Source: Kudoa neothunni (lineage: Eukaryota > Animalia > Cnidaria). Taken from it: a stretch of DNA of 64,000 nt. The position numbers were made by a program, and so were the translations under genes. Positions 1 through 64,000 of this stretch are shown here, in pieces. The stretch is taken from positions 7,021,835 to 7,085,834 of the forward strand of contig OZ199838.1 in NCBI GenBank assembly GCA_964304625.1, written 5' to 3'. Positions within the stretch are counted from its first letter, which is position 1. The number at the start of each line of letters is the position of its first letter. The notes under the pieces are model-generated. The model was not told the origin of the DNA. It did not search any database and saw only the letters and a program-made list of their open reading frames with translations.

Positions 1-108
1 GTATAAAAGTTAAAATAATGGTACAATTTTCCAATGACAAAATATCCCCAAATAATTTTAATGTATTCATTCAAAATATATATTTTTTCAAATTTAATCA
101 TTCTTCAG

Positions 109-2103
109 ACTTTAAATGCAAAATACTGCCCAAATTCGTTTGTTTTATCCTTAAATTCCACAATACTGATTAATTCTAAATTTACACACCAATTTCTGGT
201 TATGATCTCAATAAATAAATTGACCAAAAAGGTGACATTAGAAAGAGCTTTTAATATTGCCGAGTGGTACGAACACGAAGAAGAGCTGATCACAATATTT
301 AACAGCTTCCCACCAAACAGGATAGTGGTGATAGTTTCAAAAGTATATCTATTTATTATAATTTCATATGAATGTTCAATTTGTAGAAATACCAAATCAC
401 CCGCTTCTCTAAGAATCTCAATAAATACCTGAAATCTATCGGCAGTAAAGTCGACAAAAATCATGCACCCAATAGTTGGATATTTGTGCATGATGTAGAC
501 AGTGGATCTGTGGTGGAAAAAGAGAATACTTTATTAACATTTAAACTGTCAAAAATAAGTTGCATAGAACTTGAATATCATTTCAGTTATGCGATTTCTA
601 CCGCCCTATTAGATCCATCAGAACATTGTTCATCATGGCCAAACACCCCATCCTACAAACGCAGAACTGAATTTTGTATCAACCACGATTCTTATAATCA
701 ATATTGTGACTGTAATTATTTTGAAGTATTTACGTTCATTTAATAAATTCGTAGGTGGTAAGCATCTTCCAATTGATTTTTCATACAAGCCGTTGTTTTC
801 TGGTATTAATGAAACTTTTGACGAAACGCTAATCAATACTCCGATTATTATAATGGCGTCAAAGAGACCATACTATCTCATCTTATGTTTACAGTCTCTT
901 CTTTCCAATAGAGGATTATATCCAGGAAATGTGCATGTATCTATTGATGGTAATTACAGTGCGACAATTGATGTTGCAAAATTATTCGGTGTCAAATACA
1001 CAATCCATGTGAATATTTGTGCTGGAACCTGTGCTGTTAAAAATGTACAGAATAATTACTCATTAATTATACCTAACATAAATTTATAGCATTATCGCGA
1101 ATCACTTGAGATGTCATTCAGTAGCTATCCGCAAGCGAGTGAAATTATTATTTTGGAAGAAGATTTGGAGGTCGCACCTGATTTTATGCTTTTCATGGCT
1201 GAAACTATACCTTATCTCAGACGTGACGCAAGTATATACTGCGTATCAGCGTGGAATGATCAAGTATATTGTAAAAATTTTGTAATACATATTAAACAAA
1301 CTATTTTAGTCTTATCTCTGGACGTTGGGTGATCCTACCGGGATTTTTAAAACCGATTTCATGCCAGGGTTAGGCTGGGCTCTATTGAGAAGTATCTACG
1401 AGCAGGATCTTAAACCCTATTGGTCGAAAAATGTGCTTAGTTATGACTGGGATTATTGGGTTAGAGACAACAGAAGGAGGAAAAATAGAGATTGTATTGT
1501 CCCAGATATATCAAGAACATTTCATACTGGTCTAAGGGGAAACACCATGTATCCAGGCTTATTTCGCAATCATTTTTCCCCCAGACCCAAATACCCTTAC
1601 TATGTAAAACAATTCAACACTTCATGGCTCCAAGATAGTTCCTATGACGATTTTTTAACATCCCTCATTAAGTAGATACGATTTAAGGCGATTTGTTGAT
1701 ATTTTTCTAGATTGGGTGAGATCGCGAGTAACTACAATAACATTATAGAGGATTTTGATACAAGTTACTCAAACTATCTACACGGATCGATGTATGCCAG
1801 TCCAAACCTGAAAATTGGTTATAGCTATAAAGAGTTGATTAATAGAACTACAGTAATGTTCATCAACACTGATATATCCATAGCCCATTCTTGGAACAGA
1901 CTAACCACGTATACGTTGATTTGGGTTATACCTTTAATATTGAGTATAGTCGATTTAAGTTGTGGAAGTTGGATGTAAGAGATTTTTTCCACGGAACTAC
2001 TAGGCTTTGGTTCAATAATCATCATTACATCCTTGTAATGTATCCGAAATCAAAATATTCATCATTCAAACCGGAAAACCTTACTCCTTTACCATTGATT
2101 TAA
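109..2103 (+). CDS. POMGNT1: POMGNT1-like GT13 beta-1,2-GlcNAc transferase, copy 1 (5' end lies before the window)
   Basis: Spliced exons give the stem domain (INKLTKKVTLERAFN..HEEEL; CSSWPNTPSYKRRTEFC..Y.QYCDC) and the GT13 core (PIIIMASKRPYYL, SIDG, IILEEDLEVAPDF, YCVSAWNDQ, MPGLGWAL, YDWDYWVR, CIVPDISRTFHTG). GT-AG introns at 343-386, 712-754, 1045-1089, 1264-1309, 1672-1710 and 1909-1949 restore one frame to TAA 2101-2103. Confidence 0.9.
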
Positions 2104-3764
2104 ATTTTAATATATGTTGTGTTTCATTTTGTTGGCATTTAATTAATATATTAATACAATATGATAATAGTATAAATATTATTTATCGTAATACTAACGA
2201 AAAATGCCATGCTTTGCCTGATAGTATCAACATTTTGTATTGAGAAAACTCTTGAAAATTATTTAAAAAGTATAATGGTATTTTCAGTTAGCCCTAGAAA
2301 GGATTAAGCTAAATTTTTGTAAGTATTATATTTTTAACAATTGTGATCAATGAAATTAAAATTAATATCATTTTTGGAGATCATAAAAATTGCAAAAACT
2401 ATGTAGCTAGAAGATAACTTAAAAAATTACATTTTTGGCTAAAATTAAAACCACTTTACCCGGTATAAACTATAATACTCTCTTGATTACAACACAATTA
2501 CACAGCTCCTAAATAATTTAAACACAGTAGGTAACCTATTTTACATGCTTTTTTGCGCATGTACATAATTATATATCCTCTTTTTGGGAATTTAGAAGAA
2601 AAATTGATGTTTCTTATATTGACATAGCATCAACGAATATAAATTCTACAAAAGACAAAAAAATCAATAATTTTGGTTCGTGTCATATTTGACCCGCTAT
2701 GACGTATACAAATCAATTTCCAATTCTAACAATGATCGGAAACGATCTAAACTTTTTTAAATTAGAGATAAAATTTAGTTATTTGTTCGAAACGGTCATT
2801 TAGGACTGATATATTTGATATGTTGAAATGTCTCACAGTAATTACCTTAACGTTTATTTATGGAAGATTTTCAAAATATTTTATTATTTTGCGTTTACCT
2901 TCTAATATTGTTGTATTTTTATCTTCGCTTATCGCTAAATTTCTAATTTGTATGTGAATAATGCTACATTGACCAACAGAGTGCCTGGAAAAAAGTGTGC
3001 AAAATCGAGAGGTCACGTGATTTGGGCACGCATTTTACACCATTTACAGTCTATTATTTGAACCAAAATTACCGTTATGTTTAATATATTTGTTTATATA
3101 AACATAAGAAATATTTAGAGTTATAATTAAATAAATCCACAAAAGTGCGCACAATCGATTACCGACTGTATTAAGATAAAGTCGAAAATTTTTATTTAAT
3201 TTAATTGTTGAAAGTTCAATTTGAGGTACTGCTTCAACTAAATCTAACAACAGAGTCCTAATATTAGAAAACCTTAATCTACCTATTTATAACACACATC
3301 ATCAATTAAGCAATAATTAAGCAAATTAAAACCATTAATAGAATTTTCAAAGTGCACTTCTCAAGTCACGCCTATTAATAAGTTCACGTATAAGAAGTTT
3401 ATTTGAGCTCACCTTATAAACAACATTCCTTAATTATTTATGCAGAAAGATGATAACATCAAATTAATATTTGATTTTAACATGAAAGGAGAATGTTAAG
3501 TTCAGCTATCACCCTTATATAAGCTATTTTTATCCTATTGCTGTAATTTTATAATCCGTTTAACAAATTTAAACCCAATATAATCTGTTTCCTGAATAAT
3601 TTTAGAGCTTTTGATGATGTAATAAAAATTTGAAGAATTTTCTGAACATCATAAAATATTAAAAGTTTCATAAATATCTCTCTATATTTGAAAAATTTTA
3701 TCGTACATACGTACTTGTGGACACACACACACAGGCAGACAGACAAATAAAAGATGTTATATAT

Positions 3765-4741
3765 CAGGAGTGACCAAACCGTGGCTCTTGATAATATTTT
3801 TTTTGAGTTGAATTCTTTTTAATTCGACCAATGCATTAATTTCGAAAAATACAAAGTTTAAACTATTTAATCAAGTGAAGGAATGAATTCTTTAATTGTA
3901 AACTAGATAATATCTTTAATTAGAAGACATCATTTCAAACTACCATATAGTTTCAATATTTGATGCAAACTAGAAATATTACTAATTTTATTAGGAAATA
4001 GAAATAGAATTAGTGTTTATCCATTACCAAAGTGAAAGATAACGAAAGAATAAAACATGCATTAAAGCTTTAAAGACGAGTCCTAATTCCAACTCACCAA
4101 GCGAATTTTGGAATTACGTTCCAGAAACTAAATATTCAAAATTAAAAGAAATTAGCCTCAATCTTGTTTCTTTCTCTGGAACAACTTATTGCTGTCTGTT
4201 TATTTATTCAACGATGAAGTTTGTAAAATAGAGGCATCGCGGATCTCTCCCTCACAATAAACATCTGACGATAATAATTCGTACAGCGTCAACAACATAC
4301 GAACCGATTACCGTCAGCTCATTGATAACATGGAAACATAAAAAACTTGTGTTATTACTTTATTCGTAATTATTTTATTTTTTTGTCAGACTATCATACA
4401 TGATTAAATATGGTAAATATTTTATTATTTTTATGACTTCTTTCATAGTTAAAAAGTTTCTTGGATCATTAACTACTAATTTACTTTTTTGGAAAAACCA
4501 TCATAAATTATACCTGTAAAATTTGCATGTAAGTTTTCCAGTGATTGACTGAATAAGAAAAAATTAAAAAACCTTTATTTATAATTCTACATCATTTTTT
4601 CTTAATATTTATCAAAAATTTCGCAAAAATGTAAGTATTAAATAAGTAAGGGTATATAAATGATTTTAATGCTTCGTGACTCCTGAAAACTTGGGAAACC
4701 TTAAAGTTGGCTCCCGATATGGACAATTCTGGCTATCCCTG
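3765..4741 (+). mobile_element. hAT (Buster/Charlie-like) internally deleted element
   Basis: Ends CAGGAGTGACCAAAC / ..TGGCTATCCCTG, near-perfect 8-bp TSD ttatatat/gtatatat. About 4100-4240 encodes a remnant hAT dimerisation domain EFWNYVPETKYSKLKEISLNLVSFSGTTYCC..YSTMKFVK*RHR. Confidence 0.75.
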
Positions 4742-5887
4742 GTATATATATTAGATGACAGTTGATCGATATTAGTGGACTTGTGGTATCGTTATCAAGA
4801 AGGTTGTTTCTAACTCTAACAAAATATACTATTAAAAATTTTCAAATATGGATATTTTACATGCTTTTAATAACCTTTAAAACTTTGGAATAAATAAATA
4901 GTTTAATAAAAATATAGTTTCTTTCGATAAAAAAGGGGTAAGCTTAATCCGTGCATTGACTCGAACACCATAGTTAAGGAGATTTCGCAAATTATTGACC
5001 TCCACCAGATAGATATTTCTTTATCCAATTAATTTATTAATATATAGTTTATTTAAAGAAATATAATAGAAAAAAAAAGATCTAATTGTGTATTTTCGTC
5101 GATTAAATATTTGGTTTGGTTAATGCGAAGATTAATGAATGTGTACTTCACATGATATATATTATCGTATTGAAAATATAATATCTAAAATCGTTGCATT
5201 TTTTAACATCATGATTCTAATTATTTAAAAGATGACTATATGTAAAATTGGAAGAATAGTTTATCGTTGCACGCTGAATAAACTTTATACTTAAATTAAG
5301 GTATATAATATAGGTGATATATACAGTGTGATTCAGCACCACCTGTATAATTAGGTGGAAAAACTGGGGTTTATCATTTCTAAAATAATATTAATATACG
5401 TTATTCACTATATATAAATATTTTGTTGCTTGGTGCATTATTTTCTAGCAATAAGGCCAAAATATATCACAATTTATTTTCTCCTTATCATAATTTTGTA
5501 AGATACCGATGGATTATAGTTAGTAAATCCTTGATTAACTTTGGCCTAGATACAACGAAAGTGTAGGATACATTGTGCTTACGAAAGGCTGCTTACCGTC
5601 GAAAATTTCTCGCGTGATATACACAAAATGAGTGTAAACACTTTTCAATTTCGTCCTTTAAAGGGGTAAATTAGTTATAAATTGTAATTGATAAATTTTA
5701 TAATTTTAGCACTAAAAGGAAATTTCTCATTCTCATATCAATATTTGCAACTATCATGTTAATCAGGCGAGTCGTGTATTACGAGCACGTAACAAAACAT
5801 TACCAAGAAAAATTCTCACAGATTCATCCATATCTCTACAGTGTATATATTTTCGTGTTGAATTGGATTAATTAAATATTTCTATAG

Positions 5888-8800
5888 ATCATTAAGGTAA
5901 AATTTTGTGAAAATTCACTTATTTTATCACTGAATTCGAAAGTTTTAATAAATTCAATATTTAAACGTCAATTTGTCATCATGATTGCAATAAATAAACT
6001 AACACAAAAAGTGACATTCGAACGGGATTTTAATATTGCCTCTTGGTATGAACATGAAGAAGAGCTAATCCAAATATTAAACAGCTTCCCCAAAAATAGG
6101 ATAGTGGTGATAGTTTCGGCGGTAAAATCGTATTGTTAATATAGTCTACCAATTTTAATGTGTAGAAATACCAAATGACTCGTTTCTCTGAGAACCTACG
6201 TAAACGACTGAAATATATTGGTAGTAAAGTTGACAAAAATCGTCCACCAAATAGTTGGATATTTATGTATGATGCAGACAATGCCTCTGTCGTCGAAAAG
6301 GAGAATAATGTTTCAATATTTAAAAGTTCGAAAATGAATTGCATAAAACTTGAATACTCCTTTAACCATTCGATTTTTACCGCACTGTTAGAAACATCAA
6401 AACATTGCGTATCATGGCCGAATACTCCATCCTACTTGCGTAGAACTGAATTTTGTATCAAATACGATTCCTACAATCAATATTGTAACTGTAATTATTA
6501 TTAAATGACTTCTTCTAATTAAAAAATTTGTAGGTAATAATCATCTCCCAATTGATTTTTCATACAAACCATTGATTTCTGATACTAATGAAACCATTGA
6601 CAAAATATTAATCAACACACCAATCGTTATAATGGCTTCAAATAGACCGTACTATCTCATCTTGTGCTTACAATCTCTTCTTTCCATCAGAGGCTTATAT
6701 CTCAGAAATGTTCATGTGTCCATTGATGATAATCACGATACAACAGTTGATGTTGTAAAATTGTTCAACCTTAAATATACTATCCATACAAAAACTTGCA
6801 CCGGCATATGCGCTGTTACAAAAGTAATGAACGAACACTCCCAATTGAATTTATCTGAAATTTTTAGCATTATCGTGATATATTTGAGTTAGCATTTAAG
6901 AGCTATTCGAACGCTAATGAGATTATTATTTTGGAAGACGATTTGGAGGTCGCACCTGATTTTGTGCTTTTCATGGCTGAAACTATACCTTATCTCAGAC
7001 GTGACGTAAGTATATACTGTGTATCAGCGTGGAATGATCAAGTATATCGTAAAAATTTTGTAATACATATTAAACAAACTATTTTAGTCTTATCTCTGGA
7101 CGTTGGGTGATCCTACCGGGATTTTTAAAACCGACTTTATGCCGGGGTTAGGTTGGGCTTTGTTGAGAAGTATTTACGAGCAGGATCTTAAACCCTATTT
7201 GTCGAAAAATATGCCAAAACAAGACTGGGACTATTGGATGAGAGATAATAATCAGAGAAAAAACAGGGAATGTATTGTCCCAGATATCTCGAGAACATAC
7301 CATGCTGGACTGAGAGGTAACTCTATGACTCCCAGTTGGTTTCGCACTCATTTTGCCACGAGGCCCAAATATCCTTACTATGTAAAACATTTCAACACTT
7401 CATGGCTTCAAGATAGTTCCTATGACGAGTTTCTGACTTCCCTCATTAGGTAGGTATGATTTAGGCACTGGCTATTCTTACGGATCCGTATAATCCCTCC
7501 TTTGGCACAAGCTATTCTTACGGTAAAGAATATCTTCTAGATTAGCTAAGGTATTATAGAACTAATTTCACTAAGGCGTAACCCTATTTTTTATCTCCTC
7601 GTTTATAGAAAATAAATTAAGTTATTCTTTTATTAAAAATTTCGGATAAGTATGAGCCTTTAAGGATCCTTTGTTTGTTGAATTAACTTAAAATGAACCT
7701 GTTCATGAATATAATAGCGGGTAAAACACGCTTTAAAGGATAAAAAGACATTTTCTATACTATCAATAATTTCAGAGGTTTCAGTCATGAACCATGTGCA
7801 TCATGTGTTCTAGCCTGCCAAAGTAGCCTTGTCTAATACATACGAATCATCGTTTGCAATTCTGCAACGCTGTTGAGTTTTAAATAAATTTCAAAATATA
7901 TTTATTGGTTTTCATTTAAGATTGATAGATTTACCCTATAATAAATTTAGAAGATATGTTTACATCTTCTAATTCCAGAATTTTGAGAGTATGAGACTAT
8001 TTTTTATCTAGGCGTGTGACTTTGAATCAAAATTTTACGATTAAAATTTTAAAATAGTGGAATTTCTTAAAATAAACTTTTTTGAGAGGCAGAGGCTATT
8101 GCTACGGATCCGTGTAATCCGCACGTGGGGGTTGTCTATTGCTACGGGAAGGAATAACTCCAAATCTAGGAATCCTTTTAAAATTTGAGATTCACATTTG
8201 TGATTAATGATTTCTGGGCTAACATAATTAACATTTTTAAAGAAAAATACATCATTGAAAAATACGACATTATTTTAAGGAATTTGGGGTTAAAAATAGT
8301 CTTAGTTCACCTTTTTAACGTTTAATAAAATTAATAAACAAAAATGTTTCTCTAAAGATAGATAATGAGAAAAATACTCAAAGGAACTAAACAATTTTGA
8401 CTTATGCTAATATGAGCGTGTGACAACGAACGTTTTTAATTTGGTGGTAACGGCTCACTTACTTTAAGTGGGAAACATATTTACATAATTTGAAAATTTA
8501 AAACAGTTAGGAAGTGAATTATTAGTTTATGCAAATTCTTAGAGAAAAACTATTAAGGGCTTGAATTAACAATATTGTATTAGGCTGATTATGGTGCAAT
8601 TTTCGTGTTCAACGAAGACTGTGTTATATAAATGAAAAGTTGGTATTTTAACAATATGAAATATTATTTTTTCATGGGTTTTCTATATCTAATAAAACAA
8701 TGATTGTTAGCCTAGTTCTTTTAGGTCGTTTTATTCCTTTAATTTTCGTTGGAAATAATAACGCTAACTAATAGTTGTTAACTATTTAATGATTTTATTT

Positions 8801-11800
8801 TCGAATATCAGTTGTTATTTTATACTATCTTGTGCTAACTTCCTTTTAAAATATTTGTATTAGATGAATATAAAAATAAAAAAATGGTTATTTGAAAAGA
8901 AAATTCTAAACATTTCTTTACCTTAATATCTTCTCAGTAACAACGATACATAATTTTTCATTCAAAATAGGGAAGCATCCTAAAATTTGCTCAAAATAGC
9001 CATTAATGGCTACTTGATTTTGTTCATACAAAATGCATGCATAAATTACGCGAACTTCTCAAATAGAATTGATGGCAGCAGATAAATACAAGGGTACACT
9101 AATATGAATAAACATTGTGGGATTTATTCCAAATATTTGAATTAACAATCAACGTGAGTTAAAAAGTTTATATATTTCATCCATTAGCAATAATTTTCGG
9201 AAAAATTAAAGAGTTCGTTGCATTAGTTGATCACCAAAGAATAATCAAATTACAACAATATTGTCGTTTTTATCAATATGTTGGTCATTCTCCTTGTTTT
9301 CACATCGTGTAGGGACTTTATTGTGATATTATTACCCTTTTCGCAGTATAGCATTTTTATACACTTTTTATTAACCCCAAGTGATATTAATTCAAAAAAA
9401 TATGATCATCTTGGATATTGAGTTTTCGTTGATTGGGTTGAAATTTGTATATCGAAGTATTACAAGGATGATTATTTATCTCATGTAAGGATTTAATTTC
9501 CAAAAATTTCCATATCGTCGTTAACTCTAAAATTAATGCTGGAGGGGCAGTCATCTCTGCATATTAAAGGTTTTTGTTTTCATTGAACTCTCCTTAAGTA
9601 TAAATGGCGTAAGAAGAATACAAACATTCTTGCGTAGATTATTTAAGTTTCATTAAAATATTTTAGGATTTTAGATTGGGAATTTTGTATTTTCCGTAAT
9701 TTCCTCATTTTTAATTTGCAGAAAAAGATGTTTATAACTATTAATATGACTTTTATAATGAGTTATGTAAGTCAACTTTCAATCCAGGAGAGGATCCCAT
9801 CGTACAAGTAACGATACGGTGACATCTCAGATTCCCCCACAGGTATGCTGTAACAATGGATACGAAAACGTACCCCTTTCTATTGTGGACATTAATCTCA
9901 GATAACTTATTAGAGTACAAGTTAAGTTTTTTAACAAATTATTGTGTTATTAAATCTGGCAATTTTCTGTATTTGTAGCAATAACATTTAAGGAGATATT
10001 TAAAACGCTCACCGCTATTTAAATGCAAACAGTAAGTTTTTATGTTGACTTTTAACTATAAAATTAAACATTACTTTAAATATATTTACATTAAAAGATT
10101 TACTGAATTCACTACATAGAATGCTCTAATCGTTTTCCATGAATAGCGTTAATTTTAATATTCTTTTAGATGAATAATAATAATTGAGATATAAATATAA
10201 TCTATAAATTAAATATATATGACAAATACAATTCTTTCATTTCATAATAACATGGTTAAGCATATTGTAACAGATTACATTAGCTTCACTAGATAAAACA
10301 TCTTGTATACAATCAGAGGTAGTGAGGTGAACATTTTTATAAATAAAATACAATATCCGTATTTGGTTTTTTAGTTAAAGAAATCTTTATTGGTAAAAAA
10401 TTAAGATATTTACTTAACATTACTTAGAACATAACATAAAACACGAAATTTATAGCTACAATATTAGAGATTTCAATAGCTCAAATTTTCTCTAAAACCA
10501 CTAATTACGTTTGGCCAAAAATCATTAATTACAAATGTGAATTCAACTTTTAACTGGGTTCTTAGACTGAAGTTATTCCCTCCCCCACATGCGAATTATA
10601 CGGAACCCTAGCAATAGCCAAGTGCCTTTTTGAGATGGCGCTCGAAAAGGTTTACTCTGTATAAACCACATTAATTTATAATGAAAAAAATTTATCTACC
10701 TTGATAATCAACGCATAAATTTGATAAAGAAATGGTGAAATTAAAAAGGGTCCCATTTCGATATTTTAATAGGATGCTAAAAAATTTGTCCCTATGTTTT
10801 GAATATTAATGTTATTTTCAGTAGAATATAGCGGCAACTTATGGGATCCCGCCTAGAAGAAATCACAAATAAATCGAGTTGTCATAAATAATCACGATAA
10901 GAAAAGAAAATCTTAATTTGATAGCAATAATTCACTTATCCACATATATTTTAACATTAATAATTATTTTTGTGAAGTGCGAGTCTATCGAAAATACACT
11001 TAGAGAATGATGCCTATAAGTTGCTCTTGAGATAAGATTGTTATTCAAATATTTTAAATTTAAAAACTTATTGATTACTGATCAGAATTTTTTGCCAGAT
11101 AACGAATCTACAAATAAGATTTTTAGTTAATTTATTATATACAATAGGTAATCTATTTTCCATACTAACCGATTTACGTACTTTTTCTTCTCTTTTATTT
11201 AATTATCAAAGTTAACACTATTTCTGTAAATTAATAAAATTTATGTTATGTAATTAAAATTAAGAATTACAGAAAAAAGAAATTTATAAATGAGTTTTTT
11301 TACAAAAATGGGGTTTATCGATTTTACGTAACTTTTCGGCACAACCCCTAAATTTTCAACATCATTGGCTTTAATTACATCCATGATAACACTGTAAATC
11401 ACTTACACATGAAAAATTTATTATTTTTACATTATTTGTAAATTTGCGAATATAAACGGTAAATATTTTACATTTAGCAATTTGATCTTATTCCTATTTC
11501 TGTTTTAAAAACCCCTAAACAAGAATATCGAATTGATTTACTCGTGCCAACTAAATTTAAATTAATTCAAAAGAGATATTCCGGAGAAGAGATAAAACAA
11601 TAATTTTTATGTTATAGTTAATAATTGATTAATGGCATCAAAGTCAAGAAAAATGATTTATTACGAACGATTAAATATGTAAAAAAAATAGTAAAAACGT
11701 TCAATTCAAAAACATTTAAGGCTTTCAAGAGGCTTTACGGTTATGAGTTGTGTCTTTATTTTATAATGATTCGTTTTCTTGGGCAGCCATTGGCGCATTC

Positions 11801-14800
11801 AAGGCTTACCAGAGTTGGCAAAGCATATTGAGTGATATCGCTGCAATATTTTCTACCGGCCTTTATGGTATAATTTGTATAAAAATATATTATTCTCTCA
11901 ACAAAACAATGTCAAATTATTTTAATATACACAAATTATCTAAGGTAAACTTTAGCTTACGTCTGGAATCCAATTCGCAACTAGAAATGGGATACAAAAT
12001 GATTTATTAGCTAATTTTATATGTCCATTTAGTGAGTTGTTCAGAACGTCCTTACATTCGTCATCACAAGAATTAACAATTGTTTACGACAATAAAATTT
12101 TATCCATTCAATTCAAGTAAAATAAGAAAGCAGGCGTAATGGATGAAACATTAAAAGTATACTTGATTTGTCAAAGTAGTAATTTAAACAATAATGTTAA
12201 CAATTTTATGTATATTCCGGTACCCCAACTTTTAATCATGAAACCAAATTATATAGCATCAATCTCGTATTTTTCAAAAAATTTGGCACGCTACCTATAA
12301 TCTATGAATAAACAAATAATTTATTTATCAAAGTTCAACTACAAAAATATTTAAGTTAATAATCACATTATTGAAAGTGATAACACTGTAAATACATTGC
12401 CACCAGATTTTCTTAATATTATTTTAAAAATATAAAAATCTTGGTTCAAAATATCAAAATTAAAAGCGATTAATTCTATTAAAATATTTGGTTTCATTCG
12501 ATTAAATGAATCCCATGTAATATCAATCATTGGTGCTAAAAAATCTAAATTCGCTTCTGAAATTATTGAAACTACGATGATTGTGGCTATTTATTTCGGA
12601 AGATTGTAATTATCCCCCTTCCCGATGGGTGTATACTACGGATCAGACGATGAAAATATTATGAATTAAGAAACGGAATCCAAACACGCGGTTTTTTAGG
12701 AAACCTTAAGTTTCTTAATTATCCTAAAGAATTTATGAATAATACAGAGTCACATTTAATAGATGAATTAACAAAAAATTAAACAAAAGTTGTAAATAAT
12801 ACTTTCAAGTATTTTACTCTATTAAACATCAAAATCTTTCTAAAATAATAATTGTGAGCGTTATTATATTATTTCAATGCAAAATATTTTTTTGTTTGCG
12901 CGAGTTTCAAAAAATTACGTATAATCGATCTGTGATGCATTTTCAGTTACTTATTCTGTTCCCAAGAGGATTACAGAAAATCGAGTACGTATTGTATAAG
13001 CAGGACAAATTTGAATATACCTCAGTGTCTGAAATTCCAAAATATAACCCCGTCAAAAGAATTCTCGAGTGCCAAATGTTAGAAATCGAAAAATCATGCC
13101 TACTCGGATATTTAAAAAACTGAGATTTCTAACCATCATTCTTTGGTTTAAATTTTCCATCAAAATTTAATGCATTAGAAGGTAAGAGAACAAACATTAT
13201 TGAACATCCAAAAATAAGTAAAATATGTTTTCCAAATAGTTAAAAAATATAACATTTAAAATATACCTATTATTATTATTCAAGTATGAATTAGTTTAAA
13301 TATAGCCTCGTAAAATATTTGATACATATTTGTTATTGGATGACCTATGAGATGCAATAACCATATACATATGTCAACACATTACACGAAAAGAATATAT
13401 AATTTTGAATAAGTTTAAAAAAATTCATAACGATTTCTTTTATTTAAACGAACTACAGTGGGCGATGGTTAATTCGCAGTTTTGCTTTCTCATACAGAAT
13501 TCATTGCTTGTCGGTCACATTATCTAAGTTGGCATTCACAAACTTAATTGGGATGGGTTTTTACGCCCGAAAAATAATTTTACGATCAAAATTCAATAAA
13601 ATATTGAAATTTAAACACATTGTTGGGTAATACGCACCCTCTTCTCTGAAATTGATCCTAAAGTCATGTACAGAAACTATTTGATTTGTATGTGTGGTTG
13701 ACAAAAACCTTCATGATATGCTTATAATAAACGAAAAATACGATTTAATAAAATATTTGGAGTTAATATCAGAAAAATAAAAGTCACACCATTAAAAATT
13801 TTGTTGTTTTTTATTAATTTTTGATAGTATCCTCTCCAAGAAATTGAAGAATATGGAATTAGATGTAAGTGGAGCCGTAAATATTAAACAACCTAACGAA
13901 CGATGAATTCGACAAAAAAAATCAACGAATGTGTTACTTGAATATGGTCAAATATCTTAGAATTGTTCATCATAAATTATTTTTAAACATCATGAAATTG
14001 TGAAGACAATTGTGTAAACCGCCCAAGGTGTTAGTTGTGGTTGGTTTAAAGTTTTAAAAACAGTTTAATCTGCGTAAATGTAAACTATATTGTGATCCAA
14101 AAATCGTTGATAAATGTATGTTGAAAAATAACTTTGAAAAATTATTAACTCGAGATGGGCTTCAATTATAACTAAGGCATAAATCATGATTCAATTTTGA
14201 TGTAATTTTTTACATAGAAGATAATAAAATTGAAGGAAGAGATCTTTGGATCCAACATGACGATTTTTAAATATTCAAACATTATTCGAATGTCACTTTC
14301 GGAATTTGTGAACATCGAAACAAAGATGATGAAAAATAAAAAAATTGCTCTAGTTATCCCTGAGACGCTATTGCATGTTATCTAGAAACAGGTGACAAAC
14401 AAATAATTAAATATCAAAAATCTTTTAAATGACTCAAATACAATCGAACCTGGATATTGCGTAATTTTCGGGGAATGGGGAAAAATTACGCAATACAGCA
14501 GGGGCTCCCAACTGGGGGTGCGAACTTTGGTTTCAGGTGGTGCGAGATACGATAAAAATTGAAAATAAATTTTAAGTCAGTTACACCTTATCGTATGCAA
14601 AGGGGTGCGAATTTCTATTTGTCAAAAAATAGGGGTGTGAGTCCAATTTTAGCTGGGAAGCGTTGCAATACAGGGTATTAGCGCAAGCGCGTTACGTACA
14701 AAAAACAATAATTTATTGGGGTTCAAAGTAACTGGTAATTTCAATTTAATTGCGCCATTTTCGGATAATTTTAGATATGAACTCCATAACTGTGTTTTGA

Positions 14801-16965
14801 AAATAATGCTGCCGAGTTTTCTAACATAAAAATTTCCTGATTAAATTAATCGATCGTTTGAGTTCCGCAGTTGACACAAGCGCTTCATCTTTTATAAAAG
14901 TTGGATCGAAATTTTCTTGAAATTTATCAACTTTATACGCTTCAGGTAAAGCTATTGATTCCTCACTTATTTTTCCCTCTTCTTCAATATTGTTAGTTTC
15001 GTCATATTTTTATTTAAAAATTTAAGTTGAGAAAGAATTAAATAGTATGACGAAATTTTCAATATTATTTTCAGAAAAATCTTAAGATAAGTTTTCATTA
15101 TCTATTAATTCATCTTTAGGTTGGTATATTGTAGTATCAGAGTACAATGTTCAAAAATTCTAGATTTTCTAAATCACTATTAAATTATCTATATTTATTA
15201 CGTTACACTCTTCGTATCGTAGTGAAATTTTTGGGAATTTTACCAAAAAATTCATCATAGTTCGATTATTCACATTGTTGGTTTCACCATGAAATTTTTT
15301 TAAAATTAATTCCAAATTTATTTTTAAATTCGACGAACCAACCGTTACTATCGGTGAATTTGTCAATACCTATGGATTTAGCGATACTTTTTGTCTTTTC
15401 AACAATTATGTAAGCAGGAACAACCTTTTTTCATTTCGCATTTTAATTATTCATCTATAGAATAAATTAACTAACCCCGTGCACTTGTCTTCTTTTATTT
15501 TTTTTTTTGAAGCCGAAATAATAGAATTAATAATATCATATTGAGAAGCTAAAATTCTATCAATTGTAGAATGCCTTGAATATATGTTATATTGGGATTA
15601 GATAATTTTATATTATTATAAGGCTTGGGACGTTTAAAAATCATTACTTTTTCTCCTCTGAATAATTCAATCGAATTATAGTATTCGATTATTTCAGTTT
15701 TTTCAGCCACTGTTCTCTAATTCCTTGCCATTTCTGTTTTGCAGAATTCGAAAAGAAGATTAATTGAGGATTAGACTGAACGAAATGTTACGTTGTAGCG
15801 AGATTTTAGTTTTTACGGGCTATCTTAAATGTATACTTCTTTAGTAAAACATTTTTATCTTTGTTTGCTCAAATAACATTAATTTAAATAATTCTGAAGC
15901 AAAGTTTTGATAAAAAATTTGAAATACCCTTTATATTTTAATAAACTTGTGAAATTACGTAATATCTAGGTTCGACTGTATATAAAATGTTATTTAACAA
16001 AAATGGTTGTATTTATTTCTAAAAGTAGGCTTAAAGTTAGAAAAATTATTTAACATTACATGGAGTATAAGAACAAAGTAAAAATAACCGATTTTTGCCA
16101 AATTAAAATATTCCAATAATAATCAAAGAATAATTGAATTTTGAGAATACGTATGCGCCATAAAAGTACATATTATCCAGAACATCATATCTGTTAAGTG
16201 AGCATCGGGGAAATCATGTGCAACTCAAAATCAACCAACAAATAGAGTACGAATAAAAAATTTTTACCGTAGAATAAAAATTCCATCCAGTATTATTTTT
16301 AAAAATAGGTTTATACAGAGGCGAAATTAAAGAACCAGCTACGATAAAACGCCCAGACTCACCAGTGAATTTTAAGAAACAGCTAACTTTATAAAATCTT
16401 ATTTTCGATAAATAAAAAAGAGCTTTACATATTAATAGAATCAGTTTTGTAATATCTTAGCGATTCTAGGAAATATCCTTTACCGTAAGAATAACCTGTG
16501 CCGAAGGAGGGATTAAACGGATCCGTACGAATAACCGCTGCCATGTAAGACAAATTTTGTTATATTTTTCTAGATTGGCTAAGAAAGCAAGCAATTATGA
16601 CAACATTATAGATTCTTTTGATAAGAGCTATTCAAATTATCGACATGGGTCAATGTATGCCAGCCCCAAGTTGCAAAATGGTTACAATTTTACGGAATTA
16701 GTTAATATAACGACAGTTTTGTTTATAAATACAAAAGTGTCTATAAAATATAGTTGGGATATATTAACTACGTATGTGTTGATTGGGTTTCTTAATTTAT
16801 ATTATGAATAGACGATTCAAGTTGTGGAAGTTGGACATACGAGGTTTTTTCCACGGAACAACGAGACTTTGGTTCAATAACCGCCATTATATTCTCGTAA
16901 TGTATCCGGTATCAAAATATTCGTCATTGAAACCAGAAAACATTCTCCCACTCCCACCGATTTGA
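5888..16965 (+). CDS. POMGNT1: POMGNT1-like GT13 glycosyltransferase, copy 2 (further 5' exons probably at about 5400-5850; one intron expanded to 9,124 bp)
   Basis: Exon-for-exon paralog of copy 1 with the same intron positions. Exons from 5888 to 7449 and from 16574 to 16965 splice to an open frame ending PPI-stop. Intron 7450-16573 corresponds to the 39-bp intron 1672-1710 of copy 1. Confidence 0.85.
8088..10626 (-). mobile_element. Mutator/MULE element (FAR1/ZSWIM3-like transposase remnant) nested in the larger element
   Basis: About 170-bp TIRs starting GGCAG/GGCAC and a perfect 9-bp TSD tttttgaga (8079-8087, 10627-10635). Minus strand about 9150-9570 reads CRDDCPSSINFRV..INNHPC..QPNQRKL and FPKLLLMDEIYKLFN, similar to the MULE motif FPEVLLxDATYKLN, with stops and frameshifts. 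Confidence 0.8.
13456..14440 (+). mobile_element. pogo/Tigger remnant
   Basis: TA-CAGTGG start; decayed CENP-B-type segment (VSCGWFK..FNLRKCKLYCD) and KNKKIALV. Interrupted at TA 14439-14440 by another pogo element. Confidence 0.5.
14441..15978 (-). mobile_element. pogo/Tigger element, decayed
   Basis: TIRs CAATCGAACCTGGATATTGCGTAATTT / CAGTCGAACCTAGATATTACGTAATTT with TA TSDs. The minus-strand remnant DEALVSTAELKRSINLIRK is homologous to the tail of the Tigger at 41823 (DEFVTTTQLKSAINTSRK). Confidence 0.75.
14499..14665. mobile_element. hAT-type MITE, 167 bp
   Basis: Perfect 8-bp TSD caatacag (14491-14498, 14666-14673); imperfect TIRs CAGGGGCTCCCAACT / CAACGCTTCCCAGCT. Confidence 0.75.
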
Positions 16966-17274
16966 TTTAGTTGTTGATTTGTGCATTTGTTTTACTTATT
17001 TCATCGGGTTGTAACACATTTGTTTTTGTCGCTATTTAAGCACTAATGAATGGTATGATTTATAATAATGACTGTGAATATTATAAAAGAGGAAGAAACG
17101 AGATATATATTTTGTACGTTCAAATTTTCGCATGTAAGTCTATAAAATACTTAAATAAGTATTAAAATATGTGGAAAAATACCCAACCATGGATTCCAGT
17201 TCTTTGTCTTGAGATATATTTATAAAAATTGATAGTGTTTCTTTGTGTATTATTTCTATAGTTGATGTCTTTAA

Positions 17275-20200
17275 CCCTCTAAGATCATAAAAACGACTTA
17301 CCTCCAACGATCATTTGGGGTCGAATCGACCCCACATTTTTATTTTATTTTCCGTTACTAAAAAATATTTTCTTTCGGATTATAAAATATGTAAAAAATC
17401 TATCGAGGAAGTTTTGAGTAAATTAAAGTTTATTAACCCATTGATCTTCGATAATCCGTAAATGTACGGATTCAGACAACTTCGCTACATATCGTTAATA
17501 TTACATACTGGGGAAACGGCGGCTACATTGTGAAATGAGATCCATCTATACAAACTAATTTTATGATGCTAGTTATTACAATTTTAGCGAAATTTTCTAA
17601 AATTAAAACAAACAATAAAGGTAGCTTTATGACTTGGTGCACTCGAAAAAATAACGCATTCGAACGTTCAACCATAACATAAGACTACCTACGTAATATA
17701 TTATTTCGCTTGGTTTATCTTTATTCAATTTTGAAACACTTAATGAAACGTCTAACTAACTGGTCAAAGCAAAAATGGCGATTATACAATCCGCAAATAA
17801 CAACAATCAAGCGTTGATTTTACTCTCAACGTCGTATGGATTATTGAGCGCGACGGAGAGTTCAAAAAAAAATTTTCCGCGCTTGTTGTTGATGTAGATC
17901 TTTTTGTACGATTCTGAAATGACCCGTATTTGCCAATAAATGAATTATCGTATATGCTCAGATCGTAGTCATCAGTTTCTTGAGAGATCCTATATTATAA
18001 CATCCTCATATTCACCACCAGAAGACTAATCGTATGGAATAAAAAATTAAATTTAGAATTCACGGATGTTATCCTGATACTAAATTATTACTTAAGGAAA
18101 AAAATATTTTATATTATCCAATGCAGTGGTGGGCAAAGTGCGGCCCGCGGACGAGTTTAGAAGGCTGAAAAATTGCGCGAGCATACACTATTTTCACAAG
18201 GCACCGGCTGTTACCTATTATTACGGGAGGGAATAACTCCAAATCTAAGAACCCAGTTAAAATTTTAAATTCACATTTGTAATTAATGATTTTTGGCCTA
18301 ACATAATTATTTTGAAGAACATTTGAGCTATTGAAATTTCTGATATTGTGACTATAAATTTCGTGTTTTATGTTTTCTATGAGTAATGTTAAATAAATAT
18401 TTTAATTTTTCACTAATAAAGGTTTCTATAAATAAAAAAACAAAATACCAGACACTGTGTTTTATGTATAAACACGTCCACCCTATTACCTCTGATTGTA
18501 CCTAATACGTTAAATTTTTCGAATGTTTGGGGTCCAATGGATCCCAACCCAAATTCTGAGAAATCTACTACTTGTTCAATAAGTTTTATTTAGTGAAATA
18601 TGGCTTTATTCTTCCGATATGTTACGAAGAAAAAAAAAGGTTTGATAATTTAAAAAGAACTCCCAAAATATTTTTTAGAAACCTAGCTGTTTTGGGGTCC
18701 AGGCAGACCCCAGGTTTTTATTTCATTAAAACACGTATAAAATCGTATAGAATTAAATACTGCATTATTAGAAAATTTGGTCGAGTGGATATTGATACAA
18801 ACATGATTTTATGGCCGTCGACCATCTCTGGTAATCAGCGATCCCAGCCGATGCACAAAATGGATAACTTATTTATTGAATTTCCATCAAGTGAAGAATC
18901 AAATTGCAGTGAAATAGACGATAATGTAGAAGATAATTTTCCCTCTACTAATTGTGAAAGCGCTGATGAGTTTGAGTCGATTGATATGTACAAGGATAAA
19001 AACAATGTTGTATGATCTCCTGATATTCCCTCAAATATCAAAACAACAAAAGAACATATTTTAAATAAGGCCTCAGGTGTTACCGCATTCTCCTCGTCAG
19101 GAATCTGTTTCATAATAGATTGTTTTTCGTTATTTTTTGATGACGAATTGTATAAAATCATTATTGCTAATACAAACAAATTTGGGTCCTTCCATCACAG
19201 ACATAAATGGAACGAACAAACTTTAGTTGAAATGAAAGCGTACATGGGAATTCTTGTATAAGTGTGTGATTTTAAATCCAAGATGGAATCCCTCAAACAA
19301 TTGTGGAACTTGAATAAAGGACGAGATATTCTTAGAAAGATTTAAACAAATTAATAGATGTATTCACTTTAATGATTTTGAGACTAGGACCGTACGGCTT
19401 GAAAATGATAAGTTTTGTCCAATAACTGATATCTTTAATAAATGGAGAAGCATTCTTCCAATGTGTTTAACCCCCTCCGAAAGTCTTAGTATCGATGAGC
19501 AGCTGGTAGCATTTCGTGGTAGGTTCCCATTTAAACAGTATATGTCATCTGAGCCTGCAGTTTATGGCAAAGTTTTTTCTATTAACTTATCCACACACCA
19601 ATTATACCCATAATATTTCCATCTATCTGGGTAAAACTACTAATGAGGTTAATAAGAATGTGGGAGAAAAGGTTGTCTTAGAGTTGTCGTCATATCTAAA
19701 AGGATCTGATAGAAATATAATACGCGATAATTTCTTTACGTCGATCGGATTGGCTGACAAACTTCTTGATCTTGGATTAACAATGCTTGGAACTCTTCGT
19801 CACAATAAAATGGAAATTCCGCCGATTATGAAGCCGAACAAAATGAGGGAAGTCTAGTTCGATTTTTGTTTATCACAAGAAAAAGATAATGTTATCCTAT
19901 GTGCCAAAAAAGAACAGGGATATCATTTTGTTGGCTTTTTCATCAAACAATGTTAAGTTGCATCCGGATCATACTAAAAAACCTGAGGTTATACTTTATT
20001 ATAACAAAACCAAAGATGGCGTAAACACGGTGGATCGTATTCTATCTATCTCGAGTGTAAAATGATATATAAAAATATGGCCGATGCTAATTTTTTACAA
20101 TATGATTGACTTAAGTTTGGTCAAATCGTTTTACTTGTATGAAATTATATTTAATAAGCCTAACTTCTCGAGAACCAAATATCTAGAAGAGTTAGCTGAT

Positions 20201-20988
20201 TTATTAGTGAAACCTTTTCTCAATGATGATCTTACTATTTCGAATAATGAAAGCTTCATTTCTAAAGCTAAAAAGGCGTAAACTATGTATGCGAGATTCG
20301 GATAGAAAAACAAAATCAATGTGTTTTTGATGTTCAAAATATTGTTGCAACAGTCACTCTGACATTATTTGTTGCAACTGCGTAATAAAATACGAAAATT
20401 GGTTATTCATCTGATATTAGGTATTGTTTTATTTATCACTGGACTTGTTCCTTCTAACATCAGAATATTTTAATTAATTCAATGATATGAAGTTAGACTA
20501 TATTTATATTGATAAGAGGTTATATATTTCAATTAATGGATTTATCACCCATCTTAAAAATTATATCTTAAAGACATTGTTAATTTTTTATTCTACTAAA
20601 AAATTATAAATGATGTAATAATTTGTAATATACAATAATGGAAAATATAATATTAGTATCCTGCATTTTAAACATTATAACAGGTCTGAGATACCTCAAA
20701 TCATAAAATAATGCACAGAATAATTTAAATTTGTGGTTTGGGATGTAGTTATCCAATTTTAATCAAACTTAAAATCTAAATGGAGCTAACTATTTACTCG
20801 AGTTGGATCAGCAATCTTCGCATTAACGTCTTTGTTCATTTCCTCTCTATCTAGTCGATAAATTTATTTTTTAATTCAAACAAGAATATTCTATAGTTTC
20901 ATCTTTAAAAACATGAACGAAAATAAGTAGGGTCTTCCTGGACCTCAAAACGGCTGGGCGTATAGTCGATTTTAGCATTCTCGGAGGG
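17275..20988 (+). mobile_element. piggyBac element, transposase pseudogene with inserted fragments
   Basis: TTAA-CCCTC..GAGGG-TTAA ends. Broken transposase at about 18850-20390 (SIDEQLVAFRGR, IRDNFFTS, MLIFYNMID, Cys tail). Subterminal TGGGGTC-n-GACCCCA palindromes. Confidence 0.8.
18200..18500. repeat. Solo terminal fragment of the MULE family found at 8088-10626
   Basis: Aligns with the reverse complement of about 10305-10626 (GGGAATAACT..CTAAGAACCCAGTTAAAA..TTCACATTTGTAATTAATGATTTTTGGCC..TACCTCTGATTGTA). Confidence 0.75.
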
Positions 20989-22164
20989 TTAAACCCTTTA
21001 AACCTTCCACTGTTAAAATGATCGCTATTATTGTTAGAATCTTTTTGAATGAATTTCTCGTCATTGTAACGATATTATCAGTGCAAATGAACCACCATTC
21101 ACACTTACTAAAAATATCCATTTATAGATTTTGTTCTCAACATCATGATTGAGGTCTGATTTAAAGTTTTTCGATAATTTATCAAAGGTCCTAAACCTCC
21201 TAATTTAACAATTACATCTCACATTAGAATCCCATTCAATGTTGACATTCTTTTTCAGGCCATATTTACCCGTAGTCATTTTTTTAAATTTCTTAACTCG
21301 TCTACTGAATCTTAACATTGAATTATCTTATATTTCTCAGAAAAGCTTTGGTAATTTCGCGGTTAAATAAAATCTATTTAACCGCGATAGTGCACGAAGC
21401 ATGCAAAGTGTACTTTCAGGTACAATTCCATTACGTAAGATCTATATTTTTTATTTATATCATAATTAAGGGTATTCCCTTTATTATAAGTAAGAATTAG
21501 AAAATTCAAATTTAGTTTTGTGTAAAAAAATGGAGATTACGTACGAGCCCTGTTGCATTGTATACCAAAAAATTATATTAACTAAACATTATATTTTCAC
21601 AAGATAATTTATAGTCAAATTCCTATTTCACATATTGAGCTACGAATAAATTAATTTTTTCAGTTTGGAAAGTATACCATCATTATATAGAACTCGTAAA
21701 CTCACTTTTTGGTCAAATAGTTTTGCAACAAAATAGTGTCAATGAATGTAAGTAAAAAATTTGGCAAAATATATGAAGAATAAGGACATTCAAAAGTTTT
21801 TGTAAATTAACGAGAGATTACACATGGGAGCGATTTTTCTCGAAATTAGAGTTACTTAAAATTACGAAATAATTTGTTGAGACTGGATTTTCACCCTTCG
21901 TGTTTATATTTTTTATTAAAAAGAATCATAAAATAAGGAAATGCGCGAAAGAGTGTCTATAAATTGCCACAGACTCCATAATAACCAAAAATTAATACAT
22001 TTCAAATTTTATGTAAAATTTAGTTTGTTAAACATAAAGTGAAGTATAAAATATAAGTGAAATACATGCCATATTTCTGGAAAAATATCGTCGAAGATAT
22101 CCATTTCCTTTGATAACATAAAAATTATTTGTTTTTGATATTCGAATACATTAAAAAAACTTCC

Positions 22165-22250
22165 TGTTAATGCCACCATAAACGCTCATTTTATAAACTA
22201 CTGAAACACGTAACTATGCATATGGATTAAAGTATATCTAGAACTTAACA
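22165..22250 (-). repeat. 3' LTR (86 bp)
   Basis: Direct repeat of 25994-26079 with one mismatch; TG..CA termini with a 6-bp inverted repeat. Confidence 0.95.
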
Positions 22251-22261
22251 CTTTTCCCCTT
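22251..22261 (-). promoter_or_regulatory. Polypurine tract AAGGGGAAAAG
   Basis: All-purine run directly abutting the 3' LTR on the minus strand. Confidence 0.9.
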
Positions 22262-22274
22262 CAATTTTTTGGCT

Positions 22275-25200
22275 TTATAGGTTGATAAAAGGATCCAATA
22301 ATTTCTCATTCCTAGCCTTGTATGGTTTCATTTTATCAAAATTTGTGACGAATTGCTTTCCATTTTTTTCGAGGCGATAAGTAGAATTTGTTATTCTCTG
22401 CTTCACTGTATACGGCCCGTCGAAAAATGGATCGAGTTTATTTTTCCTGACTGGAATTTGGACCCATACCATTTCCCCAGGTTTGTAAGGATTTCCATAG
22501 GCTTTCTTGTTGTATCGGTTTTTCGTTTTTTCCAGTGACAGCTCCATATTCTCTTTTGCCAAATTGTATGCCATCGTAAGATTTGATTTTAAATTTTTTA
22601 CATAACCGTCAAGCGTTTGCAAGGTACTTCCAGTTTCAAAAACAATTTCGATCGCCGATTTAACCTCTCGTCCCATCATAAGGAAATTTGGAGAATACTT
22701 CGAAGAACTATGAGGCGCCGAACGATACGCCATCATAACCAACGGTAGCAAAGAATCCCATTCCGCATGTCGATCAACAACCTTGCTTAACATATCAATT
22801 ATGGTACGATTCAGTCTCTCTACCATGCCGTCTGACTTAGGATTGTATGGGCATGTACGCGTCTTTCTTATTCCAAGCAGTTCACATGTTTGCTTAAAAA
22901 TTGCAGACTCAAAATTGCTCCCTTGGTCGCTGTGAAGTGTATGAGGAAGTCCAAATCTACTAAACACATGCTTTACCAGTTTTTGTGATATCGTCATGGT
23001 TTCTTGGTTTTTGATGGCAAACGCTTCTGCCCATTTAGTGAAGTAATCCTGAATAACTACAATATAGCGATTCCCATTATTAGTCACTCGGAGCGGTCCA
23101 ACAACATCAATAGCTACTCTTTGCATAGGATAGCTACACACTTCCGTATTCAACTCAGAAACAAATTTTTTTGTTTGTCGATTCCTCGCAGCGCACTTTG
23201 GACACGATTCACACCAATTCTTCACATCCTTCTTTTGAAATGGCCAGTAAAAATTTCGAGATACGAATTCATTCACTTTGTTGTGCCCCAAGTGTCCCGA
23301 AGTACTGCTATCATGAGCAATTTTCAAAACTTCTTTTTTCAGTCTGTCTGGTACAATCAATCTAAGTCTAGTCTCCATTGTGGTGTCGTTTCTGAAAACT
23401 CGATAGAGTATATCATTTTCGATTTTCAACATTGATCTCAACTTCCATAAAATTCTAATTTGGTCGCTCCGCTCTTTTGGTTCCACAAGAGGCATTCTAT
23501 TCGTCTTCATCCAACCAATAATTTGGGATACATTTGGATCAGCCATCTGAACTCTTCGAATCAGCTCGTCAGGGAACCCCTTTACTTCGACCGCATTGCA
23601 ATTCTTTGGATTCGGAATTCGAGACAATGCATCGGCGTTCGCATGATCTTTCCCTGGTCTGTGGATTACCTCAAATTCGTACTCCGCCAAAATCTCCAAC
23701 CATCTTGCAACTTGTCCTTCTGGGTTTCTGAAAGACAACAACCATTTTAAGGCGTTATGGTCGATACGAATTATGAATTTCTTTCCAGCAAGATAATTCT
23801 TAAAAAATTTCACAAAATGCACCAGAGCCAACAATTCTTTCCGGGTCGCACAATAATTTCTTTCTCTTTGAAGTAAATTGCGACTTCCAAATGATATTAC
23901 CTTCTCTGTACCATTTATCATTTGAGACAGTACACCACCAATTGCAAGGTTACTAGCGTCTGTATCCAAAATGAATGTCTTTTCCCAATCTGGGTTGGTT
24001 AAGACCGTTGGAGACGTGATTTCCTTCTTGATTGTATTGAAGCTGATCTCACAGTCAATAGACCAGTTCCAGGGAACATCCTTTTTGAGCAATTCATAAA
24101 GAGGGGCAGAAATTTCAGAAAATTTTTTTACAAATCTGCGATAGTAGTTGGCAAGTCCTAGGAATTTTTGAACATCCTTAACATTATTGGGAGTTGGCCA
24201 CTCATTGATAACTTGAGTTTTAGACGGATCAGGGGTTATCCCCTTTTCACCAATGACGTGACCAAGAAAGTGGACCTCCTTCTTATAGAATACTGATTTG
24301 TTTTCGTTAATTTTCAATTTTTTATCTCCCAAAACCTTCAATATCTTCTTGACGTCATCGATATGTTGATTATAGTTTTTACTAAATATTATAACGTCAT
24401 CAAGATAGACCAAACATATCTTCCCAATAAAATTCTTCAAAACCGAGTTCATCATGCGTTGAAACGTGGCCGGTGCATTGCAAAGTCCGAAGGGCATACG
24501 TTTGAATTGGTATATCTCATCAGTACCATAGAATGCTGTTTTTTCCTTATCATTTTCATCAATCAGCACCTGATGGTAGCCATCTTTGAGATCCAGAACT
24601 GAGAAGTACCTTGAACCTCCCAACATATCAAAGATATCATCTATTCTAGGCAATGGATAGGAATCCTTAATCGTTATTGCATTTAGCTTTCGGTAATCCA
24701 CACAGAGCCTAAACTTCCCGGATTTCTTTGGGACAATAACCGCATTCGAAGCCCATTCTGAGCACGACTTTTCAATAACATCATTTTCAACGAGTTCTCT
24801 AATCAACTCGTTCATTATATTTCGCTTGTGAAATGGAATTCTACGTCTTTGGTCTCTTATCGGCACTCTTGTCCCAGTATCAATATAATGATAAATTGGC
24901 TTCTCAATTTCATCATCCTTCTTGGTGGAAATATTCGCAACCATTAAAGACTCAGAGTTAGCTTTCAATTCCAGCGTCTTTTCTCCAATTTTCACAGTCA
25001 ATCCAAGTCTGTTCATCACATCGACTCCAATGATACAATCGTGTATGACATTTTCTATTACATAAAACTTATGGTTTATGCTTTTCCCTTCAACATTTAT
25101 AGGTAACACAGTAATACCCTTAACTTCCATTTCTCCACCACATGCAGATATAACTTTTTCATGGGTGATTTTAATGTGTTGCTGACCCAACAATAGAAAT

Positions 25201-26018
25201 AGTTTGTGGTTTATAATACTAAGTTGCGAACCAGTGTCAAATAACGCACCCACCACAATGTTTTTAATTTGTAATTTCAGAAAAAATAGAGAGGCGTATT
25301 TAGAATTACTACACTTGGTCAAATAACAATGTTTTTTTATATGTCCAAGTTTCCCACATCCATAGCATTTAACAGGGGTTTTGATTTTAAATTTGCTTTC
25401 CAATGCATCCAGCCTTTCCAATATCATATCCTCTTTGTTCTTCCTACCAACTGCAAGAACTTCAGGAATCGGTACTTCTGATACACTCACCATTGTATTG
25501 TTCGCCACAAACTCCAACTTCCTAGCTAGAGTAAGAGCATCTTCGAAAGATACCGGATCCTTAATCATCAAGTTTTTCTGAATTTCTTTACTCCTCACAC
25601 CATGGATGAATTGATTCTTCATCATCTTGTTGATTTGATCCATAGAAACTCCAGTGAGGGTCACAGCCGCTTTTCTACGCAACTCTTCTGCGTATTCGAT
25701 AACGTTCATATTATCGGTTTGGACGCACTCGAAGAATTCTCGCTGAGAGATATAGCCATCCTTAATGGAGCCAAATCTACTAAGCAAGAATTGTTTCATT
25801 CCATTATAATCAGATGTCATTGTCCATCCAGACTCTGTCACTATCTTAAATACTATTGGTGACAATGACACTAGTAGTTCCAATGAATGCTTTTCTGGTG
25901 GAATATTTCGATGAACTAACAATAATTCAAATCGAGCACACCATGCCTCTGCATTTTTCCCATCAAACGGTTCGACAGTAGCTACTGCGCCAATGTTAAT
26001 GCCACCATAAACGCTCAT
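22275..26018 (-). CDS. Single-frame Gag-Pol polyprotein (capsid, CCHC knuckle, protease, RT, RNase H, integrase), 1247 aa
   Basis: PFDG..W Gag start, CYGCGKLGHIKKHC, ALFDTGS, MPFGLCNAPATFQ, YLDD, DTDAS, HHCC (H..GHLG..CPKC), DVVGP/SDQG/GMVER integrase core, GPY. PR-RT-RH-IN order indicates Ty3/Gypsy. Confidence 0.97.
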   Translation of the reverse strand: MSVYGGINIGAVATVEPFDGKNAEAWCARFELLLVHRNIPPEKHSLELLVSLSPIVFKIVTESGWTMTSDYNGMKQFLLSRFGSIKDGYISQREFFECVQTDNMNVIEYAEELRRKAAVTLTGVSMDQINKMMKNQFIHGVRSKEIQKNLMIKDPVSFEDALTLARKLEFVANNTMVSVSEVPIPEVLAVGRKNKEDMILERLDALESKFKIKTPVKCYGCGKLGHIKKHCYLTKCSNSKYASLFFLKLQIKNIVVGALFDTGSQLSIINHKLFLLLGQQHIKITHEKVISACGGEMEVKGITVLPINVEGKSINHKFYVIENVIHDCIIGVDVMNRLGLTVKIGEKTLELKANSESLMVANISTKKDDEIEKPIYHYIDTGTRVPIRDQRRRIPFHKRNIMNELIRELVENDVIEKSCSEWASNAVIVPKKSGKFRLCVDYRKLNAITIKDSYPLPRIDDIFDMLGGSRYFSVLDLKDGYHQVLIDENDKEKTAFYGTDEIYQFKRMPFGLCNAPATFQRMMNSVLKNFIGKICLVYLDDVIIFSKNYNQHIDDVKKILKVLGDKKLKINENKSVFYKKEVHFLGHVIGEKGITPDPSKTQVINEWPTPNNVKDVQKFLGLANYYRRFVKKFSEISAPLYELLKKDVPWNWSIDCEISFNTIKKEITSPTVLTNPDWEKTFILDTDASNLAIGGVLSQMINGTEKVISFGSRNLLQRERNYCATRKELLALVHFVKFFKNYLAGKKFIIRIDHNALKWLLSFRNPEGQVARWLEILAEYEFEVIHRPGKDHANADALSRIPNPKNCNAVEVKGFPDELIRRVQMADPNVSQIIGWMKTNRMPLVEPKERSDQIRILWKLRSMLKIENDILYRVFRNDTTMETRLRLIVPDRLKKEVLKIAHDSSTSGHLGHNKVNEFVSRNFYWPFQKKDVKNWCESCPKCAARNRQTKKFVSELNTEVCSYPMQRVAIDVVGPLRVTNNGNRYIVVIQDYFTKWAEAFAIKNQETMTISQKLVKHVFSRFGLPHTLHSDQGSNFESAIFKQTCELLGIRKTRTCPYNPKSDGMVERLNRTIIDMLSKVVDRHAEWDSLLPLVMMAYRSAPHSSSKYSPNFLMMGREVKSAIEIVFETGSTLQTLDGYVKNLKSNLTMAYNLAKENMELSLEKTKNRYNKKAYGNPYKPGEMVWVQIPVRKNKLDPFFDGPYTVKQRITNSTYRLEKNGKQFVTNFDKMKPYKARNEKLLDPFINL
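25981..25992 (-). promoter_or_regulatory. Primer-binding site TGGCGCAGTAGC (tRNA-Ser-like)
   Basis: Begins 1 nt inside the 5' LTR boundary with TGG, complementary to tRNA CCA. TGGCGCAGT resembles Ser-tRNA PBSs; the tRNA identity is inferred. Confidence 0.75.
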
Positions 26019-26079
26019 TTTATAAACTACTGAAACACGTGACTATGCATATGGATTAAAGTATATCTAGAACTTAACA
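25994..26079 (-). repeat. 5' LTR (86 bp) containing the gag ATG at 26018-26016
   Basis: Direct repeat of 22165-22250; minus strand reads ..TTTCAGTAGTTTATAAAATGAGCGTTTATGGTGGCATTAACA. Confidence 0.95.
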
Positions 26080-26192
26080 CTTCCCAAAATAATTTTGTCC
26101 CAAATGTCGCTCGTAATTTTAAGTATTTTTATTTAAACTTAATACTTTTGCTTTGATACTTCCCACGCGTTGCGCACGCAACTAAACCCTCT

Positions 26193-29100
26193 ATGAGAAA
26201 ATTTTCATGCGTTGCTAGAATTCCACAAAACTTTTGTCTCTATAGGAATTTATGTGATTTTTCGAATGTAAAAAGAGCAGAAAAAATCGTTCTGCCGAAT
26301 GTTAAATCATCTTTCAATAGCAGTAGCTTTCACGAGCTTAATTCTTTTGTTTTGAGTAAAATTTAGAGGTTTTGAGCACTGGGGAATGGTTAGATTTGGA
26401 GAATATTAATTTATCGTTTGTATCGAGCAGTGAGTTACATGCGGATAATTCAGATCATCAAATCCGCCCAAATTACGTGTATATTGATGAATTAGAAATT
26501 AACGCTCGATTAAAGATTCCATTGTGCAACAATAAAGTGATTGCAAATTATGTCAATTTATTATTTTATTTTTTCATAAGATTATCAAAGTTTTATCGTA
26601 TTTGAGGATATTATGGCTCAATAATAAAATTGATCTTATCGAAGAAAATGTGGTGAGATATATGCTGGTAGTGCTATATCAGAAAAGTCGGTTTCTGAAT
26701 GATCCAATATTGTTAAAAAAATTGTTACTTGAGAATCAAGATCTCCTTAACCACAACGGTAACGACAGTACAATTTCTGTGTTGAATTTGGTGCAACCGA
26801 AAAATCTTCTTCACACACTATCAGATGTGATCGATTGTTGAAAACTTTATTTTTAATGTCATTTTATAGTTTCTGGCTTTGGATTGGAATGGAAAACGCA
26901 GATTCACTCCAAGTGCTAGCCAGTATGTTGATTTATTGGTTAAAAGATTGGCAGCAATCAATAAATTATGCGACAACGAAAAATTAACAACCTCTCCAAT
27001 TATTGATAATATTCCTGAAATTGGCCAAAAATACTATGATAAGTATTGGTTTTCACCCTGCAAAACTACCATATCTTCAGATATTGAACAACTATACAAG
27101 ACTCAATTTGATACAGAAAAAAACTGTATTGATTGACTTACTTAATGCCAAAACGAAAGATAACTTTTATTTTTGTTAATAGATATGGTCAGTATTCCTA
27201 TATGGAATAATACTAGAGATGAAGCGTCAAATGCAGCTTCTCCTGATGGGGTTGGTGTTGATAAAGATGATAATTTATATGAAAATCTGCTAAAAGATAT
27301 CACCAACCATCTAGCTCGATCTTTGATAGAATCCAGAAGTAATGTTTTCCAACAATTTTTAATATCGCCCTTTATTTGAGTACATTTATATTATGTTTTT
27401 TGTAATTTTTTAAGTTATCAGACATATACAATTTAAATATTTTCTTATAATTAAAAATGATATTTATTATTAAAAATAATATGGTTATTAGATGATTGGA
27501 AAAGTCATGCTAAATCATATTATTCTTCATTTTCCGACGCTTTTGATGTCGATGATATCAAACACATTAGTGATTGCACTGTGAAGAGTCTATTTATGAT
27601 GGCGGGCCGATCATTCAATATTATACCCAAATCACATTTCGTTAAATGTATTAAAGGTATAATTCAGCACCGTATAAATTTTAAATGGAATGAAAAATTG
27701 TTTTGCCATCAACATGTATGTGTACATGCTTGTGAATGTGTAAGCTGTAATTTTTGTAATTAGATGCAGTCAGTCCAATTTCACCTATACGACACTATGT
27801 ACAAACATCCCAAGCTGTGGTATCATCCCAGAGTGATCGCTAAAAATTATATGCTTGATCGTTGGGACTGCATTCCATTTGATCAATCCGAGTTATGTTT
27901 TGACTCAATGTGTTTCACCAAGGTGACCATTCTTTACTCTCATATATCTCTTAATATGTCATTTTAGTTTGCATTGAAAACCTATGAGCAGCTTATTGTC
28001 GTGTTGTCAATAAAATTTCCTAACCCTTATTTCTATGTTTCCAATAATAGCTTAACAATCCGCCGGGGGAAAGAATTTATTGACCTAGTGGATAAGTATC
28101 AAAAATATTTGTATTTTCCATATTATAAAGTGCCCATGTTGGTACCCCCAAAACCATTTATTGGTTCATACAGTGGAGGTTATCTGACCAATTTCAGCAG
28201 CTTTATCAATAGCACTGAGAATATTGGTACTGCCAAGTTGTGTTTTGAGAGAGCAAGGGGCGATAAATTATCTATTGTGCTTGATTCCTTAAATGCTTCT
28301 GCTTTTAACGAGCTTCGAATAAACGATTTCGTTCTCGATACTTTGATCTCGTTCGCCAATGATAACGCTGAATATCACAATCTAAATTGGCTGCAACAAA
28401 TGATCCAAATAAATACTTCTACTAAATCTGGTATGTTCTTTTTGCTGAGATGTATCACTTTCAAAGAGCGGGGTTGAGAAGATTTATTAGGGAACATTTG
28501 GTATTATTTTAGCATACGCTTAATCATTTTTTTAAATCTACGAATTTAACTATAAATTTAATTTGGCCGTATAATAATTGGAGATTAATATTTTTTAAGA
28601 TATTTATGTTAATTCTAATAAATTTTATATTTATTAAATAAATATAAAACCTGACGAATCGTTATCGTTTTCCCTGTTTTTTATCTCTAGCACCGATTAT
28701 TTATGTACTTCAGAATATTTTTATTATTTTTAAAATAATTTTCTTTTATCATAAGGAATAGAATATATTTCTCAGTCATAATTTAATTGATGATAAGAGT
28801 GAATGAGAAGAAATATTTTATAAAAATTTGGAAATCTTGTTTTTATAGTTGATTTATAAAAATAATTAAGCGAAGTTCAGTTAAATTATAAATCATATTG
28901 CACTTTTAAAATTGGAGCTTATTTGTGAACAACATGTAATTTTTTAAATTTTCATTGATTTTATATGATCTTTTTTTGACCAAAAATTTGGGTTATGCCT
29001 GAGTTAAATGCCAACTATTAAATTGTAAGAAGGAATTAGTTAATCATATTTATCAATTATAAGGTCTCAAACATCATTTTGGGAGGCTAAAATTATCGGA

Positions 29101-32100
29101 AATTCAGATTAACATAGAATTAAATGTCTAACAATTTAATTTTAAAGTAATACGACTTCAATGTAAACCTAGGTCGTTTTTGTCCTTTGAAAAATTAGAA
29201 ATGCGGAATCGTTATTTTGATGCAGTAATAACCTGATTAAATTATTTATATTGTTTTTTGAAATTATGATTTGAATATGTTTGTATTAAAAAAAGTAATT
29301 AATCACATTTAAATGAAAATTTATTTGATACAAATTGCCTTCCGTTAGTATTCTGGCCAAGATATTTACGTGCTTGATAAATATCTATTCGAGTTAATAT
29401 AACTTGGTTATTTAGAATTATTTTTAAAATATTTGGAGAAAATATGAGGTGACCAAATTAAATAAAAAATATAAAACTGGAAGGATGATAATATTAATTT
29501 TAATAAAAAGAAACTGTTGAAATTTGGAAAATATAAATTTAAATTACTCTATGAAATATTCTTCTCTTTTTATTGTGAACAAAGTAAAATTAGAAAGTTT
29601 ACTTAAAAAAACTTGATTGAAAAATTCAAATAAATGGAAAATGCTCATGTCTAAAATAGTACCTCTTCCAATATCGCGCCTCTTCTGAGATTTGATCGTT
29701 TGAGTGAAATTAAAAATTTTTTTATTGAATTTATATTTTATCGCTAACTTTGATAACATAATAATAGATGGGGGTGCTGGGACGTCGTCAACAATGGGAA
29801 ATCATTACCTTCGAAATATCGTTTCTTTGGGTTGTTATCTCCGGAACAAAACCATATGGTTACCACAATACATGGATTTTCGTGGCCGTTTTTATCCCCA
29901 ACCTAATATAATTTCTCATTACGGTGGTGATCTTGAAAGGTCGCTATTGATTTTTGCAAAAAAGAAACTTGTGGGCCCACAAGGTCTTAAACAATTAAAG
30001 ATTTATTTTTCTACTCTTATTCATGGCTCTCAACTGCTAACCGAAGATGAACATCTCAAATTCACTGATTCCTGCGTGAACACTATCAAAGAAACAGCGG
30101 AGAATCCCAAGAAAAATCTGTGGTGGGTAAAACAAGACAAAATTTTCCAAATTCTTGCCGTGTGCAATGAAATCTACCAAACATTAAACAATATTGACAG
30201 CTACATGTCAGGGTTTCCTATTTATATCGATGCAACTTGTAGTTCGTTCCAACATGTGGCAGCTCTCACTCGGGATCCAAAATTAGCTGAGTAATGTCAA
30301 TAACCGGTTTGCACTACCCCTTATATTTATTTTGATTGTGTTTTAGGCTGACTAATTTGTGTGGTGGTTCTAATCGACAAGATCTATATATTGAGTTCTG
30401 TAAAATGCTCGGTAACTATCATCCCGGTAATTTTAATATTCCTGCTCCAGTTTAATTCTTAAGCGTCTGAACGCAATTTTTCTTATACTCTTTAAATTCA
30501 ACTTTGGTAATTGCCCTCTTTTTGGAAAAGTTCCCCGGGAACACGTACCATTTAAATAAAGTCATTTTTATTTCAGTCTAATTTTGCTGTATAATGAATT
30601 ACTAATTGTCTCATTCTTTTGTATTGATAGCGCGTTATATTCAATTTACTTTTGTTATAATATGAATTGACTTGTTCATATGGCGTATTTATTTTAAAAT
30701 TATAGAAACCACAATGAAGGATTTATATTTTCTAATATATTTTGTGTATGTTTATTTTTTTAATCATTATTTTATTATGTTAGATTTTTTATTACGCATT
30801 AATTAATTTTATCACTCCACCAAAAATAACGTATAGAATCTATTGTTGCTAATATTTTTAATTTAAATAAATCTTATTCTTAGAAAGATTGATTTTTATT
30901 ATTTATTTAATTAATTAATTTTTGTTATTAGTCCATTATTGGAATTACTTTGAGTATTCCAAAAATTGTTGTTTCTTCCGACTCACATTTCTTGTGTTTC
31001 TTATTGATAAAGTCGATTGTATTAGTTTAATCTTAAATGATTTCTAATAAAATAATACGCTCATTTATTTAATGTTAAATCAACTCGTGTTATTTCTTGT
31101 CTCATTGTCGCAGAAATTACCAACCTAAAGTCAATTCTATGATCTAACACTTCTGTATAGTCATTTTTTAATCTCCTCAATATATTAATGTATTTATTAA
31201 ATGTTGCATCTTTGTTTGTACTATAAATAATCTGATGTAGCTTTCTCGAATCATTAAAAACAATAAAATTTCGATCACATTAAGAACTGACAGCCCATGT
31301 TGATAGTGTTCATGGAAATAAAAATGACAAATTTCTTGTAAATAAATATATATCCAAGTTCAATTGACAATAAAATTTAAAATTGAATTTTCTGTCACAT
31401 TTTAAATTTGTTATTTTATTTTTTCAATAATTTCAAATGCATTATTTATCGCTAGGACAAATCATATCTCAGATTTAATTCAAAAGAATGTTTAACGATA
31501 AACGTACAATATGTAATAGCGCGATAATCATTTTTAATAGTGTATACATTATTTCTTAAAATAATTTCGATTTGTGGTTTCTGTTTTGGTTACATTTAAA
31601 AATAATGGTTTAGATCTCGTCGTGGATAGAAAACTTTCAAAATTATGTCTTATAACATTTCTCTATGGAAACACAAACCTTGCTAGACACAGCCGCCATA
31701 AGTTTGCTATTATCAATACCCAAGGATCAATAACTTTGTATAACGAATCTATTAGACACACTATGTTTACAGAATTCCCATCAATCAAAAATTTATATGT
31801 GAGATTTAACTGTTTATTGTATGTGGATAGTTATGATTGGCTTTTTATAAAGATATGGACAAACGATATATGCCGCCGATTCAAAAAACTGGATAAACTG
31901 ATACATTGGGACACCCCCTTCAATATTCCCATATGCTTGTTTGACCGTGAGTACACCAAGATAACTCTATTCTCCAATTACTTTTTCACCGTTGTGTATC
32001 CAAAATACTTCGATGTTACGGTATCTTAATTACTATGTACTTATAATAGGAAATGTCTATCATCGTATATAAATTTAAGCCTGTTCTTGTAATTTTTAAA

Positions 32101-35100
32101 TCATAATTGTTTTTTAATTTTGTATGGATTATAAATGATCAACTATAATAGATTTTTAAATATAAAATTTTAATCGCTTTAAGAATTGGGGGCTTTTATG
32201 GTTTAAAAATAGTGTTGGCCCCTATTTATTGAATCATTATTAATTTCTACAGATCCAACGAGCTTTTTCTAGAATGATAATAATTTTTTATCCATGAATA
32301 AGTTAATTCAGTATTTCATGATAAAAATGTAATTTGTCTAAACTAAAATGAAAGATGACTTAAAATTATCTAAATTTCTAATTATTAATCTTTTCCGAGT
32401 TAAGACAGCGAGTGAAATAGGACTCGGAGTGATTTCGATAATTTTGACCGTTCGGAAATGAATTTATTGGGTTCATTTATAGTTGCTTTAAACAGATCTT
32501 TTTGATTGGAGGTTTTTGTTCATGACATTTTACTTTAATGGATAGAAACATTCTTTAAATGGATTTGAAAACGGACTGTATGGTGTTAAGAACAAGAGTT
32601 TGTGGCCACTTTCTTCAGTTTACCACTTGATCAAATCGGTTTTGTGGAGCCGTACATCATCCATTATTAGAAGTGAATTTTAAATATCATGGACGTTGAG
32701 GCCAAACAATAATTTCTTCTTGAATAATGAGAAAATATCTGGGTTGGCTGATCGGTTCTCCAGATGGGAAGGCCAAAATTTTTAGACGATATCGTTGCAA
32801 TCAAGGTTACATTTATTGCCGAATAATTTTGAGCATAAGGTTTGTTTTTATCTCAATGCATGATCTCCCCAATGATTTTCTCATTGGTAAAGAAAACCCA
32901 GATTCATCAATCTAAGTGATGATGGGGTTTACAATGAAGATCAAATGTAACATAACTATAAAATATAAATAAAATTCCAACTGGATTTATAGTCATCTTT
33001 TTCTTTTTAATGTCACTTACGGAGAATTTTCTGTCATTAGAACAAGTGATATTTTTCAATAAAATATTAAATATCTAGTTCATTAACAAATCATATATGA
33101 TTACAAATTTATTTAATTTGGTCTAAACCAGTGTTTTCCAACGTGGGGCGTATACCCACCCATTACCCATCATCCAGTATATAAAGAAATTAAGTTTATT
33201 GCTAATATTTTGAATTGAATTTATCATGTGAATATAACATACTGTTTCAATTATGCCAATGATATTTATCTTTTTAAAAAGAACTTTTGATAATTGAAAC
33301 TTATTTCCATATTTTGAGTGGAACCATTCTTCCTGTAAATAGCTCTCAAATCTGGAATTACTTACCTCTTTTTTAATTCTCAATATTTTATGTTTCAAAT
33401 GTCTCCTACAGGATTCTATTGTATTCGAATGCATACCGTTATATCAGAAGCCTAATGAATGATTAACAATAATATGATTGTAATTGGATTCATTCAATTT
33501 TGGATGGTCCTTCCATTCGCTTCCGTAGATCTTAGTACCGTTGATGACTTCCTTTTGAAATGTAGGAAGTAATGTTTCCTTATTTCATCTTTTACCATAG
33601 AGTATCTGATCACGTTAAGTTGTCTTTTTCCGTTGCTATCAACAGAAGACAGGTGTTGGCAAAAGACCCACAGACCGTCGATCCCATCATCGCATTTTTC
33701 CTGATACAAAGAAAGGGCTAATTAGTTTTTTGAAATTAAGATTGAAAACATTTGTGCACATGCCCTCCTTGAATATTTCTTTATTATTAGGTAGATATTC
33801 ATTAATATAGCTATTTAACTAAAAAGTGACCTAGTTAAACTTTTCACATGTTATACTGGACACAGCGGCGGTGTGAGACAAAAGTTCCTCATTTACAGAG
33901 CACTTCCATTTATCTCCCTTAAGACGTCGGCCCCTGTTACTTTTTCGTTTCCCGTGAAGTAAGCTTTCGTCGATTTTAACTACAACTTTTTCACCCCAAA
34001 TAGTTTCCTATCCTTAACCCTTTCATGCGAAATGTCCACCCTAGTACCAACAAAATTAAACATCCCATAAAAATGCACGTTAAATTTATTTAGATAATTT
34101 ATTGAATTATAGAATTTTATAAAAGTTAATTGTTTGTTTTCAGTAATGGTCGATTATGTAAACTAAGAGATCTAGCATTTATAGTAAGTTTAATAGTAAT
34201 CCTTACATAAAATCAACAAGGAATACAAGAAATTCACATTTATACACATGCAGCCAATTTTTTCCTATCAAAAAAAAATTAAAATTACGAAACGTTAAAA
34301 CGTTGTTTAATGCGCTATATTTCATAAGATATATAGCAACCTATCAAAAGATAATGACTGCTCAACACGTGGGTACTAGGATGGACATTTGACATTCGTG
34401 GATCTCCGGATTTCTAATACATGGATCACGATTTGGTTTTTAAATGTTCAACAGAGGGAAATACGACAACTAAAATTGTGGTAATTTCTGATGCCGATAT
34501 TTCTGATCCAGAAGAATACGTTTAAGATTTTGGAACACAGAATCTCGAACGAAGGGTGCTTGAAGCGTACACCGAAAATAATCAAGATTCAGACTGTTCT
34601 GATGAGGAAGTTGTACCAACCTTTAAGTGGAATGTAAGTGAAACCTTTGCAAATATGCCAAATAATTCGGAGACTGTAGATATTGTTTTTAGTGAAGTTA
34701 CCGATAGATTATATCAACTTCTTTTTCAATGAAGATCTGATTCTGTTAATTATTGAACAAACAAATTTATATTCGGTTCAGCAAAATTCTAGTTTTCAAG
34801 TTGGTAAAGAAGATAAAAAGTTGATAGGAACGTTGATTATCATGGGAGTTGTTAAAATACCGAGATATCGTTGCTATTGGTCTAAAACTCTAAATTACCT
34901 ACCTGTTTCTGAGTTTATGTCGAGAACCCACTTCGAAGGTATTTCAAAATATTTACACTTCACTGATAATTCAAAAATTATCACAAGTCCGAATTCTTCA
35001 GAATATGATAAATTTGCAAAGATTCGACCGGTTTTGGATTCGATTAGAACAAATTGTTTGAAAGTTGAATGTGGACGAAAGAATTCAATTGACAAACAAA

Positions 35101-38100
35101 TTATTCCATTCAAAGGTGGGTGTAAAGCGAAACAATATGCTCCGAATAAACCGACGAAATGGGGATTTTAAATGTTCGTGAGGTGTGGAGTTAAGGGACT
35201 AGTGCAGGATTTTTATCTGATGATGCGAAAAAACCTGATGTGGTTAAAGTTGTGCGAGAGTTTTCCCTTGTCCAAAACATATTTTGTCAACTTCGACAAC
35301 TGGTTTACATCCATTCCCTTTCAAATTTTATTAAAAAAAGGAGCATTTACTCGGGGGAACCATTCGCAAGAATAGAGCAAAGGGATGTCCATTACAGAAT
35401 CAGACTGATTTGAAAACTCAGGGGCATTCGAGAGTGTGCACGACTCTAATAATAATATTTCCATAAAGCGTTGGTTTGATGGATCTGTTGTAACTCTCTC
35501 ATCTACCCATTCTTCAAACCAACCGATTAAAATGGCGAAAAGATTTGACCGCTCCAAAAAATCATGATTGACATTCCGTGTCCTGCAGATGTAGACGAAT
35601 ATAACCAAAATATGGGAGAAGTGGACCTTTCAGATATGTTGATGTCGCTCTACATAACGAAACATAAATGTAAGAAATATAACATGCGAATTTTCTTCTG
35701 CACCCTCAGTACATGTATTATAAATGCGTGATTATTACACACACGAAAATGAAATATTCAAAAAATTTCTAAGAGAGATAGACTGGACTTGATGAATTTT
35801 TCATTGAAAATAAGCGAAAGTCTTCGTTATTACCAAATAGCAAGTGCTCCCAAAAAACGTGGTAGACCGTCTCTTAATAATTCTTTGGAAAAAATTGATG
35901 GTAAATATGAAAGATCTAAAATAAGAAAACATCCTCTCAGTAATCATATTCAACTGTATAACGTAGGGAATTTTCCTGAAATAGAGTCAATTAAATCCAG
36001 ATGTAAAATATGCCAACGAAAAACTCAATTTAAATGCATTAAATGTTATTCCTTTTGTTGTATTGTGAAAGATAGAAACAGTTTTTTAAATTATCGTAGT
36101 CTAAATATCTAAGAAATTTTCAAATTTAGTTTGCTTGTTTTTGTGCACAATTCAATGCGCGAAATCGTTGTTTTACCACCGATACCAAATGTCCACCTCA
36201 GTACCCAGATTAAAAACAGCTAAAATTATATGTCGAATTTGTTTTTATCACAATAAAATCGTTAAATATAGAATATTGAGTGCTTGTAATATATTTAAAA
36301 AAATCGTGAAATGAAATAAAAAATTTGAGTACGAAAGGGTTAAAGGCTCTCGAGAAAATGAATCGTATGTTTTTAAACCAATTTATCCCGTAATTTTTAA
36401 TATATGTACCAACGAGCAAGTGGATTCTATTGTATTATTCATATACCAATAATGAATTATCTTCATTATCTATTTTATAATTATTTTGGATTTTTTTGTC
36501 AAACCTTTGGGGGAAATATCTTAAAGAGGTGGGACTGTGGTCTTACATCTTACCGATTGAAAAAATAAGGAGCCTAATTTGTTTATTATTTTTTGTATGC
36601 GTAAATAGTCTGATATTTATTACTGTCAACAGAAAAATAGTTTTCAGTAATAATGTATTCTTTCATATTGTTTCCTCTTGTGACATCTGCGATTTTTACA
36701 TCTCGTGGATATCCTCCAGCTTATCATTTGAATTGATCATTCTCAATGAGCGCGTTGATTTATCATCATATCGTAAAATGAGATTAATAAAATTGAGTAT
36801 GTCCCTTGAGAGAGAAAGTTTCTGACAAAAGCACAGTTTAAATAAGGGATTTATATACTAGGTCCACTTAAATGACAACACTGTTCCATTGCAGCCCAAA
36901 AGCGATAAACACGGCAAAAGATGCTGTAATTCTCACCTCGAAATCAAACCGTGGTCCGTATATACCACGTGTTCGAAACAATATTTATTTGTAAAATACA
37001 ACATTTTTTTCATAAATAAATCTGAAAAACATTGAAAATGAACTTATTATCGATTCAACGTATTCGGCTTCATCTAAAGGTCAGGTTTAGCATTATGTTG
37101 TGTACCTTAATTATAATTTAGTTTTTCCGAAAATACCTGATTAAAATTCGGATTTTGACACAGAGACATCAATAATATCATCAAACTCATCTGAGGAATC
37201 CAAAGATTTAGCGGTATCATTAAATGAAGAAATATCAAATAAGGACCCTCAAAATCTAAGTCACTATTAGTATATTCGATTTCTCGAGAATCACTTGAGT
37301 GTTCAGTAGATATAACCTTACGAATATGGTTATATTAAAATCTGAATTAAATTTTCCCTTTTCCATATCGGAGTCCGTCCGGTTTGGTAACGGATTAAAC
37401 GAATAATTTTTATTTTTAAATACTGCTATACTTTGTACTTAATAGGATACAACAAAAATTGAGATTTGTCAAATAATTTATTATTATTTTTACATTTAAT
37501 GTGTTTCTCAATACATTATATCTGAATTAGGATGTTAAAAAGTTTATATGATAATTGCGTTTATTTCGAGATAGCCGCTTTTTGATAAATTGGTTATGTT
37601 GCGTGATGATACTTAATGCATATCATGGCATAGTAAATGATTTTTGAGTTTTCTAAAATCATTCAGTAAATCGTTAGTTATTGTCAAAGTAACAAATTAA
37701 GTTGTTTTTTTTAATGGTTGAAATTTTAAATTCCATTAATAAAGTAATTGAGAATTATTCTGTGAAGTTTTTAAATTGATACCGAATAGTACATTTTCTT
37801 TTATAAATTTAGCGTTTAATTAACCCAAAATTGAGTGAACTATTGTTATTAAATTTCTGGATAATTCTGTGAATACTTCAAATATTTTCAGGATGAATAC
37901 AACCTATGACTAATTTTTAGATAATAAAGTGGGTGTTATCTATGATGATATGAACTCGTTTTGGATTTCTGATGGATTGAAATAACTAATTTTATTTTGT
38001 TTAAATTGATAGATAGACTATATTATTATTTACATAAAAAGTTGAGTTATCTAACTAAATAGTAATTAAAAATATATCAAAACGGATGATAAATTAATCC

Positions 38101-38890
38101 AAATGACATTATGAGTTGGATATGAGACAAGATTGATTATTAAATGTATTAAGTATAATTTTGAATCTTATTAGTAGAAAAACAAGTAACTTTCCGAAAC
38201 ATTCACTTATGTTATCCAAAAAATTTATTATTATTAAATTTTTATTTATACAATAAACTATAAAGTTAAATTATTAATTAATTAATTAAAAACGTAGAAC
38301 TATATCCTATGATATTATTGACTTTGCCAAACTTAAAAATGTATAGTTATTTCAATAGTTGTCGGTGTTGGTTTAATATATATATATATATATTCATTTG
38401 TTTAATAATATTTTAGAATTTAGAAAATATTGGTCAGAACTCTACAAGATGGAAGAATCTTCGAAATATAAAATATCAGCACATTCTCTCAAATTTTGTT
38501 CAGTCAATGGATGCTTGTTTAATGATGATGGTTGTTCTTGAGTGTTTTCAAAAGAGTATCTCTGTTTTGTGCATTCATGATTCATTCGGTACACATCCAG
38601 TTGATGTTAACAAACTCAATATGGTAATACATAGCTTTTTTGTTTGTATCAAGTTTATTTTTAGATTGGTAGATCGTGTTTTAGTAGATTTTACAGTGAA
38701 GATCATCTTTATAATTTATGGGATCAACTCAACTCTCAACTTCAAACTAATGATTCACCATTGAATTCGATAGAACCGTTCAAATGTGTTGGTAATCATC
38801 CTCATTTAACAAGAAACTAATTAATTTTACTCTTAAGGTGATTTCAATGTAAATGTTGTCAGAGATAAAGCCGAAAATATGTTCAAATAA
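26193..38890 (+). CDS. POLRMT: Single-subunit T7-like mitochondrial RNA polymerase, 15 exons, about 1,050 aa
   Basis: Arg-rich start MRKFSCVARIP (possible targeting peptide); PMLVPPKP, MDFRGRFYP, motif A PIYIDATCSSFQH, motif B RKLSK..TFLYG, WDTP, SNFVQSMDA, motif C IHDSFGTHP. All exons join in frame via GT-AG introns, including long ones at about 28431-29768, 30427-31613 and 32021-38416. Confidence 0.9.
33129..36980 (-). mobile_element. Heavily decayed hAT-like element in a POLRMT intron, split by a piggyBac
   Basis: CAGTGTTTTCCAACGTGGGG end at 33129 and a weak inverted match near 36960-36980; faint Buster-type peptide remnants on the minus strand. Confidence 0.4.
34018..36339 (+). mobile_element. 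piggyBac element (PGBD2/3-like), pseudogenised, in a POLRMT intron
   Basis: TTAA TSDs; TIR CCCTTTCATGC/CCCTTTCGTAC; AAATGTCCACC-TAGTACC subterminal repeats; broken ORFs with SIDKQIIPFKG, NKPTKWGF, FDNWFTS and a Cys tail. Confidence 0.88.
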
Positions 38891-38924
38891 TAACATGACA
38901 ACAATACTAGACAAAATATACATA

Positions 38925-40574
38925 TTAATTAATTTTTTTACGATTCATTATTGATAATTGCTGTAAATTGGAAAGCATTTGATTTCTATCATAAAGCACG
39001 ATCTCATCGGTTTCTTTATCAAACTGCTGCGTTTGGGATTTATTTATATTGAAGCTGCTACTATTTCTGCCGTTATATGGATTTCTTCCATTTAATGAGA
39101 GCCTAAAATTTGTGTTAAAATATGCCAAAATTCAACCTCAATTAAAATACGTGGAGTTATTGTGATGTTTTATTTGGTTTTTGGGGTTGAATAGAGAAAA
39201 TTTGTTTGAATTTGGATCATCCGAAATAAAATTTAGTATTTTTTGAGTGGCTGAACCATATATGGTGTCTGCTCGCTTTTTTGCCGTGTAATGTTGGTGC
39301 AGAACTATCAAGCTCGCCATTGTAATACTCAAAACAAGCAGTGTAACTCCTAATGCTGTCCATACGTTAAATTCACAATATTTATTCTCTTTTTTTAGGG
39401 GGTTATTAAAAAAGTAAGGCCAGTAACATTGACATCTCATTTCGGTGTTATCTCCCAACACACACTGGCCTCTATTTCTACATAATTTTTCGCAGCTTTG
39501 TTTACTACTATCAAAGTTGATGGAATTTAACCCTTTCTGCAAGTCATCTTAATGTAAATAGTAACAAAAATTAGTTATTATTGTAAAATAAACTTGAATT
39601 GTTTGCCGGAATAAATCTAACCAATGGTTTCGGTTGGTGCACTAAAAGTAGTCTCCTTTTTTTGTGTACTTCTTATTAATTCATTAACACGCGATATATT
39701 TACCTAAAGAATATACCTTTGTAGGTGATATTATCTGGCTGTACCAACTTAAAACAGCTGTTATTCGACACATTTGACCGAGTTAGGTAGTTTGTATGGA
39801 GCAGTACTTTATCAGAATAGTTATGACACCATTTGTGTATTGTGTTCTTAGCAACTGGGCACGGTTTTACTGATTTTTCTCCATTGGCATTCGCATCGCA
39901 TACCATTCGATCTACATGTTGTTCATTCGATGAAATAAACGCAAGCCATACTTTTATAACAAAAATAATTTTTAATAAATATGCTGCATTGTTGATAAGT
40001 TTTAGGGATTGTGTGGAGGAGCTGGTGCATTTTATTAAGGGTGTCGGTGTGAATAGCCATTTCCAAACGAATTTTGTTGAAACCTAAGAAGTTAGTTATT
40101 TGATTGTCTATTTGGGAGCATTCATGCAGTCCCTTTGTCATTTCACATCTAGGAATATTTGTTAAATCGCTGAAGCTGTTATATAATTAACTTGTTCTTA
40201 TTATTCCATTTGATGTATACTTTGTATGTTTCGTCTCTATTTTTAAGGGTCACATTCTGATGAACCTTCCGCGGGTGAGCATTCTCAGTCAGTTTGTAAC
40301 ATACTTTCCCAAGTGATACAAACAGTTTGCAATGGTTATCTTTGCAGCAATACTTTTTACAATTTTCCAAGATATGACCGTTGGTAGTGTTGCCAACAGA
40401 GACCATGTACTCAAGTTTATAATCATCCATCAGCCTGGATGCCTTAATTTCTATTTTTTGGTATGTTTGGTTGTTGCATTCGTCATGAGATATTCTGAAT
40501 GTAAAACCCATTTGAATCACGCCAAAGGTAACCCATATATAGTAGTAGTAGTAGTATATGGGAATAGACAACAT
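38925..40574 (-). CDS. Single-pass type I membrane protein with Cys-rich modules and a juxtamembrane EGF domain
   Basis: Hydrophobic N-terminus MLSIPIYYYYYYIWVTFGVIQMG; CKKYCCKDNHC..CY module; second Cys-rich module (QQCSIFIKNYFC..C..KPC..WC); EGF CEKLCRNRGQCV..CQC..C; TM WTALGVTLLVLSITMASLIVL; five micro-introns restore the frame. Confidence 0.75.
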
Positions 40575-41072
40575 AGCTCACTTTTGCAATTCCTGCTAGT
40601 CTCACTTGTTCACTCACCAAGTGTCAGAAGTAATTCAGTAATGTTGGTGCCTTGAAGCATCCGTAATTCACTCGAGATTGCTATGGAAACATGGTGCTAT
40701 AAATATTTCTATTCTCGCCTTCACACGTCCAGGGTTGTATGATAAACAAGAGTTGTGAGTGATTCAATTTTGTATTACATGAGTAAACATCAGGTATTTA
40801 CTGTTAAGATTACTTTGAAAACAACCATTTGGTTCAAACTAGGATGGTTAGTTGTAAAAACTACTGAATATTTAATTTGGGATGAATAGACTAAAATGCG
40901 TTCGGCCAACAGTTCCACGAACTTTTTATTAATGGCAAAATATTGATAAACAGGTTTACAATAGATGTATATTTTTTTAAATAAATTGAGTTAAAAAAGT
41001 TTAGACTTCAATCCTACGGCGAAAACTTCGTAGATAATAACGTATGTGCAAACAACCAAAGTATTTTGTTAA

Positions 41073-41820
41073 CCCATTGAACCCCAATGTTGCCAAATGG
41101 CAACATTTTAATTTTGTGAGTGTTTTAACCATTTAATTACATTTTTTAAATATATCTTTATTATAATAATATAGTTAATGTTAATTTGATTTTATATAAA
41201 TTAATTATAAAAATTTGTATGCTTTATAAGAGCAATACAATTGAATGTCTAACTCTATGGCAAGTATAAAAAAGGTTAAAAGTGTCCTGCAATTGAAATT
41301 GGAATTTTGAGGTTTCAATAAAATTAAAACATATGCACATATAGTCTTAAATAATTTTATTCTAAAAATGAATCTGATAAGAAAATATGTTTTGATATGT
41401 ATATTACAGGGACAGATTAATCCATGTTGCCATTTGGCAACATTGGGCCAGCTGGTATAGCAAGCGTTGTCGCACGGCAACGTTCGGCCCTCGATTTAAA
41501 TGTGTTTATATTCTTTAGAATGGATTCTGACTAGACCGGAGAAAGGAATAAACAGAGAAGACTCTTAAAAAATCATATTATTACCAGGTGGACACAAATC
41601 AGACGTTGGACTGGAATCGGATTCCATTTTGTATAGTTAATATGATGATATTGTATCCGAATACAGTTCTAGTGATGAGAAGGAAGATGACTACCGTTTA
41701 AATTAAACAATGAACACGAAAAATTTAATAAACACCTGATATTTTTGAACAAGCTGAAGATATTATATTTGAACGTTTCACTTATTTCAACCGATTCTTC
41801 AATGATAGATTATTTAAACA
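41073..41820 (+). mobile_element. piggyBac left-end remnant
   Basis: TTAA-CCCATTG end, two ATGTTGCCA-n-TGGCAACAT palindromes (about 41088 and 41424) and an acidic N-terminal remnant. Confidence 0.5.
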
Positions 41821-41822
41821 TA

Positions 41823-43682
41823 CAGCCGTGTCTCGATACTGCGAAATATTTTGGGACCGGAGAAAAATTATGCCAAATCGAGTCATCTGCGCACGTACAG
41901 TAATTTATAATTTAATATTTATTACAAAATAAATTACCAATTTTATGGGTTTTTGTTCTATTACTAATAATTTCATGTACAGAGTCCATAAATGGACGCA
42001 GAGAAAACAAGGTTTTAGGACTATCGATGATAAACGCTTTTCTTGATGTATTAATTGCACTTTTTAATTGAGTTGTTGTGACGAATTCATCTTTATGTTC
42101 AAAATCAGGATCTTCACTACACACGGTGACTTTACACTGCTCATCCTCATCTGGATGTAAGATTTCATTTTCTTCCGACAGAATGATTTCATCAACGTTG
42201 TTATCTATAAATATAATTTTTAAAATTCTTCTATGTTACCATCTAATGTTATTTCATCCTCGCATTCCATTAAAATTTTCTTATCTTAATTTTCCAATAG
42301 AAATAATCGATAATATACTTTTGAAAATAGGCGACTTATTAAAACAATTACCAATAGTTGATACCGTAACCATTTCCCAAGCCAATTTTAGAGTATTTAA
42401 ACAATCGAGCACAGTTTATTTAAATCTATCTTGGTCATCCTCTTCAAATATAACATCTTGGCATAATAGTTTTCTATAATTTGATTTTAAACTATGAATT
42501 ATTCCCAGATCCACTGGTTGCACCACACTGGTAGTGTTTTTCGGCAGAAATAGAAGCTCGATGTTTTCCAAATTATCGATCGATTTTGGATGAGATAGGC
42601 ACCGATCCAATAAAATTAAAATCTTTCTGTTTTTTTAATGAAACCATGGTTCATCTCTTTGAGGATCTGAAAATATATGCCTGAGGACATCCAGCCATTC
42701 GCTTGAGAATGATATTCAACTGGAAACTCTTTAATTCCCTTAAAACGGCGAGGTTTCTTAAATTTTCCTATTACATGTAATGGAAATTTTTCTCTTGTCA
42801 TTGAGGCAGCGACCAAAACCGTAACACGCTTTTTGGATTGTTTTACACCTTTTACATTTTGTTCATTTTTAGTAATGTATGTACGTTGTATCAACTGTTC
42901 GTAATAAAGACCAGTCTCATCCAAATTTAACATTTTTTTCCGGGCTGTATCTTGACGAAATCTCGGACGACTTGCCCATCTATTCATAAATGCATTTAAA
43001 GTCGGCACTTCCAGCTTCTCCGCGTAATTTAGAACTTTTCAGAATATAACGCATCCTGAAATTATTAAACCATCCCCTGCTTCCATTAAAATTGTTGATT
43101 CCAATATCTTTGACAATAATAGAATCTTTTTCGATAATTATTAACCCACATAATAGTTTATTTTTATCTCGCATTGAAACTATCCAGTTGTAAAGGTTAT
43201 ATTCAAGATCTTCATATTTTGGGGGTTTAGATCTTTTCCTAGATATTAAAATACTTGAATTTGTAATTTCACCTTGTTTTGACAAGATTATATCTTGAGT
43301 AGAATGACCTATTTTAAATTACCGAAAAATATTTAAGTTAGGCTCACTTGGTAAACCAAAATGTTTTACAGTCATAGATTTAGCACCAGCTATAGACTTA
43401 AGAGAATTAGAGTAATCAATTATTTTAATTTTATCTTCTATAGTTCTTTGATAGTTTATCATGTTTACGATACTGCAACCAATGGATTAAAGAGATTAAA
43501 ATGTGGAAAATGAGTTACACAAGGTTTTTCCTATTTTGTTGTATATCCGCCTGTTCAAAATAATAATTACTTTTCATAATAATCCAATTAAGCATATCAA
43601 ATATGATTTAATTGTTTAATTTTGTTAATCAAAATGTATAATGTTAATTTTTCTTAAATTACGCAGTATCGAGTCATGACCG
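41823..43682 (-). mobile_element. pogo/Tigger element with frameshifted transposase
   Basis: TIR core CTCGATACTGCG at both ends. ORF pieces: CENP-B HTH (FNGSRGWFNNFRMRY), NLDETGLYY, KRVTVLVAAS, FLPKNTTSVVQPVDLGIIHSLK. Confidence 0.88.
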
Positions 43683-45232
43683 CATTCGATTTATTGACTA
43701 TCAACCAGTGTTGTCAACCGCTCCCGATCTCAGAAAAATCAGCTCGAAATTGTCCTATTTTGTCTGATTTGTCCGATTTTTTCACGTTATTCTTCGTAAG
43801 ATTGAATAATCTCATAACAGTGCTTTAAAAGTAAGAAGTTATTGCAAATTCATAAAAAATGGAAATATAATCGTTGTTGATTTCATTATGAGAAATCTTC
43901 GAGTAGATAATTTGATACTTGGCGCAATGACTTATTTTAAATTAAAATATCTGAAGTAGAATTTCACCATAGGCAAGTGTAGTGAACTAATCATTATTAA
44001 TCCGCGCAAGCGGATGGGGTTTCAAAAAAAACAAGCTAAAATACGAAATTTTTTATCGACAGCAAGTTACAATTATACTTTTTAATAATTATTTCTTAAA
44101 ACTCATGGAATACGAAAATTTAGGCTAAAAAAAGCATTCCAACTATTTATGAAATAACCAAATTTAAAAATGTTATGCTTTAGCTTAGACTAACGTTATG
44201 AATTTTTTTCAACATTCTTAGCGATGCTACACAGTTTTTCATGACTAGGGACCATTTTTGAATTATCGAGAAGCGTTATGTGTTGAAATTCTGATTCTTG
44301 AATTCTAAAAAAGACTGATGTCGGTGATATCTATTTCTAAGCAATCATTACAAATGTTTGTTAATAAGTTTTCAAAAAATTTTAATTTTAGATAATACGT
44401 AAACAAATTAAAATTAGAATAAGGATAATATAACATGATAAATTGATCCTAATTCGAATGGATGAATTATCATACATAGAAATAAAAATTCATCTAGGTA
44501 TAGTTGCCATGTTTTATTCAGAAATCGAATGAAAGATTGTAATACAATTGTTTGAAATTAAAGGAATTGAACAGATTCAAAAACAATGTTTGATGAATTT
44601 AATTATCAATAATCGTATTTTTAGCGTTGTTTATCAATCAAATAATTTTCATTCCATTGGAAAATATTTTACATCATTAAGTTAACTAATTCTGATTAAT
44701 GATCCCATCCAAAGAGTATTTTCTTTTGTTGTAACTATCAAAACCAGATTTTTTAGCATGTTGTACTCTACATTACATGGTCCTATTCGAACGAGGAGAT
44801 TTTGCAACACATCGAACAAGTGGTGACATAACTTTGAATTTTCTGATTTAATCATAAATTTACCTAATATCCATACATGTAACTAAATATATATTAGTTT
44901 GGTTTTTACAAAAAATTCCAATTTTTCCGACGAAAATTACCCAGGACATTCAATCAGGGTTGCCAACTCTGCTACCGACTTCCACACAATGCCGTCCGAC
45001 GCTAATAATAATAGCGAATATAGTCAATCATTAAATAAAATGAAAAAAATTTGTACCATCAGAATACATTTAAAAATTTTTATCGATATGAAATTTATGA
45101 ACGCAGAGAGAAAAACAAAAATATAATTCTACTAATTTCACACTAAAAATTGTTATTATTATATTTTTAGCTGAATAAACCAGTGAAGGTTTTGCTGACA
45201 ACAAATAATTTCCAATAATCAAGCGTAATTTT

Positions 45233-48200
45233 TTATTGTTGTAGGACGTTATTTCGACGGCATGTTAGATGATTGCCATTCGAGGTAATGCCAGAACTAA
45301 CATCATCACTGCCATTTTTCATGATTTCTAACAGGAGGTCAATATGTTTAAATTGCCATTCCCAATCGGGATTGTAAAGGAAAGGTCGGAAATCTCCCCT
45401 AATAACAAAAATAATAAAATTAGAAATTCGATTGATGACAACAACGAACCTATTGTCGTCTGGGGTGGCTGCATCCAAGTGTACCGAAGGTGGAAGAATG
45501 GTTGTTTTGTGTCGATTCGTGCCGTATCGTCCGAAAAAGCGTTTGATAACTCGTGCGATATCATCAGGCTTGAGGTTGTCTTCATTTTGTTCTCTGAACC
45601 AATAATGACAAGCTCTTCTGAACATGGACACGGGACCACAAAGCTCAACTTTCCTCAAATACCTCAAATATTTAAGTTGTTTGTAGGTGATTCCCAAATC
45701 GGCCTAACATTCACAGAATCAAATATAATCATTATATCCATTATAGCAGCGCCGGGAAAAGTGCAGAACCATAAACACTTCGGTCAATTTTAATTTTTAA
45801 TGTGTACCGATTTATTAAGTGGTAACTTTGTACCCAGCGCCATCAAACATTCATCGTAATGCTGCATTTTTTCATTTAAAAAAAATATAGGGTGATACTA
45901 AACTAGAACAAAAATTATCTATATGTTGCGATATATTAAAGATTATCGATAGTTTTTATTAAATAAAAAATTTGGCAACTCGTAATGTATTTATTGGTGT
46001 GTTCCCTCAACATGAAAGTGTGCATAAGATTGAACTGCATTAGATAGATAGCATTGCATTAGTTAGAACGCGAAAAACAAAAATAAATGTGTACAGTGTC
46101 GATTACCTCATCCGATTGACCAACATTACTAATGTCGCAAATGGGAGTGAGTTCAGCCGATGGCGTCGCCTTCAATACTTCACGAATGGATTTCAAATTG
46201 CGTTTTTCACACATGAACTCAAGAATTTTATGTATATCATGTTTGCTCAAGTCCCCAACAATATTTACATCAGTTGACGAGCAGTCGTATTTGGTGAAAT
46301 AACCGGTAACTCTAAAGATTATAATTTTAACGACTAGACACGCAGCACTTAACGATTGCATACGTTTCATCTGCATTAGCAGAACCAACTACTAGAAGGG
46401 GGCCGCCGGACTTGTGAGACGCAGTTTGTGTGAACAGTTGGGCAGTAGCGTAGGCGACAATGGATCTAACGCGAGCCTGGACATTCTGTAATGATATATC
46501 TTCATTAGAACTACCTCCATGAGCAGCAAATTTTGGTTTAGGGATATTTAATGAGTCGGCTACTGTTGCAATAACATTGTCACAGATGGATTGAACGTTC
46601 GATTCGTAAAAAACGCAGCCAATTTCGTTGGTAAAATCCTTAGCCCGCTGTTTGCTAGCAGCAGTTGACTGATTAGTGGTCATGTAGCATGTAACAAGTA
46701 GTCGGCCACAAATATCTTTCACCGATTTAGGAACAAATGTGTTATCCTTCAATACGGATCTTAACTGATTGAGCAATAAACATGAATGGTGACTCTTAGG
46801 TTGGGTATTCAATTCGTTGTAAAGTTTCTCACAAAGAATATATATGAGGCCAGCAACCGCGAGTACTATCAGCACCTACGAATCATTCAACTAAAAATTG
46901 CGAAAAACAAAGCATACCTCCACTTAACGACAAATAACAACCGCCCAGACCACTTCTAAACAAATAATCCCACAACCAACACACAGGTGCATTGATGAGT
47001 TCTTCTGTATCGTCACAAAGTTTGTAAGCAATAGTCTGATCATCAAAGCTTTTCTTGTAGATAGTACCAGGTGTGAAACAATCTTGTAAACAGATATTTC
47101 TATCGATTCTAATTTTTGGAATAACTCGAGCCTCTGAAGCAACCGAAGCCCATGACATGATCGAACTACGTTTACCTTTGACCTTTATTATTATTCCCAA
47201 ATAAATCACTTCTCTTCGTTACACACACACAAATTAGTTTACCTCGTCAAGATCGATGTAAGCGGAACGCACATTATAACCTTCGGGACAGAAGTTGAAA
47301 CGGGGAATAAATTCCAACAATTTTCCACAAGAAGAAATAAAACTGCCACCATCAAAGTACAATCTACCTCCATCACATCCAATAAGGTTGGAATAGAGAT
47401 AGGCACAACCACAACGTTTTGTAGCAGCTAACACCAAATCGAACCTTGCGCCTAGCTTACCACGTTGAAAGTGACTACCACTACCGTTGGTAATAATTTC
47501 GGCACCATTCAACACCTGAATCTGGTGTAGATTGTTGGGTACAAACAACTCTTCACATATCTCGAAACCAATACACGTATCGAGGAATTGCACCAAACAC
47601 ACCCCAATTGGTATTAACTCTTGGCCGGAAGCTTTCTTGATAACGGGTGGCACAATCCAATCTTCGATTTCCTTCTTGCGCCACGGAGTAAACCATCTTC
47701 CTTCATGATAGTTGCTATCATTGGCTAGAATAGTTTTGGGACGTATGCAAATGATTTTTCCATCAAGTATGATTGCTCTCGCGTTGTATCGTACACCTCG
47801 ATGGTGTATCAAACACCCAAGATCAATCACAATACCATATAAATCAACATCTCCAAGTAGACGCGCTATCAATTCGTAGTTGTGATGTAGAGTATCCAAC
47901 TCAAGAAAATGATCCTCACACGTATATCCTACAATTCCAAAAATTTAATAAATGGATTTAGGATAGGAATTTCGAATTGGTCAACCTAATCTCTTGTTAT
48001 CATTTATTGTAATATCAATACATTATAAGCATATTTTAAAAGGGCGTCTAAATTTAAATAACTATTATATAAACAATAAAATTAAAGTCTTAAAATTAGA
48101 AAGACGACCAAAACCTTTGAAGAATTCGGTGATTAATTGCAATTAATAGTTATCTTAAACAACTAAACGCATCATGAAGCAAATCTGTCATGCCTGTATG

Positions 48201-48611
48201 TAAAGTGAAACTTTTCCTGATGTTTCGTTAAATTTAGGTTGTATTAGCTACGAATTTATTCAGTATAATAGTTAGGATTGAATGATAAACTTGTAAGATA
48301 TGAAAAAGGTCGAGTAAACATTTAAGCAATATCATTTAACAAATCCACAGCTGATAACCAGTTCGATTAGGAAATAAGTATGAAAAATTACCACAGGTCT
48401 CTAACTCTGGTCCAAGACGGTATGAAGATCGTTGTCTTATACACTCAAGAATACTCCCACGAATTCGATTATAATTTCCATTGAAATCGAGCGCCCACTG
48501 ATTCAAATCGCATACAGATACAATCAAATGTCTGGAGTACATATTTTCAATGGTTTCTGTACTTTCCTCCTTGTCTTCACTTCGAACAAACTTCGATTGC
48601 ACAACGCTCAT
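45233..48611 (-). CDS. NADSYN1: Glutamine-dependent NAD+ synthetase (one apparent +1 frameshift at about 46861)
   Basis: LNQWALDF, YRLGPELETCG, IRPK, EICEEL (E-K-C glutaminase triad); LSLSGGADS, LQNVQAR, SANADE, GYFTKYDCSS, PSAEL, NRHKTT, DNR.D.RPFLY. Seven exons with GT-AG introns. Confidence 0.92.
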
Positions 48612-49954
48612 CTTCAATTTGCTCAAGACAACAGATTACACTCGAGGATCATCAACTAATCAGTTGCTACACGATACATAATGAGATTAATGGAGGTAGC
48701 ATTTTGAACTGAATCAAGCTAGAGTACTCTCTAGAAGAGCTGTGAATTAAATTTTTATAAATGCTGAAGACAAACAATAATTCGTATTGTAACATTTTTA
48801 GGTGTTGTTTAATGGCTGTTTTGGTAATTATTGGGTGTTGCTTTTCACACCATCTGCTCGCGTTAATCCAACCATGTAACGTTTTATTAAGAGGTATCTA
48901 AATCATGTGGTTTTTTACTAGCATCAATTCACACTACAATTTATTACATTATTAATGTTTAAAATTGTTATTTTTCCATTTGTAGATAACTGAGCAAACT
49001 CACTACACCCCTTTAACCCATTTTAAAGACATTTTTTGTCACGCGGAGAAGTTGTAATTATCGGCATGTAAGTTTATGTGGTAAATCGCATTTATTGACT
49101 TTTCACTATGCTTAATACTAGCGGACAAGTAAAATTTAAAAACTTTTAAAAATAGCGCCCAATACTGTCATTATTTAAGACATTAATTGAACTATTATTT
49201 TGAATATATAATCGGATTATTAGTTGCCGAAGAATTATAATTCTTCATTTATATTATTTACCTTTTCACTTGTATACAACCCTAGCGGCTCGTTCTATAA
49301 TCATATTATAAAGTTATAAGAACGCGAGCGTAACTTAGTGTTGATGTCAAATGATTGGTCGATTAAATAAATGATTAATAAATAATTTTATTTATCATAA
49401 GATTCTATGTTGAATACGGTAAATCGAAAATTAAATCATAAGAAGCATTTATAAATTGGGTATTTTACTCGTCATGCTAAAGTTTCGTCACGCTCGTCAA
49501 AAACGTAAGAGATAACACCTGTTACATATATCATGCACACAAGCTAAAAAGTGAATAATTTCTGCTTATTTACTGAGATTATTTATTATTTAATCAGTTA
49601 AATTAAGTAGCTGAAGATTTGGCACTCCTAGTGAATTGTGGTCCCTGCGTAATCCATTACGAATCATTTTAATCCAATATATGCGCTAAAAAAGAACAAT
49701 GGAAGTTGGACTCTATAAAGGATACTCCAATGAGATATGGTGTAATATATTGGTCATGGCTTCAACTCCAGTACGACCATATATTTCTCGCCACATAAAT
49801 TCATCCAAGTGACTAGCTAAAGTTGAAGTTTGAACCCCACACATCCTTTTGAATCTCCGTTTACAATTTTTCCAATAACATTCTACATGATTTGTATGTA
49901 CTCCAGTTATCGGATCTTTGAAATGTTTTGAATGGTTCACTGTGGAATGTCTTT

Positions 49955-52900
49955 CAAATTACCGGGTTTTTACCCCAAATCCGGACTAATCAATTTAAAC
50001 TGTTTTGAGTAAATTTTTATTGCGGTAAAGTTAACATAAATTAATAGTTTTAAAGATATATGCATTTGGGATCTAATCCAACTTGATTGCTAAACATTAA
50101 AACTAGTATTTTTGCAATCAAGACAACTAATAATTGACGAAAATATCATAATTGAATAATTAATTTTTTAATCTCTACCGATATCTTGGTGTGTTTGGCA
50201 TTTACCATTAAACGACTCGCAATGTTGAAAGTATCCTTTTAAGTCACTTTCTGTTACTCGGTTTAACCCATTCAGGTTCCATATCATAGAAATTGACTAT
50301 TTCCCAACATAAAAATTATATTGTTATAATAAAAGCATAATTAAAATATTTTTTCGAAAAAATTATTATATGGGTGAAAAACCAAGTTTTAAGGTTGTGT
50401 CGTAAACAACACGCAAAACTCACCAGCTGTCGCATGCGCAAAAATAAATTATTATATTTTAATTATAACACTTTATATATTATTTATGGAAGGTCGAAAA
50501 ACATTTTGAATGTAATCGAGTAGAACATCCACTACAATAATATATAGTCGAGTTATGACACACCGCACACCTTAATCTTTTACGTGTTGTGTCATCTGTA
50601 ATAATGGAATTTTGGCATATATTTTTCATTATTTTATTTTCCAAAGACGATTTTCTAACACCCGGTGTAGATTCACGTACCGTAATTAGACATGATGTTA
50701 TTTCTCGTGTGTGTTGTAATAATTCTATGGAGCTTTCGCCATACGTGGTAATAATTCTCCACGAGTTGACGACGCACATAGATATTAAATTAGTAAATAA
50801 TGCCCAATACCATTTTTACCCCTAATAGAAATTCGATAGTTAGCAATGTTATTGTCTGCTAGATCTACACCATCCATGCATTTGTTATAGGCATAAATCA
50901 TATGTAGCTGGAATGTAGAAATTTGTTTTTTTTTTAATTTCGAAAATCTCTCAATTGTCATTAGTGGTTGGCACAAAAGATAATTGCTAATAACGGTGAC
51001 TGGCTTAGTGTCATTCCACTGAACACAAACAATTCCGTTTCCATCAGTAAATTCTTCATATTCGCCTCTTTATTTTTAGAAATGTTTGATGGTGTAAGTG
51101 GACATTTTTCAGTTCTATTAGTACGAATTGTACCAGTCGCCTTTATGTTTTTGTCTATCAGCGCTTTTAGTAGTTTGAAGGAAGAAAAAAATTGTCGAAA
51201 TACAATTAAATTCCTGAAGAATCACTAATTTCATCAACGAAGTTCATGACAACATTGGCGCCAAGTCCCAGCGAATTATCCACGACTTCACCTTTTCCAG
51301 TGTATACCTTAAAACTATAAATGTATCCACTCGAACTTGCCATCACCCAAACTTTGAAGCCAAATCGAACTGGTTTATTTGTTATAAACATTTTTGAGGA
51401 ATGTAAACCAAAATATGGAACCATTTGCTCATCTATAGAAATAACCTCATCAAAAATCCCAAATTTTTTGAAATTTGCGTTTAATATTTCAATAAGAGGT
51501 CTTGATTTAGCCATTTTGTCGTTTCTATCTAAGGCATCATTATTTGCAAAATGGATGTATTTTTTTATCTCTTTGAAACGTTTTAGAGACATTGCTCTTT
51601 TCACGAGTTCGACACCAGAATCAATCGAAGTTTCCCAATACATTTTTTGTCTCGGTAACTTTTGATATCCTGACAGGATAAGTATGCCAATAAAAGTTTT
51701 AATTTCCACCATGGTTATATTGAAATTATGGTTGTTGTTCTGTCGCGCGTAGAGATTCGTTTGACGCACAATATGTGTTATTATATTATCATCTAAGAAA
51801 CACCAAAAAGTCTCGTATGAACCTACAACAGATAAAAATTAAGTAGATATATAGTTTAAGATGGAACCTTTATAGAGATCATTTATTACGAGAGCCTTGC
51901 AATTGTTATGACTAGAAAACGTTCCTTTTGAGATATTCTTCTCCCATGTAATTTTTGTTGATGTTGATTCCTTCATATTTTATAAGGAATCTGGTCTAAA
52001 GACCTCGACTTGGCCTGCACTGTCCACCTCATTTAAAACCTCGCAGTTGTCATAGTTGAAGTCATGGATGTTATCTTCTACATCAGTGACTTCGTCAACA
52101 TTTTCTGGTGGTAAAATGACAATATCGATACATTAATCAGGGCCAAATACGTCAATTTGATCGATAGCATCGCTTAGTCTAATAAATCTCTCGATACTCA
52201 TGGAAGAGGATTAGGGGTCCTCGTGGGTTTTGCGTGTCGTAAACGACACGCTACTAATTAATAATTTTCTCGGAGTTTAAACGTTTAAAACTTTTCTTAA
52301 TAATTTCACATATTTCTATTATCAACAGTAATTTTAAAATAGAATTAAATTAAAGTTTGCCGAATTTATGTATACTTATTGCTGGTGTAACTGACTGGTA
52401 GTGGGAATTTCCTTAACACCACCTTATTTCAAAAATTTAAGCATAAGTAAAAATTTAATTTTTTGGAATTGATAGTAATAAAATAATGATAATCAATATA
52501 AAAAAATAATTATTATATAAGTAAAACATCAGCCATTCTTTGGATCAAATCCAGGATTCCATTAATGGGGCCATCTTTTCAAACCAAGGATTTTATTTTG
52601 GAAAAAACATCCTCGCAAGGATTCAATAATGGCGAGTAACGCGGTAAATAACGAATTTCATAGTCGTGGTTGTTGTAAAACTCTTGATTACTATGATGGA
52701 ACCTCACATTGACCATGACAATAGTAAAATCTTCGTTTCTTAAAATATCAGCAACCTTTAAAAATGCTTGAAAAATGTCAGCATTGACACTTCCCTGGAT
52801 AGCCTCCGACAAAACCACGTTTACAGCGTTTACTGCCAAAATCATTGCGACATTTCGTCCTCGACTATTAGATATAATAGGGTTTGGAGTAGTCCCAACA

Positions 52901-53483
52901 AGAGAACGCCTATGGGGATGGGATCGTATGAGATGTAGAGAAAAGGGACTCTCATCAACGAAAATTAGATTGAGGTATCTTAAGTTGATGAGGATTCCTG
53001 TATACCAATTGACATGATCTAACCTTTCTGCTTTTACGCTAGAACAATTTCTACTTTGGGGAATCAGCCCCGTCATTTTAATAGATGTCTTTGACTTATA
53101 AGCCATTTGTATATAGTAGATTGGCAGACTTATACTCCAAGTTTTTCAATAATTCCACTCAGAGTGATATTGCAATCATCCTCAATGAAACAAAGAAGCT
53201 TTTCCTGAACATCATTCGTTAATTCGGTGGTTTTTGCTCCACCTTTTTGATATTTTAAATGAGTTTCCTTTAATTCGTATTTTTTAATAATATCGCTCAG
53301 TGTAGAGCGCGGAATTTTTAGATCTTCAGAAACTTCTTTCTGAGATTTACCTTTCTGGATGACAAGATATATCGCAGCTTCGCGAATTGAGTTTGGATGT
53401 TCGATTCTTTTGGGCATCTTGGTCACTACAAATCCGGATTTGAATTACGCGCAGTCCGGATTGGGGGTAAAAACCCGGTATTG
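49955..53483 (-). mobile_element. Tc1/IS630-type element inserted in Merlin, itself interrupted by a piggyBac
   Basis: TIRs CAA(A)TACCGGGTTTTTACCCC.AATCCGGACT, TA at 53484. HTH ORF 53130-53426; DDE ORF 52579-53106 (FVDESPF, LPRYSPLLNPCE); C-terminal tail resumes at about 50170-50262. Confidence 0.82.
50267..52520 (-). mobile_element. piggyBac (PGBD2/3-like) pseudo-element inside the Tc1
   Basis: TTAA-CCCATTC end; SIDEQMVPYFG, NKPVRFGFK, MDGVDLAD, CAVC..CSGC..H..C tail; GTGTCGTAAACGACAC palindromes. The other boundary is inferred from where Tc1 coding resumes. Confidence 0.8.
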
Positions 53484-55188
53484 TATGAGGACCACTCATC
53501 GGAATGAACAATAGTTCCAGGTTTTTTAAACTTCTCAACAAAATAGAAAAGAATATCCTCTGTTTTATCCTCTATCAAAACCAAAAATCCTATTTTTTCA
53601 TTGACATTGTAGCCCCCAAAAACCCATCGTTGTTTTGGCCATCACCCAACATTATTTTTGGCTTTTGCCATAAGGGATTCATCTATTTGAACTAAATGAC
53701 CTTCTCCGCCTATTTTTTAGTCTTCATGAATCAATCTTTAGGGAATATATCTCTAAAATATTGATACCATGATATCACGGTTTTTTCATCGAGAGAAAGC
53801 TCTTTAACAGTCCTATAGATCGGTCCTTCTGTACTCCAAGAATAGCATATTTTTATAAATTGTTGAAAACATAGATTAGAGTTTTCAAGGAAAGTATTCT
53901 TCTATAAGGAGAGCTTTATGTTTTTATGTGTTGGGCATCTGTAGATTCTGCAGTCACGATGTTTAATAGTTGTCATTTGTCTTTGAAAAATGGTGCACAA
54001 TGGGGAATTCTCTCAATATACATTTATTCTTTAAATATTCAACGGCAGTATCTTCTGAGCGAATAATTGAAGTAGTAAAATCAAAACTCATTTTGGCGGA
54101 TTAAAACGCTGCGTAATCTTTTAATCCGGGACTACAATTCGCCAGGAGTGCGAAAGACTTTTATCGAATTAAGCCTTTTTAAATTCTTGTTAAAATGTGT
54201 ATTGATTTTGAAGTCATCGAGCTTCTCTATCACAATGTTGGGCTAAACTACAGCATCTGTGTACGTGGTTCGGACGGCGTCGGGCATGTGATCGGAAATA
54301 AACAAATTTATGTTAATTTGTGTATAATAGCATGATATACTTCAAAAGAGTGCTTAATTCTGTTTTGGCATATTTTTTTCCTAACTAAATAATTAGAAAT
54401 ATATTTCGATAAATTATCGAGGTTTTTATTGGTAGAATTTCTGTATTATCTCTCGAAGCCCCGAGATGGCATCAATTCGGTTTATGTGGATTCCTTCAGG
54501 AGAAACAAATCTTTTATGAATAATTTTTCCGTGGGTGAAGTCTAGACCTTCCAAATTGTTGTAACCTTTCCAACCACCAGTCCATATTTTGGAACCATCT
54601 TCAACATTATTCATAATATTTTCGAAGACTTTTTGATTCTCAAATCTGGTTATTTAACCCTCTAAGGATCGAAAAAACAATGTGCGTGTAAAGTCTTTGG
54701 GGTAAAAAATACCCCAGTTATTTTATTTAATTTATTAACTTACAAAATTTTTTCAGGAGTCGATCTTCAAGCACTGATTAATTTTAATTATTTTATCCCC
54801 GTAAAATAAACATTAACATTCTAATTTAATCCTAAACTAATCCACATCGTACTTGTACGACACTCATCGTCAACATTAGATCGTATTTTTTAACATAAGT
54901 TTGTGTTTTATCGCCAGGATTAAAAAAATTTCACCCTTTATAATGAACCAAAATAATATAAATTTAAAATATATTTTTATTCATAACATTTCCAACAAGT
55001 ATTTGAGGCATGCATAGGACAATAAAATTTATAGCAAATTCTGCACCATTTTGTAGTTTTCTTGTCCTTTTTTCGCTCACAATATTCACATCTTGAAAGC
55101 TTTACATCAATAGGTGGAACTTTGTTAATTAATGGAAGAATTGGTGATTTCCTCTTAATGATCTTACCGATGAATTTCGCATCGTTAA

Positions 55189-57675
55189 CCCTCTAACGGG
55201 CTTGGGGTCTTTTAGACCCCAAAACGATTTTAATTTGTCCATAGAATATTTTATAATTATCTGGGATACTTGAAATTTCGTCTATTCTCCTAAATTATTT
55301 TAATAAATAGATTTATAAAAATCTTTATGTGGAATATTGATTATTTCTTATCGAACAAAATTTTTATCTTCCAACGGGCTTTGGGGTAAAAAAGACCCCA
55401 GATTTTTTTTGATTTGACGTATGTAGAAAATTATTATAAGATGATTTGGAAATTTAAAAAAAAATCTGCCTAATAAATACTGTCAAATTCAGCAATTATT
55501 AATCAATATAATCCGCCGTAATCCGATTAAGTATGTAATCGCAACATATCGTAACCATCGTTTATATGAATACCGCAAGGTCAATGTTTATTAGCTAAAT
55601 ACAAACAAAATTAACATATTACCTCCGTGTACTAGCAATAAATAATCCCCTACAAAATAAGCTATAGATAATTTAAGCCTTAGGACCGTATATGAGAGTT
55701 AACGCGAAATATACACCAAATTTATCGTTTGTTGCGCACATTGAGATAATCATGGCACCATCTGAGGATTTTAGCGATGAATATCAACCTTTAAGTAGCG
55801 ACATTGATGAAACCGTTCTTGAATATTCCGAAGAATCCGATGATACATCAGATTGCGAACATCCTGCGGATTCTACGACAAGCAAAAGCGGAATACTTTG
55901 GACATTGAATAAGCCACCTCCATCAAAAATGCTGAAGGAGAATATCATGAATCCTCGACCTGGGCCAACAGCTTATTGCATACAAAGAGTCAAAAACGTG
56001 TTGGACTGTTTTTTTATATTCTTCACTGATGAAATTTGCCAGGAAATAATAAAACAAACAAACGTTCACGGGAAATTACACTTTTCTGATTTATGGAATG
56101 ATTTAGACGACGTTGAATTAAGAGGATTTTTCGGAACACTAATTTTGATGGCTGTCTACAAAGACAGAGAGCAACCTCTTTTAGAAATGTTTAGTATAAA
56201 GGAAGGGAGAGAGATGTATCGCGAAATCTTTTCATTTAATCGTTTTCGCCAAATTCTACGATGTATTCATTTTGATAATCCAAGCACCAGATCTGAAAGA
56301 AGAGAATTGGATAAATTTTGTCCAATTCGCAACATATGGAACATGTGGATCCAGACTCTACCTATATGTTTTTTCCCCGGTGAAAATGTTACCGTTGACG
56401 AGCAGTTAGTCTCGTTTAGAGGAAGATACTCATTTAGACAATATATGCCGATGAAGCCGGCGAAATATGGCCTAAAGTTTTTCCTAGCTGTCGATCCAGT
56501 CCACAAATATGTTGTAAACATTTCTCCCTATCTAGGAAAGAACGGAACTCAAGCTAGCCAAAACTGTGGTGTTGGTGAGAATATTGTGCTTTCCCTTACA
56601 GCTCCCTTGTATAACTCAGGAAGAACTATAGTTGCAGATAATTTTTTCTCTTCCCTTAGACTAGCCGAGAAGCTGTTAGACAAACGTCTGACATATCTTG
56701 GAACAATTCGACACAATAAGAGAGATTTACCACCGTGTGTTCTTCCGTCTAGAAATCGTTCCTTATTCAGCACTATGTTTATATTTTTTGATAAATATAT
56801 GATCACTTCATATGTCAACAAAAAAAGAAGAGCAGTGATTCTCCTATCCTCAGGAACAACCAACACCAACATAACCAACGATACACATAAACAAAAGCCT
56901 GAAACAATAGTGGATTATAATGGTTCCAAAGGAGGAGTAGATACCGTGGATCGGATGTTGGCTTCCGTTTCGGTCCGCAGATTTAATCGACGCTGGCCCA
57001 TGGTGGTCTTTTATAATATGTTGGATTTGACTTTGATAAATTCATTTTGTCTATATAAACACATATTTAACGATTCCACAAAATTGAGACGTGATTTTCT
57101 GAAAGAAATGGCTGGAGAGTTGTATAAACCTCTTTTGGAGAGAAATTCCCAAATGAAAAAAGGTTCAAAAAGATCTCATCCAACTTCTATGGAAACATAC
57201 AACTTTGCAGATTCAAATACTTCTAAACGAAGATGTGAACATTGTCCTCGTGAAAACGATAAGAAAACCTCATCCAAATGCTCAAAATGTGGAAGTTTCT
57301 ACTGTCGCGCCCATTCGTCAAATAAATGTCTAAATTGCTAGCTAATATAAACCAAATTTATTAGGGACCCTCGAAAATATTTTATCTTTTATTTTTTACT
57401 AAAATGTTATTTTTCATTATTTCAAATAAGACTAAACATATTATACGTTATAAAAACGATTTATCGCGATATCTGCTTAATCTTGCCGAAGAGGATTACT
57501 GAAGATTAATTATGAAGTAATTGATTATTTTCTCAGCGTTACTTAGGCAGAATTTTCCCATATTGCCCTCATAAGTTTATAATAATTTTCTGCATACATT
57601 AAATTAAAAAAAACCTGGGGTCTTTTTTACCCCAAAGCCCGTTGGAGGGTGGTCGTTTTTTCATCCGTTGGAGGG
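55189..57675 (+). mobile_element. Intact piggyBac transposon, 2,487 bp
   Basis: TTAA TSDs (55185-55188, 57676-57679), TIR CCCTCTAACGG/CCCTCCAACGG, subterminal inverted repeats and an intact ORF. Confidence 0.95.
55692..57341 (+). CDS. piggyBac transposase (PGBD4-like), uninterrupted
   Basis: DDD triad VTVDEQL / IVADNFFSS / GGVDTVD, KPAKYGLK, RRWPMVVFYNMLD, and C-terminal cysteine-rich domain CEHC..CSKC..C..H..CLNC. The true start may be Met at 55752. Confidence 0.95.
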   Translation: MRVNAKYTPNLSFVAHIEIIMAPSEDFSDEYQPLSSDIDETVLEYSEESDDTSDCEHPADSTTSKSGILWTLNKPPPSKMLKENIMNPRPGPTAYCIQRVKNVLDCFFIFFTDEICQEIIKQTNVHGKLHFSDLWNDLDDVELRGFFGTLILMAVYKDREQPLLEMFSIKEGREMYREIFSFNRFRQILRCIHFDNPSTRSERRELDKFCPIRNIWNMWIQTLPICFFPGENVTVDEQLVSFRGRYSFRQYMPMKPAKYGLKFFLAVDPVHKYVVNISPYLGKNGTQASQNCGVGENIVLSLTAPLYNSGRTIVADNFFSSLRLAEKLLDKRLTYLGTIRHNKRDLPPCVLPSRNRSLFSTMFIFFDKYMITSYVNKKRRAVILLSSGTTNTNITNDTHKQKPETIVDYNGSKGGVDTVDRMLASVSVRRFNRRWPMVVFYNMLDLTLINSFCLYKHIFNDSTKLRRDFLKEMAGELYKPLLERNSQMKKGSKRSHPTSMETYNFADSNTSKRRCEHCPRENDKKTSSKCSKCGSFYCRAHSSNKCLNC

Positions 57676-59249
57676 TTAAAATACATCTTTATATATTACA
57701 AGGGCGTTGACTAAAGATGAATCCACCATGTTGAAGAACACCACTAAAGGCCATCTTCTGGTGAATCGGCGAACAGAAGCCAACATCCCATCGACATTGT
57801 CCACGCCACCTTAAGATTTATTCTAGTCTAGTATTATTTTGGGCTTGAACTTTAATGTCTCATCCGAAATAGTATCGTCCGATGTACCAGTAGCCAACAA
57901 GATAACACATTTGGATTTCTGACATATGTATGATACCAACATGAACTTTTTGTTAAACACAAATTTGCTACTATAAATCTCACTTTTTTTTGAGGGAAAC
58001 AGATAATTTGGAATTTCTTTTTTGTTTTCTCGTAGAGTTCCCAAGAAGGTCAATCTTTTGTCGAGCAACTTTTTTGCTAACGAATATGATGAAAAGAAAT
58101 TATCAGTTACGATATTTCTGCCGGAATAGAACAATGGAGATGACAATGAAAGAACGACACTTTTTCCAAGATATATGGAAACGTTGAAAACATAATTTGA
58201 AACTGGATCGACCAACAAAAAGAATTTGATACCGTATTTTGCTGGTTTCATAGGCATATATTGACGAAATAGGCATCGACCTCGAAATGAAACAAGTTAC
58301 TCGTCGATAGTTACACCTTGATGTGGAGCGGTACATTTAGACAATATCTTAACCCAGTGATCCCATAAATCAGGTATGGGACAAAATTTATCGACATCCC
58401 TGCGCTGCATTCTGGTATTAAAGTCATCAAAACGAAGGGCACGCGAAATCTGCTTGAATCGTCGAAGAGAACGCAACTGCCAGTATATTTCTTTCCCCTC
58501 TTTAATACTAAAAAGCTCGCATATGGGTTCTTGTCTATCTTTGAATTTACGTTTTCCAAAAATATTCGTGACGTGTATAATTTTATTACAAATTTCCGCG
58601 GTAAAGAAAGTTGTAAAACAGTCCAACAAATTTTGTATTTTTAGAGATGTGTAACAAGTAGATCCTGGGGTAGAAATCCATTATATTTTCCCGCACATGT
58701 TTTGGTTATTGTAGGCTTCAAAATGCTCCATGAAATACCACTTTTGCTACGTAAGGAATCAGGATGAACATCGTTAACTTCAATCTCATCATCCGTTAAT
58801 TCATATCCATCCATAACATAATCTTCAAATTCACTTCCGGATGAAGAAATATCGTCATTAAAGTCAACGCTATCGCTCATGTTAGTGCTTGTGAAGGTTT
58901 GAGCATGCACCTTTTGAATAAACGCGCAATATACTTGGATTATCTCCATAAACTACTCATACAATATCACTTAAATGTGATTATTTATATACAACAAATT
59001 TTTCCCTGAATTTTAGCAAAAAAAATGGCTGGGGTATTCTTTACCCCAAAAACTTTAGAAGATAATTTTTGTATAGAAACTTTAATATTTAATCAGATCG
59101 AAAAATTTTTAACTTAAAATTTACTAAAATTATTTTTTTAAGAATACCCCAAAACCTTTAGAGGGTTAAAAAAAACAATTACCGTTTACATCAATCCTGC
59201 CCACCATCTAATATTGTTGAGTCTGGAGAATTTTTCCAACGTTATACAA

Positions 59250-61136
59250 CAGTAGGCAATCGATTTTTTCGTACTTTTTAACTTCTTGTTTCGCGTTTAC
59301 ACTGAAAGTTTTCTGTACAAGTAAAGATTCAATATTAGAATACCGTATTAAAATTTAATTGAAAAAAGTTTACAAATAAAGAAAAAATGATGAAAAGATG
59401 AAAAACATAGCAATTAAAGGAGCGGAGGATGCTACCGTTCAACATTTTAAAACTTCCTACAATTTCAACATTGGGTGGCATTCTTAATAAGAAAGAAGAA
59501 ATATTGAAATCCCATGTAGGTAGGATAGCTTCACCGAAAAAAATTGGAATATAAGTACCAACAAAGAGCTTGATTTGGAGAAGTTTGAGTCGATTAATTT
59601 GATGCGCTCAAAAAATAGAGCTAACTTCTATTGATATGATTAATAAAATGAGAGAATTGCACTCAAACTATTCGTGTGTGGATTCCTTAATAACCGACGG
59701 TTTAAAGGATTTAATCAATATTCAACCTAAAATGGCAAAATTATCACAATGATTTTTGTATCGTTGACAGCGAAACAATTAAAAATGGATTTTCGATGTT
59801 ATTAGATATAATAAAGGACTGCTCACCTGACCGTGTTTTTAAAATTGACGAAATTGTGCCATACTATCAGCAACACGAATTAAAATTTTTGTTTGTATAT
59901 ATTTGCACAGTTTTAAGAAAGCTATGTCGCAACTAGGGAGAATGCCTATAACCGAATAAAAAAGGAAAAAACTAATAACATTCCTCTTTTGTGCTTTCAT
60001 ATCTGGTAAGAAACTCGATCCTTTGATTATTTGGCATTCTGCTAAAACGAGATGCTCCAAAAATGTGAAAAATCTTCTACTAAAGTTTGAATGCCGCGAA
60101 AAGCATGAATGACTGATCATATGTTTATAAAATATATAACTGATTTAAATAAGTTTTTTGAATAAACTCCAATAAAATTGTTTTATATTAGACAATGCAA
60201 TTTCTAATTTTTCACAACGATTTAAGCCATATAAAAACCGTTTTTCTTCCTCAAAATACGATAAACGTTTTGCGACCTTTAGATCAGAATATTATCCACT
60301 CGTTCAAATCGGCATATAAAGAGAAATTATAAAAAAGTTCTTTGCATTCACAGAAGCTGGCTCTCTCCCAACTTCCTCAGATTACCTGGAATCTATGTTT
60401 TTAACTAAAGAAGCGTGAGAGTATGCTAGCAATAAGACCATATTAAACTGTTTTAAAGCTGGATTTTCTTCTGCTAACGATGAAGGTATAAATTATGAAA
60501 TTACGCTGCATGAACTAACAGAAATTGACGAAATGATTCTAGAGGAGCACGATAATTTTCTATGGATGATGAAGATTCAGTTAACTTACAGCATAACATA
60601 GAAAAGGTAAAAGAACCACCATGATGACGATATATCCTAAGATTTACCAATCGATGATATTTTTTCGAAGGAAGTTATAGAATCAATTCAAAAACTTTAA
60701 AGTTTCATAAGGCGTAATGCAATTGATGAGTAAAACTTGTGCGTAAAGTTGGAGAGTACGCTGCCGAACGTATTATTCAAAAAAATTTAGCCAAACTAAG
60801 ATAACTGATTATTTCCACAAACTCGATTCTTAAAGTCGTTCCTCAGTTATTTTTTGGTTTCCATTGACAATTTTTCACCATTGATTATCAAAATTGATAA
60901 AAATTGGTGAGATAAGATAAAAAACCATTACTATCGTTTCTTGTCGCTGCAATAATTTAATTCGGAATCACTTAGCTCAAAGTTTCCAACGGAATAAACT
61001 TTTTATTTAATCGCAAAGATAAAATTATAAAGAAAATGGGATAAATTTTAATGGAAAACCATCTAAATCACTCACCGACCATCATGATTCTAAGACGCGC
61101 ATGCTCCGAAACGTACGAAAAATCGATTGACCACTG
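59250..61136 (+). mobile_element. pogo/Tigger element, decayed
   Basis: TIRs CAGTAGGCAATCGATTTTTTCGTAC / CAGTGGTCAATCGATTTTTCGTAC; remnants SGKKLDPLIIWHSAKTRC, LDNA, FLPQNTINVLRPLDQNIIHSFKSAYK. Confidence 0.8.
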
Positions 61137-61569
61137 TATTTTCGTTTGGAAACGGCGGTTTCGTCGATTTGAACAGTAACTCTTTCCTCACCAATTTTTG
61201 AAAATTCTTCTTCTACTTTTGAAACCATAATTTCAGTAATTAGACTTTTCCATTCTGATATAGTGGAAAATTGAAGCGATATCAAAATGGTTGCAGTATG
61301 CCTTCGTAGTTGCTGTTTGGGCGTTGAATCATGTTGAGGATATAATTAAAGCATCTCCTCCTAAATAATTTACAACTACAGTCAAGATTGGGGATATTGC
61401 GTAATTCAAGATTTTCAACGTTATCGTTTATAGAGAGGAATTTGGTAATAACAAATACAAAAAATTTATTAATAAAAAAAAATATCGTTATTGTGTGGTT
61501 TTTTGTGGTCGATTGGTTTAAATCAAATAGTGTTTTTTTCATTATATCCCGTGAACAACGCAATATATT

Positions 61570-62337
61570 CAGAGAAAATGCAAAACATCACCTTGCGTGC
61601 GTTTTTTTTCGACTCTCTCTTTTACGATTATCAATAATAAAACATTTTATTAAAGCAAATATTTTTATCTTAACAAATAAAATTTGTAATGTTAATTAAC
61701 TATATACTTTATGTGGTATTTTAAAATAATATAGGTAAATATACGATTTATTATTTGTAAAAGTTCTCCACTTTAATATTTTCGGATAAATAAAATACGT
61801 ATTGACATATTTTAATTTATGCCTTTCTTCACTTTATAACCAAAAATATCAATCTATGATTAATAATGTTATTGTTAGTTTCAATTTCGCAAGTAGTTGG
61901 TGTATAAAAACTACTTCACTAATAATAATGTATTCATAAAAATTTAAAAAACTAAGATAAACAATTATAGATGTTACTAAATGGTTTAAAAGTTAATTGA
62001 CCTTTAGAAATAATGATAGGTGACATTATTTCTTAATATTGGACAAACTTATTTAGAAGTTTGCTACACTAAATTTGGTATGAAAATATTAAGAAAATAT
62101 AAATAATGGTTATAATATACTAATTATGATAAAATATGAAAATAAATCAGCTATTTTTTCAGTGTTTATTGCAAAACAATGTGGATTATATGTGTATCCG
62201 ACTGTAGTCGAATAGGAATTAGGTAAAAATTTAGAAGTAATTTTATTTGTACTCAGTATTCTTTTGATTTATTATTGATAATCGTGAAAGAAAAAACAAT
62301 AAAAAAATGCACGTAAGGTGGTGTTTTCTGGAGTCAC
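61570..62337. repeat. Non-coding foldback/MITE with about 90-bp imperfect terminal inverted repeats
   Basis: AAAACATCACCTTGCGTGC..TTACGATTATCAATAATAAA is inverted at 62265-62327 as AAAACACCACCTTACGTGC..TCACGATTATCAATAATAAA; no clear TSD. Confidence 0.6.
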
Positions 62338-64000
62338 ATACTTTGCCATTACCAAAACATTTTTTTCACATTCAATCCCCCAAATCAATAGTTGGTGTTT
62401 AGAATACGCAATAATCCGATGGATGATATATTGAATTAAAGTTGGCACACGCTAATCGCTTTTTATATATTTGTGTAAACATTAGTTTTTAATAAAAAAA
62501 TCATGCTAGAGAAGATTTTACCTTAATTACTGATTTTTATTTGTTATATTTAAATTTATGCATTTTCTGATTACTCACAGGTGAATCATAGTATTTATTT
62601 TTGGATGTAACAATGAAGGTTCACTCAAACATAATTGAACGTTCTTAGAACACTATAAAGTATAAAATATCACCAAGAAATAAAATTTACTCAATTTATG
62701 AGTATTGCGAAATTGTCGAAAGTGGCATAATTGACTTTATTTGCGAATTCTGATGAAGAAAAAAATGAAAAAGACGTATGTTTTGGCTTAATTAAAGATG
62801 CTTAAACTGCTCAATTAAATTGGTTTTTATTAAAATTACTTTTCATGTGGCTCACATTTATTTTGGAAATAATTTTATTATTTTGAGCAATTGTTATTTT
62901 TATTTACGTCATACCGCTTGGAAACATTGCGCCGGATTAAAAACTACAGTAATTAGTTCGATATATAATCCGTTAATTTAAAGGGGGTGTATTCTAAACA
63001 TGATCAAATCAAATTTTAACGGGTTCTTATTCGATCACTAACAAAACTTCCATCTGAATGCACTTCATGTAGTCAAAGATTAGGCTCACCTACCCACATA
63101 AGTAAAATTATTTAAAAATAATTCAATGCACCCCTCTCTCATAACGTTCTCTATACTACAAACGTTCTTATTGGAACAGAGTTTGAAGTAAGACATTAAT
63201 GTTGTTGATCACATCTTGTATACTACGAGAGGTAAAAAAGATTGGATGTTAATAAAGTTTTATTTTAAAATTAATGCAGAAAATAAACGCAGTGATAAAT
63301 GACTAATTCAACGACTTATTCTGCACTTATATCGTAACTTACATTAAGAGCTAAACATTAAATAGTTTTTGACGTACAGAGATAATTAGAGGAAAATTAT
63401 GCATTACCAGGAATGAGTAAACTCCACAAAATAATTTTTGTTACTTTTTAATGGAAAATGTGTCGTCATAAGTGTTGCAATGTTTTACACATCTGTAAGA
63501 ATATAATTCCGAGACGGATTGAAAGAACCATCAAACACGTCTGTGTTGAAGCCTGCTTCAGACCTATTTTGGTAGTTATACTAGCTACATAAGCGTAGAC
63601 TAAAGCTCTGATAAATGAGATGTCCACAATTATTGCAAAAATCGAGAAATCTTTATCCACTGAAAGAGCGGCAGTTGCTGTTGAGCCTAAAAATCCGTGT
63701 TCTATTGTCAAGCGAGTCACTTAATAGTTTAGTCTACCATAATTTTGAGATACGGTAGATCTTTTCAGGAAGGTTACATTAATAAATGAATTTTGCCAAT
63801 GAAAATATTTCTTAGAAACCCATGTACCACTCGCCGATACTAATCGTAAAATTTAGCAATACGTTAAATAATAACCATTTTCATCGCAACTATGATTTAC
63901 GTAACTCCATAATTATTCATAAACAAATTATTCCTAAATAAAATTGGTGTTGTGCGAGAGTCCGACATTCCAACAACCTTCCATTAAGATGAAAATAGTT

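What the first reader, a model, noticed from the sequence alone, without database searches (positions are those of the whole stretch)
25981..26079. Gag start codon lies inside the LTR; the LTR end and PBS are translated
Seen: the only ATG opening the full 1247-aa frame (26018) lies 25 nt inside the 86-bp 5' LTR. The frame runs through the LTR terminus (ATT AAC A) and the PBS (T TGG CGC AGT AGC), giving MSVYGGINIGAVA. Known: LTR elements normally have an untranslated leader with gag downstream of the PBS. The next Met is about 66 codons later and would delete the PFDG..W capsid N-terminus. Inference: about 40 nt serve at once as integrase attachment site, tRNA-priming site and capsid code. Translation and tRNA priming would then compete on the same RNA, possibly acting as a translate-versus-package switch. 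A TCAGT Inr-like motif about 14 nt upstream of the ATG suggests a nearly leaderless mRNA.
Basis: partly seen in the sequence, partly recalled or inferred. Interest (0 to 1): 0.9.

Follow-up and report, generated by a model that had tools for sequence, protein, structure and literature searches.

The report
Retrotransposon Gag starts inside tiny LTR
An intact gypsy-type jumping gene with unusually small 86-bp terminal repeats starts its coat-protein gene inside the repeat and translates through the tRNA primer site, a layout shared by its relatives and already known from yeast Ty1.

Summary
On the minus strand, 22165-26079 is an intact Ty3/gypsy LTR retrotransposon. It has two 86-bp LTRs (85/86 identical, TG..CA ends), a 5-bp target duplication (GGAAG), a PBS one base after the 5' LTR, a polypurine tract, and one 1247-aa Gag-PR-RT-RH-IN frame. 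The only ATG opening that frame lies at LTR position 62. Codons 1-13 are therefore encoded by the last 25 nt of the LTR, a 1-nt spacer and the PBS.

For one element this is not beyond chance (about 0.2). However, all eight other distinct elements found with a closely related Gag also have an in-frame ATG 6-16 codons upstream of a TGGCG PBS. Their LTRs range from about 66 to 190 bp. The PBS is always read in the same frame, which leaves a protein-level N/T-I/V/N-G-A "shadow" of the LTR end plus PBS. A distant spider relative with 756-bp LTRs has the usual order: LTR, PBS, ATG.

The encoded peptide is a predicted disordered tail ahead of a capsid-like fold.

The principle is not new. Ty1 has a 53-nt leader, its AUG in the LTR and its PBS inside GAG. 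I found no description of this layout in a Ty3/gypsy lineage. The transcription start, the near-leaderless mRNA and the translate-versus-package switch remain untested.

The parts
26080..26084 (-). Target-site duplication GGAAG, 5' side of the element
   Evidence: the same 5 nt lie directly outside both LTRs.
25994..26079 (-). 5' LTR, 86 bp, TGTTAAG...TTAACA
   Evidence: 85/86 identical to the 3' LTR. The termini fit the published Mag-lineage LTR end motifs in part: the 3' YAACA matches, and the 5' TGTTRKR motif has one mismatch.
26036..26041 (-). CACGTG (E-box-like) at LTR position 39-44. It contains the only LTR-LTR mismatch.
   Evidence: L005 has the same hexamer at a similar place. Function unknown.
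26029..26033 (-). TCAGT initiator-like motif, with its A (26031) 13 nt upstream of the ATG. Candidate transcription start, not demonstrated.
   Evidence: TCA(G/T)T lies 11-24 nt upstream of the ATG in 4 of 9 family members versus 0.87 expected.
26019..26024 (-). TATAAA immediately upstream of the ATG. Too close to the LTR end to leave an R region if it served as the TATA box. Possible poly(A)-signal variant when read in the 3' LTR (inference).
26016..26018 (-). Gag-Pol start codon at LTR position 62-64
   Evidence: the only in-frame ATG between the upstream TAG and codon 66.
25993..25993 (-). 1-nt spacer (T) between the LTR end and the PBS
   Evidence: Relatives have 1-2 nt here.
25981..25992 (-). 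Primer-binding site TGGCGCAGTAGC, read as ..T GGC GCA GTA GC (Gly-Ala-Val-Ala)
   Evidence: A TGGCG core lies at the same place and in the same frame in all nine elements. It looks tRNA-Ser-like from memory, and the Mag lineage is reported to use Ser or Leu. The tRNA identity was not tested.
22275..26018 (-). Single 1247-aa ORF: capsid-like Gag with a CCHC knuckle, then protease, RT, RNase H and integrase
   Evidence: Pfam; best solved relative is Ty3 Gag-Pol (7q5b), E 1e-107; capsid-like fold for residues about 17-180.
22251..22262 (-). Polypurine tract GAAGGGGAAAAG abutting the 3' LTR
22165..22250 (-). 3' LTR, 86 bp. It carries a second copy of the ATG (22187-22189), which opens a 12-codon frame running into the flank.
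22160..22164 (-). Target-site duplication GGAAG, 3' side

Best explanation
Window 22165-26079 (minus strand) is a young, apparently intact Ty3/gypsy LTR retrotransposon with Mag-lineage features and ultra-short 86-bp LTRs.

Shown:
- Its genomic RNA also serves as the Gag-Pol mRNA, and the frame opens at an AUG in the R/U5 part of the LTR.
- The first 13 codons are encoded by the last 25 nt of the LTR, a 1-nt spacer and the tRNA primer-binding site. The LTR end matches published Mag-lineage integrase recognition motifs.
- This is an inherited trait of the element's clade.
- The translated att-plus-PBS gives a short, predicted disordered N-terminal tail (motif N/T-I/V/N-G-A) ahead of the capsid fold. 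Protein-level constraint on it is weak, so the nucleic-acid signals can dictate the sequence.

Inferred:
- Transcription must start upstream of LTR position 62, so U3 is at most about 50-60 bp here and at most about 38 bp in a relative with a 66-bp LTR.
- The leader is probably only about 10-25 nt.
- R is at most about 35 nt.
- Part of the promoter may lie downstream of the start site.
- A translating ribosome and an annealed primer tRNA cannot occupy the same RNA stretch at once.
For: Anatomy:
- LTRs, target-site duplication, PBS, polypurine tract and a single intact ORF.
- Pol is closest to Ty3 among solved structures.

Conservation:
- Closest relative L001 (55% aa identity; contig circularly permuted, LTR about 190 bp): ATG 28 nt inside the LTR end, same frame through AAC-AAT-GGC-GCG.
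- L009 (LTR 66 bp), L011 (87 bp), L010 (about 79 bp), L008 (about 142 bp), L006/L007, L004 and L005: each has an in-frame ATG 6-16 codons upstream of TGGCG.
- L009 and L011 contigs begin exactly at TGTT, as expected where assemblies break at the outer edge of a repeat.
- In 6 of the 8 uninterrupted elements the next in-frame ATG lies 28-114 codons after the PBS, inside the conserved Gag core. L010 reaches a stop instead.
- Chance is about 0.2 per element; nine of nine show it.
- N-termini MSV, MSD, MSD and MSD use four different Ser codons.
- Protein alignment places the N/T-I/V/N-G-A motif 8 residues before the conserved F/Y-D/N-G..W motif.

Other evidence:
- Distant relative L003 (756-bp LTR) has LTR, then a tRNA-Leu-like PBS, then the ATG 3 nt later. 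This is the conventional order.
- Residues 1-11 have pLDDT below 50. The rest folds like PNMA2, dArc1, Arc, Copia and Ty3 capsids.
- Ty1 precedent.
Against: - No transcript, ribosome or protein data exist for this element. The transcription start, the poly(A) site and hence the R boundaries are unknown.
- TATAAA sits directly before the ATG. If it were the TATA box, transcription would start at the LTR end and miss the ATG.
- Two relatives (L004, L009) also have an in-frame ATG 5-8 codons after the PBS, so downstream initiation is possible in some members.
- The related elements share ancestry and were partly found through gene calls that need a start codon, so the combined probability is overstated.
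- LTR limits in relatives other than the window are inferred from one LTR copy each.
- Host species and primer tRNA were not identified.
- The RNA fold of the 5' region is no more stable than shuffled sequence (z = -0.70).
Confidence: 0.8

Rival explanations
1. The LTR ATG is fortuitous. Gag really initiates after the PBS, at a non-AUG codon or a later AUG, and the LTR/PBS 'codons' are an untranslated leader that merely happens to be open.
For: - For a single element, an open frame with an ATG upstream of the PBS arises in about 20% of shuffles.
- L004 and L009 have an in-frame ATG 5-8 codons after the PBS.
- The encoded tail is predicted disordered and varies in length.
Against: - Nine of nine distinct elements keep the ATG and the frame.
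- In 6 of the 8 uninterrupted elements (L010 reaches a stop) the next ATG is 28-114 codons downstream, inside the conserved capsid core.
- MS(D/V) N-termini use synonymous Ser codons.
- Length differences upstream of the PBS are in whole codons.
Confidence: 0.1
2. Transcription starts downstream of the ATG, driven by the TATAAA at LTR position 56-61. The 5' LTR ATG would then be absent from the normal genomic RNA, and only read-through or upstream-initiated RNAs would be translated into full Gag.
For: - A canonical TATAAA abuts the ATG.
- L011 has a similar AT-rich stretch there.
Against: - A start about 25-30 nt after that TATAAA would fall at or beyond the LTR end. That leaves no R region for the first strand transfer.
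- Relatives with mapped TATATA motifs have them 38-52 nt upstream of the ATG, which predicts a start before the ATG.
- Conservation of the ATG argues that it is used.
Confidence: 0.05
3. The overlap is an evolved regulatory switch. Primer tRNA annealing, together with Gag/NC binding at the PBS 26 nt after the AUG, blocks translation and commits the RNA to packaging, while translating ribosomes strip the primer. It adds to the best explanation rather than replacing it.
For: - Geometry only: the PBS begins 26 nt after the AUG.
Against: - No data here bear on it.
- The overlap may be no more than the result of shrinking the LTR and leader.
- There is no significant RNA structure around the AUG and PBS.
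- In relatives the distance from ATG to PBS ranges from 6 to 16 codons.
Confidence: 0.3

Closest known systems
Ty1 (and Ty2) of Saccharomyces cerevisiae, Pseudoviridae
   Same: [quoted passage not shown] Ty1 has a 53-nt 5' UTR and its PBS at RNA nt 95-104, so about 14 codons precede the PBS. In Ty1 one short 5' domain serves translation initiation, packaging and reverse-transcription initiation (PMC5454406; PMC4974528; silent PBS substitutions in PMC6844567).
   Different: - Ty1 is Ty1/copia (order PR-IN-RT) with 334-bp LTRs (LTR length from memory). It uses tRNA-iMet and a bipartite PBS, and GAG and POL are separate frames.
- The window element is Ty3/gypsy (PR-RT-RH-IN). Its LTR is 86 bp, its PBS is TGGCGC-type, it has a single fused frame, and only 8.7 codons precede the PBS.
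- The shared layout is therefore convergent, not inherited.
Mag lineage of Ty3/gypsy (mag of Bombyx mori, mosquito Mag-like families, SURL)
   Same: - Short LTRs (119-304 bp in Culex), often one ORF, PBS for tRNA-Ser or tRNA-Leu, and mostly 5-bp target duplications (PMC3286476).
- LTR termini TGTTRKR...YAACA (PMC3601003).
- mag itself is recalled to have 77-bp LTRs (from memory, not checked).
   Different: - I found no statement that Mag-lineage ORFs start in the LTR or include the PBS.
- Placement of this element in the Mag clade was not tested by a tree with reference sequences.
- The Gag of this clade has few database relatives.
Trichonephila clavipes gypsy-type elements (P0005, locus L003)
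   Same: Gag-to-integrase homology over 98% of the query at 35% identity. Single-frame Gag-Pol, and the LTR ends ...TAACA.
   Different: The LTR is 756 bp and the PBS is tRNA-Leu-like. The ATG lies 3 nt AFTER the PBS, so the LTR and PBS are untranslated. This shows the conventional order in a more distant relative.

Membership tests
LTR retrotransposon | Two direct terminal repeats with TG..CA ends, flanked by a 4-6 bp target-site duplication | tested here: met
   86-bp LTRs, 85/86 identical, TGTT...AACA ends; GGAAG on both sides.
LTR retrotransposon | PBS starting TGG within a few nt of the 5' LTR, and a polypurine tract abutting the 3' LTR | tested here: met
   TGGCGCAGTAGC lies 1 nt after the LTR. 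GAAGGGGAAAAG abuts the 3' LTR.
LTR retrotransposon | PBS complementary to the 3' end of a host tRNA | not testable with these tools
   There is no tRNA gene in the window and the host was not identified. A tRNA-Ser assignment rests on memory and on the Mag-lineage literature.
Ty3/gypsy (Metaviridae) | Domain order protease, RT, RNase H, integrase; pol most similar to Ty3-type elements | tested here: met
   Pfam order Asp_protease 249-340, RVT_1 429-589, RT_RNaseH 677-780, Integrase_H2C2 889-947, rve 964-1060. Best solved match is Ty3 Gag-Pol 7q5b, E 1e-107.
Ty3/gypsy (Metaviridae) | Gag with a retroviral-type capsid fold and a CCHC knuckle | tested here: met
   AlphaFold2 model with mean pLDDT 85. 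Foldseek hits to PNMA2, dArc1, Arc, Copia and Ty3 capsids. CX2CX4HX4C at residues about 218-231.
Mag lineage | Short LTRs, a single ORF, PBS for tRNA-Ser or tRNA-Leu, LTR termini TGTTRKR...YAACA | tested here: inconclusive
   LTR length, single ORF, 5-bp duplication and the YAACA end fit the published descriptions. The 5' end TGTTAAG has one mismatch to TGTTRKR. The primer tRNA was not identified.
Mag lineage | RT/RH/IN phylogeny clusters with reference Mag sequences | not tested
The named hits carry only automatic names.
Ty1-type 5' layout (AUG in LTR, PBS inside gag) | An in-frame start codon upstream of the PBS, with the frame open through the LTR end and the PBS | tested here: met
   Window and eight relatives.
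Ty1-type 5' layout (AUG in LTR, PBS inside gag) | Mapped transcription start upstream of that AUG, and protein evidence for its use | not testable with these tools
   No RNA or protein data. Only an initiator-like motif.
Ty1/copia (Pseudoviridae) | Integrase placed before RT in pol | tested here: not met
   Integrase is C-terminal. The element works like Ty1 at its 5' end but is not a member.

The most novel reading that the evidence does not exclude
A whole clade of animal Ty3/gypsy elements has compacted the LTR to 66-190 bp. To do so it makes R, U5, the integrase attachment site and the tRNA primer site all part of the Gag coding sequence. That leaves a U3 of only about 30-50 bp and an mRNA leader of about 10-25 nt. 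The core promoter would then depend largely on sequences downstream of the start site. Every insertion and every solo LTR would also carry a promoter plus a start codon able to read into host DNA. The N/T-I/V/N-G-A peptide would serve as a protein-level marker for finding this architecture in databases.
Probability: 0.4. Interest if true: 0.55.

Novelty: new variant of a known kind. Interest (0 to 1): 0.4.

Why it matters
- It shows that the Ty1-style overlap of translation start, LTR end and tRNA primer site is not a yeast curiosity. It arose independently in an animal Ty3/gypsy clade, together with some of the shortest LTRs on record.
- It sets limits on how small a functional U3, R and U5 can be.
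- It gives a simple protein-level signature for finding such elements.
- It affects annotation. Tools that mask LTRs before calling ORFs, or that assume gag begins after the PBS, will truncate Gag in this family.
- Because the principle is already established for Ty1, it extends known biology rather than adding a new mechanism.

Tried and rejected
- Whole-polyprotein search: found many pol relatives, but only P0001 shares the Gag.
- Gag-region search among full-length proteins: returned only P0001.
- Scans of JGI metagenomes, IMG/VR and GTDB genomes with a Gag alignment: the first alignment (A1) was too diverse to search with, and alignment A2 found nothing.
- Host identification through the piggyBac transposase: uninformative. 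There is no tRNA gene in the window, so the primer tRNA could not be checked.
- Literature search for the PBS string: only unrelated primer lists.
- Phrase searches for an ORF starting in an LTR: nothing relevant. This is weak evidence of absence, because the library is limited.
- Gag N-terminal profile against PDB sequences: no hit. The fold search was needed instead.
- RNA folding of the 5' 132 nt: no structure beyond shuffled sequence.
- Considered and rejected: a mis-delimited LTR. The ATG and the following 25 nt are present in both LTR copies, and the target-site duplication fixes the ends.
- Considered and rejected: a DPE at +28 to +32 from either candidate start. No match by eye, so it was dropped.
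L010 has an in-frame stop and was left as it is.
- The POLRMT-like exons were searched one at a time by reference.

Full report
**What is there**

The finding lies on the minus strand. Reading that strand shows a complete LTR retrotransposon at 22165-26079.
- The two 86-bp LTRs are at 25994-26079 and 22165-22250. They differ at one position and have no chance matches in shuffled sequence.
- The LTRs begin TGTTAAG and end TTAACA.
- The pentamer GGAAG flanks both ends as a target-site duplication.
- One base after the 5' LTR comes TGGCGCAGTAGC, the primer-binding site (PBS).
- A polypurine tract (GAAGGGGAAAAG) abuts the 3' LTR.
- A single 1247-aa frame (22275-26018) lies between the LTRs. Pfam places protease, RT, RNase H and integrase in the Ty3/gypsy order.
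- The best solved relative is Ty3 Gag-Pol (7q5b, E 1e-107).
- One mismatch between the LTRs and an intact frame point to a recent insertion.

**The observation**

- The ATG that opens the frame is at LTR position 62-64 (26016-26018), 25 nt before the LTR end.
- The same ATG is present in the 3' LTR copy, so it is inside the repeat.
- An in-frame TAG lies at LTR position 35-37. No other ATG occurs before codon 66.
- Codons 1-8 and the first base of codon 9 are LTR sequence. The PBS supplies Gly-Ala-Val-Ala.
- TCAGT is at LTR position 47-51, with its A 13 nt before the ATG.

All statements of fact in the finding are correct.

**Is it more than chance?**

For one element it is not. In shuffles of the 62 nt upstream of the PBS, an in-frame ATG with no following stop appears about 20% of the time. 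The test therefore has to be comparative.

The whole-polyprotein search found many pol relatives, mostly from spiders and other arthropods. Only one of them, P0001, shares the Gag (55% identity overall, 45% in Gag). A separate exhaustive search with Gag residues 1-240 found a handful of short proteins whose N-termini align with the query from the first residues. All of them carry an N/T-I/V/N-G-A motif eight residues before the conserved F/Y-D/N-G...W motif. That motif is the translation of ..AACA, spacer, TGGCGC.. The DNA confirms this:

| Locus | LTR (limits inferred) | ATG | Junction |
|---|---|---|---|
| L001 (circularly permuted contig) | 385-574, about 190 bp | 547 | TTAACA, A, TGGCGCG |
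| L009 (contig starts at TGTTAC) | 1-66 | 39 | ATAACA, A, TGGCGCT |
| L011 (contig starts at TGTTGGG) | 1-87 | 64 | CCAACA, AT, TGGCGTG |
| L010 (degenerate copy with an in-frame stop) | about 79 bp | 315 | not read |
| L008 | about 142 bp | 205 | not read |
| L006/L007 | not defined | 347 (L006) | not read |
| L004 | not defined | 297 | not read |
| L005 | not defined | 128 | not read |

- In all nine distinct elements the PBS T is the third base of a codon. An in-frame ATG lies 6-16 codons upstream.
- In six of the eight uninterrupted elements the next in-frame ATG lies 28-114 codons downstream, inside the conserved core. L010 reaches a stop first. L004 and L009 also have one 5-8 codons after the PBS.
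- Four elements begin MSV or MSD, with four different serine codons.
- If the elements were independent, the joint chance would be about 10^-6.6. This figure is overstated, because the elements share ancestry and were partly found through gene calls.
- A more distant relative from Trichonephila (L003, 35% identity) has 756-bp LTRs, then a tRNA-Leu-like PBS, then the ATG 3 nt later. This is the conventional order.

The translated LTR end and PBS are therefore a conserved trait of a subclade with very short LTRs.

**What the peptide is**

An AlphaFold2 model of Gag 1-240 (18-sequence alignment, mean pLDDT 85) gives pLDDT below 50 for residues 1-11. Residues from about 17 form a two-lobed helical domain. 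Foldseek matches that domain to the PNMA2, dArc1, Arc, Copia and Ty3 capsids. The LTR/PBS-encoded residues are thus a flexible N-terminal tail, variable in length and sequence among relatives. A tail under weak protein-level constraint is the kind of region that can tolerate sequence dictated by nucleic-acid signals.

**How it most likely works**

Shown:
- The frame, its conservation and the overlap of signals.

Inferred:
- For the AUG to be on the mRNA, transcription must start before LTR position 62. U3 is then at most about 50-60 bp here, and at most 38 bp in L009.
- R plus U5 is at most about 35-40 nt.
- The leader is short.

Evidence on the start site:
- TCA(G/T)T lies 11-24 nt upstream of the ATG in 4 of 9 elements, against 0.87 expected. 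This is suggestive only.
- Three relatives have TATATA 38-52 nt upstream of the ATG, which also predicts a start just before it.
- The TATAAA that abuts the window's ATG cannot be the TATA box without eliminating R. It may act as a poly(A)-signal variant in the 3' LTR (inference).
- With so little U3, part of the promoter probably lies downstream of the start (inference).

Because the PBS begins 26 nt after the AUG, an annealed primer tRNA and an elongating ribosome exclude each other. Whether that is exploited as a switch is untested. The 5' RNA has no structure beyond shuffled sequence (z = -0.70).

**Comparison with what is known**

It does not hold for the best-studied one.
- Ty1 RNA has a 53-nt 5' UTR and its PBS at nt 95-104 (PMC5454406).
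- Helper constructs disable the PBS with silent substitutions (PMC6844567).
- The Ty1 literature already treats this region as a combined domain for translation initiation, packaging and reverse-transcription initiation.

The window element works like Ty1 at its 5' end. It is not a member of that family, because integrase is C-terminal.

Its short LTRs, single ORF, 5-bp duplication and YAACA end fit published descriptions of the Mag lineage (PMC3286476; PMC3601003). No tree with reference sequences was made. Four literature searches found no description of a Ty3/gypsy or Mag element whose ORF starts in the LTR. The library is limited, and Repbase could not be screened.

**Verdict**

The feature is real and conserved. 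It is a Ty3/gypsy clade with 66-190 bp LTRs that has converged on the Ty1 5' layout, so it is a new variant of a known kind. The near-leaderless mRNA and the switch remain hypotheses.

**Housekeeping**
- The POLRMT-like exons were searched singly by reference.
- The host species was not identified.

Noticed in passing
window 25977-25988 (-): The PBS and the six bases after it form a perfect 12-nt palindrome (CAGTAGCTACTG). It could pair between two RNAs, as PBS palindromes do in some retroviruses. It is not conserved in the relatives read.
   Followed up: partly
window 26036-26041 (-); L005 about 93-98: A CACGTG E-box-like hexamer sits a few bases upstream of the initiator-like motif in both the window LTR and L005. 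The single difference between the window's two LTRs falls in it (CACGTG in the 5' LTR, TACGTG in the 3' LTR).
   Followed up: no
window 22151-22189 (-): The 3' LTR copy of the start codon opens a 12-codon frame (MSVYGGINRKFF) that runs out into flanking DNA. Insertions and solo LTRs of this family could donate a promoter plus a start codon to neighbouring sequence.
   Followed up: no
window 55692-57341 (+); 34683-35171 (+); 51206-51769 (-): One intact 549-aa piggyBac-type transposase ORF (DDE_Tnp_1_7, E 6e-71) and two piggyBac fragments. The closest database relative is 67% identical, from an unnamed assembly.
   Followed up: partly
window 52579-53106 (-): Tc1/mariner-type DDE_3 transposase fragment.
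   Followed up: no
window 27974-28477 and 29704-30294 (+): Exon-like ORFs matching the N-terminal and catalytic domains of single-subunit (mitochondrial-type) RNA polymerase. The retrotransposon lies about 1.9 kb upstream of them on the opposite strand. It may sit in an intron or in the 5' region of that gene.
   Followed up: no
window 47234-47899 (-): Exon-like ORF with a carbon-nitrogen hydrolase domain (host gene).
   Followed up: no
L005 867-1790: In this relative the Gag frame stops at 183 aa and is followed by an ORF with an IS1595/Merlin-type DDE transposase domain. This looks like a DNA transposon inserted into the retrotransposon.
   Followed up: no
L001 1-3931: The contig of the closest relative is circularly permuted (pol 3' end, LTR, PBS, gag-pol) with one LTR copy. 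An assembler collapsing the two LTRs, a tandem copy or a one-LTR circle would each give this result.
   Followed up: partly
L003 3055-3189: The Trichonephila relative has three 45-bp tandem repeats (EMKSDLTASM.. units) at the start of its Gag. This long coiled N-terminal extension is absent from the window element.
   Followed up: no
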